Below are positions 1 through 64,000 of a stretch of 64,000 nucleotides of DNA, one piece after another. Origin of the DNA: an uncultured Collinsella sp. GTDB taxonomy: Bacteria; Actinomycetota; Coriobacteriia; Coriobacteriales; Coriobacteriaceae. How positions within the stretch are numbered: the first letter of the stretch is position 1; each line of letters opens with the position of its first letter. The stretch spans positions 38,672 through 102,671 of the forward strand of contig CATYVH010000004.1 of the NCBI GenBank assembly GCA_958413765.1. The letters are read 5' to 3'. Made by a program: the position numbers and the translations under genes. Below the pieces are notes generated by a model. It did not search any database. It saw only the letters and a list, made by a program, of their open reading frames with translations, and was not told where the DNA came from.

Positions 1-7
1 GTTTTCC

Positions 8-96
8 AAGTGCCGCAGATTGCCGTGAAAGAGGAGCGAGGCGTACTTTGGTACGCGAGCGACGGTTTGAACGGCAAGGTGCGGTGCCTGGGAAAG
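8..96. repeat. Conserved structured intergenic element, copy A (3-stem motif; second copy at 59540-59631)
   Basis: About 85% identity to 59540-59631. The hairpin GCGTAC-TTTG-GTACGC is conserved. Outer stems show compensatory changes (CCGCA/TGCGG here vs CCGGA/TCCGG in copy B; TTGCCGT/ACGGCAA vs TTGCCCC/GGGGCAA). On the minus strand it begins 5 nt after the guaB stop. Confidence 0.6.
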
Positions 97-100
97 CCGC

Positions 101-1612
101 TTATCGATAAGATACGGACTGCTGGGAGTCCTTAACCACAACGTCGTGGGCGCCGCCTTCGACGATGGAGGTGGAGCTGACCAGGGTCAGGCGTGCCTTT
201 TCCTGGAGCTCGGGGATCGAGAGGGCGCCGCAGTTGCACATCGTGGACTTGACCTTGTAGAGCGTGCCGCCCACGCCGTCCTTGAGGGAACCGGCATAGG
301 GAACGTAGGAGTCAACGCCCTCGACGAAGCTGAGCTTCGCCGCGCCGCCCAGGTCGTAGCGCTGCCAGTTGCGAGCACGCGCAGAACCCTCGCCCCAGTA
401 CTCCTTCATGTACTGGCCGTTGACGTTGACGCGCTCGGTCGGGCTCTCATCGAAGCGGGCGAAGTAGCGACCCAGCATCATAAAGTCGGCACCCATAGCA
501 AGGGCGAGCGTCATGTGGTAGTCGTATACGATACCGCCGTCGGAGCACACGGGCACGTAAACACCGGTCTCCTCGTAGTACTCGTCACGGGCGCGGCAGA
601 CGTCGATCAGCGCGGTGGCCTGGCCACGACCGATACCCTTGGTCTCGCGAGTGATGCAGATGGAACCGCCGCCGATACCGACCTTGATGAAGTCGGCACC
701 GCAGTCGGCCAAGAAGCGGAAGCCCTCGGCGTCGACGACGTTACCGGCACCGACCTTGACGTCCTCGCCGTAGTTGGCGCGAATCCACTCGATGGTGCGC
801 TTCTGCCACTCACTGAAGCCCTCGGAGGAGTCGATGCACAGGACATCGGCGCCAGCCTCGATGAGCAGCGGCACGCGCTCGGCATAGTCGCGGGTGTTGA
901 TACCGGCGCCGACCATATAGCGCTTGTCGTTATCGAGCAGCTCGTTGGGGTTGGTCTTGTGGCTGTCGTAGTCCTTGCGGAAGACGATGCCCATAAGGTG
1001 ATCGTTGTCGTCGACGATAGGCAGAGCGTTGAGCTTGTTGTCCCAGATGACGTCGTTGGCAACCTTGAGGCTGATGTTCTTGTCGCCCACGATAAGCTGC
1101 TCACGCGGGGTCATGAACTCGGAGACCTTCTTCTGGTGGTCATCGCGGCTGGGGCGATAGTCACGGCTGGTGACGATGCCCAGGAGCTTGCCCTTGGGAG
1201 TGCCATCGTCGGTGACCGGCATGGTGGAGTGGCCGGTCTTCTCCTTGAGCTCGATGACCTGCTCCATGGTCATGTCGGGGGTCAGCGTGGAATCGGACTG
1301 AACGAAACCAGCCTTGTGATCCTTAACGGCCTTAACCATAGCAGCCTCGGACTCAGGGGTCTGAGAACCGTAAATGAAGGACAGGCCACCCTCGGTAGCG
1401 AGCGCGACACCCATGTCGACGCCCGAGACGGACTGCATGATGGCGGAAACCATGGGGATGTTCAGGGTGATTGCCGGCTTCTCACCGCGCTTAAAGCGGG
1501 TTAGCGGCGTCTTAAGAGAGACGTTGTTGGGGATGCACTGCGAGGACGAGTAGCCAGGGACCAGCAGATACTCCGAAAACGTGTGGGACTCACCGGGAAA
1601 GAACGTAGCCAT
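101..1612 (-). CDS. guaB: IMP dehydrogenase
   Basis: 503 aa. N-terminus [23 protein letters not shown]. Internal CBS pair. [12 protein letters not shown] catalytic loop. Full-length IMPDH architecture. Confidence 0.9.
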
Positions 1613-1796
1613 GTTTCTCCTTTTTCCATGCGACCGGTCGGCTGCAGGCCTCGTAGGACCCAGCCCAACCTTGGGCGCCCAATACTGGGGAAGTATCTTA
1701 ACGCACTTTGACTGCTACAATGCATGATTTAAGAAGAGCACACGAGGGTTTGACGCAGGCTTTGCGTTTACCCAGCAAACACTTTAGTGGGGAGAC

Positions 1797-2153
1797 GTGG
1801 AGCACATGGAGTACAAGACGACGGCAAAGCTGGTCATTCAAGCGTGCGACAAAGACCTGCCGGGCGTGTTCGGCCATGGCTGTGTCTTGCTGCTGCAGGG
1901 CATCGCCCGCGAGCACTCGCTCAACCGCGCCGCCAAGAGCATGGGCATGGCGTATTCCAAAGCCTGGCGCATTGTGAACGAGGCGGAAGGACAGCTGGGC
2001 TGCAAGCTCATCGAGCGCGACGGCGCCCGCGGATCATCGCTCACCCCCGCCGGCGAGCGAGCCATAGCGGTCTACGAGGAGCTGCAGGCCGACATCAACC
2101 AAGTAATTGCCGCAAAGGCCAACGACCTCATCGCCAGCATCAATGCAGAGTAG
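1797..2153 (+). CDS. ModE-N-terminal-like winged-HTH regulator (molybdenum-pterin-binding-type HTH)
   Basis: 118 aa. Pattern GIAREHSLNRAAKSMGMAYSKAWRIV...GSSLTPAGE resembles the ModE N-terminal HTH domain. GTG start at 1797 or ATG at 1806. Confidence 0.55.
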   Translation: MEHMEYKTTAKLVIQACDKDLPGVFGHGCVLLLQGIAREHSLNRAAKSMGMAYSKAWRIVNEAEGQLGCKLIERDGARGSSLTPAGERAIAVYEELQADINQVIAAKANDLIASINAE

Positions 2154-2203
2154 TCCTTTTAGGCCGTTTTTAGCCCACAGCGCCCTCGGGTCGAGGCTCG
2201 CGC

Positions 2204-2361
2204 CACAAAACGGGCCCATCTACTACGTTTAGTTGAATACCCACGACCATACCGGACATTATGAAAATAAAACCGCTGGTAAACAGCTTGGTAATTTTCA
2301 AAATAGGCGGGTGCGGTCGACCCCTATTGCTTAAACGTAGTAAATAGGCCGTTTTCGTGAC
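2204..2361. mobile_element. 158-bp MITE-like element with roughly 25-bp terminal inverted repeats (copy 1)
   Basis: Left end cacaaaacgggcccatctactacgtttag. Right end cttaaacgtagtaaataggccgttttcgtg (reverse complement of the left). A homologous inverted copy of identical length lies at 34789-34946. Both sit between convergent genes. Confidence 0.6.
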
Positions 2362-2376
2362 ACAGACCCCGATTAG

Positions 2377-3402
2377 CTACTTGCGAAGGGCGTTATCGAG
2401 AGTGGCAGCCACCTGCAGAGGGTCGTCGGTGCCGGCGAAGAGGCGGATGGCGCCCCCCTGCTTACCACGCGGGGCCGAAAGGCGCGTTGTTGAGCCGCCG
2501 GCGGGCGACGTGCGGAACTCCCCCGGCAATGTGTCGAACAGCTCACCCGCACTTCGCTCGATAAGGTCAAACTCAACTGCCGGGCCAAAGCCGTGCTCGA
2601 GGATTCCCGTTGCAACCGCATGGTCGGGATGCGAGCTCAGTCCGGGATAGCGCACGGCGTGCACCATCTCATTGGCAGCCAAGTACTCGGCCAGCGCACG
2701 TGCGCGGTCGAAATGTGCCTGCATGCGGGCATCGAGCGAGTCCAGCCCGCACTCCAGCACACCGGCCTCATCAGCAGGCAAATCAAGTTTGACCAAGCCA
2801 CAGCCCTTAAGCAGAGCATGCGCGCACTCGGCAGCGGCATCCACGCGATGGCGCTTGAGCTGCGAGCGCGCGACCGATACGGCAACCAACTTGTGCGGAG
2901 CATCGCCCGCGCATACGCGATCAAGTGCCTCGAGCGACAGCACGGCACCCAAGCGCAACGGATCGCACCCAAAGACACCAGCCACGGTGTTATCCACCAC
3001 GAGCAGCGCATGAGCCTCACGCGCGGCGCGTCCTAGCGCGCGCAGATCGGGCACGCGCAATCCAAACCCGCCAATAGAGTTGACGAACCACCACAGGTGC
3101 GGTCCCTCGGCATCAAACGAAGCATCAAAGCCCTCGGACGCGGCATTAAACGCCGCAACCGACGGCTCCCCCACCATAGCCACGCCGCATCCATCAAAGC
3201 TGCGCGCAAACGCATCGGCAAAGTCATCGGCAAACGCAACCAGGCGATCGCCGGAACGTACAATCCCCAACAGAGACAGCGCCGCCGGCACATGCGGCGC
3301 TGCAGCAAGACGCGCCTCACGCGCGCCGGCCCTTGCAGCCCAGGCCTCTTCTAGCTGCTGTACGTCCACGCGGCACCGTCCCTTCATAAGCAAAAAACCC
3401 AC
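2377..3402 (-). CDS. Cys/Met-metabolism PLP-dependent enzyme homolog (cystathionine gamma-synthase/lyase family), N-terminally short and lacking the Schiff-base lysine. Possible pseudo-enzyme or pseudogene.
   Basis: LLVVDNTVAGVFGCDPLRLGA matches the family LLVVDNTFA..P..LGA block. C-terminal GGSTTRLS..IRLFAGTDDP matches HPASTTH...IRLSVGIED. The position of the SATKY lysine reads VLSLEALD (no Lys). About 100 aa shorter at the N-terminus than typical members. Confidence 0.5.
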   Translation of the reverse strand: MGFLLMKGRCRVDVQQLEEAWAARAGAREARLAAAPHVPAALSLLGIVRSGDRLVAFADDFADAFARSFDGCGVAMVGEPSVAAFNAASEGFDASFDAEGPHLWWFVNSIGGFGLRVPDLRALGRAAREAHALLVVDNTVAGVFGCDPLRLGAVLSLEALDRVCAGDAPHKLVAVSVARSQLKRHRVDAAAECAHALLKGCGLVKLDLPADEAGVLECGLDSLDARMQAHFDRARALAEYLAANEMVHAVRYPGLSSHPDHAVATGILEHGFGPAVEFDLIERSAGELFDTLPGEFRTSPAGGSTTRLSAPRGKQGGAIRLFAGTDDPLQVAATLDNALRK

Positions 3403-3516
3403 GATGCGGGTGTTCCCCGCATCGTGGGCAACGGCTGCAGTATAGCGCCGATAGGCGACGAAACGCCTAGATGCTGAGCGTGTGATAGGTCACGCTCGCA
3501 CCCGGAGCGTCAACGG

Positions 3517-4248
3517 TCACGCCATAGGCCTCGGGTGGCCAAAAGCGTCTGCAACGTCGAGCATCTCAAAGTTGGCATCCCAGCTGTCAAAGATACGATG
3601 CACCAACACCGCGAGTTCCTCGGCACACAGCAGGGGAAACGGCGCATCTGCCGCACCCTGAAGCGCGACCGACCCGCCCGAGCATGCCTCGAACAACGGC
3701 ATCAAAAATGGGTCGGTTAATGCCGGCGATGCGGTATACAGATACGGCACGCGCAGGACTTTGGCTTGGATGCCGTCGCGCGATGCATAGTAACGGCACA
3801 GGTCGTTGGCAGCGCGGGCGATAATGCCCTTGCCCGTCTGGGCCCCACTGGCGGCCGTGGCGTCGTCGTCACATCCGCCAGTGGTGCCCTCTGCACCCGC
3901 GGGCCCCGCAATAAACAGCAGCTGCACATTGCGTCCCATACAGGCACGAAACACCGAGCGCAGCAGCCCAATGTCGCCAAAAGTCACGGTATGCGGGGTG
4001 AGGTAGGTAGAAAGGTAGACCACGCGCTCAAACTCGTAGGCCTGGTCCAGGTGCTGGAGGAGCTCTTTCCACGAAGCATGGGGCGACGACTCATCGCGGC
4101 GCGCGTCCTGCGCGGCTACGACCTACACATGGTCGCCGGGGAACGCCTTGGAGCAAAAGTCATCGTTAACATATGCGGTGTTGCCAACAACCAGCACTTC
4201 CACGGCGTTCCCCCTCCCCAAAAATCTACTTTTGCCATAGTCAAACAT
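3517..4248 (-). pseudogene. RmlD-like / NAD-dependent epimerase-dehydratase family gene disrupted by an in-frame TAG (4123-4125) and with a degenerate glycine-rich motif
   Basis: Translating the minus strand from ATG 4248 gives MFDYGKSRFLGRGNAVEVLVVGNTAYVNDDFCSKAFPGDHV-stop-VVAAQD...VVYLSTYLTPHTVTFGDI (compare RmlD WVIHYSTDYVFPG) ...IIARAANDLCRYYASRDGIQAKVLRVPYLYTASP. GNTAYVN replaces GxxGxxG. Confidence 0.5.
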
Positions 4249-4358
4249 GCGTATTGTACGCTGTAAAAGCGAGCCAAGGCGCCTTTAAGGCTGTTTTAAG
4301 AACTTTTTAGAGGATGTGAGAGTGGCAACTCATTCGACTTAGATTCATCGAGGAAATG

Positions 4359-4769
4359 CTATTCACCCTGAAAAGGCACATCGCAATCTACTGACAGCTC
4401 TGCAGGAAGAATGGCAGGCGATGCACATTGCTCTCGCACAGAATCATCAGATGAAAGAAACGGCAACTCTTTGGAATGGCTGGCGATAACCTGCGGAACG
4501 ATTTTGATACCCAAAGCAAGCTCGAACCTAGCGATCGTCTTCAGCGTCATATTGGGCTGAGAATTCAACAGCTTCGAAAGCGACTGAAGGCTCACGCCCA
4601 TACGCTTTGCCAAATCGCTTTTGCTTAAACCCAGACGCTTCATCTCGCGATGAACAATAAACTCGATATCTAGCGCGTGTTCATAAGCGCGTGTTTCGCT
4701 GGTTTCTGTATCGGCGTAAAAATCAGATAAATCTACTTTATTCATTGTGTTCTCCGTTTCGAAAGCCAA
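4359..4769 (-). CDS. XRE-family helix-turn-helix transcriptional regulator (candidate antitoxin)
   Basis: HTH_XRE core LGLSKSDLAKRMGVSLQSLSKLLNSQPNMTLKTIARFELALGI. First gene inside the AT-rich island. 16-nt gap to the upstream small ORF. Confidence 0.7.
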   Translation of the reverse strand: MAFETENTMNKVDLSDFYADTETSETRAYEHALDIEFIVHREMKRLGLSKSDLAKRMGVSLQSLSKLLNSQPNMTLKTIARFELALGIKIVPQVIASHSKELPFLSSDDSVREQCASPAILPAELSVDCDVPFQGE

Positions 4770-4785
4770 GTATAAAAGTCAAGGC

Positions 4786-5127
4786 TCAGATTCCAGAAGT
4801 TGACGTGCTATTCTGGCCGATCATTGTTCGAGCGGTTAATTTCCGCTTAGGGTCTGACAACATTTTCTGGAATTGAGAGTTGTCGGGAGAAGCCGTCAAT
4901 TCCCAAAACGGTCGACCCTTGAGGTCTCTATATTCGACAAGATCATATCCTTCTGCCAAAGGGCACCTCCCATTTCTAGATGAACTTAACTTATAGGTTA
5001 AGTTCATCCATTTAAATACATATAACGAGGTCCAGACAAGATTCCTCTGCCCCAATCGATAAACAAACCAGTCGAGCTTATGCAAAATCCGGAAGTGTGC
5101 GGCATATTCTAGACACGTCAACCACAC
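4786..5127 (-). CDS. Small ORF, possible HigB/RelE-like toxin partner of the XRE regulator
   Basis: 113 aa immediately upstream of the XRE gene on the same strand (toxin-first higBA-like order). Weak resemblance at the C-terminus (GYDLVEYRDLKG vs killer-protein ...VDYEDYH). Low sequence support. Confidence 0.3.
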   Translation of the reverse strand: MWLTCLEYAAHFRILHKLDWFVYRLGQRNLVWTSLYVFKWMNLTYKLSSSRNGRCPLAEGYDLVEYRDLKGRPFWELTASPDNSQFQKMLSDPKRKLTARTMIGQNSTSTSGI

Positions 5128-5446
5128 TGGATAGTGGCAACGCTTCTACCTGCGGGTTCTTTTCATGAAAAGGACGATGTGCTCGAGGGTTCCAAAATTT
5201 GCCGCATGCTTCCGTCGGGCGTTTCCGGAAGTGCGGTGAAAAACCGAGATCGACAGACCAGACCCCTGTTTTAGCCTTCCGCGACCTGCGGTTTTGTTGC
5301 CGAAATTCGGTTTATGCTCGGAGGTTTCCGATTTTTCCCCGCACTTCCGAAAAGCACCCTTAAACCGCGCGTCCCGAAGCGGAAAACCGCCGGATATTTG
5401 TTCTCCCCAAATGAGATCCTTGTTTTGCCTGGCCGAATCTTACATC

Positions 5447-5487
5447 CAAACAAAAAAAGAGGACCGACGCATCAACCCTCTTCAGGT
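5447..5487 (-). terminator. Rho-independent terminator (minus-strand orientation)
   Basis: Minus-strand reading: AAGAGGGTTGATGCGTCGGTCCTCTT followed by TTTTTTTGTTTGG. Confidence 0.5.
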
Positions 5488-5871
5488 GTCGCCCGAAGGC
5501 TTCCAGCGCAATTGATTTAATTCTAATCGATATCACTTGTTTGACCACGATCACGTCAACCAGTAGAAGCCGCCCATGCTCGATCATTCCATTGCCGGGA
5601 TGGTGCTTGGCTAGTACGTCACACATTGCATACATGAAAAAAGGGCAACACTCTCAATTTGAAAGCGTCACCCTTAACGCTCCCAAAGAGCTTTTGTATT
5701 GCAGGAAGATACTCTACACTATCTTCCCTTGATTGGCGGGTCGAAACAGACACCATTGTGATTTCAAGCAGAAAGCGTTATATTAAGTATGCATTTGCAC
5801 GTGGTGTTCGCACTATACGCTCAGATGCCATAGTTTACAAAGATGGCCTTCTTCATAGACGCTAGGTGGGA

Positions 5872-7467
5872 TTACTCACTAGTAGCCGATATGTCGAAGG
5901 CCTTCTTGTACTTAAGGAAATCATACATTCTAATAAGCCGTTTCAGCTCGCTATTACCGTGGATTATCTTGCGATCGTCCGTGATGAGCGCCCTCAGATA
6001 TTCAAGCAACTTATTTAGATCGATCTCATCTTCTTCAAGTAGCACAAGCTTTTTAAATGCTTCCTCAAAGCCTTCGTTAGCTATAACAGACTGAACCGAG
6101 TGTCTAATTCCCGAATGATGATAGCTACCTTTTGCCTTTCGTAGGCTGTTGTTTAGAAAAGCATCTAAATCCTTCTTCTCATCTATTTCCTTTAGCATCC
6201 TTGGATTAAGAACTTCCCCTGAATACGCGCTTAAATACTTATACATGGGCAAACCACCCGAGTTAGAAGCAAGCAGCGAAGGAAGGTATTCCTCGACGGC
6301 AAGCTTAGGAGCAACATGTTCGTCATCAAACACAACATCACGATATAGAAGTTCGGCTTTGACCATATGCCCGTGCCCTAAAGAAGCATTCGCAACACCG
6401 ATACCCAGCACAAGATGCTGTCCCTCCGGAAGTCTCTCGAGGTCGCTAAAACTCGCTTCAACTACCAGAGAGTCATTCGGATCGCCCTCATCAGCCAAGG
6501 CGTAGATGCTCCTGCGAAGCTCACGAATGATCCTGGGCGAGAAGGAGCATTTGGATTGTCCAATTGCTTCATACACTGCACCAAAATCGTTCGTCCTAAT
6601 CTCGGTCATGCTTGTCTCGCCAATACCTGGAAAGGTAAACGAATGAGTTGAGGTTGCGTTTTCTCCCCTAGTAAGGAAGATAAAGCGCTTTCTAAGCAAC
6701 GCAAGATTGTTAGAACCGAGGCAGCGCGAAATCGACATGAGGATAGCTTGGATATCGGGGTCGTTAAGGGAATAACCGATAAAAATAATTGGGTATTCCA
6801 TAAAAATAGTTAACAACTTGGCAGCCAAGTAATCCTGTGTTTCGGCGAGTTTTGCGTAATCTGCCTCCTCAAGAACCATAGATTCAGGATTATCCATAGA
6901 ACCGTGGATCTTATAGATTTCACCCATTTCAAAAGTTCTGTGAAAGACGAGATCGTCTTGGCCAACAAAAACTTTAAACTCGGGAAATAGCGACTCCAGG
7001 AGACAGTCATAGTTGGTTGTTATAACTCCAGAGATACGCCGCCTGCCAACCTCTCTCAAGATATCAAGCTCATGCGTCATATATTCAGGTTTGAACGAGG
7101 ATAACCTCTCGGCCGCCATGATCTTTAAAATAGATTTACGCTGACGAATGTCCTCTACATGATCGTTTCTAAAAGAAGCGAAGCGAGGGTCCTCAAGAAC
7201 AGCTATGCGCATATCCTTATCAAGCATCGTCGCGGCAGAGGGCAATGCGCTATTGTCAGACTCATCTGGACAACGTGCCAGGTACGAGTCAAGCCGAAAG
7301 GGATCATCGGAAAGACGGGAACAGAGGTGCCTTAACAAACCAACCCAATCGTCGGTACCCATGTATCTACGGGAAAAGCCCGAGCCGACGAATAAATATG
7401 GGCTACGCCCCACCCCATTTATCAAACGTACAACGCTTTCTACACTGTCATCTCTTCCGACTTCCAT
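5872..7467 (-). CDS. SIR2-like (SIR2_2 / defense-associated sirtuin) domain protein with an about 230-aa uncharacterised C-terminal domain
   Basis: 531 aa. LFVGSGFSRRYMG, VITTNYDCLLE, IYKIHGSMDNP (HGS catalytic His) and IFIGYSLNDPDIQ are hallmarks of the SIR2_2 family found in ThsA, DSR and other NADase defense effectors. Lies in the AT-rich island. Confidence 0.8.
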   Translation of the reverse strand: MEVGRDDSVESVVRLINGVGRSPYLFVGSGFSRRYMGTDDWVGLLRHLCSRLSDDPFRLDSYLARCPDESDNSALPSAATMLDKDMRIAVLEDPRFASFRNDHVEDIRQRKSILKIMAAERLSSFKPEYMTHELDILREVGRRRISGVITTNYDCLLESLFPEFKVFVGQDDLVFHRTFEMGEIYKIHGSMDNPESMVLEEADYAKLAETQDYLAAKLLTIFMEYPIIFIGYSLNDPDIQAILMSISRCLGSNNLALLRKRFIFLTRGENATSTHSFTFPGIGETSMTEIRTNDFGAVYEAIGQSKCSFSPRIIRELRRSIYALADEGDPNDSLVVEASFSDLERLPEGQHLVLGIGVANASLGHGHMVKAELLYRDVVFDDEHVAPKLAVEEYLPSLLASNSGGLPMYKYLSAYSGEVLNPRMLKEIDEKKDLDAFLNNSLRKAKGSYHHSGIRHSVQSVIANEGFEEAFKKLVLLEEDEIDLNKLLEYLRALITDDRKIIHGNSELKRLIRMYDFLKYKKAFDISATSE

Positions 7468-7974
7468 CTAGCGCCTCCAAACAAGCTACTTCCATAAGTA
7501 TAGAACATATGTTTGGGTTTTACTAGAATTGCAAGACTTCATCGGAGACAAAGCTGCTCGACAATTGAAAATTCGAACCGCACAGGTGACCCAATATTCA
7601 GCAGTGTTCCGACGAGCAAATATTCATTTCGCGCCTCAGGCAATCTAGCGCAGCGGCATCAGTTAGAACGCCATGACTCTCTAGGAGTTCGATAAGTTGA
7701 GCGAAAGTCTAAAATTCCATCGCCAAAGTAACTCCTAAAATCAAAGGGCCGTTGCCGATAACAACCAAACAACGACCCTCCTTTGTCATCGCCTCACGTA
7801 GAGCCCACGACAACTGCATCACTAACTGGATGTTAACCTAGATGCACAGTAATTGCGCATCCAAAAAAGTTAATCATGTAGCAAATACTCTTCGCGTTGA
7901 AACTAATGCGAAGCATTTTCGCGTCCGTGCACGAGAATGCGCAATCAATATGCGGAAAGGCAAAGATGATTCAC

Positions 7975-9384
7975 CTAGCTAACAACCATCCAGTCACTAC
8001 CGACAGTACTCGAAATCTTCGAGGAATCGCCGATGCACACGATGGTCGCCGAAGCGCCGGGCACATACTTGGCCTCAAGAACGGAAACACCTTGCTCCTT
8101 AAGCCTTAAGGTCGTCTCGGTTATCTGGGTTTTATTCACATCATTTTTGCTGACCAGTTTAACGCCATTGCCATCATTTTCATTCAGGCAGGATACAACC
8201 GTATTGTAATCGGCCCAATAACAGTACTCCCCAGAAAGCCATCCAAGCTCAGTGGCGCATATCGATCCAGTCGCAGAAACCGTCTTTGGAAGCAATCCGT
8301 AGCGCTGCCTTTCCTCAAATTCAAGAACATCGCAAAATACGCGATTAGCATTAAGTAATCTCGTTCCACAATAGTCCCCGTAAAACGGCGCAAAATGATT
8401 GCGGATAGTCCGCGACAACATACAGTAATCGTAGGTGTAGTAACACTTGAAGATTCGTAGGGCGTCTCCCCCTGCCCCTTCGGCAGAACGGGCGAATTCA
8501 ACAAGAAACTGGTCCCACATGCGCTCAATATAGGGAATTGCGAGTTTAACGCTATCCATATCAGACAAAGGAGCATCGCTCGTCTGCTGCATTATTCCAG
8601 TGGTTTTTGCCAAATGGAAATGAGCTGCCATGCGCTCGATCGTTCGGATAAACTCGGGCCGATTCCCGTCCTCAATCGCCATAATTGCAAAGAAAACACT
8701 TCTCAACAGAAGATCACTTGAAAATCGCTGAGGTAAGAGATCGCCATATTCGCGCTCGTATGAGAAGAGCCTGGCCTCACCCGTATCGATTGAAGAGTAA
8801 CCAAATACGGAGTCCGAAGGAACGACATATGATGGAGCGGCATTTGAGTACACACGGCTAAACTTAATTTGATAACGCTTAAAAAAGGTTGAAATCCAAA
8901 AGGTCACAACACCAAATAATGCCAGCTCAAACTCAAAGGCAATACTCGAAGTATCAAGCACATCTAGCCCCTGGCCTCCGAGATAGCCATCGATAACAAA
9001 GTGATCGAATGCGACGGACAGCAAAAGAGACATGAACGCCTCGAATGAGAAAGGAAGAGTCCGGTACCGCAATTTACCCCTTGCATGCTTGATTACCCCA
9101 AGAAACAACCAATAGAAAAGGGTAGGCATGTATCGCAGCGAAGGACCTGGAACTGAAAACGCATCGCAAATCGCAGCCATAATAAACACCGGGAGCTGGC
9201 AACAAATTGTTGGAGCGAGAATTCGGTAGGCAACGTTCAGCCTGCCCGACTCATCGGAGGGATACAGTTCTTCGACGGTGTATTGCCCTCCGATCGCCAA
9301 GGGCCCAGCAAAGCGGACAAGCTGAACGCTCGACAAACCGATAAAGACATAAAAGACAATCCAATGAATAGTGACCGATTCCAC
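7975..9384 (-). CDS. Membrane protein (about 5 N-terminal TM helices plus an about 290-aa soluble domain), unknown function
   Basis: 469 aa. Hydrophobic segments IHWIVFYVFIGLSSVQLV, VFIMAAICDAF, LFYWLFLGVI, FMSLLLSVAF and ALFGVVTFWISTFF. No recognisable catalytic motif. Island gene upstream of SIR2 on the same strand. Confidence 0.65.
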   Translation of the reverse strand: MESVTIHWIVFYVFIGLSSVQLVRFAGPLAIGGQYTVEELYPSDESGRLNVAYRILAPTICCQLPVFIMAAICDAFSVPGPSLRYMPTLFYWLFLGVIKHARGKLRYRTLPFSFEAFMSLLLSVAFDHFVIDGYLGGQGLDVLDTSSIAFEFELALFGVVTFWISTFFKRYQIKFSRVYSNAAPSYVVPSDSVFGYSSIDTGEARLFSYEREYGDLLPQRFSSDLLLRSVFFAIMAIEDGNRPEFIRTIERMAAHFHLAKTTGIMQQTSDAPLSDMDSVKLAIPYIERMWDQFLVEFARSAEGAGGDALRIFKCYYTYDYCMLSRTIRNHFAPFYGDYCGTRLLNANRVFCDVLEFEERQRYGLLPKTVSATGSICATELGWLSGEYCYWADYNTVVSCLNENDGNGVKLVSKNDVNKTQITETTLRLKEQGVSVLEAKYVPGASATIVCIGDSSKISSTVGSDWMVVS

Positions 9385-9867
9385 CTGTAAACAATCTCCT
9401 CAGGTCATACGCTTGCGATTAATTGTAGATAGACAGAATTGAACAGGAGGCAACAATATTTGAAACTGTTGTTTTGCGCACCCCGGATCAACCAACATAC
9501 CCCAGAAAGGTCGCTGATGTTGACTGGGGTTCCCGTAAAACCCCAACAAAAAATGTGCGGAGTGCCGGCCTGAAACTGCCTTCGGACCCTATTGGCTGCA
9601 CACCGAGAGGCTCCGCTATGAAACGCCCCCTTTACCACCCGCTCTGTGCGACCGCGTGCACGTCCATGGTCAACGCGACGATGCCTATGGCAGCCATTGC
9701 AGAGGGGGTTCAGCCTCAGAAGGCCGCCGAGCAGCAGGCGCAAGCCGTGAGGTCGAGCTCAGCGTTGCTTTTGAATGCAGAAAAACGAGTCCGAACGCAG
9801 CGGCGTCCGGTCCTCTTGGCAGGTCCCATCTTGGGTTGATGTCCACAAAACTAGCCCTTGCGGTCGG

Positions 9868-10686
9868 TTAAACAAGTTTCAGCAGCCTTTGATACTCTCC
9901 GGGATCACGCATACGCATAATATCCATGTATGTTCTGCTTTTTGCGACCATGATATCGTCGAACTTGGATAGGCCGTGCCCGCTCGCTCTTGTGACAACC
10001 ATGCGGTCGTCGCAAAAATATGAAAGAAAGGTGTCCTTGCCGGGATGGTGTATCCGTCGGACGTCGAGCACGTTCCGGAAGTCATAGTAAAGTGCGGCGT
10101 TGGCGGTTTCCTCAAGTTCAGGCAGTCTGTCGATGCCTTCAAAGCGGCAAGGATAAATTAGCAGCAAGTTTTTCGAATGACTGATTGAGCGAAGAAGTCC
10201 TCGGGCCTCACGGTCTTCTTCGCTCAATTGTTTATTACTCTCAGTTTTTATAAGCTCGTCAAGCTTGGCGAGGCTGTAATCCCTGAGAATTGCATGCAGG
10301 CGTAAGCCTCTCTGTTCTTTTACATGACTTCTGCAAAGTTGTTCTAAAGTTATTCCGCGGTCTGAAACTCGCCTTGACGAAGTGAGACTTACGGCGCGCA
10401 TCATGGATTTTCCGAAGATGAGCTTGAAATCTAACTGATACGCGTCTGATACCGCATCACACTCCCCATTTGCCTCGGATACGGGCGCATGAAACTCCGC
10501 ACCTCTGGTCAGTTCCTTGAAAGCGTTAGAGTGGTTGATGAGCTCGCGCGTCCATTCCTCGTATGTATATAACGGACGCCCAGAATAGTCTTGCATGAGG
10601 TCCTTAACAAACAATTCTGGGGTAATCATTGCGGATTTAAGTCTCTCGGCTCCGGGAACGGCTTCAATAAGCCTCTTATCTATCAC
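9868..10686 (-). CDS. Hypothetical protein (272 aa), no recognisable domain
   Basis: Long ORF in a low-GC context with codon usage similar to its neighbours. Located between the RT and the TM protein on the same strand. Confidence 0.55.
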   Translation of the reverse strand: MIDKRLIEAVPGAERLKSAMITPELFVKDLMQDYSGRPLYTYEEWTRELINHSNAFKELTRGAEFHAPVSEANGECDAVSDAYQLDFKLIFGKSMMRAVSLTSSRRVSDRGITLEQLCRSHVKEQRGLRLHAILRDYSLAKLDELIKTESNKQLSEEDREARGLLRSISHSKNLLLIYPCRFEGIDRLPELEETANAALYYDFRNVLDVRRIHHPGKDTFLSYFCDDRMVVTRASGHGLSKFDDIMVAKSRTYMDIMRMRDPGEYQRLLKLV

Positions 10687-11250
10687 TGTGGCCTCCTCTT
10701 TGCGGTAGTTTTACGGATGTTGACGGAAGCCGTTCCAGCAGGGTACGCCAAAGTTGGCCGAGCGAGCGGCCCGTCCTGGCTCGGAAGGGTCCGTGCCTTC
10801 GCCTAGAATACGCGCACCATGGCGCGTTCAGGCCGCTTTCGGGGTTATCCTGGCCGTTTCCATGGCAACCTCGCGCTACTTCTCGGAGAGGAAGATGGCC
10901 GAGTTGCACGACGCGGCGCTGCGAAGGGGAGCATCGTGCTGTCGTGACTGGGCCGAGCTGGAAAAGACTGCCGGGAAGATGGTCGAATCCAGCCTTGAGC
11001 TTGCCGACAGAGTGGAGTCGGCCTAGGATATCGATAGATTCCGGATCCTGGACACAGGGGCCAAGGAGTCCATTACACCAACTTTCGCGACACTACCGTT
11101 CTTGTCATATCATTCTGATGTTCGGCTCGAGTTTCAGAGGCATCGTTCCGCGACCGCGTGAAGGCACATCAATTGTTACCTAGTGATCGGAATTGGCCGA
11201 TATCGATTTAGTATTTATGGCTATGAATAATCCAGCGCTAAAGCCATCGT

Positions 11251-12705
11251 TTACTGAGCACTCAAGCGTTTAATCTTCCTATAAATCTTAGCCTCGTCGG
11301 GGGCAATCGGATCATTTGGAAACGCCTTTTGGGCTCTCGCTACGTAGGAAAGAAAGTTCCCATAGCGAGAAAATGCAGAAGGGTCAGCATCACCCGAGGG
11401 GCATAGCCTTCTTCCCTTAATACCGAGTGGTGAATAATGTTGATATAGAGCGGAGACGCGCTTTTTTGATGCGTGTCTCCCCTCTCCCTCATTAGAACGC
11501 GCAATCGCAGTGGCCGCCTCACGGAGACGCTTATGGTACCTTCCAACCGTAGACTGTCGAAGTCTTACAACGCGCCCGTCAAAGTCAAACCCCAGGAAAC
11601 TGACTTTCTGCGCCGGATGTACACCGGAGTACGGATAGACCTTACCCGCACGACCGCTTTCAAAATCAAGCTGAGCAACTCCGCCGCCATCAACCCGGAA
11701 CACCTTGGTTTTCTCAGGCTGCAGTTTAACGGAATCAACATCGGCCATGAGATTGATGGCCTCTACAAGTGCATCAAAGCCAGACTTTGGAACGGCAATA
11801 ATAAAGTCATCGCAATAACGAAGATACAAACCGCCAACCCGTTCGACGGCAAGCCTGACTTTCATGTCGATATCGGCCATATAGATGTTAGCGAGCACTC
11901 CGCTTGCGGCAAGACCCTGAGGAATTCCCAGCCCAATACCCGTTCGCTTCCACGGCCTGGTGAGGACCTTACTTTTGTTTGCAAGAAACTCAGACTTTGG
12001 CAAGATGACATCCAGCTTATTAAGTTCGCGAATAGACTTGAACCGGAGCTCGATAGCTGCATCGCTGATCATTTTCTCCCGAGTAGGATCGATTGCTGGC
12101 CATGGCAATTCATGTCGAGCAGCCAAATCGGCAATAGGCCAGCACGAATAGCGAAGGATATTTTTAATGACTTGATAGTGATCGTCCGGCAAGCGTCCAC
12201 TGGGAAACAATGAACGCAACGACGTCATTAGATGGACATGATTTAAGTTGTCGAAGAAGCTCTCGAAATCACCCGTAAGCACAAAAGCCGAATCTTGCTC
12301 GCGTATATAATCGAAGGCCATTTTAGCTGAGGAAATATTGCTGACAGCAGTTACGGCGCCGCATGATGAAAGCGAAGAGCGGTACGCCACGGCAACCTCA
12401 TTAAACTCTTCGGCAATAGCCTTCTTGTTATATAAGTCCGACCAAAGATAAGAGTAGTACTGGAAGACGCGGTGATCGAAATGCGAGGCATATGCGATAT
12501 TGCGAACCTTGCAGCTTCGCTTACCTCCACGATACCGAACAGCAATGATCTCGTTGGAAATTAAAGGGTAGAACGCGTGGTGAGAAACGTACTCTGAATC
12601 TAAGATCTTGGTCTGAGCTTCGGCAAAAGAAACCCTATGATCAAAATGGGCATATGAACTTTTGGAACTATATCGAGGAATACGAGTGCTATCGAACTCG
12701 GCCAA
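11251..12705 (-). CDS. Stand-alone reverse transcriptase (defense-associated / Abi / UG-type, no maturase or endonuclease domain)
   Basis: 484 aa. RT motifs: KVRNIAYASHFDHRVFQYYSY (motifs 1/2), FESFFDNLNH (motif 3), GIPQGLAASGVLANIYM (motif 4), YLRYCDDFIIAV (YxDD, motif 5), LQPEKTKVF (motif 6), FLGFDF (motif 7). Confidence 0.85.
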   Translation of the reverse strand: MAEFDSTRIPRYSSKSSYAHFDHRVSFAEAQTKILDSEYVSHHAFYPLISNEIIAVRYRGGKRSCKVRNIAYASHFDHRVFQYYSYLWSDLYNKKAIAEEFNEVAVAYRSSLSSCGAVTAVSNISSAKMAFDYIREQDSAFVLTGDFESFFDNLNHVHLMTSLRSLFPSGRLPDDHYQVIKNILRYSCWPIADLAARHELPWPAIDPTREKMISDAAIELRFKSIRELNKLDVILPKSEFLANKSKVLTRPWKRTGIGLGIPQGLAASGVLANIYMADIDMKVRLAVERVGGLYLRYCDDFIIAVPKSGFDALVEAINLMADVDSVKLQPEKTKVFRVDGGGVAQLDFESGRAGKVYPYSGVHPAQKVSFLGFDFDGRVVRLRQSTVGRYHKRLREAATAIARSNEGEGRHASKKRVSALYQHYSPLGIKGRRLCPSGDADPSAFSRYGNFLSYVARAQKAFPNDPIAPDEAKIYRKIKRLSAQ

Positions 12706-13604
12706 AATACCCCCAAATAAATCAACCTGTCCGGATCAACAAGCGGCGGCTAACCCTCCCCGGACAGGCTAATTAAAGGCGCAGCAAGTGCAACCAACGC
12801 TTTCGCGGCCACCTAAAACAATGATTGCCTATGTCATACTAGACGAAAGCGAGGAATTGGTACTTATGACCATCGAAGCCCTTATCCAGCTAGCCGCAGG
12901 CAACGCTGGCGTCAATGTTGCGAACGTCGAAATTTCGTCGTTTGCTATATTGACGGCAGTAGCGTACCCCATCGCCAATTCGCGATGGGCCGGTTTGTTT
13001 ATTCCCCATTCATGGGTCGATTAAACAGATTATGAGAAATAGACTCACGCAGTGAATAACGCCCTGCTGCAAATCCGGATGCGTTGATGTCCAGAATAAA
13101 GGCCAGAGTAATGCGACAAGGGGGCGAGTTCATCGATTCACCAGTGCACTTGCTGTCGACCATGGCGCACAGCGGGACAGATCGATACTGGAGCGAAGTC
13201 TGCCGAGCTCGAAGCCATAGTTGGGAGAATCGTCCGCGACAACAATGCGTCCGCGTGCTCGAAATCGATGGACACACGCCTGGACGTCGCAGCGCTTGTT
13301 ATCGAGGCGGGCGGCAACCCCGAGCGCAAACAATCCGAGACATCGTTCACGAGACTACGCGTGCCAGCTTGATTGAGGCTTTCTGCGACATCTGCCATCA
13401 GCGACAAAGAAAATAGAGAGACGAAGCACACGACGGCAAAAAGTACCCATGAAGTCTGTCTTGACGGAGTCGAGAAAGTTGATATCACGGATTGACAACC
13501 ATAGGGGCGCATTTCGCACAACCGCGCAATCTCGCGCGAGGATGTTTGACAAACAGTGGAATATATGATTCGGCCCATAAACCACAACATAGAAAGGTAA
13601 CGAC

Positions 13605-13802
13605 ATGGACCAAACGACCCGGCAATATCTGGATTCTCTGCTTGCGACTGCGCTACCAAACGGAAAGGCGTTCGTAAGGCGAGAGGATATGCCCCTAGCA
13701 AACAAGCTCATAGATCTCGGAGCCGCTTATAATCGCATCGAGTATGCAGACTTGAGCGGGAATTGTTGGATACAGCTCAGGAACTCGGCGCGATTCTTAT
13801 AA
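13605..13802 (+). CDS. Small ORF (65 aa) with RBS GAAAGG, hypothetical
   Basis: gaaaggtaacgacATG context. Only a plausible small gene, in an otherwise non-coding stretch upstream of the RT. Confidence 0.25.
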   Translation: MDQTTRQYLDSLLATALPNGKAFVRREDMPLANKLIDLGAAYNRIEYADLSGNCWIQLRNSARFL

Positions 13803-13825
13803 ACCAACCGTCAACGTTTCAAATG

Positions 13826-13862
13826 CAAAAAATCGGTCCCTCGAGACTCCTCGAGGGACCGA
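13826..13862. terminator. Bidirectional rho-independent terminator (terminates the rfbCD transcript on the minus strand)
   Basis: Perfect hairpin TCGGTCCCTCGAG-ACT-CCTCGAGGGACCGA. Minus-strand reading is followed by TTTTTTGCATTTG. Confidence 0.75.
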
Positions 13863-13866
13863 TTCA

Positions 13867-15324
13867 TTACACGAGCGTCTTGAGGTACTCCCCCAGCTCT
13901 TCCTCCCAGTCGGGCATGTGGAAGCCGACCGACTCGAGCCTGGACAGGTCGAGCGCGGAGTGGACCGGGCGCGGGGCGACGGGGCCGGCGGCATTCGCGT
14001 AGTAGTCGGAGGTGCTGACCGGCACGACCCTGTCGCCGTTGCCGTTGGCGTCCTCGAAGACGGCGCGGGCGACGTCGGCCCAGCTCTTGACGGCGCCGGA
14101 ACCCGTGCAGTCGTAGGTGCCGTAGGGGGCGTGCGTCCCCAGCACGTGGAAGATGGCCTGCGCCATGTCGCGGGTGAAGGTCAGGCGGCCCAGCTGGTCA
14201 TCCACGACGGTGACCTTGTCCAGCTTGTCCTCGGGGTCGGCGACGCGGTCGGAGAGCGCCTTCATGGTCTTCACGAAGTTGTGCCCCTCGCCGATGACCC
14301 AGGAGCTGCGCATGATGTAGTGGCGCGGGCACCCGGCCACGGCGATGTCGCCGGCGGCCTTGGTCTGGCCGTAGACGGACAGCGGGCTGAGGGGCTCGTC
14401 CTCGGTATGGACCTCGGCGGTGCCGTCGAAGACGTAGTCGCTGGACACGTGGACCAGCGTGATGCCGTGCCCGGCGCAGGCGCGGGCGAGAAGCGCCGGG
14501 CCGGTGGCGTTGGCCTTCCATGCAATCACGCGGCCCTCGGGGGTCTCCGCTCTGTCCACGGCGGTGTAGGCGCCGCAGTTGATGACGGTGCCGTAGAGCG
14601 ACCAGTCGTACTGCGCGTAGGCCTCCGGGTCGGACATGTCGAAGGTGTCGATGTCGCAGAAGTCGAAGTCCTTGGCGACGCCGCGCTCCTCGGCCAGCGC
14701 GCGCACAGCATGGCCCAGCTGGCCGTTGCAGCCGGTGACGAGCGTGCGCTTGGGCGCCATCGGGACGACGTCCTTCAACATCGGGTGGTTTTTGTCCGCC
14801 TCGGAGACGGTGGCCCGGTCCAGCGGGATCGGCCACTCGATGGCGAGCTCGGGGTCGGCGAGGTTCACGAAGGTGTAGGTCCTCTTCAGCTCGAGGGACC
14901 AGTGGGCGTCCACCAGGTAGGTGTAGGCGGTGCCGTCCTCCAGCGCCTGGAAGGAGTTGCCCACGCCGCGCGGGACGTAGATGGCCTTGGAGGGGTCCAG
15001 CACGGTCGTGTAGACCTTGCCGAAGGTGGCGCTGCCCTCGCGCAGGTCCACCCAGGCGCCGAAGACCGAGCCGCGGGCCACGGAGATGAACTTGTCCCAG
15101 GGCTCGGCGTGGATGCCGCGTGTGACGCCGCGGCTGTCGTTGTAGGAGATGTTGTTCTGGACGACGCGGAGGTCGGGGATCCCGAGTTCGGTCATCTTGG
15201 CGCGCTGCCAGTTCTCCTTGAACCAGCCGCGCGAGTCGCCGTGGACGGCCAGGTCGACGACCTTGAGGCCCTCGATGCCGGTCTCGGCGACCTTCAGGTC
15301 CTTCTCGAATGCGATGTCAGCCAT
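13867..15324 (-). CDS. rfbCD: Bifunctional dTDP-4-dehydrorhamnose 3,5-epimerase / dTDP-4-dehydrorhamnose reductase (RfbC-RfbD fusion)
   Basis: N-terminal half is RmlC-like (GDSRGWFKENW..., cupin). C-terminal half is RmlD-like (TLVTGCNGQLG..., VHVSSDYVFDG, YGQTK). Confidence 0.9.
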   Translation of the reverse strand: MADIAFEKDLKVAETGIEGLKVVDLAVHGDSRGWFKENWQRAKMTELGIPDLRVVQNNISYNDSRGVTRGIHAEPWDKFISVARGSVFGAWVDLREGSATFGKVYTTVLDPSKAIYVPRGVGNSFQALEDGTAYTYLVDAHWSLELKRTYTFVNLADPELAIEWPIPLDRATVSEADKNHPMLKDVVPMAPKRTLVTGCNGQLGHAVRALAEERGVAKDFDFCDIDTFDMSDPEAYAQYDWSLYGTVINCGAYTAVDRAETPEGRVIAWKANATGPALLARACAGHGITLVHVSSDYVFDGTAEVHTEDEPLSPLSVYGQTKAAGDIAVAGCPRHYIMRSSWVIGEGHNFVKTMKALSDRVADPEDKLDKVTVVDDQLGRLTFTRDMAQAIFHVLGTHAPYGTYDCTGSGAVKSWADVARAVFEDANGNGDRVVPVSTSDYYANAAGPVAPRPVHSALDLSRLESVGFHMPDWEEELGEYLKTLV

Positions 15325-15394
15325 GTGGGAAAAGCTCCTATCGAAGAGATTGGGTAACCGGGGCGCCCGCGGTGCGGTTCGCCGGGATGCGGTC

Positions 15395-16426
<1,032 letters not shown>

Positions 16427-17338
16427 CTAGTACTCGCGCGGGCTGTTGACGATCTCGCCGGCGGCGACCTTCTTGAGGTGCTGGCCGTAGACCGACTTGC
16501 CGTAGGCCTCGGCAGCCTGCTTGAGCCCCTCGGTCGTGATCCAGCCGTTCTCCCAGGCGATCTCCTCGGGAACGGACACGGGAAGGTCCTGGGAGTGCTC
16601 GACGGCGCGGACGAACTCCGCGGCCTCGTGCAGGCTCTCCATGGTGCCGGTGTCCAGCCACGCGTACCCGCGGCCCAGGGTCACGACGGACAGCGTCCCC
16701 TCCTCCAGGTACATCTGGTTGAGCGTGGTGATCTCCAGTTCCCCGCGCGCGGACGGCTTGACCTCATGCGCCTTGGCGGCGACGTCACCCGGGTAGAAGT
16801 ACAGGCCGGTGACGGCGTAGGAGCTCTTGGGCTCGGCGGGCTTCTCCTCGATGGAGACGGCCCTCCCCTCGCCGTCGAACTCCACGACGCCGAAGCGCTC
16901 GGGGTCGTCCACGTGGTAGCCGAAGACCGTGGCCCTCCCCGACTCGGCGTTCTGGACGGCGCGCGTCAGGTGGCGCGACAGGCCGTTGCCGTAGAAGATG
17001 TTGTCGCCGAGCACCAGGGCGCACGGCTCGCCGGCGATGAACTCCTCGCCGATGGTGAAGGCCTGGGCCAGGCCGTCCGGCGAGGGCTGCTCGGCGTAGG
17101 AGAGGTTCACGCCGTAGCGCGAGCCGTCCCCGAGCAGGCGCTCGAAGTTGGGCAGGTCCGTCGGCGTGGAGATGACCAGGATGTCCCGGATGCCCGCCAG
17201 CATGAGGGTGGACAGCGGGTAGTAGATCATGGGCTTGTCGTAGACCGGCAGCAGCTGCTTGGAGGTCACGAGCGTGAGCGGGTACAGGCGGGTGCCGGAC
17301 CCGCCGGCGAGGATGATGCCTTTCATATTAAAATCCAA
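16427..17338 (-). CDS. rfbA: Glucose-1-phosphate thymidylyltransferase
   Basis: [18 protein letters not shown] signature. Likely true start is ATG 17326. Confidence 0.9.
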
Positions 17339-17353
17339 TCCATTTTGATGTAG

Positions 17354-18769
17354 CTATCGCTGCTTCTTAAGTTTGGTCAAACATGAAGCAACGCTTTTCA
17401 GCGCAGAATGATTGAGCAAGAGATAGCCAACGTAGACTAATGCATACAGAATCGCCGCAGTTCCACCAGATAAAAGCTCAGCGAACAAGACGAAAGCGAC
17501 TGTAAGCAGGATCTCCTGAAACGGCCTAGTTGAACCCGGGGCGCAAAGCTGTTCGTTCAGATAGAGCTCGGACCACAACGACCTGCCAATAATGCAGATA
17601 ACGGCGCCACACAGGACGGCGTCGAGCGAGTTAAGGACAAGAACACCGAATATCGAAAAAACAGCGCTACAAATAACAGTGACGATATTCAACTTCAGGA
17701 GCAGCTGTTCTTTACGAAGTACCTTGAAATAGGTAGTACAGCAAAGGCTCATCTTTGTATTGAAGACGCATATCGGAAGTAAGAGCGCAAAGTATTTGAG
17801 GCTTTCGGCATATTGAGGAAGCCATATCCCCAAAAACCAAACCATAGGGAAATAGAGTAAATAGATCGCAGGGAAAATAAGCTCGATAGAATTCCTTATG
17901 CCAATGTAAAAACGAACCCTCTCATCTTCAGAGCCTGTCCTAAGGGCAGGAAATAAAACCATACTCGCCTGTGAGACGAAGGTGATGAAGAAATTCACCA
18001 GAGAGAGGGAGAACGAAATTTTTGCAAAGGCGACGATACCCCAAAAATGATCGATAAGAAACCTAGATACCCCGAGGATTAGTGTGTCGGCGATGTTCGC
18101 AATCATCAGCTTCACGCCGACGATGATACTGCGGATGCCGTCCTTAAGCGAATTGCCAAAAGACACTGATTTAGCGCGTAGGATATCCCTGCCCATCCAA
18201 GAGCAATATATGAGCGCAATAATTTTCGAAACGAGATACGCGTAGACATAGGGATGGTAGTCCGAAACCTTAAATCCAATTAAAACAAGGAGCGGAGCCA
18301 GAAACACCAGCCTGTCTAGCATTGTAGAAAACGAAAAAAGCTTAGTTTCGTTCATGGCCTGAAAGACAAAGCCCAAATAACTTGTCAGGTTATATACGAC
18401 GGTGTAAAGCGCGAAAGACGCGATAACAAATAACCGATTTGCATCATCGACGAGAGGCAGCGAAGCCAAAGTGATGCCGAGGCAAATCACTGCCTGGAAA
18501 CAAGCACCGAAGATATACTGGGATTTGATTGAGCTCTTATCGATTTCATCACGAGAGAGACCCCCGTTAATCAGGTAGACACCATCATTCAGGCCAAGGT
18601 GAAAAAAGCCGGAATAGGTCGTATAAAACATGAACAGTTGCCAGTATCCATAATCAGCAACGCCAACGATTTTCGGCACGAGCAGCGACATGACGACACT
18701 GACCGATAGAGAAATAAACTGTGCAGCAAACGCAATCATAGTGTTGCGTGCGATAGACGAATAATTCAT
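17354..18769 (-). CDS. wzx: Polysaccharide flippase (Wzx / MOP-superfamily oligosaccharide translocase)
   Basis: 471 aa, 12-14 predicted TM segments. Low GC typical of serotype-specific polysaccharide genes. Confidence 0.75.
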   Translation of the reverse strand: MNYSSIARNTMIAFAAQFISLSVSVVMSLLVPKIVGVADYGYWQLFMFYTTYSGFFHLGLNDGVYLINGGLSRDEIDKSSIKSQYIFGACFQAVICLGITLASLPLVDDANRLFVIASFALYTVVYNLTSYLGFVFQAMNETKLFSFSTMLDRLVFLAPLLVLIGFKVSDYHPYVYAYLVSKIIALIYCSWMGRDILRAKSVSFGNSLKDGIRSIIVGVKLMIANIADTLILGVSRFLIDHFWGIVAFAKISFSLSLVNFFITFVSQASMVLFPALRTGSEDERVRFYIGIRNSIELIFPAIYLLYFPMVWFLGIWLPQYAESLKYFALLLPICVFNTKMSLCCTTYFKVLRKEQLLLKLNIVTVICSAVFSIFGVLVLNSLDAVLCGAVICIIGRSLWSELYLNEQLCAPGSTRPFQEILLTVAFVLFAELLSGGTAAILYALVYVGYLLLNHSALKSVASCLTKLKKQR

Positions 18770-18802
18770 TCAACCTCGTTTGTTTAAACTAGCAACCTTG
18801 AT

Positions 18803-20044
18803 TTATTCAGAAATCAAAATAGGGCCTGACTCGCACAAATCTGAATACCGAGCACTCGTTCTACCCAGAACGAGTCCACAGGAAACAAACAAGATGACCG
18901 TTGGCACCCACCAACCAAGCTCGCAATAAAACATGAGCTCCGCGCAGCATATGCAGGAAACGGAAAATAGTACTTGATCGAGTTCGCAACCCGACCTGAA
19001 CGAACCGATACCAGCGGAAATTAGCAAGAATACAAAACTACAAATTCCAAGAAAACCATATTCATACAGCATTGCAAGGAAACCATTATCCACCGTTGAA
19101 AAACCGCTAATTTCAACCGTCGTGCCCAGCATAGTCATGCGACTACTGCCATAACCATTTCCAGTAAGCCAAAACAGCGGCCTGCTTAAAAAGCTATGAA
19201 TAATATAGGCAATGGCTCCGGAACGCTGGCTATATGAAACATCAGTTTCAAGCTCACCAAATCGAGAAGCCACAAAGTTAAACAGTCCAAACTTGTAGAG
19301 AATGAAAACGAGTAGCAATACAGCTGGAACTAAAAGCGCAATTAAATTCCATTTAGAATACTCGGGGTTCTTTAGGCGAAAGATCAGGTACACCGATGCT
19401 AAAGCAATGAGAATAATCCACGCGCTACGACTCTTTGTCAGAAGCAGAGCGACCAAAAGAACTACAGAGTATAAGAGACGTTTCATCCTGCCCGTCTCCA
19501 ATTTATAGTTGATTACAACAGCAATAACTATCATTTGGCCAAATACGATTGCATGACCGAAAAAACTACGCAGTCGATACAAGGATGGATTATCAATCGT
19601 TACAGTTTGCAGAAAAGAAAAGGAACCATTTGTAACTAGTCGTTGACCTAAAACAATTTCAAGGACAAAGCTAAATAGGCAGGCGAACACCATAACGTTG
19701 CGAAGCATAAGCAATGCAGACTCAACCCAGTCATCGTTCTTTACTTTGCCGTAAATATAACCAAGAAGGATGCAAAAGAAATACGAGCAGACCGTAAGGA
19801 GGGATTCATTAATGCTTCGGGACGTAAACGCAATGGCAGAAAAGAAAACCATCGCGCCCATAACGACAATGGGAATAGCGTTATTTAAAAACACTTTGTA
19901 GAGGCGCCCAGAAAGAACTTCTTTGAAAACGAGCAATCCTAGAACAGAAAAAAATAGTCCTTTAACGGGAGAAATGACACTTAAGATTGCGGCAAAAATC
20001 AAAATAGTGAATTCATTAGTAAATAGCTCAAGCATTCTAAACAC
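18803..20044 (-). CDS. O-antigen ligase/polymerase-like (Wzy-type) membrane protein
   Basis: 413 aa multi-TM protein. LLLTKSRSAWIILIALASVYL resembles the O-antigen ligase TxSRG motif region. Confidence 0.65.
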   Translation of the reverse strand: MFRMLELFTNEFTILIFAAILSVISPVKGLFFSVLGLLVFKEVLSGRLYKVFLNNAIPIVVMGAMVFFSAIAFTSRSINESLLTVCSYFFCILLGYIYGKVKNDDWVESALLMLRNVMVFACLFSFVLEIVLGQRLVTNGSFSFLQTVTIDNPSLYRLRSFFGHAIVFGQMIVIAVVINYKLETGRMKRLLYSVVLLVALLLTKSRSAWIILIALASVYLIFRLKNPEYSKWNLIALLVPAVLLLVFILYKFGLFNFVASRFGELETDVSYSQRSGAIAYIIHSFLSRPLFWLTGNGYGSSRMTMLGTTVEISGFSTVDNGFLAMLYEYGFLGICSFVFLLISAGIGSFRSGCELDQVLFSVSCICCAELMFYCELGWWVPTVILFVSCGLVLGRTSARYSDLCESGPILISE

Positions 20045-20989
20045 CTACTTACTGTCACAGGAACTGATTAAGACCTTAAAATCACCAAGCAGGGAACGAT
20101 TTGACAGTTCATACTTACGGTATTTTAGAATGGTGCCTAAATCACTTATTTTTAGGCCACCTACGAGCAAGTGCAAACGGGCATTTAAAACAGAACCGTA
20201 ATGCTCTATATGTGAAGAAGTTATACGATAATCGCCAGGATTACTACTGCAGTATTCTTCTAAAACCTTAGAAAATCTCAAGCACATCCCTATCTCAGCA
20301 ACACGAGATTTCTTGTCAATATGTCGCATCTCAGTTGCATTAGAGTCATGCCTGCGGAACCGAATCAAGGGCTGATTTAGAAGTCTGAGAGTCCCCTTCA
20401 GTAATGAGAAGCGCCATAACATACCGTCATGCGCAAAATCATCCTGCCAATATGGCATGATTTCCCTTATAAAACTAGATTTAACGGCATACGAACATCC
20501 AGGGCGCCGTACCGACATAAACTTGCTATCGAAAACCGGGGTCTCCAAATCGTCCAGAGGTTTGGAATCATCGACAGCACCATAGACTGTTACCTTTTTA
20601 CCGCCGCTCTCATAAAACGGCTCGACGGCGCAGCTGAGAACCTCAATCGAGGGGTCCTTCTCGAGGATTGAGGACATCACAGCGATTTTATCGAGTTCCC
20701 AAATATCATCCTGGTCGCACGGGAAGACGATTCCATCGTCTATAGATGCAAGGTCAAGAAGCCGTTTAAAGCTCTTGCGCCAGCCGAAATTCGAGCTGTT
20801 CTTGTTGACGGTCCAATTAGCGAGTGCGTGTTCCTCGATGTATTCGCAGATGAGATCGAACGATCCATCTGTCGAGCAATCATCCGCGATCACCACCCGA
20901 TCCGGAGACACGGTCTGAAGTCGCAAGCTGTCTAGCTGTTCAGTAAGATATCGTGTGCCGTTATAGACTGACATCACAACCGTAACCAT
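20045..20989 (-). CDS. Family 2 glycosyltransferase
   Basis: VVMSVYNGTRYLTEQLDSLRLQT...ADDCSTDGS (GT2 DxD context). Confidence 0.85.
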   Translation of the reverse strand: MVTVVMSVYNGTRYLTEQLDSLRLQTVSPDRVVIADDCSTDGSFDLICEYIEEHALANWTVNKNSSNFGWRKSFKRLLDLASIDDGIVFPCDQDDIWELDKIAVMSSILEKDPSIEVLSCAVEPFYESGGKKVTVYGAVDDSKPLDDLETPVFDSKFMSVRRPGCSYAVKSSFIREIMPYWQDDFAHDGMLWRFSLLKGTLRLLNQPLIRFRRHDSNATEMRHIDKKSRVAEIGMCLRFSKVLEEYCSSNPGDYRITSSHIEHYGSVLNARLHLLVGGLKISDLGTILKYRKYELSNRSLLGDFKVLISSCDSK

Positions 20990-21006
20990 TAAAAACCTTC
21001 GTCCAA

Positions 21007-22224
21007 TTAAAGTTCAGCCATTAGCTGATCGTAAATATTGATAAGACGTTCAACATACGCGATCTTTTTGAGATGGCTAAAGTCCGCCTTCTCAACTGCC
21101 TCCCTGTAACGCGAGTAAACATCAGAATCGAGCATATTGACCATTGCGTCAGATAGCGACTCCACACTACCTGCGTTGAAGATCTCGCCGAGACCTTTTG
21201 ACATCACAAAGGAGGCCGCATCGCCGACATCCGAAACAATACATGGCAGGCCGGCGGCAATCATTGCTTCATAAGCGACGAGCCCGAACGTCTCTCGCCA
21301 AACAGAAGGCATGACGATAGCGCGAGATTGTTTCATGACGGAAAGAACTTCATCATGAGGCAAGGAGCCCATGAATCTGATATCTGGATAGCTATCCGAC
21401 AACCTCTTCAATTCGGTACCGTCGCCAATGACGATCGCATTCACGCCCGCCCGACAGGCCGCTTCGCAAAACAAGTCACAGCCTTTCTCTGGACTTAAGC
21501 GGCCGACGAATAGGTATGCCGAAGAATCTCCTTCGGAATCATCTTGAAACTTAGCCGCATCAACATAGTTTAAGCAGTCATACCGTTCAGAATTCCACGC
21601 TAGATGAGGTTCGATCAATCGACGGCTGGAGTCGGAGACAAAGGCGACCGCCGGGCGAAGCGAGCCTAAGACATGGTTCTGCACGGAGAAACGAACGGAC
21701 CGGTACAATTTTTGGGCATACGAGCGCTTGTCACAGTTGTGCAGCAGGCACTTCGAAGAACCGGGAGCGATTCCGCAGTTACAATGATTCACATAGTCGT
21801 AGAGCCCACCGTTAGAGCAAACAAGGAAGTACTCATGGGCAGTAATGAGACATTTGAAGCCCCGTCGCTCTATTGCCCTGAATATAGAGGGAGAAAGGGA
21901 GTGCGTCCAAGAATGCACATGAACGACCGCCGTTTCTGGGTCAAGCTGATTGAGCAAATCATCCAGCGCCGTTTCCGAGCGTCGGTTCCAGATGCCCTGA
22001 ACAGCACCAGAGACGCCACCGTTCAAGACGTCGCCCTGCCCGCAATTAACGCAAATAACCCCCGATTCGACCAAAGCCGGATCGGGATCTCCCAGCGCTG
22101 AGAAGAAATAGCTGTTAAGCCCCATCTTTGCCAATGCCGAAGCTGTCTCGATTGCGATTTTTGAAGCTCCACCCCCGATATGGGGACGGTCGCAAATCGT
22201 AATCGCTGTGGTAAGGCTACTCAT
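21007..22224 (-). CDS. Family 4 (GT-B) glycosyltransferase
   Basis: C-terminal FMGSLPHDEVLSVMKQSRAIVMPSVWRETFGLVAYEAMIAAGLPCIV is the classic GT4 EX7E region. Confidence 0.85.
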   Translation of the reverse strand: MSSLTTAITICDRPHIGGGASKIAIETASALAKMGLNSYFFSALGDPDPALVESGVICVNCGQGDVLNGGVSGAVQGIWNRRSETALDDLLNQLDPETAVVHVHSWTHSLSPSIFRAIERRGFKCLITAHEYFLVCSNGGLYDYVNHCNCGIAPGSSKCLLHNCDKRSYAQKLYRSVRFSVQNHVLGSLRPAVAFVSDSSRRLIEPHLAWNSERYDCLNYVDAAKFQDDSEGDSSAYLFVGRLSPEKGCDLFCEAACRAGVNAIVIGDGTELKRLSDSYPDIRFMGSLPHDEVLSVMKQSRAIVMPSVWRETFGLVAYEAMIAAGLPCIVSDVGDAASFVMSKGLGEIFNAGSVESLSDAMVNMLDSDVYSRYREAVEKADFSHLKKIAYVERLINIYDQLMAEL

Positions 22225-23461
22225 GCGCGTTCCCAGGTATAATGGATCGGACCAAACGTTTTACGCCCAACCGCATCGACGGCGGAAGCATTTTTTTCAC
22301 ACGGTCGAAAAGGCTCACTTTGGGAACCAAGACAGAATCAAAGATCCCCGACCCCAGTGCCTCATACTGAGCGATGACCGCATCGCGCCTCTCTTCAAGT
22401 CCTGAACGCTTATTAGGGTCTTCATGCAGGAGCACGTCATCCGCTGCGACGTCGTTGTTAGAATAGGCAACGCAATCGACTATCTCATCAATCAGCTTGG
22501 CGCCGCGCTCGGTCTTCACGATAACGGCTGAAATGCCCTTCTCAGGATACACGCAGTCTCGGGCTGACTCAGAACGCCAGGAGTCGCCGAGGATAATGTC
22601 AGCGGGACTGTCGCACCCTCTGAAGGGACAACTATAGCAAGACGATCTGCTGATCATGCCTTTGATATAGGACCCATAAAACGGGTCGAATGCGGCGGGC
22701 CTCTTTATAATCCTGCCGTCGGACAACTCAATCTTTATGTTATGGCCCCAACCGAATTTCGATTTATCTCTAAAAGTCAGTGCGGTGACATCGGACTTCT
22801 CCCGAAGCTCAAGCCAGTCAACATAGGAACGAAACATGGAAGAGCTTGGTACACCGTGGCAAACAACGCTGACGGTTGTCAGCCCATCCATCGGCTTACC
22901 CAAATAGAGAAGCAGCGCGGAAACCTGGCAGGGAGTACCGCTAAACAGTACATGCTTGCCGGATTTCAGATCGTTGAGCACATCGGGGTACGATTCACTC
23001 GCATCGCTCTGGACATATTTGGACTTTTGAAGGAGCGCAATATCGGCAAGATCGGATATACCGATATGCCTAACGCAATCAACACCGTCCCAAGCGGCGC
23101 CGTAAACACGCCCACCTTTCTCAAGAACCCGCTTCGCGAGAAGAGAGAAGACGCCGCCGGACGAACTCTGCGCGAGCTCGTCAGAATCACCACTCTGCAA
23201 AACAGCGGCGCGAATGACCTCCGAGTCCGCATCAACTCGGTTTTCCGCCGGACAGGAGCGCAGGCATAGGCCACAGGAAGTGCATTTGGCTGCATCCACC
23301 ACGGGATAATCAAAACCATCGGGCGAAGGATGCATTTCAATAGCCGAAAAAGGGCATTTGGCCGCACATGCTCCGCATCCAAAACAGGCTTGATGAGAAA
23401 TTATGGCGATGTTTTTGTTCAAGCTGACTCCCCCTATTGTTCGAGAGCATCCAAGAGCCAA
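22217..23461 (-). CDS. Coenzyme F420 hydrogenase/dehydrogenase beta-subunit-like FeS protein (polysaccharide pyruvylation-associated)
   Basis: Two 4Fe-4S CxxCxxCxxxCP motifs at the N-terminus (CFGCGACAAKCP, CTSCGLCLRSCP). Adjacent to a pyruvyl transferase, as is usual for this family. Confidence 0.7.
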   Translation of the reverse strand: MALGCSRTIGGVSLNKNIAIISHQACFGCGACAAKCPFSAIEMHPSPDGFDYPVVDAAKCTSCGLCLRSCPAENRVDADSEVIRAAVLQSGDSDELAQSSSGGVFSLLAKRVLEKGGRVYGAAWDGVDCVRHIGISDLADIALLQKSKYVQSDASESYPDVLNDLKSGKHVLFSGTPCQVSALLLYLGKPMDGLTTVSVVCHGVPSSSMFRSYVDWLELREKSDVTALTFRDKSKFGWGHNIKIELSDGRIIKRPAAFDPFYGSYIKGMISRSSCYSCPFRGCDSPADIILGDSWRSESARDCVYPEKGISAVIVKTERGAKLIDEIVDCVAYSNNDVAADDVLLHEDPNKRSGLEERRDAVIAQYEALGSGIFDSVLVPKVSLFDRVKKMLPPSMRLGVKRLVRSIIPGNAHE

Positions 23462-24552
23462 TTTTTCGAGAACGAGATGAGTGACTCCACATCCGACAGA
23501 CGTCTTTCATACCCCTCGATTTCAGTAGCATGCATGTGGCTTTCATAGCCATCGAGTAGGCGATCTTCAGTGTTCGAGAGCCTCGCGAGGCTCTCGACTC
23601 GGGAATTCTGAGAGCGTTTGTCGGTCTCCTCAAATCGCTTGAAGCAGTAATAGTCCTTGCGAAAGATTTGGGAGAATAGCGTACCGTGCAACGAATCGGT
23701 CAGCACGAACCGCGCACTCGCCAAATACGCGAGCCATTCATCGGGACCAAGCCCGTAGCGTGGATTAAGCTCCTCGTCGACTGCATTTTTACCTGAACCA
23801 ACAAGCGTCACAACTTCGCAGCCGAGCTCCTTCGAAATCGATTCGACCGCTTTCCTGTAAAACGGCCTATCCCCAAGAAAGTAGCAGACAATTTTACCGG
23901 GCTCAGGACATTTTCCGTCAATGAGAGGGGCCCAGTCCTCCTTCGACAGAAGCAGGACAGGGTCCACGACCTGTGAGGGACGCTCAAGACCGAGTGATTC
24001 GACAAAATCCGCACCGGCATCTTCGCGAACAGATACGGAACTGAAAGATTTAAGAAGATTAGCAATGATCCTCTTCTTCCTCTCTGTGGTGTTCGTAACA
24101 CCGAAGCTGGGCGCATACGCGATTCGCTTATCACTGTCGCTCAGAAAGGAGAAATAGAAATTCCTGTTCAAAAGATATGGCGACCAAATCTGATCCGATC
24201 CACAGACGTACGCATCGTATTTCCCCCGCAAGCCGACCAGTCCGTCTGTATCGGTAATCCGTTCAGTAGTAACGATATTCTGGCTTAAAAAGCGATTGAA
24301 AACATCAGCGGTCGAGGAACCGAAGTCGTCATGCTCCTTCTTACGATTGAGCAGCTCATGTGCTTTACCGGCAAACAAATCGAAGGAATTTCGGTTGATC
24401 GCCCAGTTCAGTAGCTTTTCTTTGACGCAGGGGAGATAGTCGGCGTCAACAACATCATGACCCTCGGACTTCAAGAACTGCTGCAGAGCATAAGCCTGGA
24501 GCAACGTGCCGAAATTTTGGTTATGGAGCCACGTTAAAATACAGATTTTCAT
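23434..24552 (-). CDS. Polysaccharide pyruvyl transferase (CsaB/WcaK family)
   Basis: MKICILTWLHNQNFGTLLQAYALQQFL N-terminus typical of PS_pyruv_trans. Paired with the F420H2-DH-like protein. Confidence 0.75.
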   Translation of the reverse strand: MKICILTWLHNQNFGTLLQAYALQQFLKSEGHDVVDADYLPCVKEKLLNWAINRNSFDLFAGKAHELLNRKKEHDDFGSSTADVFNRFLSQNIVTTERITDTDGLVGLRGKYDAYVCGSDQIWSPYLLNRNFYFSFLSDSDKRIAYAPSFGVTNTTERKKRIIANLLKSFSSVSVREDAGADFVESLGLERPSQVVDPVLLLSKEDWAPLIDGKCPEPGKIVCYFLGDRPFYRKAVESISKELGCEVVTLVGSGKNAVDEELNPRYGLGPDEWLAYLASARFVLTDSLHGTLFSQIFRKDYYCFKRFEETDKRSQNSRVESLARLSNTEDRLLDGYESHMHATEIEGYERRLSDVESLISFSKNWLLDALEQ

Positions 24553-25661
24553 TAATTCACCGTTTCAAATAGCTTCAGGTAGTACTCTTCAAGCTTGGGC
24601 GCCGCCTTAAAGATGTCATAAGATTCAAACCCCGGAGATGAATGAGGATCGGAGCGATCAAAGACATCCCTGCGGGCGGCAAGGATCGCGTTGGACCACC
24701 CCTCGACGCCCATACTCAACGGAAGGAAGCTGCACCGACTGGATAACGCAACATCGTTGGGGACCCTTTCAGAGCAAATGCACGGGAGACCGGAAGCCTG
24801 GGCCTCAATCGCGACCATTCCGAGGCCCTCGTACAGGCTGGGGAGCACGAATAAATCGAGCGACTGATAGACGTCCTGCACATCAGAAATCTGGCCGAGA
24901 AAACGCACCGCCGAGGCAATGCCAAGTGAGCATGCCTTTTCCTCCGCTTGAGGTCTCAGTTTTCCATCGCCGCAGACGACAAGGATGGAATCAGGATTCT
25001 GAGCATGCACTGCCTTGAAAACATCAAGCAAAAACAACTGGTTCTTCTGAGAGATGAACCTACCGATATTCCCCAATACCAGCGTATCGTCCTTCGCTCC
25101 GAGCTGAGCACGTCGCTCGTCCCTAATCGATCGATTGAAAGAAAAGTTGTTCAAATCGATAGCATTATTAAAAACAGTAAAACGGGATGAACCGAACAGC
25201 CATTTTCCAGCATGCTCGGTGCAGGCTGCCAAATCAGTCGGATACCTTGTTGAGAACAGCTTCAAAGAGCCTTTGATGACATTTTTAGCAAACTCCCCCT
25301 TTCCGCTTGTAGAGTGGCTGTGGGCTATACGCACAGGTATGCCCGCCTTCTTAGCAGCGCGAAGCGGAAAGACAGAAAGCGCATTGATATGGCTGTGCAC
25401 AATCTTCCAGTTCTCTTCCTTAAAGAGGCGCTGAAGCTCTCGCTGGTATTCGACAACATGCTGGTAGGGAGGAATCTCAAAAACCCTGCCACCTAAAGAT
25501 TCAATCTCCTCGCGGGGAACAAGCGTCGAATCGGAATCGACAAGAAAATCGAACTGCACTTTGCTGCGATCAATATGGCGGTAGTAATTCATGACGACGG
25601 CCTCGACGCCGCCGCCAACCATCTTGCCAACAACCTGAGCTACTCTAATCGGTTCAGCCAT
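24552..25661 (-). CDS. Family 4 glycosyltransferase
   Basis: N-terminal RVAQVVGKMVGGGVE. C-terminal VLPSLYEGLGMVAIEAQASGLPCICS (EX7E). Confidence 0.85.
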   Translation of the reverse strand: MAEPIRVAQVVGKMVGGGVEAVVMNYYRHIDRSKVQFDFLVDSDSTLVPREEIESLGGRVFEIPPYQHVVEYQRELQRLFKEENWKIVHSHINALSVFPLRAAKKAGIPVRIAHSHSTSGKGEFAKNVIKGSLKLFSTRYPTDLAACTEHAGKWLFGSSRFTVFNNAIDLNNFSFNRSIRDERRAQLGAKDDTLVLGNIGRFISQKNQLFLLDVFKAVHAQNPDSILVVCGDGKLRPQAEEKACSLGIASAVRFLGQISDVQDVYQSLDLFVLPSLYEGLGMVAIEAQASGLPCICSERVPNDVALSSRCSFLPLSMGVEGWSNAILAARRDVFDRSDPHSSPGFESYDIFKAAPKLEEYYLKLFETVN

Positions 25662-26465
25662 TTAGCAAGCACCGCCACCGGTAAAGACCTCAACGACCGT
25701 GAGGAGAACAATCTTCAGGTCCGTGATGGGACCGCGTTTGGCGATGTACTCGAGATCACGTCGAACCATGCCGTCGAAGTCGGTATCGTTGCGGTCCGTG
25801 ACCTGCCACCAGCCGGTGATCCCGGGCTTAACCGCCAGACGCTGCAGGTCGAATTCTGTATACTCGGCCACCTCGTTGGGCAGCGGCGGGCGCGGGCCCA
25901 CGACGGACATCTGGCCCAGGAACACGTTCACGAACTGCGGGAACTCGTCGATGGAGTGCTTACGGATGAACTTGCCGATCTTGGTGACGCGCGGGTCTTC
26001 CTTCATCTTGAACATGGCGCCGGCGATCTCGTTTCGCTCCTTGAGCTCGGCGAGACGCTCGTCGGCGTCCCTGTACATGGAGCGGAACTTCCACATGCGG
26101 AAGGTGGACAGGCTGCCGTCGCGGCGGGTCTGGCCCACGCGGATCTGGCTGTAGAACGGGTTGCCCTCGCTCTCCAGGCGGATGGCCGCGGCGAGCACCA
26201 GACTCGGAATGGCGATGACGGCCAGAACGCAGCCGCTGAACACAATGTCGAACACGCGCTTTACGGCGCGGTAGCCCAGGCGCGTGCGGTCCCAGTCCTT
26301 CACGGCCTGCATGCCCTTGTAGCGCATGCTCGCGTCGTCGCCGCTCATGGCCTGGGCGACCAGCACGGCCCCCACCGGCGCGTTTTGCCCTGTCACTTCT
26401 TTAGTAGTCAAGTTCAAATCCACGTCCCTGTTCCCAGGGACACCCCCCCCCATCGATGAATTCAA
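25662..26465 (-). CDS. Initiating undecaprenyl-phosphate sugar phosphotransferase (bacterial sugar transferase, WbaP/CpsE family)
   Basis: KRVFDIVFSGCVLAVIAIPSLVLAAAIRLES...PFYSQIRVG...FRMWKFRSM...VVGPRP hallmark of Bac_transf. Confidence 0.85.
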   Translation of the reverse strand: MNSSMGGGVPGNRDVDLNLTTKEVTGQNAPVGAVLVAQAMSGDDASMRYKGMQAVKDWDRTRLGYRAVKRVFDIVFSGCVLAVIAIPSLVLAAAIRLESEGNPFYSQIRVGQTRRDGSLSTFRMWKFRSMYRDADERLAELKERNEIAGAMFKMKEDPRVTKIGKFIRKHSIDEFPQFVNVFLGQMSVVGPRPPLPNEVAEYTEFDLQRLAVKPGITGWWQVTDRNDTDFDGMVRRDLEYIAKRGPITDLKIVLLTVVEVFTGGGAC

Positions 26466-26497
26466 ATAACGAATGAATTACCAGCGCAACGTCTCCC

Positions 26498-27121
26498 TTA
26501 CGTTTTGCTGGGCACGTCGAGCGCAAGCAGCTCCCTAAAAGCGAAGTCGCCTTCGCCCACGTCCACCAGGCACCAGCGTTTATGACGGTCGATCTTCTTT
26601 ACACGGGCCTCTTGCCCCACCAAGGGCCCCTGCTCTATGTGCAGCACACCGTCTTCTATGCGCGCCACGCTGTTGCGCACCACGCCGTTATCGTCGAGCA
26701 CGCTGCGGTACCAGTCCTGCGCATCGTCCGGCATGGGCGCATAGGCCCGCTCCTTACTGCCGGCAATGCGACAGCCAAAGCTCAGCTGAGCCAAAGCCTT
26801 GTCGAGCAGGGCAGCATCGCGCGTGGCGACGAAGAAGTATTCCTTGTACATGGGTTTGGTTTGGAGCGACCAGGCTCCGTCCCGCTTAAACCAGAACTCC
26901 TTTTGCATCACAAAAGCGTCTTGCATCAGCTCGTGCGGGATAATGCGACGGACCTTTTCGCAGGTCTCGCGTTCTTTACCATGGGAGGTGTGGACCAGAT
27001 ACCAGCGGACGCGGCCGCGCTGGCTTTTGGTGATAGCGCCGTTAAAAGCACCGGGCAGCTGCTCTTGGCGCCGCATTGTCCGTTCCATGTTCTCGCCCCC
27101 TTCTCCAGCTCCGCGACGCAC
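26498..27121 (-). CDS. NusG-family transcription antiterminator paralog (UpxY/LoaP-like) heading the polysaccharide locus
   Basis: NGN-domain signature RWYLVHTSHGKERETCEKV. C-terminal KOW-like region. First gene of the polysaccharide cluster on the minus strand. Confidence 0.7.
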   Translation of the reverse strand: MRRGAGEGGENMERTMRRQEQLPGAFNGAITKSQRGRVRWYLVHTSHGKERETCEKVRRIIPHELMQDAFVMQKEFWFKRDGAWSLQTKPMYKEYFFVATRDAALLDKALAQLSFGCRIAGSKERAYAPMPDDAQDWYRSVLDDNGVVRNSVARIEDGVLHIEQGPLVGQEARVKKIDRHKRWCLVDVGEGDFAFRELLALDVPSKT

Positions 27122-27339
27122 GCAGATGCAGGGGCGTTAAGAACAGGCTTCTCGCTCGCAGCTAGGCGCAGTCGCAAAAGTACAGGTTTTTGTATCTTTC
27201 GACGTTGCTCATTATACGAGCAAACCGCTCACGTTTTACCAGATTGCACAAAATGCGCCGCGAATGGGCGCATCTCCATACCCCTCTACAAAAACCTGTA
27301 CCTTTTTGCACAACAAAAAAGCCGCTCTAACCAGCGGCT

Positions 27340-27405
27340 TTTCTTCTATAGACAACAAAAAGGCGACCGCCCGCGAGGACGATCGCCTTTGTTAATTCTT
27401 GTATT
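27340..27405 (-). terminator. Tandem rho-independent terminators downstream of thrS (minus strand)
   Basis: Minus-strand reading: GGCGATCGTCCTCGCGGGCGGTCGCC-TTTTT, then GCCGCTGGTTAGAGCGGC-TTTTTT. Confidence 0.65.
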
Positions 27406-27412
27406 GTTTGTG

Positions 27413-29176
27413 CTAGGCGCGGGTCTTGATCTCCTCGAGCACCTTGGCCACAAACTCGTCAACGCTCATCTGGACGGTCTCGTTGGAGCGATCGCGGACG
27501 GAGATGTTGCCGGCCTCGACCTCCTTCTCGCCCAAGATGAGCATGTAGGGCACGCGGTCGATGCTGCGAGCCTCACGGATCTTGTAGCCGATCTTCTCGT
27601 CGCGGTCGTCGCAGACCACGCGAATGCCGGCTTCCTCCAGCTTGGCGCACACCTCGTGAGCGTAGTCGCGGCTCTTCTCAGAGACGGGAAGCGCCTTGAC
27701 CTGCACGGGAGCCAACCAAGTGGGGAACTTGCCCGCAAAGTGCTCAATCAGAATGCCAATGAAGCGCTCGATGGAGCCAAAGCACACGCGGTGCAGCATG
27801 ATGGGGCGCTTCTTGGTGCCGTCGGCGTCCACGTACTCCAGGTCAAAGTTGAGCGGCATCTGGAAGTCGAGCTGCACGGTACCGCACTGCCAGGTACGGC
27901 CGAGCGAGTCCTCCAGGTGGAAGTCGATCTTGGGGCCGTAGAAGGCGCCGTCGCCCTCGTTGACCTCGTAGTCCATACCCAGCTTCTCCAGAGCGGTGCG
28001 CAGGCCTTCCTCGGCGCGCGCCCAGTCCTCGTCCGAACCCATGGAGTCCTCCGGGCGGGTGGAAAGCTCGACGTGATACTTAAAGCCAAACTTCTGGTAC
28101 ACGGAGTCGATGAGGTTGACAACGCCCACGATCTCGTCGGTCAGCTGGTCGGGACGAACAAACAGGTGGGCGTCGTCCTGGTTGAAGCAGCGCACGCGGA
28201 ACAGGCCGTGCAGGGCGCCGCGCAGCTCGTGGCGGTGCACCAGGCCAATCTCGCCGGCGCGGATGGGCAGCTCGCGGTAGGAGTGCGGCTTGGAGGCGTA
28301 CACCAGCACGCCGCCCGGGCAGTTCATGGGCTTAATGCAGTACTCTTCGTCGTCGATGACGGTGGAGTACATGTTGTCCTTGTAGTGGTCCCAGTGGCCC
28401 GAGGTCTTCCACAGCTGCTTGTTCATGATGAGCGGCGTGGAAATCTCCACGTAGCCGGCCTTGTGGTGGATCTCGCGCCAGTAGTCCAGCAGCGTGTTCT
28501 TAAGGATCATGCCGTTGGGCAGGAAGAACGGGAAGCCGGGGGCCTCGTCGCGCATCATAAAGAGGTCCATCTCGCGGCCGATTTTGCGGTGGTCGCGCTT
28601 CTTGGCCTCCTCCAGCATGTGCATGTGCTCGTCGAGCTCTTCCTTGGTGGCAAAGGCGACGCCGTTGATGCGGGTGAGCATCTTGTTGTCCTTGTCGCCC
28701 TTCCAGTAAGCGCCCGAGACGCCGGTTAGCTTAAAGGCCTTCAGCGCCTTGGTGTAGCAGATGTGGGGGCCGACGCACATGTCGATGTAGTCGCCCTGCT
28801 GGTAGAAGGTGATGCGGGCGTCGTCGTCCAGATCGCCGATGTGCTCGACCTTGTACTTCTCGCCGCGCTCCTCCATAAGGGCGATGGCCTCGGCACGGGG
28901 CTTCTCGTACACGGAGAACTTGAGGTTCTCCTTGACGATCTTCTTCATCTCAGCCTCGATCGCGGGGAAGTCGTCCTCGCTGATCTTGACGCCCTCGGGA
29001 AGGTCGACGTCGTAGTAAAAACCGTTGTCGGTCGCGGGGCCGTAGGCAAAGTCGGCCTGGGGGTACAGGCGCTTGATGGCCTGCGCCATGATGTGCGCGG
29101 CGGAGTGGCGGATGACGTGCGTGACCTCGTCCTGCGGGAGCTCGGCCACCGAACCGTCATTGTAGAGTGCCTTCAT
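27413..29176 (-). CDS. thrS: Threonine--tRNA ligase (form lacking the N-terminal TGS domain)
   Basis: 587 aa. Begins near the N2 editing domain (HSAAHIMAQAIKRLYP...GFYYDVD). Class II catalytic core and anticodon-binding domain are present. Confidence 0.9.
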   Translation of the reverse strand: MKALYNDGSVAELPQDEVTHVIRHSAAHIMAQAIKRLYPQADFAYGPATDNGFYYDVDLPEGVKISEDDFPAIEAEMKKIVKENLKFSVYEKPRAEAIALMEERGEKYKVEHIGDLDDDARITFYQQGDYIDMCVGPHICYTKALKAFKLTGVSGAYWKGDKDNKMLTRINGVAFATKEELDEHMHMLEEAKKRDHRKIGREMDLFMMRDEAPGFPFFLPNGMILKNTLLDYWREIHHKAGYVEISTPLIMNKQLWKTSGHWDHYKDNMYSTVIDDEEYCIKPMNCPGGVLVYASKPHSYRELPIRAGEIGLVHRHELRGALHGLFRVRCFNQDDAHLFVRPDQLTDEIVGVVNLIDSVYQKFGFKYHVELSTRPEDSMGSDEDWARAEEGLRTALEKLGMDYEVNEGDGAFYGPKIDFHLEDSLGRTWQCGTVQLDFQMPLNFDLEYVDADGTKKRPIMLHRVCFGSIERFIGILIEHFAGKFPTWLAPVQVKALPVSEKSRDYAHEVCAKLEEAGIRVVCDDRDEKIGYKIREARSIDRVPYMLILGEKEVEAGNISVRDRSNETVQMSVDEFVAKVLEEIKTRA

Positions 29177-29393
29177 GGGTATGTTTTCTCCTCTCGGATG
29201 CCTGATGCAAGTGCGTGCGATGCGCTCGGCGTTTTAACTTGCATCATTATAGGCAGGTTGCCTTGGTATACAAGCGCCCGCCGCACCTTAATGGCACGGC
29301 GGGCGATTTTCTACGCATGCTTCATCGTGTGGGTCGGGGTGCGTGTGGCTTGCGGCGCGCCCGTGGCTTGCGGCCGGCCCGGCGATGGATGCG

Positions 29394-29870
29394 TTACTGG
29401 ATGCGAGTTCGGCAGTAGGGGCAGACCTTCCAATGCGCATCGAGCGGGCGATGGCAGCTGGGACACACGTTGCGAACCTGGGTATCGCACACCGGGCAGA
29501 CGACGAAGTCCTTCTCGATGGGCGCGCCGCACTGCGGGCAGGTGCCGTACTGGGCAAGCTGGCGCTCGCGCAGGGCCATGTCCAGCTCCTGCTCCTCGCG
29601 GTCGGACGCGTAAGAGTGCGGGCGCAGGACCAGGTAGGCGATGAGGCCTACAAACGGGATGAGGGCGATGATGCCCCATGCCACGTAGGCGCTGGCGCCG
29701 CGGCGGCGAGCGTCGATGAACACATAGACGACCGACAGCACATACAGGGCGATGATAAAGCCAACGAAGGCATAGACGACGCCCATAAGCTGCGGCGACA
29801 TGAGCTCGGAGATGTACTTGGACATTACGGGTACCTTTCGGAATATTAACAGTCTGGTCAAGTTTACCAC
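29394..29870 (-). CDS. Membrane-anchored double zinc-ribbon protein
   Basis: TM helices VYAFVGFIIALYVLSVVYVF and WGIIALIPFVGLIAYLVL, then CPQCG...CPVCD...CPSCH...CPYC. Probable start is MSKYISELM (29825). Confidence 0.6.
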   Translation of the reverse strand: MVNLTRLLIFRKVPVMSKYISELMSPQLMGVVYAFVGFIIALYVLSVVYVFIDARRRGASAYVAWGIIALIPFVGLIAYLVLRPHSYASDREEQELDMALRERQLAQYGTCPQCGAPIEKDFVVCPVCDTQVRNVCPSCHRPLDAHWKVCPYCRTRIQ

Positions 29871-29923
29871 GGGGTTTGTTTATATGGGACTACGGCTAGG
29901 CGCGGGGCTGGTGCGGACACAAA

Positions 29924-30141
29924 CATCTCAATCTGTAACAGGTGGAGGCGAAATCCGGGTCTAGATGTTACAGATCGAGACACAGGGGTCCCTCCCCGAC
30001 TTCAATCTCGATCTGTAACATCTTGGGCCCCAAAACCCCTCTTACTGTTACAAATCAAGACATTCAAAATCCGCCGAAAGGTTTGTCTCGATCTGTAACA
30101 TCTGGAACCCAAATCCTCGTCTAATTGTTACAGATGGAGAC
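29924..30141. repeat. Array of six copies of a 15-16-bp motif (TCTCGATCTGTAACA) at exact 40-bp spacing in strictly alternating orientation
   Basis: Copies at 29926, 29966 (inverted), 30006, 30046 (inverted), 30085 and 30126 (inverted). Spacers of 24-25 bp are partly related to one another (80-bp higher-order unit). About 170 bp upstream of the glpA-like gene. Confidence 0.8.
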
Positions 30142-30310
30142 GAACGGTTGCCTTAGTTGTCGACAGACGAGGTTGTCGACGTTACTGAGTCTCCCCTCTC
30201 CTGCCGTTGGCGGGTGTTGCGGGGCTGTTCGCCGCATTGCCGCCGCACTGGGGGTGTGCAGACCGTAGGATAGTCTTATTGACAGCCTGTCAACTTATCT
30301 GGGAGGCACT

Positions 30311-31765
30311 GTGGCAGAAACGTTTGATATCGCAATTGTTGGCGCGGGCATTACCGGGTGCGCCATCGCGAGGCGGCTCGCGCGGTTTGACCTGTCCATT
30401 TGCGTAGTCGAGGCGGCTAACGATATTGCGCTGGGCGCGTCGAAGGCCAACGGCGGCCTGGTGCACGCTGGCTACGATCCGGCGCCGGGCACCGTAAAGG
30501 CACAGGTCAACGCCCGTGGCTGCGAGCTATATGGCGCGTGGGCCCAGGAGCTGGGCTTTCTGTTCTGCCGCACCGGGTCGATGGTGTTGGGCTTTAACGA
30601 CGAGGACCGCGCGCATCTGGAAAAGCTGCGCCAGAATGGCCTGGCGAACGGCGTGCCCGAGCTGGCGATTATAGGCCCCGAGCGCATCCACGAGCTGGAG
30701 CCGCGCGCGAGTGCCCAGGCCACGTGCGCGCTTTGGTGCCCCTCGACGGGCTTTGTCGACCCGTTTGAGGTTGCCATCGCCGCGCTGGAGAACGCCGTGG
30801 CCAACGGGGTGACGTTTATGCGGTCAGCGCCGGTGGAAGCGATTGAAGTCGCGGACTCGGGCGACGACGCGCGCTTTACGTTGGCGACGCCCGCCGGCGA
30901 CGTGCGCTGTCGCTATCTAATCAACGCCGCAGGCAACGGCGCCGCGCACCTCTCGCATATGGCGGGCGCCGAGAAGTTCCAGATGGTCTGGCGTCAGGGC
31001 AACATCGTGGTGCTGGACAAGGAGCCGCGGGCGCTCATGCCGCTCTACCCCGTTCCCACGCCAGTGTCCAAGGGCGTTATTGTCACGGGCACCGTGCACG
31101 GCAACACCGTAATCACCGCGACCGCTGCCGTGCGGGAGCCGGGCGACACGCAGACCTATGCAAGCGATGTGAACGCGCTGCTGACGGGAGCGCGCAAACT
31201 GGTTCCCGATCTGGACACGCGCCGCTTGGTGCGCGCGTTTGCCGGCGGGCGCCCGGTCATTCAGGGGACCAACGACTTCTTTATTGGGCAGTCGGCTGTG
31301 GTGCCAGGGCTGTTTCAGGCAGCGGGCATTCAGTCGCCAGGCGTGGCGAGCGCGCCGGCCATTGCCGAACGCATGGAGCACGTGATGCGCGAGGCGGGCG
31401 TGGAGCTGCACGAACGGGACGACTGGGATCCGATTCGCCACGCGCCGGACGACTTTGACCGCGCGCCGCTTGCGCGCAAGGAAGAACTCATTGAGTCCGA
31501 CCCCGCGTGGGGGCAGATCGTCTGCCGCTGCGAGACGGTGCCCGAAGCCGAGATTGTGGCCGCGATTCGACGCCAGCCGGGCGCGGTTTCGGTCGAGGGC
31601 GTCAAGCGCCGCTGCCGTGCCGGCATGGGTCGGTGCCAAAGCGGCTTTTGCCAGAGCCGTGTGGTGGCGATCCTGGCGCGTGAGTTGGGCTGCGACCCCA
31701 GCGAAGTGCTGTTGGAAGATGCCGGATCTTGGTTGGTCGAGGGACCGCTGAAGGGGGTGCGCTAG
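30311..31765 (+). CDS. FAD-dependent oxidoreductase with C-terminal BFD-like [2Fe-2S] domain (anaerobic glycerol-3-phosphate dehydrogenase GlpA-like)
   Basis: FDIAIVGAGITGCAIARRLA dinucleotide-binding motif. C-terminal CRCE...CRAGMGRCQSGFC BFD-type cysteine cluster. Confidence 0.8.
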   Translation: MAETFDIAIVGAGITGCAIARRLARFDLSICVVEAANDIALGASKANGGLVHAGYDPAPGTVKAQVNARGCELYGAWAQELGFLFCRTGSMVLGFNDEDRAHLEKLRQNGLANGVPELAIIGPERIHELEPRASAQATCALWCPSTGFVDPFEVAIAALENAVANGVTFMRSAPVEAIEVADSGDDARFTLATPAGDVRCRYLINAAGNGAAHLSHMAGAEKFQMVWRQGNIVVLDKEPRALMPLYPVPTPVSKGVIVTGTVHGNTVITATAAVREPGDTQTYASDVNALLTGARKLVPDLDTRRLVRAFAGGRPVIQGTNDFFIGQSAVVPGLFQAAGIQSPGVASAPAIAERMEHVMREAGVELHERDDWDPIRHAPDDFDRAPLARKEELIESDPAWGQIVCRCETVPEAEIVAAIRRQPGAVSVEGVKRRCRAGMGRCQSGFCQSRVVAILARELGCDPSEVLLEDAGSWLVEGPLKGVR

Positions 31766-31766
31766 G

Positions 31767-33119
31767 ATGGCGACGTTTGATATGCGCGACGAACGCGCGG
31801 AGGCCGGAGCTGTAACGCCTGTGCAAACGCAGGCGTTCGACGTGGTCGTTATCGGAGGCGGACCCGCCGGCATGGCGGCCGCGCTTGCCGCACACAAGGC
31901 CGGCGCGCACGTGGCCATCGTGGAGCGCGAGCAGCATCTGGGCGGCATCCTGCGCCAGTGCATCCACCCCGGCTTTGGCCTGTCGCACTTTAAACAGGAG
32001 CTTACCGGTCCCGAGTACGCGCAGCGCTTTATCGACCAGGTGCACGCAACCGACATTGCGCTGTTCCTGAACAGCATGGTGATTGGGATTGATTCGGGCG
32101 AGCCTGCGGAAGACACCGCGGTCCACACCGTCACGCTCATGAACCCTGCCGGTATGCTGCAGCTCACCGGGCGCGCAGTTGTCCTTGCCATGGGGTGCCG
32201 CGAGCGTACCCGCAGCGAGATCAAGATCCCCGGCAGCCGTCCCGCTGGCGTGTTTACGGCCGGCTTGGCGCAGCGATACATCAATATCGAGAACCTCAAG
32301 CCCGGCTCGCGCGCCGTCATTTTGGGCTCGGGTGACATCGGGCTGATCATGGCGCGCCGCTGCACGCTCGAGGGGATTTCGGTCGAGGGCGTGTACGAGC
32401 TCATGCCGTACGCCAACGGCCTGCGCCGCAATGTGAAAAATTGTCTGGACGACTTTGGCATTCCGCTGCATCTGTCTACCACGGTCACGCGCGTGATCGG
32501 GCACGACCGCGTGGAGGCCGTCGAGGTAAGTCAGGTCGATGAGCACCTGGCACCCATTCCGGGAACCGAGCGCATCGTTTCGTGCGACACACTGCTGCTC
32601 TCGGTGGGCCTGATTCCCGCGAACGAGCTTTCGGTTGCCGCGGGCGTTGAGCTTGACCCGCACACGCGCGGCGCCGTGGTGGACCAGAGTCTGCAAACGG
32701 GCGTGCCGGGCATCTTTGCCTGTGGCAACGTGCTGCACGTGCACGACCTGGCCGACAACGTGACGACCGAGTCCGAGAGGGCTGGCGCAGCTGCAGCGGC
32801 GTACGCGTTGGAAACCGGCGCGGACGTCGTTCCGGACTGCGAGCTCACCGTCTCCCCTGCCGGCATTGCGGGCTACGCGCTGCCGGGACGCATTACGGCT
32901 GTGGCGCTCACCAAGCTGAACTTCCGCGTGCGCCGACCGGTCGACACCGCCCGCGTGCGCATTCTCGCTGGCGGCAAGGAGCTGTTTGTGGGCAAGGTCC
33001 GCCCGTTTAAACCGAGTGTTATGGAAAGCTTCCCACTGCCGGCAAAGGTCATCAAGCAGGCGCTCGATCTGGGTGCCAGCGAGATTGTTCTATCCGTCGA
33101 TTCCATCGAGGAGGCATAA
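31767..33119 (+). CDS. Pyridine nucleotide-disulfide family FAD/NAD(P)-binding oxidoreductase
   Basis: FDVVVIGGGPAGMAAAL and a second Rossmann motif AVILGSGDIGLIMA. Conserved partner of GlpA-like and DUF1667 genes. Confidence 0.8.
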   Translation: MATFDMRDERAEAGAVTPVQTQAFDVVVIGGGPAGMAAALAAHKAGAHVAIVEREQHLGGILRQCIHPGFGLSHFKQELTGPEYAQRFIDQVHATDIALFLNSMVIGIDSGEPAEDTAVHTVTLMNPAGMLQLTGRAVVLAMGCRERTRSEIKIPGSRPAGVFTAGLAQRYINIENLKPGSRAVILGSGDIGLIMARRCTLEGISVEGVYELMPYANGLRRNVKNCLDDFGIPLHLSTTVTRVIGHDRVEAVEVSQVDEHLAPIPGTERIVSCDTLLLSVGLIPANELSVAAGVELDPHTRGAVVDQSLQTGVPGIFACGNVLHVHDLADNVTTESERAGAAAAAYALETGADVVPDCELTVSPAGIAGYALPGRITAVALTKLNFRVRRPVDTARVRILAGGKELFVGKVRPFKPSVMESFPLPAKVIKQALDLGASEIVLSVDSIEEA

Positions 33120-33122
33120 ACT

Positions 33123-33521
33123 ATGAGCGATAACGTGGTCGAAACGCTGCAGTTCAACTGCACCACCTGCCCATCCGAGTGCCTTCTGACCGTAGAGGTG
33201 GAGCGCGACGCCAATGGCGCCGTGGTGGAAGTGCGCTCCGTGACCGGCAACAACTGCCCGCGCGGCGATACGTTCGCGCATCAGGAGCTCACCTGCCCCA
33301 TGCGCGTGCTCACGACGACCGTGGCCGTCTCCGGCGGCGACGAAGCCCTGCTCCCCGTGCGCACGGCCGAAGCCATCCCGCTGGCACTCCACGCCCAAGC
33401 CATGGCCCTCATCCGAGGTCTAGTCGTCAACGCCCCCATCCGCATGGGCGACGTCGTGCTGGAAGATCTTCTCGGCACCAACATTGACCTAGTCGCCAGC
33501 ATGGACATCGACCCAGCCTAA
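33123..33521 (+). CDS. DUF1667-domain protein (Cys-rich small subunit of the three-gene oxidoreductase cluster)
   Basis: CTTCPSEC...NNCPRGD...CPMRV cysteine pattern. 132 aa. 3-nt spacing from the upstream gene. Confidence 0.7.
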   Translation: MSDNVVETLQFNCTTCPSECLLTVEVERDANGAVVEVRSVTGNNCPRGDTFAHQELTCPMRVLTTTVAVSGGDEALLPVRTAEAIPLALHAQAMALIRGLVVNAPIRMGDVVLEDLLGTNIDLVASMDIDPA

Positions 33522-33602
33522 GCAGCAAATTTGGGACGGGGCTCTTTTAGCTGCTTTTGCAAGGAGTGTCCCCAGGTGCCGGCATAAAAGGAACGTCCCT
33601 AT

Positions 33603-34739
33603 GTGCCGGGCTTGGGATACCATGGTGGCAGCCTAGCGAAAGGATGTTTCATGGCACATGTCGATGACCAGCGTGTGGCGCGCGTGCTCGATGCGCTCGA
33701 GGCTCAGCACCCCGGCGCGCAGCTCCTCGTAAACGACCCGTGGTCGATCTATTACCTGACCGGCTTTTATGCCGATATGTTCGAGCGTTTTTGTGGCGTG
33801 CTGCTCACGCGCGGCAGCGAGCCGGTAATCCTGGTCAACGCCCTGCACCAGCTGCCCGAGTATGACAATGCCCGCGTTGCCTACCACACCGACACCGATG
33901 TCGTGGCCAACGCCATCGCGAGTGAGATCGACCCGACCAAACCGCTCGGCATCGACACCGTCATGCGCTCCGGCTTTTTGATGCCGCTTATGGAGCGCCA
34001 CGCCGCCAGCGAGTTTTTCCTGGGCGATTTTGCCGTCACCGCCGCACGCACCTACAAGGATGCCGCCGAGCAGGAGCTCATGCGCGCGTCCTCGGCCGCT
34101 AACGATGCCGTGATGGCCGATGTTATCAAGCTCGTCCACGAGGGCGTGACGGAGCGCGAAATTGCCGACCAGATGCTAAGTCTGTATCGCAAGCACGGCT
34201 GCGAGGGCTTTAGCTTTCCGCCCATCGTGAGCTTTGGCGCCAACGCCGGCGACCCGCATCACGAGCCCGACGACACCGTACTCAAGCGTGGCGACGTGGT
34301 GCTGTTCGACATTGGCGGACGGCATCGCAACTACTGCTCGGACATGACGCGCACGTTCTTTTGGGGCGAGCCGGACGAGGAGACCGTGCGTATCTACGAT
34401 ATCGTGCGCCGTGCCAACGAGGCCGCCGAGGCGCTCATCGCGCCGGGCGTTCGCATGTGCGACTTGGACCGCGCCGCACGCGATGTGATCGAGGACGCAG
34501 GCTATGGCAGATACTTTACACATCGCCTGGGCCACTCGATTGGTCTGCAGGACCACGAGCCGGGCGACGTCTCGCTCGTCAACGAGCAGGTCGTAGAGCC
34601 AGGCATGACGTTCTCCATCGAACCGGGCATCTACCTCCCCGGTCGCGCCGGCGTCCGCATCGAGGACTTGGCCCTGGTGACCGAGTCCGGCGTCGAGATT
34701 CTCAACGCCTACCCCCACGATCCGGTCCGCCTAGACTAG
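33603..34739 (+). CDS. pepP: Xaa-Pro aminopeptidase / M24 family metallopeptidase
   Basis: Pita-bread fold metal ligands in DIGGRHRNYCSDMTRTF, HRLGHSIGLQDHE and IEPGIY...IED. Probable start ATG 33651. Confidence 0.85.
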   Translation: MPGLGYHGGSLAKGCFMAHVDDQRVARVLDALEAQHPGAQLLVNDPWSIYYLTGFYADMFERFCGVLLTRGSEPVILVNALHQLPEYDNARVAYHTDTDVVANAIASEIDPTKPLGIDTVMRSGFLMPLMERHAASEFFLGDFAVTAARTYKDAAEQELMRASSAANDAVMADVIKLVHEGVTEREIADQMLSLYRKHGCEGFSFPPIVSFGANAGDPHHEPDDTVLKRGDVVLFDIGGRHRNYCSDMTRTFFWGEPDEETVRIYDIVRRANEAAEALIAPGVRMCDLDRAARDVIEDAGYGRYFTHRLGHSIGLQDHEPGDVSLVNEQVVEPGMTFSIEPGIYLPGRAGVRIEDLALVTESGVEILNAYPHDPVRLD

Positions 34740-34788
34740 CCAATGTGACAAAGGAACAGTCCCTTTGTCACCTTCCGATTAGCTGCGC

Positions 34789-34946
34789 CACGAAAACGGC
34801 CTATCTACTACGTTTAGCCCGCATGGGTCGACCACACCTGTGTTTTCGCAAAACTGGTAAGCCATCTACCTGCGGTTTTCATTTCGCAATTCTCGGTGTG
34901 GTCGGGGGTAGTCGGTAAAACGTAGTAGATAGGCCCATTTCGTGGC
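34789..34946. mobile_element. 158-bp MITE-like element (copy 2, inverted relative to copy 1 at 2204-2361)
   Basis: Terminal inverted repeats ccacgaaaacggcctatctactacgtttag / taaaacgtagtagataggcccatttcgtgg. Internal similarity to copy 1 (gggtcgacc(g/a)cacc, ctggtaa). Same length. Confidence 0.6.
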
Positions 34947-35009
34947 AAGCGAGTCAACTCGGGGCGCAGGGCAGCCAAAAAAGCCCCGTCCCAAATTGAC
35001 TGCTTTTGA

Positions 35010-35074
35010 GTTGCGGTGATATACGGACTGTTTGAGGCTTCTGGCTTGTAAAACAGTCCGTATTTCACCGCAAC
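35010..35074. repeat. Near-perfect 24-bp inverted repeat (long hairpin) between pepP and folC
   Basis: gttgcggtgatatacggactgttt ... aaacagtccgtatttcaccgcaac with a 17-nt loop. No downstream U-tract on either strand. Confidence 0.7.
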
Positions 35075-35089
35075 TGCTGAGGGGATGGG

Positions 35090-36454
35090 TTAACGGAGCA
35101 GGCCGGCCACTTCGCCGGCTAGGGTGATGGTGCCGGCTGCTACGAAGGGCTCTCCGGCGGCATCGAGGGCTGCGAGGGCCTCGGAAACGCTGGGGTACAC
35201 GCCCGCGAGCTTATCGGCGTCCACCAGGGCAGAGAGCTCCTCCGCCGGCAGGGCGCGGTCGGAATCGGTCTGCGTTACGACTACACGCGGGAAGGCGGGA
35301 ATCAGCACATCGACGATACCCGCCACGTCCTTGTCGGCCAGCGCGGCGCACAGCAGCGTGGGGCGATTCTCTACGCACGGGTCGATCTCGTCCAACGCGC
35401 TTACAAAGTTCTCGCAGCTCTGGGGGTTATGACAGGCGTCGATCAGCTTGAGCGGATCGGTCCCCAACACGTCAAAACGACCCGGCGTGGGGCAACCCAT
35501 AAGCGATGCATCCAACGCATCGTGGTCGAGCTCGCGACCCAGATACCCCTCGCACAGCATAATCGCGCACGCAGCATTCTGCGGCTGATAGGCCGGCTTG
35601 ACCATGCTCGACGTATAAATCGCACGCGGCGTGGTGCAGCTGAACTCAACCGTATCGCCCACATGCGCCGGCACCTTGGTCGTGGCGTGGCTCACCACCA
35701 GCGGCACCACACTGCACTCACGGCAACGGGCATCCATCACGCGCTGAACGCTCGACTCGTGCGTGCCCTCGCCCAGCACAACAAGACGTCCGGGCTTGAT
35801 GACCGCGGCCTTCTCCCCCGCAATGGCCTCGAGCGTGTCGCCCAAAATGCGTGTATGGTCGAGGCCGATACCCGTAATGGCAACGGTGACGGGATCGGTC
35901 GCACTCGTGGCGTCCCAACGGCCGCCCATGCCAACCTCGAGCACGGCAACGTCCACCGCGGCCTCGGCAAACACCACCAGCGCGGCAGCCGTCAGCAGAT
36001 CAAACGGCGTGATGGTATAGGCGCGCTCCCCCGCCGCCACACGACGGGCATTCACGCGATGCCCCGCCTCAACGGCGGCAGAAACGCCACGGGCAAAGGC
36101 CTCGTCGCTCACAACGCGCCCATCGACCTCCATGCGCTCGGGATAGCGCACAAGCTGCGGAGACGTATACAGTGCGGTCTTTAACCCCTCACCACGAAGG
36201 ATGGCAGCCGAAAAACGCGTAGTCGAAGTCTTGCCATTGGTACCGGCGACCTGAATGCAATCAAAATATTCGTCCGGACGCCCCAGCTCATCGAGCATAT
36301 CGACAACCGTCTCGAGCAGAGGACCAGCATCCCCAGAAATCCGCCCCGTATCAGCAGCCAGCCCAACAGCCTCATCAAACGGAAGCAACTCAAACGAGAA
36401 AGGAACGACATACGACCCCGAACGCTTAGCCATAACCCAAAGTCCCCTCAACAT
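35090..36454 (-). CDS. folC: Bifunctional folylpolyglutamate synthase / dihydrofolate synthase
   Basis: Mur-ligase P-loop VAGTNGKTSTT. Overall FolC length and order. Confidence 0.85.
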   Translation of the reverse strand: MLRGLWVMAKRSGSYVVPFSFELLPFDEAVGLAADTGRISGDAGPLLETVVDMLDELGRPDEYFDCIQVAGTNGKTSTTRFSAAILRGEGLKTALYTSPQLVRYPERMEVDGRVVSDEAFARGVSAAVEAGHRVNARRVAAGERAYTITPFDLLTAAALVVFAEAAVDVAVLEVGMGGRWDATSATDPVTVAITGIGLDHTRILGDTLEAIAGEKAAVIKPGRLVVLGEGTHESSVQRVMDARCRECSVVPLVVSHATTKVPAHVGDTVEFSCTTPRAIYTSSMVKPAYQPQNAACAIMLCEGYLGRELDHDALDASLMGCPTPGRFDVLGTDPLKLIDACHNPQSCENFVSALDEIDPCVENRPTLLCAALADKDVAGIVDVLIPAFPRVVVTQTDSDRALPAEELSALVDADKLAGVYPSVSEALAALDAAGEPFVAAGTITLAGEVAGLLR

Positions 36455-36713
36455 AAAAAGAGGCCCGCAATAAACAACGAGCCCCTCCCATACATAATAT
36501 CAGCCAAACACCGCTTTGCAGCGAGATCAAGGCCATGACCAAGTAGCCCTTACATGCCAGATGCAAACAACCACGTAACCGCACTAGGAGCGGCCCGACG
36601 CTTTGCTCGATACAAGTTCCGCACGCAAAGGACAGCACTAAATGTGCTGTCCGTCTTGCGCAGGACTGTTCGCAGTAGCGAGCAAAGCGTCGGGACGCGC
36701 CCCTCAGTAAGAC

Positions 36714-39410
<2,697 letters not shown>

Positions 39411-39430
39411 ATATCTCTCCCTGTCCCGCC

Positions 39431-39545
39431 GGGGAGGAATGTAGGCCCGATTTTCGCTCGGTCAAGTCCTGGCTCGCACGAAGACCACATTAAGTGGTCT
39501 TCGGCTCGTGCGGAATCTACGAAAATCGGGGCTACATTCCTCCCC
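39431..39545. promoter_or_regulatory. About 115-bp imperfect palindrome (nested long hairpin) in the valS 5' leader / clpX-valS intergenic region
   Basis: Outer arms ggggaggaatgtaggcccgattttcg / cgaaaatcggggctacattcctcccc (26 bp). Inner perfect hairpin gaagaccac-attaa-gtggtcttc with flanking cgcacg/cgtgcg. Confidence 0.6.
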
Positions 39546-39629
39546 TTAGGTATCGATTACTTCAGTCTGATATGACTTCGCTGAGGCTTAAACAAACAAA
39601 CAGAATAACACAGGTAGTTGGGGTTATTG

Positions 39630-39673
39630 CGTATATATAAAACAGCCTCCGACCGCGGGTGGTCGGAGGCTGT
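39630..39673 (-). terminator. Rho-independent terminator of clpX
   Basis: Minus-strand reading: CAGCCTCCGACC-ACCCGC-GGTCGGAGGCTG followed by TTTTATATATA. Confidence 0.75.
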
Positions 39674-39696
39674 TTACAAGCACGTTTTAGGCAGGT

Positions 39697-41106
39697 TTAG
39701 CCGTAGATGCGTTGGGGCTGCTCTTCGCCCTTTACGGAAGCCTCGGTTACGACGACCTTGGCGACGCCCTCCTCGCTGGGCAGGTCGAACATCGTCTGCT
39801 GCAGCACGTCCTCGCAAATGGAGCGCAGGCCGCGGGCGCCGGTCTTGCGGGCGAGCGCCATACGGGCGATCTCGTGCAGAGCTTCGTCCTCAAACTCAAG
39901 CTCAACGTCCTCGAGCTGGAACATCTTGCGGTACTGGCGCACCACGGCGTTCTTGGGCTCGGTAAGGATCGACACCAGGTCGTCCTCGTCGAGCGCCTGC
40001 GTCTGGGTGACGACAGGCGTACGGCCCACAAACTCGGGGATCATACCAAAGGCGTTGAGGTCCTGCGGGAGCACCTGACGCAGCAGGTCGTTCTCGTCGA
40101 CCGAGGTGGGGCCGGCGATCTCGGAGTTAAAGCCCACGCCCTTGTTGCCCACACGGTCGGCAATGATCTTGTCCAGGCCCACAAAGGCACCGCCGCAGAT
40201 GAACAGGATGTTGGTCGTGTCGATCTGCAGCAGCTCCTGCTGGGGATGCTTGCGGCCGCCGGTGGGCGGAACGCTTGCCACCGTGCCTTCAAGAATCTTA
40301 AGCAGTGCCTGCTGAACGCCCTCGCCCGAAACGTCGCGGGTAATGGAGAGATTCTCGGCCTTGCGGGCGATCTTGTCGATCTCATCGACATAGATAATGC
40401 CAACCTGCGCGCGCTCAATATCGCCATCGGCGGCGTTGATGAGCTTGAGCAGGATGTTCTCCACGTCCTCGCCCACGTAACCGGCCTCGGTGAGCGCGGT
40501 GGCGTCGGCGATGGCAAACGGCACCTCGAGGATGCGCGCAAGCGTCTGGGCCAGCAGGGTCTTACCGGTACCGGTGGGACCGAGCAGCAAAATGTTGGAC
40601 TTGGCGAGCTCCACCTCGTCCATATCATCGTCGAGCTGCGAGTCCAAACCGTCGTCAAAGGCCGAAAGCGCAGCACCACCCTCAATCACGCGGCGGTAGT
40701 GGTTGTACACGGCAACCGACATGGCGCGCTTGGCGTCTTCCTGGCCCATGACATAGGCCGAAAGCTCGTCATAGATCTCATGCGGCGTCGGCACATGCGT
40801 AATGACCTGACGGGCGTCGTCCTCGAGCTCAAAGCCCTCGGCCTCGGGATCCATAGCAGGCTGGGACGCAGCCTGACCGTGATCGTTGAGGAAGCCCGGC
40901 AGCTTGCCGTTGCGGGCAGCGTCCATAAAGTCCGAAGCCAGCGACTCCTCCAAAATCTCGGAGCAGGCGGCGACGCACTCGTCGCAGATAAAGATATTGG
41001 TCGGACCCTTAACAAGGCGACGAACCTGACCCTGCTCTTTTCCGCAGAAGGAGCAGCGGATGGAGTTACCGTTCTCGTCGAAATTGTCCTGCATGTTACC
41101 GGCCAT
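39697..41106 (-). CDS. clpX: ATP-dependent Clp protease ATP-binding subunit ClpX
   Basis: C4 zinc finger CSFCGK...CDEC. Walker [15 protein letters not shown]. Start ATG 41104-41106 (MAGNMQ...) lies 1 nt after the clpP stop. The longer ORF reaching 41154 would overlap clpP. Confidence 0.9.
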
Positions 41107-41107
41107 C

Positions 41108-41740
41108 CTAGGCGTCCTTCGCGGCGAGATCGCGCGAGGTGACAATGCGGTCAATCAGACCGTAGTCGAGGGCCTCGGCAGCGGTCAGGTAGTTGTCGCG
41201 CTCGGTATCGGCCTGGACCTTCTCGATGGGCTGGCCCGAGGCGTCGGACAGGATCTGGTTGAGCTCGCGGCGGGTCTTCTTGATCTCCTCGGCCACAATC
41301 TCGATCTCGGTCTGCTGGCCCTGCGCACCGCCGCTGGGCTGGTGAATCATGACCTTGGAATGCGGCAGGCAGAAGCGCTTGCCCTTGGCGCCGGCCGAAA
41401 GCAGCACGGCGGCCATGGACGCGGCCATACCGACGCAGATGGTGGAGACCTGCGGCTTGATGAAGTTCATGGTGTCCAGAATCGCCAGGCCGGAGTAAAC
41501 CTCGCCGCCAGGCGAATTGATGTAGAGCGAGATATCCTTCTCGGCATCCTGGCTTTCAAGATGCAGCAGCTGGGCAACGACCAGGTTGGCGCTGACGGAG
41601 TTGATCTCCTCGCCCAAGAAGATGATGCGGTCGTTGAGCAGGCGCGAATAGATATCGTAGCTGCGCTCACCGCGCGGCGTCTGCTCGATAACGTATGGCA
41701 CGAGGGCGGAATCGAACTTAGCGATCATACGCATCTCCAT
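41108..41740 (-). CDS. clpP: ATP-dependent Clp protease proteolytic subunit
   Basis: 210 aa. Ser-His-Asp triad context ([16 protein letters not shown]). Directly upstream of clpX. Confidence 0.95.
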
Positions 41741-41890
41741 TTCTCTTACGGACCAATAGTGGTTCTAGATAAACGTACGGTGCCCGCATGCTATGCATTG
41801 GCTGGCACCGTACGAAGCAACCGGATAACCGGTTTATAACTTTACCCCATCGCGGGCACATGCATGCGCTCGCGAGCAAGGCGGCGAGAA

Positions 41891-43246
41891 TTACTCGGCG
41901 TCCTTGGCGGTCTCGTCGACCTCGGTCACCTTGGCGTTCTCGACCAGGTGGTCGACGGCCTTGGAGCGACGGATGGACTCGCGGACGGCAGGCATGCGGC
42001 CATCGGCGATGAACTCAGCCTTGGAAGCCTCGACGTCCTTGACGCCGGCCTTCTCGAACTCGGCGTTGATGTCGTCCTCGGTGACCTCGATCTTGAGCTC
42101 ACGGGCGAGGGCGTCGAGCGCCAGGGACTCACGGGCAACGTCGTTGGCCTGCTTGTGCAGGTCGCCGATGAACTGCTCCATGGTCAGGCCGGAAGCGGGC
42201 AGCCAGGTGTCGAGGGTCATGCCGCGGGCAGCGAGGTTGGACAGGAAGTTCTGGCCAAGCTCCTCAAAGACAGACTGCTCGTAGTCGGCATCCATCTCGT
42301 CGAGCTGCAGGCGCTCGGCGAGAGCGGAGACGCAACGGTTCTCCTTCTCGGCCGGGAGGCGGGAAGCCTTGTCCTGCTCGATCTCGATCTTGATGGCGTC
42401 GCGCATAGCGTCGATGCTGTCGAAGCCAAAGTCAGACTTGACGAGCTCGTCGGTGAGCTCGGGGGTGTTGCGGACCTTGATGCCCTTGACGGTGACCTCG
42501 ACGGTGTGGGTCTCGGCCTCCTCGCCCTCCTCGGCCTCGTCGGTCCAGGTGACGGACTTGACGTCGTCAACGTTGGCGCCAATCAGAGCCTCGTTGAACT
42601 CGGCGGGGTTGCTGTCGCTACCGGCGATGAGCATACGGCCCTCGGCGGCAAAGTTGTCGGCGTTCTCGACGGCCTTGAGGTCGACGGTAACGTAGTCCTC
42701 GGACTCGACAGCGCGGCCCTCGACGTCCTCGAAGGTGGCACGGTAGTTGAGGAGCATCTCGACCTGGTTGTTGATCTCGGACTCGGTGACCTCCGCAGGG
42801 GGCATCTCGATCTCGACAGCGTCGAAGGAGGAGAGCTCAGCGGCGGGACGCAGGGAGAACTCGACGGTGTAGGTGTAGTCCTCGTGATCCTTGGCGAGGT
42901 CGAGCTCCTTGTAGTCACCGCTCTTGGTGGGGACGATGTCCAGCTCGTTGAGGACGGCGGGCTCGTTGGCGGCGATCAGGTCGTTGGTGGCCTGAGCGAG
43001 GGTAGCCTCGGCGCCAAGAGCGGAATCGATGACCGGACGGGGAGCCTTGCCGGCACGGAAGCCCGGGAAGCGGTACTTCTTGGCGGTGTCCTTGTAGGCC
43101 TTCTTGATCGCGGCGTCGACGTCGGCGGCCGGGATGGTGACCGTAGCGGTGAGCTTGGCGTCCTTGACGTCAGAAGCGGTGATGTTCAACACGTTCCTCC
43201 TCATACTGCCCAGCTTATCTGAGGTGCTGGTACCTTTATGCAACAA
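41891..43246 (-). CDS. tig: Trigger factor
   Basis: N-terminal ribosome-binding region with the FRAGKAPR signature (FRKGKVP in E. coli). FKBP-like middle domain. Likely start ATG 43204 (MRRNVLNITAS). Confidence 0.9.
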   Translation of the reverse strand: MLHKGTSTSDKLGSMRRNVLNITASDVKDAKLTATVTIPAADVDAAIKKAYKDTAKKYRFPGFRAGKAPRPVIDSALGAEATLAQATNDLIAANEPAVLNELDIVPTKSGDYKELDLAKDHEDYTYTVEFSLRPAAELSSFDAVEIEMPPAEVTESEINNQVEMLLNYRATFEDVEGRAVESEDYVTVDLKAVENADNFAAEGRMLIAGSDSNPAEFNEALIGANVDDVKSVTWTDEAEEGEEAETHTVEVTVKGIKVRNTPELTDELVKSDFGFDSIDAMRDAIKIEIEQDKASRLPAEKENRCVSALAERLQLDEMDADYEQSVFEELGQNFLSNLAARGMTLDTWLPASGLTMEQFIGDLHKQANDVARESLALDALARELKIEVTEDDINAEFEKAGVKDVEASKAEFIADGRMPAVRESIRRSKAVDHLVENAKVTEVDETAKDAE

Positions 43247-43280
43247 AGAGTCGCGACGGCCGAAGCCGACGCAGATGCGT

Positions 43281-43364
43281 TGGTGCGGGCGAAAGGACTC
43301 GAACCTTCACGGGAATCCCACCAGAACCTAAATCTGGCGCGTCTACCAATTCCGCCACGCCCGC
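43281..43364 (-). tRNA. tRNA-Leu (anticodon UAG), type II with long variable arm
   Basis: Minus strand: GCGGGCGTGGCGGAATTGGTAGACGCGCCAGATTTAGGTTCTGGTGGGATTCCCGTGAAGGTTCGAGTCCTTTCGCCCGCACCA. Anticodon loop TT-TAG-GT. CCA is encoded. Confidence 0.85.
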
Positions 43365-43448
43365 ATGAGCGCACAGACTAGGAATGATAGCAGATACGAA
43401 CGGCAAGCGCACGCACACGTTTTACAGGCTCACGACCTCACCACGAGT

Positions 43449-43476
43449 GCAAAAGGCGGGACGAGTTGCCCCGCCC
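43449..43476 (-). terminator. Rho-independent terminator downstream of the xdh-family gene
   Basis: Minus-strand reading: GGCGGGGCAACTCGTCCCGCC-TTTTGCAC. Confidence 0.6.
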
Positions 43477-43504
43477 CGCCCATTACGACTTGTTCGCCGA
43501 CCCG

Positions 43505-46336
43505 CTACTCCCCCAGCAGGGCCTTCTCGGGCGTGATCGGCAGCGAGCGGACCTGATGGCCGGTGGCGTGCGCCACGGCCGAGGCAACGGCGGCGAGCGG
43601 CGTGTTGATGACGACCTCGCCGATCGACTTGGCACCAAACGGGCCCGTCGGCTCGTAGCTCGGCTCAAAGGCCACGCGAATGCTGCCGATATCCAGGCGC
43701 GTGGGCAGCTTGTAGCTCATAAAGTTGCCGGTGCGCAGGCGGCCGCGATCGTCATGCTCGACAATCTCATAGAGCGCATGGCCGATACCCTGGGCAATGC
43801 CGCCCTCGGCCTGGACGCGCGCGAGTGCCTCGTTGATCACGGTACCGCAGTCGACGGCAGCCGCGTAGTCCACAACAGTCACCTTGCCGGTGGCCTTGTC
43901 GACCTCGACCTCGGCAATGCCGGCCATAAACGGCGGAGGCGAAACGGGCAGGCAGGCAGAGGCATGCGAGGTCAGCGCGTCGCCGCCCTCGATGTTCTTA
44001 ACGCACAGGTTGGCAAAGTCGCGCAGCGTGAGGTAACGGCCGCGCTCGCGGGCGGCGCGCTCGTCGGACAGGCGCACGTACTGACCGTCGAAGACCACGT
44101 CGGCGGCGTCAACGTCCCACATCTGGGCGGCCTTGGCGCAGATCTTCTCGCGCAGCTCGGCCGCGGCGTTCTTGGCTGCCAGACCCGTCACGTACGTGCC
44201 CGAGCTCGCATACGAGCCGGCGTCGAACGGCGACACGTCGGTATCCACGCCGCGCACCACGATCAGCGAGCTCTCCACGCCCAACTCCTCGGCGGCAATC
44301 TGCGCCAGAATCGTGTCGACGCCCATGCCGTTATCGGTGGCGCCGGTGCCGATGGTAATGAAGCCGTCCTCTTCCAGGCGCATGTCGATACCGGCGATAT
44401 CCACGTTGGAAATACCCGATCCCTGCATGGTGAGCGCACAGCCCAGAGCACGCACGCGGTCGCCCAGGTCAACGGCCAGCGGCTTGTCGCGCCAACCGAT
44501 CATGTCCATCGCGCGCAGCAGGCAGCGATCGAGTGCGCAGGCGTTGAGCTTCTCGTTGTAATACTGCGGCATGGTCTCGCCCTCGCGCACGATGTTTTTA
44601 AGGCGCAGGTCGGCGGGATCCATGTGCAGCATGTCGGCGAGCTCGTTAACGGCGCTCTCCACGGCAAACTGGCCCTGGGTGGCACCGTAGCCGCGATACG
44701 CGCCGCCGCGGTTGGTGTTGGTGTAGACGGCGTCCCACCTAAAGCGGCTCGCCTTCACATGGTTGTAGATGGGCAGGCTCTTGTGGCCCGATAGGCCGAT
44801 CGTAGTGGTGGCGTGCTCGCCGTACGCGCCCGCATTGGACAGCGTATGCAGATCGATGGCCGTGATGGTGCCGTCGTTCATGGCGCCCAGCTTAACGGTC
44901 ATCTGCATCTGGTGGCGCGAGTTGCCCGCAGTGATGGTCTCCTCGCGGGTGTAGCAGCAGTAGCTCGGACGGCCAGTCTGCTGAGTCACGAACGCAACGA
45001 AGATCTCGCAGCAGCCCGTCTGCTTGGAGCCAAAGCCGCCGCCGATGCGCGGTTTAATGACCTGCACCTGCGACTGCGGAATGTCGAGCGACTGCGCGAC
45101 CATGCGGCGCACGTGGAAGGGCACCTGCGTGGAGGAGGTCACCGAGATGCGGCCGAACGCGTCGGTCGTCGCGAAGGCGCGGAAGGTCTCCATGGGCGCG
45201 GTCTGCGTGGCCTGGCTGGTGTAGGTACGGGTGAAGACGATGTCGCTCTGGGCGAACGCCTCGTCCAGATCGCCATAATCGCTGGTACCGCTGCACACCA
45301 GGTTGCGAGCAACGTCGCCGCCCTGCGGGAACATAAAGGTCACGTCGCCCTCGGGGTGGACCACGATGTCGTTATCGAGTGCCTGGGTAAAGTCGAGCAG
45401 CGGCTCGAGCACCTCATAGTCGACCTTGATGAGCTTGAGCGCCTTGTCGGCGGCCTCCTCGGTCTCGGCGGCGACGATCGCCACCTCCTCGTTTTGATAG
45501 CGCACGAGGTTCTCGAGGATCAGGCGGTCGTAGGGACTCGGCTGCGGATAGCTCTGGCCGGCGATGGTAAAGCGGCGCTTGGGCACATCCTCGTAGGTGT
45601 AGACGCCCACGACGCCCTTCACCTTCAGGGCGCGCGACGTATCGATGGAGCGGATCTTGGCGCGGGCATAGGGGCTGCGCTTGAGCTTAACGATGAGCGC
45701 GCCGGCGGGCACCATATCGCCCGTGTAGACGGGACGGCCCTCGAGCAGGGCCTTCGAGTCCTTCTTGGGCTGCTTGTGGGTAATCTGCTTGTAGGTGACG
45801 CCGTCAGAGCTGGTGTTATTGACCGGCAGCTCGGGCATCTCGAAGCCCACCTGCACGCCGGACTCGTTAAGGAAGCGGACGATGGCGCGCAGCTGGCTCT
45901 CGTAGCCGCTGCAGCGGCAGAGGTTGCCAGCCAGCTGGCGCGAGAGCTCCTCGCGCGTGGCGACGAGGCTCGGGTCCTCCTTGGCGGCGCGGGCAAGCGC
46001 CAGCACGTTCATCATGAGGCCGGGGGCGCAAAAACCGCACTGCTCGGCACCTTCGGAAGCCATCGCACGGGCAAGCGCCTCGGACTCGGCCTTGAGGCCC
46101 TCAAGCGTGGTGATGGTGTGGCCCTCAACACGAGCGGCGGGAACCGAGCAGCTCAGCACCGGGTCGCCGTCGAGCCACACCGTGCACAGACCGCAGTTGG
46201 TGGTCTCGCAGGCGCAACGCACCGACGCGCAACCCTGCTCGCGCAAAAGCGCAAAGAGCATGGTATCGGGGGCAATCTGAACCTTGACCTTGCGACCGTT
46301 GAGCGTAAAGGAAAGATCGATGAGTTTGGCAGCCAT
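43505..46336 (-). CDS. Xanthine dehydrogenase / aldehyde oxidase family protein, fused [2Fe-2S] small subunit plus molybdopterin-binding large subunit
   Basis: N-terminal 2Fe-2S ferredoxin-like domain with CxxC clusters (CACETTNCGLCTV; CGFCAPG). About 750-aa Mo-binding region follows. 943 aa. Confidence 0.9.
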   Translation of the reverse strand: MAAKLIDLSFTLNGRKVKVQIAPDTMLFALLREQGCASVRCACETTNCGLCTVWLDGDPVLSCSVPAARVEGHTITTLEGLKAESEALARAMASEGAEQCGFCAPGLMMNVLALARAAKEDPSLVATREELSRQLAGNLCRCSGYESQLRAIVRFLNESGVQVGFEMPELPVNNTSSDGVTYKQITHKQPKKDSKALLEGRPVYTGDMVPAGALIVKLKRSPYARAKIRSIDTSRALKVKGVVGVYTYEDVPKRRFTIAGQSYPQPSPYDRLILENLVRYQNEEVAIVAAETEEAADKALKLIKVDYEVLEPLLDFTQALDNDIVVHPEGDVTFMFPQGGDVARNLVCSGTSDYGDLDEAFAQSDIVFTRTYTSQATQTAPMETFRAFATTDAFGRISVTSSTQVPFHVRRMVAQSLDIPQSQVQVIKPRIGGGFGSKQTGCCEIFVAFVTQQTGRPSYCCYTREETITAGNSRHQMQMTVKLGAMNDGTITAIDLHTLSNAGAYGEHATTTIGLSGHKSLPIYNHVKASRFRWDAVYTNTNRGGAYRGYGATQGQFAVESAVNELADMLHMDPADLRLKNIVREGETMPQYYNEKLNACALDRCLLRAMDMIGWRDKPLAVDLGDRVRALGCALTMQGSGISNVDIAGIDMRLEEDGFITIGTGATDNGMGVDTILAQIAAEELGVESSLIVVRGVDTDVSPFDAGSYASSGTYVTGLAAKNAAAELREKICAKAAQMWDVDAADVVFDGQYVRLSDERAARERGRYLTLRDFANLCVKNIEGGDALTSHASACLPVSPPPFMAGIAEVEVDKATGKVTVVDYAAAVDCGTVINEALARVQAEGGIAQGIGHALYEIVEHDDRGRLRTGNFMSYKLPTRLDIGSIRVAFEPSYEPTGPFGAKSIGEVVINTPLAAVASAVAHATGHQVRSLPITPEKALLGE

Positions 46337-47250
46337 TAGCGCACCTCGCTAGAATCGTCGCCGGGCACGCGGCGGCAGGAATACTCGTCCGTGGCGAACT
46401 TAGGGATCTGCACGCACTCGAGTTCGCGGGCAAGCGCGGCCGAAAGCTCGATGCCGGCGGCGCGGCGCACGGCCTGAATCGCCAGCGGCGCAGAGATGCG
46501 GCGGCGGTAGTCGGCCGAGCCCCAGAGGTTAGTGCCGTAGCTCAGCGCGCGTACGGACGCGGCCAGGGCGCGCAGCTCGTCCTCGGAAGGCTGCTCGGCG
46601 GTAAGGCCACATGCCTCGCCCTGCAGCAGGGTCGCGCGCAGCGGACGGGCGCCCACGGTGACATGCCAGGTGTTATCCCACCAGGCGGCGGTGACGTTGA
46701 GCGAGGGGAAGTCGGTCGCGGCCTTGCGCACGGCCTCATAACTCGCACGGTAGTCGTGCTTGACGACCACGACGTGCTCGATCACGTCGCGCACGTAGCC
46801 CATGTCAACGAACTCGGCGAGCGGCACGCGGCCGGCACCCGTCAGCTCAACATAGGAATCGAGCGCCAGGAACGCAGAGAGAACGTCCGAGAAGCCAAAG
46901 CGGCCGTAGATGCTGCCGCCCACCGTGGCGGTATTGCGCAGCTGCACGCCCACGATGTCGTGGACGGCGAACTCAAAGACATGGTTGACAAGCGCGTTGA
47001 GCTCGGCATGCCGCTCGAGCTGGCGCAGGGTACACATGGCACCGATGCGAAACTCGGTCTCGGTCTCCTCGATCTGATCAAGTCCACAGGCCGAAAGGTC
47101 AATCGCCGTCGCCACACGACGCGAACCCAGGCGCATCCAGATGCCGCCGCCCACAATCTTGTTGTTGCGGTTCTTCTGCAAGAGCTCATAGGCTTCGGCC
47201 GCGTTTCCAACACGGACGTAGGTACCGAACTTGAGCACGTTCTCCCCCAT
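46336..47250 (-). CDS. Xanthine dehydrogenase family FAD-binding subunit (CoxM/XdhB-like)
   Basis: FAD_binding_5 pattern KIVGGGIWM...LSA. 304 aa. 1-nt overlap with the downstream Mo subunit gene. Confidence 0.85.
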   Translation of the reverse strand: MGENVLKFGTYVRVGNAAEAYELLQKNRNNKIVGGGIWMRLGSRRVATAIDLSACGLDQIEETETEFRIGAMCTLRQLERHAELNALVNHVFEFAVHDIVGVQLRNTATVGGSIYGRFGFSDVLSAFLALDSYVELTGAGRVPLAEFVDMGYVRDVIEHVVVVKHDYRASYEAVRKAATDFPSLNVTAAWWDNTWHVTVGARPLRATLLQGEACGLTAEQPSEDELRALAASVRALSYGTNLWGSADYRRRISAPLAIQAVRRAAGIELSAALARELECVQIPKFATDEYSCRRVPGDDSSEVR

Positions 47251-47405
47251 CTCTTCACTTGTCCAGTACCTTTAAGTGTACCAAACGAGGGGGCACAGCT
47301 CATGTCGGGACAAAATGAACCGTTTTCCTCCGTCGCATGCGGATCAAAAAAGGCTCCAAGCCAAGATGACTGGGAGCCTTCAGCGATGCTATATCGAGCG
47401 AAGAT

Positions 47406-48761
47406 TTAGCAGACGCCCTGGGCGAGCATGGCGTCGGCGACCTTCAGGAAGCCGGCGATGTTGGCGCCCATGACAAAGTTGCCCTCCTGGCCATACTCCT
47501 TGGCGGTGTCGTCCACGTTGTGGAACATGCCGCGCATGAGCTGCTCGAGCTTGCCGTCGACCTCCTCGAAGGTCCAGGACAGGTGCTCGGCGTTCTGGCT
47601 CATCTCCAGGCCGGACACGAGCACGCCGCCGGCGTTGGCAGCCTTGCCGGGCATAAAGGCGACGCCGTTCTCCTGGAAGTAGGTCGTGGCCTCGATGGTC
47701 GTAGGCATGTTCGCGCCCTCGCCGACCACCTTGCAGCCGTTGGCGACGAGCGCCTGGGCGTCCTCGAGCAGCAGCGTGTTCTCGCGAGCGCAGGGCAGCG
47801 CGATGTCGCAGGGCAGCTGCCACACGCCACGGCCGTCGCCCTCGTGCCACACGGCGTTGGGCTTCTCGTCGACGTACATGGCGAGCGTGACGCCCTTGTC
47901 GTGGCCGGAGCGCTTCTTGTTGTAGACATGCTCGAGCACGGTGTAGTCGATGCCGTCGGGATCCTCGACCCAGCCGTGGGTGTCGGAGCAGGCCAGCACC
48001 TTGCCGCCGAGCTGCGCGACCTTCTGGACCGCGTAGATAGCGACGTTACCGGAGCCGTGAACGACGACGTTCTTGCCCTCGAAGGAATCGCCGCGGCTCT
48101 TGAGGTACTCGTCCACAAAGTAGACCAGGCCGTAGCCGGTGGCCTCGGTACGGGCGAGCGAGCCGCCAAAGGAGAGGCCCTTGCCGGTGAGGACGCCGGT
48201 CCACTCGTTGGTCAGGCGCTTGTACTGACCGAACATGTAGGCAACCTCGCGGCCGCCAACGCCCAGGTCGCCGGCGGGAACGTCGGTGTTGGGGCCGATG
48301 TGGCGATAGAGCTCGGTCATGAAGGACTGGCAGAAGTGCATGATCTCGTTGTTGGACTTGCCCTTGGGGTCAAAGTCGGAGCCGCCCTTGCCGCCGCCCA
48401 TGGGAAGGGTGGTCAGGCTGTTCTTGAGGATCTGCTCCAGGCCCAGGAACTTAAGCATGCCCAGGGTGACCGTCGGGTTAAAGCGCAGGCCGCCCTTGTA
48501 GGGTCCAATGGCAGAGTTGAACTCGACGCGGTAGCCGCGGTTGACCTGGACCTTGCCCTGGTCGTCGACCCAGGGAACACGGAACATGACGATGCGCTCG
48601 GGCTCGACGAGGCGCTCCAGCAGGGCGGCCTCCTCGTACTCCGGATGGGCGTCGAGCGCCGGCTGGATGGTGCCGAGGATCTCGGTCGCGGCCTGGATGA
48701 ACTCAGGCTGCTCGGGATAGCGGGCCTTGAGCTCGTCGAGAACTTTCTGCGTGTAGCTCAT
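47406..48761 (-). CDS. gdhA: NADP-specific glutamate dehydrogenase
   Basis: GGGKGG active-site region (LPMGGGKGGSDFDP). NAD(P)-binding GSGNVAIYA. Start ATG 48759-48761 (MSYTQKV...) with GGAGGAAG RBS. The longer ORF to 49142 is a spurious extension. Confidence 0.9.
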   Translation of the reverse strand: MSYTQKVLDELKARYPEQPEFIQAATEILGTIQPALDAHPEYEEAALLERLVEPERIVMFRVPWVDDQGKVQVNRGYRVEFNSAIGPYKGGLRFNPTVTLGMLKFLGLEQILKNSLTTLPMGGGKGGSDFDPKGKSNNEIMHFCQSFMTELYRHIGPNTDVPAGDLGVGGREVAYMFGQYKRLTNEWTGVLTGKGLSFGGSLARTEATGYGLVYFVDEYLKSRGDSFEGKNVVVHGSGNVAIYAVQKVAQLGGKVLACSDTHGWVEDPDGIDYTVLEHVYNKKRSGHDKGVTLAMYVDEKPNAVWHEGDGRGVWQLPCDIALPCARENTLLLEDAQALVANGCKVVGEGANMPTTIEATTYFQENGVAFMPGKAANAGGVLVSGLEMSQNAEHLSWTFEEVDGKLEQLMRGMFHNVDDTAKEYGQEGNFVMGANIAGFLKVADAMLAQGVC

Positions 48762-49023
48762 GCTTCCTCCAATTGATGGGAAAGAAAAATGTCGTTCGCG
48801 GCGCCCCATGCGCCGTGACTTTATCGAGTATGAATAATATCGCACTGTTGCAACAAAGTTACGAATAAGGCGACGAGCGGATGTTTCATTTTGATTACGA
48901 TGCAGGTAGATAGCTTTTTGACCGCCTGACGAGCAAATCGCGTGTTTCGAAGCTGTTTCCCGCACGTTTCGAAACCACCACAAAGGTGCCTGTCCCCAAT
49001 GTGGTGGTTTTGGCGAGATGCGT

Positions 49024-49120
49024 TGGCGGGAACGTATGTGAATCGAACACATCCAAGACGTTTTGCACGCCTCACAACGGTTTTGAGGACCGCGGGGCCC
49101 ACCGGAGCCCATCCGCTCCC
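49024..49120 (-). tRNA. selC: tRNA-Sec (selC), anticodon UCA
   Basis: Minus strand: GGGAGCGGATGGGCTCCGGTGGGCCCCGCGGTCCTCAAAACCGTTGTGAGGCGTGCAAAACGTCTTGGATGTGTTCGATTCACATACGTTCCCGCCA. 97 nt. Extended acceptor stem. Anticodon loop CC-TCA-AA. Long variable arm. Directly downstream of selB. Confidence 0.8.
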
Positions 49121-49181
49121 AAACGTGGCGGTATTTTACCAAACTAGCAGGGCGTCGTGGCGAACAGCGATACGGCAGCCC

Positions 49182-51152
49182 CTAACAAAGCGATCTTAGG
49201 CCGCCGGCTCCTTTGTCGAGCGTCGTAAAACGCACCGCATCCAGGTGCTCCAAGATGCTAATGGCTCGCTTGCGCGACACGCCCAGGGCCTCGCGCAGCA
49301 CACTCGTGGTGACAGCGCCGCCGGCAGCCTCGATAGCCGCCGCAACGACCTCGCGCGCCTGAGCCTCGGCGGCGGCGGACAAGGCAACGTCGCGCTCGAC
49401 CTTAACGATCGAGCGGTTGAGCGAAAGCTCGCGCAGGGCACGCGTCATGGTGTCGCGATCGAGTTGCAACTGCTGCCCCACCTCGGGAAGCGTCGGTGCA
49501 TCGAGGCCCGCCTCGTCCAGCAGGGCCGCGATGCGCCGGCCGGCCTCGCGCACCACACGTATCGCCGCAGCGGCGGAATGTGGGTCGTAGACCTCGGACC
49601 CCTCCTGGGCGCAGATGCCGCGCGCACAGCCCTCGAAGATGAGCGCAGACGCGACGTCTTCGCCCGCTTTCGGCCAGGCGACATGCGCAACCTCGCCCGG
49701 GGTGAAGCCCGTTTGCTTGGGCGCGGCCTTATGCATGACGACAAGCGTGTCGGCGAGGGCGGCAAGGGCGGCATCGAGCACAGCGGGGGCGGCATAGAGC
49801 TCCTCGGTCGAGCGCTCCGGATGGAGGGCGACCGCATCGCCCGACGCCACCGCGGCGTGCAGGAGCCTCGCGACTTCGGCACCGGAAAGGTCGAGCGCAC
49901 GGGCGGCAACGGCCGCCGGCACGGGCAGGCGCTGCAGCCCCAGCCATGCGGCAATGGCGGCGGCGCGGTCGCCGGCATCCAGAGCCCTGAGCAGCGAGAC
50001 CTCTTCCGCGGAGAGGTCGCGCGAGCGGCGGCACCGCGAAAGAAGAACGCAACCGCCGCCGATAAGTACCACCGGGGAGAACGCAAGCACGATGAGACCG
50101 TCGCCCGAGCGCACGGGAAGGCGCTCCTCCAGGCGGATTTGCACGGTACGCGTCTCGCCCGGGGCAATCGGCCCCGCGCCCTCCATGAGCATGATACGGC
50201 CGAGGACCTCTGCCGTGCCCACCATCACGTGGACGCGCGTGCCGGACTCGAAGGGCACGGGCTTGGCGCCCTCGCGCCCCAGATAGGTGAAGCGCGCGAT
50301 AAGCCTGAGCGTCGAGCCCTCGGCACCAGACCCGCAGAGGACCTCGCCGCGCGGAAGGTCGCCCGCGCCGTCGCCCACGATGTTGAGCGCCACGCGCTGT
50401 CCGGGCAACGCCCGAGGAGTATCGCCATGCACCTGAATCGCGCGAACGCGGCAGCGCACGCCCGCGGGACTCGAAACGAGCTCATCGCCCACCGCCACGG
50501 GGGCATCGTGAAGCGTGCCCGTGACGACCGTCCCGGATCCCTTGATGGTGAAGCAGCGGTCGATGGGCAGGCGCGGGGCCAGACAGGGGCGCACCGGGCG
50601 GGATGCGGCATCGGCCAGGAAAGAGTCGATAGCGGTATCGAGGGCAAGGCGAACGTCCTCGATACCCGCACCCGTGCGAGAGGAAACGGGCACCACGGGC
50701 GCATTGGCAAAGACGGTATCGCCGAGGAAATCCATCACGTCGAGCTCGGCGAGCTCCGCCGTCTCGTCATCGGCCAGATCGCGCATCGTAAGCGCAACGA
50801 CCATGTGCGTCACACCCAACAGCTCCAGTACGCGAACATGCTCGCGGGTCTGCGGCATCACGCCCTCAACGGCAGAAACCACCAGCAACGCAACATCCAC
50901 GCCGGTAGCACCCTGCACCATGGCGCGTAGGTAGTGGGCATGACCGGGTACATCGACCAGGCCGACAAGATTGCCGCTCGGCAGCACCAGCTCGCCAAAA
51001 CCGAGCTCCGTGGTCATACCGCGGCGCCGCTCGACCTCCAGACGGTCGGGATTTTTTCCGGTCAGCGCCTCGATAAGGGCTGACTTTCCGTGGTCGACGT
51101 GCCCCGCCGTTCCAATGACAACGGGACATTCGACAAGCTCGCGCGCAGTCAT
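49182..51152 (-). CDS. selB: Selenocysteine-specific translation elongation factor
   Basis: GTPase G1 VVIGTAGHVDHGKSAL. EF-Tu-like domains. C-terminal winged-helix SECIS-binding region. ATG 51150-51152 overlaps the selA TGA (ATGA coupling). Confidence 0.9.
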   Translation of the reverse strand: MTARELVECPVVIGTAGHVDHGKSALIEALTGKNPDRLEVERRRGMTTELGFGELVLPSGNLVGLVDVPGHAHYLRAMVQGATGVDVALLVVSAVEGVMPQTREHVRVLELLGVTHMVVALTMRDLADDETAELAELDVMDFLGDTVFANAPVVPVSSRTGAGIEDVRLALDTAIDSFLADAASRPVRPCLAPRLPIDRCFTIKGSGTVVTGTLHDAPVAVGDELVSSPAGVRCRVRAIQVHGDTPRALPGQRVALNIVGDGAGDLPRGEVLCGSGAEGSTLRLIARFTYLGREGAKPVPFESGTRVHVMVGTAEVLGRIMLMEGAGPIAPGETRTVQIRLEERLPVRSGDGLIVLAFSPVVLIGGGCVLLSRCRRSRDLSAEEVSLLRALDAGDRAAAIAAWLGLQRLPVPAAVAARALDLSGAEVARLLHAAVASGDAVALHPERSTEELYAAPAVLDAALAALADTLVVMHKAAPKQTGFTPGEVAHVAWPKAGEDVASALIFEGCARGICAQEGSEVYDPHSAAAAIRVVREAGRRIAALLDEAGLDAPTLPEVGQQLQLDRDTMTRALRELSLNRSIVKVERDVALSAAAEAQAREVVAAAIEAAGGAVTTSVLREALGVSRKRAISILEHLDAVRFTTLDKGAGGLRSLC

Positions 51153-52606
51153 CGGCGCAAACCCGCCCGCACGGCGTCGGCCAACGCAGACGCACACAAA
51201 TCAAGGTCGGTATCGTGCACAAGCGTGCGAACGTCAAACAGCACCTGGTCGTGCTGCACGCGCGTCACAACCGGCGTATCGGGCTCCTGAACCATAGCGC
51301 GCTTCAGGCCATCGACGGACAGGCGCCCATCGACGGGGCAGACGGCAACGCAAAAGGTTGGGAGCTCGACGGTCGGCAGCGAGCCACCGCCCGGGGCAGA
51401 AGCGCCTTCGACAACCTGCAGCTCCACCGCCTCCTCGCACTGAGAGTCACGAAGCTTGCGCAGCATGCGGTCATGCAGGCGCTTAGCCTGACGCTCGAGC
51501 GGAGCCGACGCGCCGGAAAGCATGTTGAGCACCGGGATCTCCCGATGCGCTGTATCGGGACCGGTCACATACAGACGCAGGGTAGCCTCGAGCGCCGCGA
51601 GCGTGAGCTTGCCGGGGCGAAGCGCGCGCATAAGCGGATGAGAGGCGCAGGCAGCGATAACCTGGGTACTGCCGAGGATAATGCCCGCCTGCGAAGCACC
51701 AAGCAACTTGTCGCCCGAACACGAGACAACGTCGACGCCGGCGCAAAGCGAAGCGGACGTGGGCTTCTCCCCCGCATCGGCAAGCACCCCGTCTGCCAGC
51801 AAAGCGCCCGAGCCTTGGTCCTCGTAAAGCAAAAGCCCGTGCTCGTGCGCCAGTGCAGAAAGCTCCGCCGCGGAAACCTCCTCGTGGAAGCCCTCGATAC
51901 GGTAGTTGGAAGGATGAACTTTCAGGATCATCGCCGTGTTGGGCGTAATGGCGCTTTGATAATCGTCCAGATGCGTGCGGTTGGTGGAACCCACCTCGAC
52001 AAGCTTGGCACCCGAAGCCGCCATGATGTCGGGGATACGGAAACTGCCTCCCACCTCGACAAGCTCGCCGCGGCTCACGATGACCTCTTTGCCGCATGCA
52101 TGCGCGGCAAGCACCAACAGCACCGCCGCGGCGTTATTGTTGACAACCAAGGCGTCCTGCGCCCCCGTGAGTGTGCGCAGCAGGCGCGCGGCATGCTCCT
52201 TGCGGCCCCCGCGAGCACAGGTCGCGACGTCGTACTCGAGCGTGCTGTAGCTGCGGGCGACGTCGGTCACCGCCTGCACCGCTGCGGGAGCGAGCGGAGC
52301 ACGGCCCAGATTGGTGTGAATCACAACGCCTGTCGCGTTGACGGCGGGACGCAGGGTCGGCAGCAACAGACGGTGGCACCGCCGCTCAATGGCCAAGGCG
52401 AGCTCGCGCTTGTTCCTCGCGGGGACGCCGGAGCGAATCGCCGCGCGCTCGGCATCGAGCTCAACATCGATCGCCTCGCGCACGATCGTATCGCCCGCAT
52501 CGCCGGCAGCCTTCATGACCGGCCACTCCGCCAGCAGCTCGTGGACAGCGGGAATGGAGCGCAGGCGGTCGCGCACCTCGGCGGGCATGGATTCGCAGTC
52601 GCTCAT
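51149..52606 (-). CDS. selA: L-seryl-tRNA(Sec) selenium transferase
   Basis: PLP-dependent SelA family (NLGRAPL, VIVSRGELVEVGGSFRIP). Start ATG 52604-52606 (MSDCESMPAEV...). Confidence 0.9.
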   Translation of the reverse strand: MSDCESMPAEVRDRLRSIPAVHELLAEWPVMKAAGDAGDTIVREAIDVELDAERAAIRSGVPARNKRELALAIERRCHRLLLPTLRPAVNATGVVIHTNLGRAPLAPAAVQAVTDVARSYSTLEYDVATCARGGRKEHAARLLRTLTGAQDALVVNNNAAAVLLVLAAHACGKEVIVSRGELVEVGGSFRIPDIMAASGAKLVEVGSTNRTHLDDYQSAITPNTAMILKVHPSNYRIEGFHEEVSAAELSALAHEHGLLLYEDQGSGALLADGVLADAGEKPTSASLCAGVDVVSCSGDKLLGASQAGIILGSTQVIAACASHPLMRALRPGKLTLAALEATLRLYVTGPDTAHREIPVLNMLSGASAPLERQAKRLHDRMLRKLRDSQCEEAVELQVVEGASAPGGGSLPTVELPTFCVAVCPVDGRLSVDGLKRAMVQEPDTPVVTRVQHDQVLFDVRTLVHDTDLDLCASALADAVRAGLRR

Positions 52607-52790
52607 GGAAAGCCTTTCGACATATTCAATAAAAAGCAGGTCCCCCACGATCATCGTCGGCCACCAAATGGCGACGCGCATGCAAAAGGGACAGGTCCAT
52701 TATGGCAGCTCATGGCAAGACGGCGCAGTGCCTCGTCCAAACCCGCCAAAATAAACCTGTCCCTCTTTGGTCGGTTATGCCGTGGGGCCT

Positions 52791-53627
52791 TTAGGCCTCC
52801 CTGTTGGCGTAGATAAACCAGTAGCCCAGCGCAACGATCAGGGCGCCGCCCACGATATTGCCGAGCGTGGCGACGGAAAGATTGAGCGCCAGGCCCGCCG
52901 CGTTGAGGGCGTCGGCGCCGGCGACATCAACTCCATAGCCGCAGGAGTGCATCAAAATACCCATGGGCAAAAAGTACATGTTGGCAACGCAGTGCTCAAA
53001 ACCGCAGGTCACAAACGCGGCAATGGGCAGCAGAATGCCCACGACCTTGTCGACCACGGTCCTGCCAGCGGTACCGATCCATACAGCCAGGCACACAAAG
53101 ATGTTGCACAGAATGCCGCGGAAGAAGATGGTGACGGCGTCAATCGAAACCTTTCCGGCGGCGACGCTCACCATGGTGTTGGCGACGGCCTCGCCGTTGA
53201 GCTTGTAAATAGCTGCCATGTAAACCAAAAAGACGACGAGCAGCGCGCCGGCAAAGTTGCCGATCCACACAACGACCCAAGCCTTGAGCATCTGGGCGAG
53301 CGTAATCTTTTTGCTCTTGAGCGCGCAGACCATAAGCGAGTTGCCGGTAAACAGCTCCGCGCCGCAAATGAGCACGAGCACCAGACCCAGGCAAAAAGCA
53401 AGGCCACCCACAAAGCGCTGGGCGCCCCAGCCAAGCGTGGGATCGCTCAAAAAGACCGTGAAGAACAGGCCGCCAAAGGCGATGAACGCGCCGGCGAACA
53501 TGGCAAGCATAAAGGCCTTCGAGGGCGGTAGGTTGGCCTTGGTAACACCGGCAGCCTCGGTCTTGGCCTCGATCGCGGCGGGCGCCAGGCAATCGGGGGT
53601 GGAATATTCTGCCTTGGAATCTGCCAT
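52791..53627 (-). CDS. focA: Formate/nitrite transporter family channel (FocA/NirC-like)
   Basis: FNT signature GFEHCVANMY and LCNIFVCLAVW. Start ATG 53625-53627 (MADSKAEY...). Confidence 0.85.
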   Translation of the reverse strand: MADSKAEYSTPDCLAPAAIEAKTEAAGVTKANLPPSKAFMLAMFAGAFIAFGGLFFTVFLSDPTLGWGAQRFVGGLAFCLGLVLVLICGAELFTGNSLMVCALKSKKITLAQMLKAWVVVWIGNFAGALLVVFLVYMAAIYKLNGEAVANTMVSVAAGKVSIDAVTIFFRGILCNIFVCLAVWIGTAGRTVVDKVVGILLPIAAFVTCGFEHCVANMYFLPMGILMHSCGYGVDVAGADALNAAGLALNLSVATLGNIVGGALIVALGYWFIYANREA

Positions 53628-53823
53628 GTCGATCACTTCTTTCTTACGTTGTGGGACAAGCATTGCCAAAGCACATGTCCCGCGCCGGATGGTCAAAACA
53701 AAACAGGCCAGAAGTAAACGTACCTCTGACCTGCAAATTACTTGGAGCGACGGGTTCGTCACCCGGTACTCTCACAAAAACGGCCTTGATCCCAAAAAGA
53801 ATCAAAGCCGTTAACCAATCTTG

Positions 53824-53897
53824 TGGAGCGGGCGACGGGAATCGAACCCGCGTCATCAGCTTGGAAGGCTGGGGTTCTACCATTGAACTACGCCCGC
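53824..53897 (-). tRNA. tRNA-Gly (anticodon UCC)
   Basis: Minus strand: GCGGGCGTAGTTCAATGGTAGAACCCCAGCCTTCCAAGCTGATGACGCGGGTTCGATTCCCGTCGCCCGCTCCA. 74 nt. Confidence 0.85.
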
Positions 53898-53903
53898 AAG
53901 ATA

Positions 53904-53980
53904 TGGTCGGGACGACAGGATTTGAACCTGCGACATCCTGCTCCCAAAGCAGGCGCGCTACCAAACTGCGCCACGTCCCG
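53904..53980 (-). tRNA. tRNA-Pro (anticodon UGG)
   Basis: Minus strand: CGGGACGTGGCGCAGTTTGGTAGCGCGCCTGCTTTGGGAGCAGGATGTCGCAGGTTCAAATCCTGTCGTCCCGACCA. 77 nt. Confidence 0.85.
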
Positions 53981-54071
53981 AAGGTGTTGAGCAGCTAAGG
54001 TCTAAACCTTGCGTGTCCCAAAGCGAAGGAAATTATAGGGGAGACTCCCCGCCTGTGCAAGCGACGATACC

Positions 54072-55430
54072 CTAGCTCCTCGAATGTACGACAAACCGAC
54101 TGTGGAGCAGGCCGATCACAAACGCCACCACGGCAACCGGCGCCCACGCGGCTCCAATGTCTGCCAGCGGCAGCGCATCGAACGGCAGCCACGCGCCCGT
54201 AAAGAACGCATCGCGGACCGAGGTAATCACGCTCTGCACCGCGACAACGCCGCCGACCCAGACCCACACCTGCGGATGAGCGTCGCAAAAGCCGTGCACC
54301 AGGCCCATCAGTACCAGCACGATGGCAACGGGATACAAGGCGTTGAGCATGGGCACCGAGAACATAAGAATCACGTCGAGGCCCACGTTGGAGAGCACGC
54401 ACGAAAACGCTGCGAACACAAAGGCGAGAACCGCAAAGGGACGGCGCATGGCCTCCTCAGAGGCCTCCGCTCCCCCTTCGACCACATACGTCTCGCAGAA
54501 GTAACGCGAGCAGCAGCTGATGAGGCCGATGCACACGTTCATGCAGGCGAGGAAGAAGATGGCGAAGACCACGACCGTGCCGGCAAGCCCAAAATGCATG
54601 GAGGCCGAACGGGCGAGGATGGCGGCGCCGTTGGTAGCGTCGGGCATCACGGTGCCGAGCTGCATACCGGCAAGTCCCAAGCCGCAGTAGATGATGGCCA
54701 TGAGCACGCCGGCGATCACACCGGAACGCGAAATCTCGAAGGCCACGCGCTTGTCATCGGTAACACCCAACTCGTGGATGGTCTCGGCGATGATGATGCC
54801 AAAGGCGAGCGACGCGAGTAGGTCCATGGTCTGATAGCCAGTCAGAAAGCCCTGCACGGCAGCGCCAGCATCGTAGGGGGCCTGCGGCGCGGCAGCGGGA
54901 CCCAGCGGCGAGATCACGGCAGCACCAACGACCAGCACGATGAGCGCAATGAGCGCGGGGCCCGTAATGCGGCCGAGCACGCGTGTGATGACGCCCGGGC
55001 GCAGCGTGAGCGCAAACGCGACGACAAAGAAGCCGACGGCAAACACCAGGCGCGCCGTGCCGAGCGAGACGCCCTCGGGCAACAGCGGCACCAGCATCTC
55101 GAAGGCCGTGGAGCTCGTGCGCGGAATGGCCAGGCACGGGCCGATAGCCAGATACACCGCCGCGACAAAGAACTCGCCGAACTTGGGATGCACACGGCCG
55201 GCAAGCTCGCGCGCCGTTCCGGCAAGTGCCACGGCGATAAAGCCCATGACGGGCAGGCCGATGGCGGCAATGAGAAAGCCGAGCATGGCGACCGGCGTGG
55301 CAGAACCTGCCTGCAGCGCCAGCAGCGGCGGAATAATAAGGTTGCCGGCGCCAAAGAGCATCGAGAACAGGGCGATACCGACGGTAACGACATGGTCGGA
55401 GCGCAGGCCGCGCGGCGCGGATGAGGCCAT
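54072..55430 (-). CDS. brnQ: Branched-chain amino acid transport system II carrier protein (LIVCS family)
   Basis: LFGAGNLIIPP signature. 12 TM. 452 aa. Confidence 0.85.
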   Translation of the reverse strand: MASSAPRGLRSDHVVTVGIALFSMLFGAGNLIIPPLLALQAGSATPVAMLGFLIAAIGLPVMGFIAVALAGTARELAGRVHPKFGEFFVAAVYLAIGPCLAIPRTSSTAFEMLVPLLPEGVSLGTARLVFAVGFFVVAFALTLRPGVITRVLGRITGPALIALIVLVVGAAVISPLGPAAAPQAPYDAGAAVQGFLTGYQTMDLLASLAFGIIIAETIHELGVTDDKRVAFEISRSGVIAGVLMAIIYCGLGLAGMQLGTVMPDATNGAAILARSASMHFGLAGTVVVFAIFFLACMNVCIGLISCCSRYFCETYVVEGGAEASEEAMRRPFAVLAFVFAAFSCVLSNVGLDVILMFSVPMLNALYPVAIVLVLMGLVHGFCDAHPQVWVWVGGVVAVQSVITSVRDAFFTGAWLPFDALPLADIGAAWAPVAVVAFVIGLLHSRFVVHSRS

Positions 55431-55497
55431 GGGACCACCTTTCGGGTCGAAACAAAAACGGGACGGGCAAAAGGCCCATCCCGCAAGTATATACGCT

Positions 55498-56637
55498 TTA
55501 GCAAGCTAAATCGCGCAAAGCTTCAATCGCGGCGTCAACTTCCTCGTCCGTGTTGAAATACCCAAACGAGAAGCGAACGACACCCTGGCGCTCGGTCCCC
55601 AACGCGCGGTGCATGAGCGGGGCGCAATGGGCACCGGGGCGCGTCGCAATCCCCCACCCCTGCATGAGCGCGTCCGAGATCTCGGCAGAGTCGATATCAC
55701 CCACGTTGAGTGAGACGATCGCCGAGCGCGACGGCTGGTCAAAGGCGCCGTAGAGCTTGATCTCCGGGATTTCGCGCACGCCAGCGAGAAAGCGATCCGC
55801 CAGTGCTCGCTCATGCGCCGCAATCGCCTCGACCCCGCTTTGCGCCTCGATAAAGTCGAGACCTGCGGAAAGTCCCGCGATGCCGTGGCCGTTGAGCGTG
55901 CCCGCCTCAAGGCGCGTGGGCCACTCAAGCGGCTGCAGCGCATCGAAGCTGTGCACGCCCGTGCCGCCCATGGCCCACGGCGCCACGTCAATGCCCTCCG
56001 CCACGGCCAGCCCGCCGGTGCCTTGGGGTCCCATGAGCCCCTTGTGGCCGGTAAAGCACACGACGTCGAACCCCATGGCTTGCATATCGATATGCACCGT
56101 ACCGGCAGACTGAGAGGCATCGACGATCACCAACGCGCCGACCGCATGGGCGATGGCAGACACACGCGAAACGTCGACCGCGTTGCCGGTCACATTGGAA
56201 GCGTGCGTCACCACCACGGCACGCGTACCGGGCGTGACCAGCCGCTCGAGCTCGTCGTAGTCGAGCACGCCGTTGGTATCACAGCCCGCATGCTCAACCG
56301 TCACACCCTGCTCTGCCGCCAGGCGGTTGAGCGGACGCAGCACGGAGTTGTGCTCGAGCACCGTTGTGACCACATGGTCGCCGGGGCGCACCACCCCGTT
56401 GATGGCGGTGTTGAGCGCCGCCGTGGAGTTGGGCGTAAAGCACACATGGTCCGCCCTCGGGCAACCCAAAAGGCGCGCGAGCTTGGCACGGCAAGCGTGA
56501 ATCGTACGAGCGGCATCGAGGGCACCCGACGTGGCGCCGCGCCCGGCATTGCCGAGCGAGCACATCGCCTGCGTCACGGCATCGATGACCGTCTGAGGCT
56601 TGTGCATGGTCGTCGCCGCGTTATCCAGGTAGATCAT
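55498..56637 (-). CDS. Class V aminotransferase / cysteine desulfurase family protein (possible selenocysteine lyase)
   Basis: MIYLDNAATT start. PLP lysine in FTGHKGLMGPQGTG. In a selenium-gene neighbourhood. Confidence 0.8.
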   Translation of the reverse strand: MIYLDNAATTMHKPQTVIDAVTQAMCSLGNAGRGATSGALDAARTIHACRAKLARLLGCPRADHVCFTPNSTAALNTAINGVVRPGDHVVTTVLEHNSVLRPLNRLAAEQGVTVEHAGCDTNGVLDYDELERLVTPGTRAVVVTHASNVTGNAVDVSRVSAIAHAVGALVIVDASQSAGTVHIDMQAMGFDVVCFTGHKGLMGPQGTGGLAVAEGIDVAPWAMGGTGVHSFDALQPLEWPTRLEAGTLNGHGIAGLSAGLDFIEAQSGVEAIAAHERALADRFLAGVREIPEIKLYGAFDQPSRSAIVSLNVGDIDSAEISDALMQGWGIATRPGAHCAPLMHRALGTERQGVVRFSFGYFNTDEEVDAAIEALRDLAC

Positions 56638-56885
56638 CGCACGACCTCCCACATATCAATCACGGTATAGCCCTCGGTAGGAACGCCCGCCGCGGCGAGT
56701 TCGCCGCGCAGCAGCTCCTCATCGGCAGGCAACGCCTTCCACGCCAGACCACAGCCGGCAGCGACCTCCCCGGGCACGGGAATCGTTCGCCCGGGAAGGC
56801 CGCGCTCGATGCACAGGGACTCGCAGCCCATGGCGGCCGCCGTGGTGGGAAACGTGATGACAAGCGCCGGGCGCTTCTCCCTCAT
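56634..56885 (-). CDS. DUF3343-like small protein (putative Se/S carrier)
   Basis: About 84 aa. ALVITFPTTAAAMGCESLC...IPVPGEVAAGCGLAW matches the DUF3343 pattern seen beside yedF/selD. Confidence 0.5.
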   Translation of the reverse strand: MREKRPALVITFPTTAAAMGCESLCIERGLPGRTIPVPGEVAAGCGLAWKALPADEELLRGELAAAGVPTEGYTVIDMWEVVR

Positions 56886-56904
56886 GGCAACTCCAACCAA
56901 TACG

Positions 56905-57531
56905 CTACGGGCGCACGACGCGCACGGCCTGCTCCATCTTCTCCACGATCACGTACATGTTGGTGACCTCGCCCACCGCAAGCTGGTCTTTAATGCCATA
57001 GTGGTCGAGGCAGGTACCACAGGTGAGAATCTCGACACCCTGCTCGGCCAGGCCCTTCAGGTCGTCGAGCACCGGCGAGCCCTCAACGGTGAGCTTGGCG
57101 CCGCCGTTGTAGAACAGCATGGTCGCGGGCAGCTCCTCCTGCTGCGTCACGGCAAAGATAAACGCTTTCATGAGCTTGTGGCCCAGCTCGTCGTCGCCAC
57201 GGCCCATGCAGTCGGTGTAGACGGAAATGACGAGCCTGCCCTTGCCGGCGCTGGCATCACAGAAGGCAGCGCCATCCTGCTCGGGATCGGCCATGGCAAT
57301 GGCGCCAGAGGTCGCCACGGTCACGTGCCACTCGGCGCCAGAAACCTTCTCGACCGAGGCCGTGCAGCCCTTCTCCTGCGCCATCTTGGAGATGTTCTTG
57401 ACGGCGGTCTCGTTGTCGACCGAGGTCACGACGGCGCCCTCGCCATCGAGCTGCTTCAGAGCTTTGAGCGTCTTGACGACGGGCAGCGGGCAGGCATCGC
57501 CCATGGCATTGACTTCAATCTTGGTAGACAT
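56905..57531 (-). CDS. yedF: Selenium metabolism protein YedF-like (TusA-like N-terminal domain)
   Basis: Start ATG 57529-57531 (MSTKIEVNAMGDACPLPVVKTLKAL). CPxP TusA motif. About 209 aa. The annotated longer ORF is a spurious extension. Confidence 0.7.
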   Translation of the reverse strand: MSTKIEVNAMGDACPLPVVKTLKALKQLDGEGAVVTSVDNETAVKNISKMAQEKGCTASVEKVSGAEWHVTVATSGAIAMADPEQDGAAFCDASAGKGRLVISVYTDCMGRGDDELGHKLMKAFIFAVTQQEELPATMLFYNGGAKLTVEGSPVLDDLKGLAEQGVEILTCGTCLDHYGIKDQLAVGEVTNMYVIVEKMEQAVRVVRP

Positions 57532-57592
57532 AGCAAATTCCTTTCGAAAGAGCCGTTCTAGAGAACGGCAAACAGTTACATAAACGTGCGGG

Positions 57593-58642
57593 CTAGCGAA
57601 CAACGCGGACGGCAGGACCGCCCGGCTCCGCCTCGCACACGCGCCCGACAACGGCCGCGATGCGCCCCTCGGCATGCAGGCGACGCGCAAGCTCATCCAC
57701 ATCGGCAGCAGGCGCTGCGATGAGCAGGCCGCCCGAGGTCTGCGGATCGTACAGCGCATCCAGCATGCCCGGCTCCAGGTCATCGTCGGCCGCCACGCGC
57801 GGGCCAAAGAAGTCCTGGTTTCGGTAGGAGCCAGCGGGGATAATGCCCAGACGCGCCATGTCGAGCACCTGGTCAAAGAGAGGCACCGCCCCCGACGCAA
57901 GCTCAATCTGCACGCCCGAGCCCTCGGCCATCTCGCACGCATGCCCAATCAGGCCAAAGCCCGTGATGTCGGTGCAGCCGTGAAGTTCGAGCCCCTCGGC
58001 CAAACGGATCGGGGCCTCGTTGAGGGTGCGCATAGAATCAAACATCCGGCTGGCCTCGTCCTGCTCGATGAGCTCGCCCTTAATGGCCGTGGTGATAATG
58101 CCCGAGCCGATCGCCTTGGTCAGCAGTAGGACATCGCCCACGCGCGCGCCGCTGTTGGCGAGCATGCGGTCGAGCGAGACAAAGCCGCTCACGGACAGGC
58201 CGTACTTGGGCTCGTCGTCGTTGATGGTGTGGCCGCCCGCGATGGTGCAGCCAGCCTCGACGCACTTGTCGGCGCCACCCGCCAAAATCTGCCCGGCAAC
58301 CTCAACACCCAGGCAATTGGGAATGCACAGCAGGTTCATAGCATGGCTCGGTCGTCCGCCCATGGCGTATATGTCCGACAGCGAGTTTGCCGCCGCGATC
58401 TGGCCAAACAGGAACGGGTCGTCGACCATCGGCGGGAAGAAGTCGATGGACTGCACGAGGCCCAAATTATCGCCAACACGGAAGACACTCGCATCGTCGG
58501 AGGTATCGAACCCCACGAGCAGGTTGTCGTTATGCACATTGGGTAAGTCGCCCAGGACCTGGGCGAGGGCTCCAGGAGCCAACTTAGCGGCTCAACCGCT
58601 CGCGGCAGTCATAGACGTGAGCTTCATCTGATCGTCAGGCAT
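57593..58642 (-). CDS. selD: Selenide, water dikinase (selenophosphate synthetase), selenocysteine-containing form with in-frame TGA at 58592-58594
   Basis: Minus strand from ATG 58640-58642 reads MPDDQMKLTSMTAASG-TGA-AAKLAPGALAQVLGDL..., where TGA falls at the conserved SelD Cys/Sec position (GCGCK / GUGCK). AIRM fold downstream. Candidate SECIS hairpins GGCUCC-U-GGAGCC and CGCCCAG-GUC-CUGGGCG start 12 nt after the UGA. Confidence 0.85.
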
Positions 58643-58712
58643 CGATACCCCCTCTCATCGGTCAATCATTTCCTCCCAGTATACGCATGAATGCAGGCCC
58701 ACGGCCGATGCA

Positions 58713-59477
58713 TTAATCGAGCGCCTGTGCGCGAATCGCCGCGCCGATGGCACCGGCAAAGCGGGCCTGGGGCGAGGTGGTCACCGGCGACCCCAGTAGC
58801 TCGCCCAACCGCTCCACCACGAAGGCGTTCTCGCACAGGCCACCGGTCAGGTAGTACGGGGCGCCCGCGGCCTGCCCGGCCATGGTCGCCACGCGCGAGA
58901 CCACGCTGTCGATCACGCCACGCGCAATGTTCTCGCGCGGCTCACCGCGACCGATCAGGCTGATGACCTCGCTTTCGGCAAACACCGTGCACATGCTGCT
59001 GATCTTGGTGGGCTCGCCGGAACGCGCCAGGTCGGCCATCTGCTGCTGGGAAATGCCTAGGCGGTCGGCCATGATCTCCAGAAAGCGCCCCGTGCCGGCG
59101 GCACACTTGTCGTTCATGGCGAACTTGGCCACGCGGCCACTTTTAAGCTGAATGACCTTGGTGTCCTGGCCGCCCACGTCGATCACCGTGCCCCGCTCGC
59201 CAAACAGACGCACGGCACCGGCGCCGTGGCAGGTAATCTCGGTCACAACCTTGTGGGCGTATGGCACAGCCACGCGCCCGTAACCCGTGGCCACCACACG
59301 CGCAGAATCGGATGCAACGTCAAAGCCCGCCGCCGCGAGCGCCTCGCGCAACCTATCGGCGGCATCGACCGAGGAGAACCCGGTTGGCTGCACGCACGTC
59401 CACGCCACCGAACCCTCACCATCGACCACAGCAGCCTTAGCCGCCGTAGACCCGATATCGACCCCGATCCCTATCAT
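58713..59477 (-). CDS. CoA-substrate-specific enzyme activase (HgdC/BcrAD/BadFG ATPase family; activator of 2-hydroxyacyl-CoA dehydratase/double-cubane proteins)
   Basis: IGIGVDIGSTAAKAAV, VIDVGGQDTKVI, KCAAGTGRFLE. 254 aa. Confidence 0.85.
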   Translation of the reverse strand: MIGIGVDIGSTAAKAAVVDGEGSVAWTCVQPTGFSSVDAADRLREALAAAGFDVASDSARVVATGYGRVAVPYAHKVVTEITCHGAGAVRLFGERGTVIDVGGQDTKVIQLKSGRVAKFAMNDKCAAGTGRFLEIMADRLGISQQQMADLARSGEPTKISSMCTVFAESEVISLIGRGEPRENIARGVIDSVVSRVATMAGQAAGAPYYLTGGLCENAFVVERLGELLGSPVTTSPQARFAGAIGAAIRAQALD

Positions 59478-59539
59478 GGCTCTCTCCTAATCCAAACATC
59501 AAAGACAGCGGCGCGTTCAGGCGCCTTAGCTCTAGGTTT

Positions 59540-59631
59540 CTCAGGTGCCGGAGGTTGCCCCGAAAGAGGAGCGCGGCGTACTTTGGTACGCAAGCGACGG
59601 TTTGAGGGGCAAGATCCGGTGCCTGAGGAAG
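59540..59631. repeat. Conserved structured intergenic element, copy B
   Basis: Homolog of 8-96 with compensatory base changes in two stems. On the minus strand it starts 1 nt after the stop of the HgdB-like gene. It is followed by hairpin GGCGC-CTGAAC-GCGCC plus a U-rich tract and the hgdC-like RBS. Confidence 0.6.
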
Positions 59632-60798
59632 CTAGAGGGTTTCGATGAAGGCGGCGATGCGGGTCTCGATCTGGCCCATGTCACCGTTGCTGTAGTCGGT
59701 CTCAATCTTCATATACGGAATACCCGCGCCCTCGACAGCCTCCTGCATGCGCGCACTCTCCACGTTAAAGGTGTGGCAGGCCTGTAGCACGCTCTCTACC
59801 ACGCCATCGACATGATACTTCTCGCACATGGCCAGCGTGTTTTCCATACGACCATCGTTGGGCGTCATGACCGAGCAGTTGATGTCCAGGTAGCGGTCGG
59901 CGATGGCACGCAGGATGTCGGGAGCCTCCGGGTCGATCATCATGGCCGCCGTGCGCTCGCCCGAGCAGTCGTCCATGCACACGACCACACCGCCGTTGGA
60001 CTCGATGGTGCGACCGATCTTGTTGATCACGCCGCCCACCGGGCAGCCGGTGATCAGAATGCGCTTGGCATCCACCGCAACCGGGCGCTCGCCCGCGTCG
60101 TAGGCCTCGCGCAGCTTGGCAACCTTTTGCTCCAGCTGCTGCGTATAGGCCTCGATATCAAAGCTGAACGTACCGGCAAACATGGTGCTCATCAGGTCGA
60201 CGCCGCTCATGGCCGCCGGTTGGTTGGCCTGCAGCGCAAACATCTCGAGCTGGGCCGCACGCAAGCGGTTGCGACGACGGACGGCAGCGCGCAGGTCATC
60301 GTCGGTAATCGTAATGCCGTAGAAGCCCTCGAGCTCCTCCTTGAGCAGGCGACACTCCTCGTACCAGCCTTCACGCTCGTAAGCGCGATCGCGACCCTGC
60401 GGAAGATGCAGAATGTGCGTGCGCTTGAGCTCGTTGAGTAGCTCGTACATCTTCTTCTTGCCGTCGCAGGTGGTCTCACCGATGATCATGTCGCTAAAGT
60501 ACGTAAACGGACACTTTTGCGAATAGGCAAAACCATACGTAGACTTGATGAGCGGGCACAGGTTTGCCGGCAACACCTTCTCGGCCTCGGGAATCACCTC
60601 GTCGGACGTACCACACAGAGCCACGCTCGCAGCCCCCGCGGCATCGATAATCTCGAGCGGCGTGTAGCTGCACAGAAAACCGATCAGGCGATTACCGGCC
60701 TGCTTGTAATCCTTAACGCGAATAAACGCGGCCTTGCGCTGCTCGTTGAACTCCTCAAACGTGCTGGGCAACTTGACCTCTTCGATTGCTTCAGCCAT
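59632..60798 (-). CDS. 2-hydroxyacyl-CoA dehydratase family / double-cubane cluster protein (HgdB/D-component-like)
   Basis: 388 aa. Cys ligand pattern ([31 protein letters not shown]) typical of the HgdAB/DCCP family. Partnered with the downstream activase. Confidence 0.8.
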
Positions 60799-61227
60799 GA
60801 CGGTTCCCCTCTCGAACCAAAAACGGATAACAGCGGTATCGATGCACGACGGACGGCGATTGCCCGACCGTGCTCAAACCCGGAATTTTAGGGAACCTGC
60901 TTTGCGGTCGATTATTTAGTTGTGCGTCGTCTCTCCCGGAGCCGTGAACATACCTGCTCATATGCGGCTCCGAGCCATATACAGGGCGCGCGCGGCAACG
61001 CGGCGAATGCATGTCGTCTGCGGCATGTGCGCACCCTCCTTTACAAGATAAGGTCAACTATATCAACGGTCATCGACCATGCGAACACCGTTGACATTCG
61101 TACGACAGCCTCGTGTGCCGTCGTTTAATAAATAATTATCTTGATTGATAAGAGTTTGTCATCCTTCATTCGGCGAACGGCAAGACAAAGCCGCCGAGGC
61201 TTATATCCCCGACGGCATTACCCGGCG

Positions 61228-62298
61228 CTATCGACAAACCAAGTGGATCTTACTCGCATCGAAGTGCATGCGCAGGGCCTCGTCGGCCTGCGGCAGCCCG
61301 TCGGCAGCTACGTTCACTTTGTTGACCTTCCACTGCAGACGCGTGGGCGCATCAGTACGCGGCACGTCCAACAGCACCAGGCGCTCAAAGCGTGAATCGC
61401 TCACTCGGGCCACGTGCAAATCATAGCTGTTGCGACCCCGCTCCGCGCGATTGTCAACATGGAAGTAGCTTGCGCGAATGCCCAGGTACGCCACATTATC
61501 GGGAACCTCGCGACCCACGTTAAAGGTCATGCCCCAGTCGAGGGCCTCAACTTCTTCGTCGCCGATCTTGCGCGCCCGGCTTGTGTTCTTGCAGCCCGTA
61601 AGGCGCAGCGCCGCCAGCGTCTGCGGACGGCGGACCACGTCCTCGACGGAGCCGATCTCCTCAACATGCCCGTCATGCATCACGCAGATACGCTCGCACA
61701 GGCGGCACGCTTCGTCGATGTCGTGGCTCACGTAGAGCACGGTGCGGTTGCATACGTCGAACAGATCGAGCATGTTCTGCTCAAGGGCGCTCTTAAGATA
61801 GGAATCGAGCGCGCTCATGGGCTCATCGAACATAAAGATGCCCGGATGCGCCGCCACCATGCGCGCAAGTGCCACGCGTTGCTGCTGACCGCCCGAGAGG
61901 CGCGCGGGGTAGCGGTCGGCAAAATCGGCCAGACCGAAAATGCCCAGATAACGCTCGGCGAGCTTTTTGCTCGCGGCGGCGTCGCCCGCATCCTTAACGC
62001 CGGCGCATACGTTATCGGCTACCGTCATATTGGGAAACAGCTGATAGTTTTGGAACAGCAGGGCACACTTGCGCTCCTGAGGCGACAGATTGATGCCCGC
62101 GTCCGAGTCAAAGAAGGTTACGCCGTTGACGACGATCTTGCCCTCGTCGGGCGTCTCCACACCGGCAATGCAGCGCAAGGTGCAGCTCTTGCCGCATCCG
62201 GAGGCGCCGAGCAAGCCAACGCGCTCCTCGCCGGCTTCGAGTTGGATGTCAAGGGTGAACCCCGGATAGCGCTTTTTGATATCCAGAACAAGCGACAT
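61228..62298 (-). CDS. modC: Molybdate/sulfate-type ABC transporter ATP-binding protein with C-terminal TOBE domain
   Basis: Walker A GASGCGKS. LSGGQQQRVALAR. C-terminal TOBE-like region. Follows modB and modA on the same strand. Confidence 0.8.
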   Translation of the reverse strand: MSLVLDIKKRYPGFTLDIQLEAGEERVGLLGASGCGKSCTLRCIAGVETPDEGKIVVNGVTFFDSDAGINLSPQERKCALLFQNYQLFPNMTVADNVCAGVKDAGDAAASKKLAERYLGIFGLADFADRYPARLSGGQQQRVALARMVAAHPGIFMFDEPMSALDSYLKSALEQNMLDLFDVCNRTVLYVSHDIDEACRLCERICVMHDGHVEEIGSVEDVVRRPQTLAALRLTGCKNTSRARKIGDEEVEALDWGMTFNVGREVPDNVAYLGIRASYFHVDNRAERGRNSYDLHVARVSDSRFERLVLLDVPRTDAPTRLQWKVNKVNVAADGLPQADEALRMHFDASKIHLVCR

Positions 62299-62301
62299 GG
62301 C

Positions 62302-63813
62302 CTATCGCCCTCCCTTCGAGACGGCGTCATCGCGCATGAGCTCGGCCAACGCCTCGCGATCGATACGCAAGGCGTCGCCGCCCACCGGATCGAGCGAATC
62401 GCCCTGTCCGGCAAGCTCTTTGGCCTGTTTGCGCTCCGCACGGGAAAGGCCCCGCTCGCGATACTTTTGCGAATGCGCCGTGTACATGTTGATGAACAGG
62501 ATTACCAGGAAACTAAACACGATCACGACCACGACCCAAAAGAGGGCCACCGACGTGTTGCCGCCCATCCACTCAAAGTAAATCGCAATGGGAATGGTCT
62601 GCGTAATGCCGGCATAGTTGCCTGCAAAGAACAGGGTGCAGCCAAACTCGCCCATCGCGCGGGCAAAGGCAAGCACCGCGCCAGCGGCAATCGAGGGCCA
62701 GCCAAGCGGCATCATAAGCTTGGTAAAGATGCGACGCTCGGACCATCCCAGGGTTCGCGCGGCATCGAGCATCTGCGTGTCAAGGTTCTCAAAGGCTCCG
62801 AGCGCCGTGCGGTAGACCAGCGGAAACGACACAACGACGGCCGAAATGACCGCCGCGGGCCAGGTAAAGACAATCGAGATGCCGTGCGCGATGAGCCACT
62901 GGCCCACCCCGGTCGAGCGGCCAAACAGCATGAGGAGCAGAAAGCCGCAGACCGTGGGCGGCAGCACCATCGGAATCGTAAAGACCGAATCGAGCAGGCC
63001 CTTGATGCGACTCGAGGTACCCATAGTCTTCCACGCGGCAAACAAGCCCAGCGCAAAGGAGATCAGCAGGGCAAGGCCGCTCGTTTTAATGGACACCCAA
63101 AACGGGCGGTAGTCGATGCCGCCTAAAAAGGAGGCCAGAGAGGTCAAGGGCCCCTGCTCATCCCGCAATACGACAGACGATGCTTCTACCATTTGAGCGC
63201 TATCAAGCCAACGCGCGCCGCCCTTGGCATCACCCGAAGCCGATGCAATCACCACATAGCGGTCCCCATCCGCACCACGCACATCAAAGCCATAGGTATA
63301 CCCGCCGGCATCAAACGTTGTTTCCGCCGTAACATACCAAGGAAGATCAACGTCCCCTAGCTGCGCACCTCCCATGGAGTTTGCGCTGTCGAGCTCACAG
63401 ACGAGGGCCTTGAGACCCGATACGCACTCGTTGTCCTGCGGATCCAATCCATACTTCTCGGCCGCCTTGGGCGATATCCACACCACAACGCGATCGGCAG
63501 CAGGCGCCACTACAAGGTCCACGTCCTCGTCAACGGGAAACCGGTAGCCCTCTGGCTGGCCCTCCATGGCACGAGCGGTCCCCTTGGCCAACCGCTCAAA
63601 ACCCTCGATTCCATAGGGAAGCCCATGTGCGGTCGCAGCAACCTGGGCCCCGTCTTCAGCGTCCCCAGCAAACGCAAATCCCGGCACCCAGCAAAGCGCG
63701 AAGGTCAAAGCACAGGCGACAAGCATGCGGAATCTTTTAAGCACGAAAAGCTCCAAGCGAATACAAGGACGGAGTGAAACACAAAACGATGGGATTATCG
63801 CGCCAAGCCGCAC
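62302..63813 (-). CDS. modB: Molybdate ABC transporter permease (ModB) fused to an about 220-aa N-terminal secreted domain of unknown function
   Basis: C-terminal about 270 aa have six TM helices and the ABC permease EAA-like loop ARAMGEFG. The N-terminal part has a signal peptide MLVACALTFALCWVPGFAFAG and no recognisable domain. Confidence 0.7.
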   Translation of the reverse strand: MRLGAIIPSFCVSLRPCIRLELFVLKRFRMLVACALTFALCWVPGFAFAGDAEDGAQVAATAHGLPYGIEGFERLAKGTARAMEGQPEGYRFPVDEDVDLVVAPAADRVVVWISPKAAEKYGLDPQDNECVSGLKALVCELDSANSMGGAQLGDVDLPWYVTAETTFDAGGYTYGFDVRGADGDRYVVIASASGDAKGGARWLDSAQMVEASSVVLRDEQGPLTSLASFLGGIDYRPFWVSIKTSGLALLISFALGLFAAWKTMGTSSRIKGLLDSVFTIPMVLPPTVCGFLLLMLFGRSTGVGQWLIAHGISIVFTWPAAVISAVVVSFPLVYRTALGAFENLDTQMLDAARTLGWSERRIFTKLMMPLGWPSIAAGAVLAFARAMGEFGCTLFFAGNYAGITQTIPIAIYFEWMGGNTSVALFWVVVVIVFSFLVILFINMYTAHSQKYRERGLSRAERKQAKELAGQGDSLDPVGGDALRIDREALAELMRDDAVSKGGR

Positions 63814-63815
63814 TA

Positions 63816-64000
63816 CTCGGAAAGCTCAAAGCCGTACTTAGCCCAAATCTTCTGAGCCTTCTTGTTGGACAGGCAAAAGTCGATAAACGCCTTGGCCTCG
63901 TCGGCGTGCTCGGAGCTCTCGGCAACGGCGCCCGGGTACACGATGGGCTTGTGCGAATCCTCGGGGCACACGAAGGCCTCCTCGATGCCGTCATAGCGGA
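63816..64000 (-). CDS. modA: Molybdate-binding periplasmic protein ModA (3' fragment; gene continues beyond the window)
   Basis: Minus-strand translation ...GIEEAFVCPEDSHKPIVYPGAVAESSEHADEAKAFIDFCLSNKKAQKIWAKYGFELSE-stop matches the ModA C-terminus. Confidence 0.6.

Follow-up and report, generated by a model that had tools for sequence, protein, structure and literature searches.

The 64,000-nt stretch of Collinsella DNA analysed here (the window) contains two similar structured elements, each lying against the end of a gene, which raises the question of whether they are regulatory RNAs of these genes, as proposed in a preliminary description made from the sequence alone, or members of a wider family with another role. 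Gene ends in high-GC bacteria are poorly understood. The element is a structured hairpin repeat of ∼105-120 nt, and the two copies, A and B, are its resident members in the window. Both are present on the + strand, as first described, and are 86% identical to each other. A covariance-model scan of the entire window with filters off returned exactly these two copies, and a pattern for the 40-nt core matches only positions 31-70 and 59566-59605 in the window, where shuffles expect 0.

Copy A occupies positions 1-99 of the + strand (covariance model 110.6 bits, E 4e-27), with its outermost 5′ arm cut by the start of the window. The 5′ arm of its basal stem, P1 (1-17), holds the GUGCC of a conserved tandem U.G/G.U block and pairs with 80-97. 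The last nucleotides of the 3′ arm (80-99), CCG at 97-99, pair with CGG just outside the window; these three further pairs are visible in orthologous loci such as L003, where the full-length ortholog of copy A lies at L003:7726-7846. Stem P2 pairs UUGCCGU (20-26) with ACGGCAA (71-77) and encloses the invariant apical module at 31-63, consisting of GAGGAGCG-A-G, a hairpin (41-46 with 51-56, loop 47-50) and then G-AGCGAC. The core of this module is common to the Solirubrobacterales family described below.

Copy B is complete and spans 59530-59637 of the + strand (135.4 bits, E 1e-33). The 5′ arm of its P1 (59530-59552) is composed of an outer CUCUAG (59530-59535) followed by 59537-59552, and pairs with 59615-59630 and 59632-59637; the outer CUAGAG of the 3′ arm (59615-59637) contains the stop codon of the HgdB-like gene of the opposite strand. 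P2 pairs UUGCCCC (59555-59561) with GGGGCAA (59606-59612), and the invariant apical module (59566-59598) forms a hairpin of 59576-59581 with 59586-59591 around a loop at 59582-59585. The copies had been placed at 8-96 and 59540-59631, which is correct in location but too short for both; copy B reaches 59530-59637 because the outer stem CUCUAG/CUAGAG extends the hairpin. In the alignment of the two copies, three compensatory pairs surround an apical hairpin that is invariant. The pairing-preserving differences noticed earlier (CCGCA/TGCGG vs CCGGA/TCCGG and TTGCCGT/ACGGCAA vs TTGCCCC/GGGGCAA) are borne out, and GCGUAC-UUUG-GUACGC is indeed the same in copies A and B.

The fold energies of the + strand are −49.4 kcal/mol (z −5.1) for copy A and −71.9 kcal/mol (z −8.4) for copy B as compared to −34.9 and −52.1 kcal/mol for the minus strand, a difference of 14-20 kcal/mol in favour of the + strand. 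The weaker fold of the minus strand is explained partly by the tandem U.G/G.U block (GGUGCC/GGUGCC), which exists on the + strand only. The strand that folds best in the window is antisense to guaB and hgdB/hgdC.

The names given earlier to the surrounding genes, IMP dehydrogenase, HGD-D family and BcrAD/BadFG-type activator ATPase, are upheld. The minus-strand guaB gene (ORF 101-1612; Pfam IMPDH, E 2.4e-109) ends in a TAA at 101-103; copy A lies beside this stop as reported, but the end of the hairpin at 99 is only 1 nt away from it rather than 5 nt. The HgdB-like gene of the 2-hydroxyglutaryl-CoA dehydratase D-component family (minus-strand ORF 59632-60798; Pfam HGD-D, E 4.5e-111) ends in a TAG at 59632-59634, which copy B does adjoin, not 1 nt beyond the stop as first thought but with the stop inside its outer stem. 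Beyond copy B the minus strand carries a terminator-like hairpin and then the ribosome-binding site of the hgdC-like gene, in agreement with the preliminary description. This small GC hairpin (59525-59510) with its U-rich tail (59500-59525, minus strand) directly follows copy B in the direction of transcription; it lies ahead of the hgdC-like gene and is likely an intrinsic terminator or attenuator, separate from the repeat. A small separate U-tailed hairpin of this kind is present on the mRNA strand beyond each of the two window copies. Orthologs of copy A lie downstream of guaB and upstream of leuS, and those of copy B between hgdB and hgdC.

When the window was searched against Rfam 15, only three tRNAs and a tRNA-Sec exceeded the gathering threshold and the element was unmatched; at copy B nothing meaningful appeared at E up to 10, and ten related loci were also without a family. 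The Collinsella-1 RNA motif (RF01700), likewise a candidate structured RNA from Collinsella and human-gut metagenomes, is a different motif with no match to the element. The literature searched gives no description of it, and no exact match occurs in the 200 of 408 supplementary files consulted from a human-microbiome RNA survey (PMC8040213). Relatives were obtained by scanning GTDB, one genome per species, with the pattern AGCGNGGCGTACNNNNGTACGCNAGCG, for which ∼0.3 chance matches are estimated from the size of the collection. The scan revealed 108 loci, 70 in Collinsella, most of them orthologs of copy A or copy B, and 38 in Solirubrobacterales, Conexibacteraceae, one Pseudonocardiaceae bin and unclassified Actinomycetota. 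The latter have the core in common with Collinsella, but their surrounding loops and stems are different. A metagenome scan added 11 loci, all of the Solirubrobacterales type and obeying the same context rules. No viral contig matched the element, and the sole match in a plasmid collection, a 0.9-Mb record of C. aerofaciens, is in reality chromosomal. Five places were found in this record by blastn, and one copy by the covariance model in 140 kb of it; the copy number is roughly 10-15 per genome.

In Collinsella, at least seven further loci exist beyond the window pair, with unrelated neighbours, both orientations and one tandem array. The pattern scan located copies at ROK kinase/nanE, at FGGY kinase/luxS and after the type I restriction R subunit gene (hsdR). 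The covariance model added copies that had escaped the exact pattern: one that separates hgdB from another hgd-like gene and is carried by at least 35 genomes; a second copy at the ROK kinase gene, which is flanked by copies in opposite orientations; three or more units in tandem after hsdR; and a copy between copA and copZ in C. aerofaciens. Partial copies, tandem arrays and a decaying copy also exist. The element is a dispersed repeat, as the preliminary description had allowed, but the loss of structural conservation coupled there to this possibility is not what is found, the structure being strongly conserved. A model built from Solirubrobacterales sequences only ranks both window copies first and at full length (E 1e-5 and 1.2e-4), and the Collinsella model recovers the Solirubrobacterales copies in return, a mutual recognition that is partly built in, as the second family was retrieved with a pattern from the Collinsella core. 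The two families appear to be linked by the apical core, the link resting in part on this Collinsella-derived search pattern.

The architecture of the element is that of a long basal stem P1, whose sequence is freely variable while its pairing is kept, a P2 of 6-7 bp, and an apical hairpin GCGUAC-N4-GUACGC whose 6 bp are invariant in typical copies. By their sequence, 5′-GGAGCG and 5′-AGCGAC, located between P2 and the apical hairpin, can form a short non-canonical helix with tandem G.A pairs, a reading that gains support from the pair next to it, which covaries from G-C to C-G. The family-wide core is GAGCG-N-G[GCGUAC-N4-GUACGC]-N-AGCGA. Its apical stem GCGUAC/GUACGC reads the same on both RNA strands, but the conserved flanks of the palindrome are asymmetric.

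In the Solirubrobacterales-type set (33 sequences from 26 independent loci), 91.7% of the cells are paired as compared to 75.5% in shuffled and 23-41% in slid controls. Both sides are changed in 21 of the 33 pairs, among them 14/14 pairs of P1, 5/6 pairs of P2 and one pair of the inner helix. The Collinsella set (13 sequences) has 95.9% of its cells paired, with 30-43% in slid controls, and 15 of its pairs are changed on both sides. Covariants of the apical hairpin itself are found as well, GCGUGC/GCACGC in L051:3439 and L095:5836 and GUGUGC/GCACAU in L076. A conserved multi-stem fold with true compensatory changes and with covariation across the Collinsella set supports the selection for folding that had been claimed from the two window copies. 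With more than 20 covarying pairs and no counterpart in Rfam 15, the element adds a well-supported structured element family to Actinomycetota.

The element is almost always found at the 3′ end of a gene, often supplying or abutting the stop codon. About a dozen independent Solirubrobacterales loci have a verified housekeeping gene on the minus strand whose stop codon is formed by the last 3-4 nt of P1 (...GUCAG or ...CUCUAG). The genes fused in this manner are mostly highly expressed ones, such as fusA (with tuf downstream), nrdJ, ftsZ, a yebC-like gene and an iscA/erpA-like gene. At the opposite end of the hairpin, stop-codon fusion is rarer (roughly 3 cases vs 16). The terminal CUGA/CUAG...UCAG/CUAG pairs are often the stop codon of the gene that enters the element. 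Both window copies fit the common rule, being antisense to the upstream gene with its stop codon at or inside the hairpin base. The neighbours in Collinsella are unrelated to one another (leuS/guaB, hgd genes, ROK kinase/nanE, FGGY kinase/luxS, hsdR and copA/copZ); those of the Solirubrobacterales family include fusA/tuf, ribosomal-protein genes, ftsZ and nrdJ. Several copies are wedged within a few nucleotides of both neighbouring genes.

How the copies reached these positions is indicated by two loci from related genomes, L051 and L095, which are syntenic over the str and S10 operons. The rplW/rplB junction contains a copy in L051 and a 12-nt spacer in L095, and the rplB/rpsS junction contains a copy in L095 and an overlapping ATGA stop/start in L051. 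These reciprocal filled and empty sites indicate that the element spreads by insertion. The rplW gene has the same length in both loci; it ends in TAG where the site is empty and, where it is filled, in the TGA that the hairpin base supplies. P1 of the rplW/rplB copy is nearly the same as that of the fusA/tuf copy located 3.6 kb away in the same genome. The shared P1, together with the hairpin-derived TGA of rplW, shows that the copied unit is the entire hairpin, termini included. At the rplB/rpsS insertion a direct duplication of ∼50 nt flanks the element and the rpsS start is recreated; the mRNA strand has an open frame across the element, closed by an ATGA at the true rpsS start. In L048, a duplication of 24 nt comprises the last seven codons and the stop. 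Both duplications leave the gene intact.

No fixed target duplication is found, as flanking direct repeats are at background level in 31 of 33 loci, the exceptions being those of 24 nt and ∼50 nt. Conserved terminal inverted repeats are absent among the copies, the termini (P1) being the most variable part and the apex the most conserved. In ∼1 Mb of loci examined, the surroundings of the copies are free of transposase, reverse transcriptase and other candidate partner genes. A link to IS200/IS605 was considered and dropped, since the IS200 tnpA of C. aerofaciens is absent from all element loci and its ends are unrelated. Besides one local duplication, no near-identical copies are found at different loci, and current mobility is putative. 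Where Collinsella genomes differ in the presence of the element (the copy upstream of hgdB and an extra copy in L064), the neighbouring genes differ too, so that these loci offer no clean empty sites. The loci compared show that hairpins are inserted whole at the 3′ ends of genes, with either orientation possible, to give new copies.

Once in place, a copy is subject to strong purifying selection. Among loci chosen by an exact 27-nt core match, which inflates the identity of the core but not that of the stems, copy B is 99.4% identical over 45 Collinsella genomes as compared to 93-94% for the flanking hgdC/hgdB coding DNA, and copy A is 99.3% identical as compared to 97-99% for its flanks. The conservation of each window copy is put at about ten times that of the flanking coding DNA. 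The fusA/tuf copy is 92% identical in nine genomes, where the adjacent coding DNA reaches 80% and the adjacent intergenic DNA 64%. In the copy upstream of hgdB, the apical hairpin is decaying in several genomes. Constraint this strong would not be expected if the element were purely selfish, and it speaks for a putative function in the host.

The strand on which the fold is selected was examined through the mismatches in the stems, for which strand-symmetric mutation predicts equal counts on both strands. The non-Watson-Crick cells of P1 and P2, counted in one representative for each of 26 independent clusters, comprise 27 G.U and 22 G.A on the + strand vs 7 A.C and 3 C.U, the classes that read as G.U and G.A on the opposite strand, while G.G and C.C are equal at 7 each. 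With the last two counts equal, a mere effect of base composition is disfavoured, and selection for a C-rich mRNA strand that would load Rho was dropped on the same ground. The excess of + strand mismatches, along with the purine-rich loops on this strand, indicates that the + strand is the one selected to fold. As a measure of replication direction, the orientation of the element gives a mean GC skew of +0.011 (p 0.08; 16 of 24 loci positive), and the skew of the window is −0.009; neither this skew nor a promoter accounts for a single-stranded + strand. A puzzle is posed by these observations, as copies are present inside the most highly expressed operons, yet folding is selected on the strand that those operons leave untranscribed.

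On balance, the element is probably, though with little room to spare, a strand-specific, insertional structured repeat of a REP-/TRIT-like kind, whose + strand apical module is recognised by a trans-acting factor. We infer that the single-stranded + strand, either as RNA or as DNA, would be bound through the invariant apical module by this putative factor, which may copy or maintain the element. That one invariant core joins Collinsella of the human gut to Thermoleophilia of soil implies such a conserved, if putative, recognising factor. The guaB and hgdB/hgdC mRNAs would then carry the weaker reverse-complement hairpin, starting at the stop codon. In the window this hairpin is most likely a tolerated structural spacer at the 3′ end or between cistrons, and most likely no regulator of guaB or hgdB/hgdC. 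Counting against this reading is that the favoured strand lacks a promoter and runs antisense to the local genes. So do the lack of a candidate partner gene, of conserved terminal repeats, of regular target duplications and of near-identical copies at separate loci, and the purifying selection on single copies.

Some weight, well short of an even chance, is given to the explanation that the element is a host-selected RNA signal at gene ends, acting in factor-dependent termination, in processing or as an mRNA-stabilising hairpin, with dispersal being secondary. A protein would here recognise the apical helix GCGUAC/GUACGC, which as a palindrome reads alike in either orientation. The location of copies at gene 3′ ends, often touching the stop codon as in TRIT (PMC3152330), the strong purifying selection on single copies, the identity of the apical stem on both RNA strands, and the small U-tailed hairpin beyond both window copies on the mRNA strand are all consistent with such a signal. 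However, P1 is followed by no U-tract, in the absence of which mycobacterial RNA polymerase shows no intrinsic termination (PMC3993855). An intrinsic terminator was rejected outright, since neither strand has a T-run after P1, be it in the two copies of the window or in the 26 Solirubrobacterales loci. The reverse-complement orientation occurs inside the essential operons rplW/rplB, rplB/rpsS and fusA/tuf, which indicates that this orientation is no efficient terminator, and sense copies too lie inside operons, at copA/copZ and nanK/nanE. Copies within rplW/rplB, rplB/rpsS, fusA/tuf, copA/copZ and the hgd operons also led to rejection of the element as the end of a transcription unit, and the mismatches favour the strand that is missing from most local mRNAs. 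Still less probable is a self-propagating, strand-specific structured nucleic acid of Actinomycetota, whose apical core would be read by a putative enzyme and which would insert at stop codons, copies being recruited later by the host. The form recognised, a single strand with the purine-rich sequence, might be an RNA that is turned back into DNA, like a SINE of bacteria, or a single-stranded DNA hairpin; insertion would proceed with the UCAG/CUAG end annealed to stop-codon sequences, and the resident copies would subsequently be taken over for a host function. If true, this would jointly explain the strand bias, the delivery of stop codons, the duplications of variable length and the presence of copies in essential operons.

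A site acting at the level of DNA, formed by the 16-bp palindrome GCGTAC-N4-GTACGC downstream of highly expressed genes, is improbable; it might be a cruciform, or a site bound by gyrase, a nucleoid protein or a dimeric protein. The core palindrome does not vary, the neighbours are often highly expressed genes, and the element would function whatever its orientation to them, but duplex binding needs no 20 or more covarying base pairs in the flanks, a cruciform would give no one-strand bias of G.U and G.A mismatches, and the conserved flanks of the palindrome are asymmetric. Genes for small trans-acting or cis-antisense RNAs transcribed from the + strand are slightly more doubtful still. Although folding, G.U/G.A pairs and purine-rich internal loops all favour the + strand, and covariation is strong around an invariant core, neither a promoter-like sequence upstream on that strand nor a terminator tail is seen. 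Sigma-70 scans revealed no + strand promoter in Collinsella, and no TANNNT box occurs in the 26 Solirubrobacterales loci, which makes an independent sRNA gene unlikely; the copies squeezed within a few nucleotides of both neighbours, the tandem arrays, the partial copies and the decaying copy also speak against it. The least credible explanation, very improbable indeed, is the one initially proposed, in which the element, as a cis-regulatory leader or attenuator, controls hgdC and also acts after guaB. It draws on the placement of copy B between hgdB and hgdC, adjoining the terminator-like hairpin and the hgdC ribosome-binding site. It is contradicted by neighbours that are unrelated across loci, by the occurrence of both orientations and of a tandem array, by copies that follow gene ends, and by a well-folding strand that is antisense to the genes; the element does not lie in sense in the 5′ UTR of a coherent gene set, as a riboswitch or leader would. 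Such hairpins should not be annotated as riboswitches, attenuators or terminators. Other candidates considered and dropped were a small ORF starting at the TTG in the loop, a sarcin-ricin-loop mimic, an internal promoter (TTGCC-N18-TACTTT) that the Solirubrobacterales family lacks, and a SECIS, as TAA and TAG stops occur too.

Among known systems, REP/REPIN, ERIC-type repeats and attC sites share some properties with the element but fail on defining ones. REP hairpins, which RAYT transposases mobilise, can influence translation and mRNA ends when a stop codon is near. Like REP/BIME and REPIN sequences, the element is an intergenic hairpin located downstream of genes or between cistrons, in tandem clusters, in both orientations and with persistence at orthologous positions. 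REPs are, however, short and highly repeated, with conserved stems, a GTAG head and a companion RAYT gene, whereas the element has variable stems, a conserved apex, ∼10-15 copies per genome and no RAYT-like gene near any copy; the REP/REPIN arm, GTAG head and high copy number are not found in it, the arms varying and ∼5 places being present per 0.9 Mb. ERIC/IRU, Correia and RUP elements are also imperfect palindromes of ∼100-150 nt in transcribed intergenic DNA, in either orientation and of variable presence, but they are marked by terminal inverted repeats that are conserved, by target duplications of short, fixed length and by a known IS origin, none of which applies here. As for MITEs, presence and absence at a site is observed (L051/L095), but not terminal inverted repeats or a fixed duplication. 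Integron attC sites similarly keep their structure while the stems vary, fold as single-stranded DNA in a strand-specific manner and lie right after the preceding stop codon. Their conserved boxes are at the base of the hairpin and their apex is variable, a layout reversed in the element, and they occur in cassette arrays beside an integrase in fixed orientation as compared to the housekeeping contexts seen here.

The closest described analogue appears to be the TRIT motif ('Tuberculosis Rho-independent terminator', Gardner et al. 2011), a hairpin conserved in sequence and structure that is reported only from Mycobacterium, with 147 copies per genome, a largely bidirectional form and a suspected binding factor (PMC3152330); the resemblance would be functional only. 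As compared by description, both are multi-copy hairpins of a high-GC actinobacterium, in a narrow position overlapping the stop codon and without need of a canonical U-tract, but the element is of low copy number and longer, with a variable basal stem, an invariant apex and a clear one-strand bias. It would constitute a second sequence-conserved hairpin seated at stop codons in high-GC bacteria, independent of the mycobacterial motif, and its fusion or adjacency to the stop codon is seen in about a dozen independent loci as well as in both window copies.

Where the element is inserted between rplB and rpsS in L095, a Solirubrobacterales-type locus (reverse complement, 1999-2210), a 55-codon frame begins at the duplicated rpsS start. 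Read along the mRNA strand, this frame crosses the entire element and closes with ATGA at the real rpsS start. The 12 extra bases at this insertion contain a new GAGGUG ribosome-binding site. This frame thus keeps translation coupled across the insertion.

On the minus strand, as guaB or hgdB is transcribed, each copy of the element in the window is directly followed by a small GC hairpin that has a U-rich tail, located at window 59500-59525 after copy B and at L003:7694-7708, in the coordinates of the ortholog locus, after copy A. These hairpins are plausible true terminators or attenuators, distinct from the repeat. Weak scores (∼15-17 bits) of the element models, searched on both strands, were also recorded for hairpins at window 13817-13879, 35003-35081 and 39631-39685; these were rejected as family members, being generic bidirectional stem-loops scoring weakly on either strand.

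Partial copies, comprising the 3' half or the apical module only, adjoin or stand near full copies in other genomes (L021:7405-7435, L050:5797-5835, L083:6178-6230 and L108:4928-4980), an arrangement that points to duplication in place or to interruption of copies by other DNA. On the 2.1-kb contig CAVCDT010000187.1 (L076), at least three tandem Collinsella-type units come after a type I restriction R gene; the contig's species label, Akkermansia muciniphila, is probably a binning error. NZ_OY725717.1 (L109-L111), listed in PLSDB as 'plasmid 6' of C. aerofaciens TSDC17.2-1.1, was rejected as a plasmid and taken as chromosomal DNA, since core genes, among them recA, ftsK, rpsB, tsf and pnp, lie on this 899,693-bp record.

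A classic terminator hairpin preceded by an A-run (CCCACGATGCGGG...CCCGCATCGTGGG) lies at window 3404-3450. The matching position of another Collinsella genome (L064) holds other DNA, including an extra, interrupted repeat copy (L064:4454-4570); this difference marks the edge of a variable region. A distinct palindromic repeat, TCTCGATCTGTAACA-N25-TGTTACAGATCGAGA, forms three tandem units spaced 80 nt at window 29926-30153; a further Collinsella locus has similar sequence at L102:4680-4820. The window also encodes four tRNAs, one for selenocysteine (64 bits) and three ordinary ones, all on the minus strand, at 49028-49120, 43284-43364 and 53827-53980; the selenocysteine tRNA indicates that the organism probably synthesizes selenoproteins.

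Follow-up and report, generated by a model that had tools for sequence, protein, structure and literature searches.

A complete DRT2-type anti-phage module probably occupies positions 12990-11251 (minus strand) of the window, the 64,000-nt stretch of Collinsella DNA analyzed here, in which a structured ncRNA is followed ca. 15 nt later by an RT gene. The cDNA of this module is predicted to be concatemeric and to be expressed as a repetitive protein, Neo; the cDNA and expression steps are drawn by analogy with the DRT2 system of K. pneumoniae (KpnDRT2), which was described together with its proteobacterial relatives by Tang et al. 2024 (PMC11100668) and Wilkinson et al. 2024 (PMC12039810). The locus is the Collinsella copy of a known DRT2 system and reveals no new kind of system. 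The original prediction had proposed a stand-alone RT with an RNA partner in the spacers on either side of it; absent from it were the antisense, stop-free, circularly permuted ORF and the predicted junction promoter in the template, which form the core of DRT2 action.

An RT assigned to the DRT2 clade

The RT gene and its predicted RBS are located as follows:

11251-12705 (minus): DRT2-type RT gene, 484 aa, TTG start at 12705-12703, YCDD active site
12714-12710 (minus): GGGGG, RBS of the RT gene

RVT_1 is the sole Pfam family in the ORF and the YCDD catalytic box is seen in its translation, which bears out the stand-alone RT. The suspicion that the enzyme is of a defense type also proved right, the type being DRT2: PADLOC matched the RT to Drt2 with an E-value of 4.8e-110 (runner-up family, 2e-21), and the top matches in a PDB search were the DRT2 RTs 9c0i and 9lje (E 2e-31). 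Drt2 was likewise the top NCBIfam family (8.6e-82), with a score of 275.5 bits that does not reach the cut-off of 390 bits. We therefore assign the RT, on its sequence, to the DRT2/UG2 clade, with no extra domain and with an NCBIfam Drt2 score below the naming cut-off. Weak RT-domain similarity to other classes was found (group II RT model, 2.3e-17 and 63 bits vs a cut-off of 300; retron St85, 8.9e-11; retron models overall, 1e-8 to 1e-11), but both kinds of score are far under that of Drt2 and under their own cut-offs, Rfam shows neither an intron nor a retron RNA in 9000-14500, and the RT lacks the maturase or endonuclease domain (Pfam) of a group II intron protein; the chance that the RT comes from a retron or a group II intron is thus negligible. 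The existing annotation of the gene reads "reverse transcriptase domain-containing protein" and nothing more.

A conserved, covarying RNA upstream of the RT gene

The ca. 285 nt upstream of the RT gene hold a conserved, covarying fold that is specific to the RT strand. From 5' to 3', the RNA comprises a 5' hairpin, the template, a pseudoknot, two small hairpins, and a terminal hairpin:

12706-12990 (minus): DRT2 ncRNA, ca. 285 nt; ends approximate, the 5' end being taken from the start of the first hairpin
12968-12989 (minus): 5' hairpin (SL1-like), CCCATCGC / GCGATGGG
12823-12960 (minus): template region, 138 nt; 12961-12824 equally possible (1-nt ambiguity)
12808-12813 (minus): pseudoknot 5' strand GGUGGC; partner GCCGCC in the terminal hairpin loop (12750-12745)
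12807-12798 (minus): scaffold hairpin CGC-GAAA-GCG (RNAalifold consensus)
12795-12778 (minus): scaffold hairpin GG.UGCA...UGCGCC (RNAalifold consensus)
12721-12773 (minus): terminal hairpin, 15 bp, with a 9-bp stem as its core

Among 66 close Collinsella loci, homology starts near 13071, 13012, or 12990, and its end often coincides with the RT stop codon; the part of the 5' spacer conserved together with the RT is only about 12706-13071. In loci whose RT is 48% identical at the protein level, ca. 235-250 nt of the ncRNA (12982-12746 or 12968-12720) match with ca. 73% DNA identity, whereas DNA-level matches to the RT gene span just 60-100 nt. When 53 distinct relatives were aligned, 97.6% of the pair cells held, compared to 30-44% in slid structures, and 26 pairs showed double (compensatory) changes, compared to 6-11 in the slid controls; none of 500 shuffles reached this. 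The folding z-score of the region is -3.46. Because 11 of the pairs in the alignment are predominantly G.U, the fold was assigned to the RT strand (minus). Thus, an adjacent structured ncRNA had been correctly anticipated in the proximal ca. 285 nt of the 5' spacer, where it covaries on the strand of the RT, but not in the remainder, 13072-13600, which does not travel with the RT.

Support from covariation extends to most of the individual elements. The 9-bp stem that had been picked out earlier is real, although one base off: CCTGTCCGG at 12768-12760 pairs with CCGGACAGG at 12734-12726 (minus) around a 25-nt loop, and the stem grows to 15 pairs, with compensatory changes in relatives such as CCTGCTCGG/CCGAGCAGG and CCCGCTTGG/CCAAGCGGG. 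This hairpin is part of the ncRNA, namely its pseudoknot-bearing terminal hairpin (helix 12 of the alignment), in which 13 pairs were scored; five of these carry double changes, and pairing holds in 98.8% of cells. The pseudoknot has 96.8% of cells paired, and 38 sequences have U.G as its middle pair, 12 have C-G, and two have U-A; the same layout is common to the published DRT2 ncRNAs in the entries available to us (GCGGC ... GCCGC, or GTGGC ... GCCAC in Marinomonas). Compensatory changes were found in five of the eight pairs of the 5' hairpin, e.g., CTTTACGC/GCGTAAAG in the family with 48% RT identity (hereafter, the 48% family), and this hairpin resembles those of the same published entries (GCTTTACGCG...GCGTGAAGGG). 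The second scaffold hairpin (12795-12778) has one compensatory change, from C-G to A-U. Within the template, a hairpin (12954-12911) and a branched domain (12908-12819) are predicted. A basal stem closing the template, CUGCC/GGUGG, was considered and is not claimed, as it competes with the better-supported pseudoknot and breaks in locus L072.

The Rfam covariance-model scan by which the original prediction was to be checked drew a blank (Rfam 15, 9000-14500, E up to 1). A home-made covariance model built from nine proteobacterial DRT2 3' scaffolds matched 12719-12819 (minus) over its full length and in the right register, with a weak, non-significant score (6.5 bits, E 0.68). A candidate operon promoter with nine of 12 matches (TTCACT-16-CATAAT, 13056-13029) is no better than chance for the region; relatives carry TACAAT, CATAAT, or TATAGT 6-8 nt ahead of the 5' hairpin, where the window has the poor GAATAA.

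A stop-free antisense repeat and a predicted junction promoter

The features that bear on cDNA synthesis and its expression are the following:

12950-12955 (plus): TTGACG, -35-like hexamer assigned to the predicted neo promoter; close to the 3' end of a cDNA repeat
12832-12840 (plus): TGT-CATACT, extended -10-like element assigned to the predicted neo promoter; close to the 5' end of a cDNA repeat
12851-12856 (plus): GAGGAA, putative RBS, 9-nt spacing to ATG
12866-12868 (plus): ATG, predicted neo start
12818-12822 (minus): AUUGU, predicted landing site of the cDNA 3' end (ACA-2 counterpart), directly 3' of the template
12960-12956 (minus): ACUGC, partner of AUUGU (ACA-1 counterpart)
12788-13024 (plus): mechanical ORF, 78 aa, antisense to the ncRNA

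TTGACG and (TGn)CATACT reach a 17-nt spacing only when two repeats are joined, and this geometry is the same in all lineages, which suggests a neo promoter that would span the junction, as in published DRT2 systems. The -35-like hexamer is TTGACG, TTGACA, TTGATC, or TTGATG across all lineages, and its position relative to the 5' hairpin is that of TTGACA in the published DRT2 ncRNAs available to us. Equivalents of the -10 hexamer are TAAACT (L085), CACAAT (L081), TATAAT (L087), and TACAAT (L089); in the window, both the -10 hexamer CATACT and the 9-nt RBS spacing are mediocre.

With the repeat length set solely by the positions of the -35 and -10 elements and the 17-nt spacer, the repeat is 138 or 144 nt, in frame, and stop-free in 149 of 150 loci; the unit of L161 is 139 nt. 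A 6-nt indel lies inside the template, and more distant relatives have repeats of 132 nt (L087) and 153 nt (L089), so that the lengths found across lineages (138, 144, 132, and 153 nt) are all multiples of three. When the antisense template is concatenated, frame +0 is the sole frame that is open across all lineages (chance per sequence, 0.02-0.15). An RBS and start codon equivalent to those of the window are found as GGAGAT-N7-ATG in the 48% family and as GGAGG-N5-ATG in L081 and L085, and a start Met occurs in every distinct repeat peptide except that of L051. In a Nei-Gojobori comparison of the six template frames, pN/pS for frame +0 (0.58-1.08) is only marginally the lowest, so that selection at the amino-acid level is not usable as evidence. 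An AlphaFold2 single-sequence model of 3.7 Neo repeats is mostly helical, with low confidence (pLDDT 48.8). Gene callers miss the neo template.

The 78-aa ORF lies in the same frame as the stop-free repeat, and we take it to be the linear "proto-neo" reading frame and not an ordinary gene. Were it instead a normal plus-strand gene for a small protein, the upstream stretch would be this gene plus the 5' leader of the RT gene, with no template RNA. The ORF exists and its peptide is recognizably conserved between families, but neither its start nor its stop is conserved (in the 48% family the stop falls inside the 5' hairpin), it has no Pfam or NCBIfam family match, and the pN/pS values just given speak against a constrained protein. 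Moreover, the covarying fold with its many G.U pairs lies on the opposite strand, and conservation runs well past the ORF into the pseudoknot scaffold. We consider a small protein gene very improbable.

Neither the ACA-1 nor the ACA-2 motif is conserved around the template in the window family and its relatives, which have a short A-Y-U microhomology instead. The equivalent positions read ACU/AUU in the window family, AUC/AUU in the 48% family, ACU/ACU in L081, UAC/UAC in L085, AUUU/AUUU in L087, and AAUUU/AAUUU in L089. In every lineage, the register at which junction microhomology is highest is the same; there, the other lineages share 2-5 nt of identical bases and the window family has one identical base plus G.U-compatible positions. 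In the window, the cDNA end 5'-GCAGT-3' could form three Watson-Crick and two G.U pairs with AUUGU, from which we infer that AUUGU may be the landing site for the cDNA 3' end.

Following KpnDRT2, the RT of the proposed module would bind the scaffold and copy the template 3' to 5', starting at 12823 and finishing at 12960. The cDNA 3' end (...GCAGT) would then re-pair with AUUGU directly 3' of the template, which is proposed to lead to another round of synthesis. The result would be a concatemeric cDNA with the predicted junctions (marked here by a slash) ...TTGACGGCAGT/GATTGCCTATGTCATACT..., also to be written ...ATATTGACGGCAGT/GATTGCCTATGTCATACTAG... or GGCAGT/GATTGCC. Upon phage infection a second strand would be made, allowing the junction promoter to drive an endless mRNA for a Neo protein of 46-aa repeats, (VIAYVILDESEELVLMTIEALIQLAAGNAGVNVANVEISSFAILTA)n, and this protein would arrest the infected cell.

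The same RT and bound ncRNA might yield a product other than a translated Neo, either because the cDNA (single or repetitive) is itself the effector or because the jump or the expression differs from that of K. pneumoniae DRT2. The missing ACA motifs, the weak amino-acid-level selection on the repeat (pN/pS 0.58-1.08), an RT score under the NCBIfam Drt2 cut-off, and the presence of two stop-free frames in most close relatives are all in keeping with such a product, and annotation of Neo is described as difficult in divergent DRT2 clades, where other mechanisms are possible (PMC11100668). However, a non-coding cDNA would need neither a single frame open across all lineages, nor lengths that remain multiples of three through indels and over a range of 132-153 nt, nor an RBS and ATG kept in the open frame, nor -35 and -10 elements that are 17 nt apart only across the junction. 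For these reasons we regard a product other than Neo as unlikely, and prefer the reading in which the concatemeric cDNA would be translated.

The 3' spacer and the distal 5' stretch

The spacer 3' of the RT gene is, as described in the original prediction, relatively GC-rich within an AT-rich island: the GC content is 0.566 for 10501-11000 compared to 0.49 in both adjoining 500-nt windows, and 0.44-0.49 over most of the island, with one other such window (9501-10000) at 0.564. The idea that this spacer (10687-11250) encodes an RNA partner did not hold up; by its sequence, it is a relic of a displaced host gene pair, now decayed. At 10870-11026 (plus) lies the remaining C-terminal part of an ORF of 124 aa, of which L016 has an intact copy (55% identity, E 6e-15). 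In at least 14 loci, homology with relatives stops at the RT stop codon (11251 or 11256); in many others it stops at 11229-11235 or 11100. A dispersed element of ca. 165 nt (10941-11105) was rejected as an RNA partner, having a weak consensus fold (-7.4 kcal/mol) and being in part the 3' end of a protein gene.

Only four loci share the distal 5' stretch (13072-13860), which does not travel with the RT. The ca. 900 bp upstream of the RT had been described as having no convincing ORF. Mechanical ORFs of 187 aa (13138-13701, minus) and 78 aa do exist, but the longer one is broken by stops or frameshifts in L012 (87% identical) and L001 (99.6% identical), and its substitutions are evenly spread across codon positions. 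Pfam and NCBIfam scans of every mechanical ORF of both spacers gave no match. That both stretches are non-coding by these family searches, and that the 3' spacer is GC-rich inside an AT-rich island, would suit an ncRNA partner in 10687-11250 or in 13072-13600. We give this location next to no credence, since homology ends at or near the RT stop codon on one side and is confined to four loci on the other, part of the 3' spacer is a protein-gene remnant, the dispersed copies fold weakly, and neither stretch folds to excess (z -1.07 for the 3' spacer and +0.07 for the distal 5' stretch).

Comparison with known systems

The locus shares its layout with KpnDRT2 and its proteobacterial relatives, having a single UG2-clade RT gene with an upstream ncRNA on the same strand. 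As in the published DRT2 ncRNA entries of Table S1 in PMC11100668, this RNA has, in order, a 5' hairpin, a template, a G-Y-GGC pseudoknot strand, small hairpins, and a terminal hairpin with GCCGC in its loop. Here as there, the template carries, a few nucleotides in, the reverse complement of a TTGAC(A/G) hexamer; its own reverse complement is stop-free in one frame, with a length that is a multiple of three; and the -35 and -10 elements come to lie 17 nt apart solely when repeats meet at a junction, with an RBS and ATG downstream. The differences are considerable. The window RT has 484 aa instead of about 425 aa, and its 275-bit score lies under the NCBIfam Drt2 cut-off of 390; the template is 138 nt (46 codons) compared to 111-129 nt; an A-Y-U(G) microhomology replaces ACA-1/ACA-2, the motifs that define the K. 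pneumoniae-like clade; and the predicted neo frame passes through the -35 element as TTG-ACG (Leu-Thr), not CTT-GAC (Leu-Asp). Moreover, the -10 element is the extended TG-n-CATACT, the predicted Neo sequence is unrelated, and the host is a high-GC Gram-positive gut anaerobe.

Closer counterparts are found among the Gram-positive loci with a predicted Neo in the Table S1 entries available to us (PMC11100668), i.e., those of Clostridiales bacterium KLE1615, Bacillus gobiensis, Lysinibacillus, and Alkalihalobacillus. Their RT motifs are closer to those of the window (YAHFD..., DHRxYQYY-like, GDFxxFFDxLxH), their jump motifs are likewise not ACA, and their repeats are 132-150 nt; in the same entries, the neo frame of KLE1615 passes through TTG-ACA, akin to the TTG-ACG of the window, and L089, with 33-34% RT identity to the window, has a KLE1615-like 3' scaffold. 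These loci differ from the window in their scaffold and Neo sequences. No Collinsella or other Coriobacteriia is among the Table S1 entries available to us, and nothing relevant to DRT2 in Collinsella or elsewhere in the Actinomycetota emerged from a search of the literature.

It is possible, and we suggest it tentatively, that this Coriobacteriia clade is a distinct DRT2 sub-type, with a degenerate A-Y-U-G-Y jump microhomology that tolerates G.U pairs in place of ACA and a new family of Neo proteins with 46-48-aa repeats. If so, jump specificity would be set mainly by RNA architecture, i.e., the distance to the 5' hairpin and to the pseudoknot, and not by the ACA sequence. A broader parallel can be drawn with telomerase and DRT10, in which the template is also bounded by a stem and a pseudoknot and the DNA 3' end is repeatedly realigned on a short repeat of the template end, as is proposed for the window. 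Unlike the templates of those systems, which are 4-8 nt, that of the window is 138 nt and would be protein-coding; its RT clade is also different, and no SLATT or other effector gene is present.

Distribution

Among species-representative genomes, the best 80 of 123 matches all belong to Collinsella or other Coriobacteriaceae. Among the 80 metagenome matches listed, all are relatives, and the titled ones come from human gut assemblies. The analysis places a complete and apparently intact DRT2/neo system in an actinobacterium common in the human gut, Collinsella, and provides exact coordinates for the ncRNA and for the predicted template, junction, and Neo peptide. The relatives also supply a natural set of jump sites without ACA, which could help to show what specifies template jumping. 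At a single hotspot beside the rhamnose genes, two diverged cassettes (48% RT identity, different predicted Neo) replace one another, and both are sometimes found together in one strain.

Identity and distribution of the reverse transcriptase

The reverse transcriptase (RT) gene at 11251-12705 (minus strand, TTG start) encodes 484 amino acids, in which a Pfam search found RVT_1 as the sole family. Defence-system profiles place the protein unambiguously in DRT2: the PADLOC Drt2 profile matches residues 14-480 with E 4.8e-110, versus 2e-21 for the next family, UG39, and 1e-15 for Drt9. Among solved structures it is closest to two DRT2 RTs, 9c0i and 9lje (E 2e-31). Against the NCBIfam Drt2 equivalog the protein scores 275.5 bits, with a cut-off of 390; judged by these profile scores, it is a divergent DRT2 member. 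Consistent with the sub-cut-off score, NCBI names a Collinsella homologue merely 'reverse transcriptase domain-containing protein'.

Screening one genome per species yielded 123 relatives, of which the best 80 all belong to Collinsella or other Coriobacteriaceae, 66 having RT identities of 90-99% and 14 of about 48% (hereafter the 48% family). A metagenome scan added at least 80 further relatives, the titled ones being human gut assemblies, and more distant homologues (33-45% identity) were individually retrieved. Both types of cassette occur in Collinsella sp. CLA-JM-H32B, on separate contigs and with differing predicted Neo proteins (loci L036, window-type, and L072, 48%-type).

A conserved RNA upstream of the RT gene

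Within the 66 close loci, DNA homology starts at about 13071, 13012 or 12990 (window coordinates). Its other end often coincides with the RT stop codon or lies close to it (11251, 11229 or 11100); in about half of the loci it runs on into the next gene. Just 60-100 nt of the RT gene can be aligned at the DNA level in the 48% family, while the ca. 235-250 nt directly upstream (12982-12746 or 12968-12720) keeps 73% DNA identity. Conservation of upstream DNA while the DNA of the RT gene diverges is the hallmark of a functional RNA.

The hairpin named in the original prediction is real, with arms CCTGTCCGG at 12768-12760 and CCGGACAGG at 12734-12726 and a 25-nt loop. RNAalifold (16 sequences) and pair counting (53 distinct sequences) both support the following elements.

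Conserved elements of the RNA
12989-12968, minus: 5' hairpin
12954-12911, minus: long hairpin within the template
12908-12819, minus: branched domain within the template
12813-12808, minus: pseudoknot 5' strand, GGUGGC
12807-12798, minus: GNRA hairpin
12795-12778, minus: second small hairpin
12773-12721, minus: 15-bp terminal hairpin
12750-12745, minus: pseudoknot 3' strand, GCCGCC, in the terminal loop

Across the 53 distinct sequences, standard pairs fill 97.6% of pair cells, versus 30-44% after shifting the partners by 1-3 columns, and changes on both sides are seen at 26 pairs, versus 6-11 in the shifted controls; none of 500 shuffles matches the observed pairing and double-change values. 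The fold is that of the RT strand, since G.U predominates at eleven pairs. The ncRNA segment also folds better than its own shuffles (z -3.46); no such excess was found in the 3' spacer (10687-11250; z -1.07) or the distal 5' stretch (13072-13860; z +0.07). This last stretch is common to only four loci, and its 187-aa mechanical ORF (13138-13701, minus) is interrupted in two of them, L012 and L001. A 65-aa ORF in the same stretch (13605-13802, plus) looks protein-like, without a family match.

Element order is identical to that of published DRT2 ncRNAs. As described for loci in PMC11100668, whose Table S1 gives ncRNA, cDNA and Neo for many of them, these comprise a 5' hairpin (e.g. GCTTTACGCG...GCGTGAAGGG), ACA-1, the reverse complement of TTGACA, the template, the reverse complement of the -10, ca. 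11 nt, ACA-2, GCGGC, small hairpins, and a terminal hairpin with GCCGC in its loop. Our own covariance model, made from nine proteobacterial 3' scaffolds, aligns with 12719-12819 at full length and in the correct register, though with a score short of significance (6.5 bits, E 0.68); Rfam gave no match in 9000-14500.

In the plus-strand sense, the 5' hairpin (12968-12989) and the CCGGTTTGTT after it score as a terminator-like site, which would end any plus-strand chromosomal proto-neo transcript just past the template.

Predicted neo gene and jump site

The template region carries promoter-like and translation-start elements on the plus strand.

Elements of the predicted neo gene
12950-12955, plus: TTGACG, -35-like
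12832-12840, plus: TG-n-CATACT, -10-like
12851-12868, plus: GAGGAA-N9-ATG, predicted ribosome-binding site and start

On the chromosome the two promoter elements are in the wrong order, 109 nt apart. Given head-to-tail copying with 17 nt separating the two elements, the window's repeat would measure 138 nt, a length also obtained for the 48% family and the homologous loci L081, L085 and L086. Relatives carrying a 6-nt insertion come to 144 nt, L087 to 132 nt and L089 to 153 nt. All of these lengths are multiples of three. Of the six frames, only the one that this geometry dictates is free of stops in every lineage; in dinucleotide shuffles it is open in 2-15% of trials per sequence. The repeat is in frame and stop-free in 149 of the 150 loci having both anchors, and a purine-rich ribosome-binding site and ATG are kept in that frame (GGAGG-N5-ATG in L081 and L085).

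Two loci depart from this pattern: L161 has a 139-nt unit, which would disrupt the frame, and L051 has AAG (Lys) at the predicted start, where every other relative has ATG. Possible causes are decay of these copies, sequencing errors, or an imperfect start or junction assignment. A second frame of the concatemer is likewise stop-free in 128 of the 150 loci; because it is closed in the 48% family, it is probably open by chance.

The predicted Neo repeat is 46 amino acids long (VIAYVILDESEELVLMTIEALIQLAAGNAGVNVANVEISSFAILTA), and the families have in common the pattern [LIF]AY.IL, M, AG, N, SF, LTA. Amino-acid selection on it is weak (pN/pS 0.58-1.08, marginally below other frames); PMC12039810, too, reports that no part of the RNA is less conserved than the template. 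A structure model of Neo from its single sequence reached a pLDDT of 48.8, too low for use.

Neither ACA-1 nor ACA-2 is present at the template flanks of the Collinsella RNA. We scored microhomology by holding the spacer at 17 nt, sliding the junction, and counting leading identical bases between the template 5' end and the RNA immediately 3' of the template. The maximum falls at the same register in every lineage, 5-6 nt past the -35.

Microhomology at the predicted jump site
L089: AAUUU
L087: AUUU
L081: ACU
L085 and L086: UAC
48% family: AU
Window's family: ACUGC versus AUUGU

For the window's family, the predicted cDNA end GCAGT can form three Watson-Crick and two G.U pairs with AUUGU. This register places the putative template at 12960-12823, give or take 1 nt, with a predicted junction of ...TTGACGGCAGT/GATTGCCTATGTCATACT... 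(slash, join).

The module, whose RT clade, RNA fold, and coding and promoter geometry are shown by the sequences, is best explained as a DRT2 system that would act by rolling-circle reverse transcription, with neo expression dependent on the repeat junction, as in PMC11100668 and PMC12039810; we infer a template jump, a phage trigger and Neo toxicity. Neo is already on record for a range of DRT2 clades, among them Gram-positive ones that lack ACA motifs (PMC11100668). The part of its Table S1 that our comparison covered has no Collinsella entry, and our literature search found no paper linking DRT2 with Collinsella. The module is a modest variation on known DRT2, in jump motif, 46-aa Neo and host.

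Neighbouring DNA

The original prediction also offered the 3' spacer as the site of an RNA partner, which it is not: it holds a protein-gene remnant. Positions 10870-11026 (plus) are the C-terminal remnant of a 124-aa ORF intact in homologous locus L016 (55% identity, E 6e-15), and ca. 9555-9710 (plus) holds what is left of the N-terminus of the 490-aa protein encoded next to it there (81% identity). The two genes adjoin, intact, at L016:1299-3299. Thus, the GC-rich patches in the AT-rich island are relics of a host gene pair that AT-rich cassettes have largely replaced.

A ca. 165-nt piece, 10941-11105, consisting of the 3' end of the 124-aa ORF and conserved downstream sequence, recurs around DRT2 cassettes in six other loci from other Collinsella genomes, elsewhere placed and in differing orientations (L016:1210-1454, L027:1300-1405, L057:1569-1730, L065:1458-1623, L066:1395-1560 and L067:6496-6616), with a further 51-nt fragment in L015. 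Its consensus fold is weak. The piece may correspond to recombination boundaries of the hotspot. A homologue of the rhamnose-gene end (window 13873-14000) is likewise found upstream of six of the 14 second-type loci (L067, L068, L070, L071, L073 and L074), suggesting that window-type and 48%-type cassettes share an insertion hotspot.

A 531-aa SIR2-like protein is encoded at 5872-7467 (minus; PADLOC candidate defence family PDC-S25, E 2e-142; Pfam SIR2_2). Because it occurs together with the DRT2 module, 4000-13900 looks like a low-GC defence island adjoining rhamnose-biosynthesis genes. Neither the 272-aa ORF at 9868-10686 (minus) nor the 469-aa multi-pass membrane ORF at 7975-9384 (minus) has a match in Pfam, NCBIfam or PADLOC. 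The former follows the RT in about half of the close loci but the others lack it, so that it is probably a separate cassette. Another multi-pass membrane ORF, of 471 aa (17354-18769, minus), lies at the edge of a second low-GC block (17500-25500) beside the rhamnose genes; our guess is that this block is a polysaccharide-synthesis cluster and the ORF possibly a flippase.
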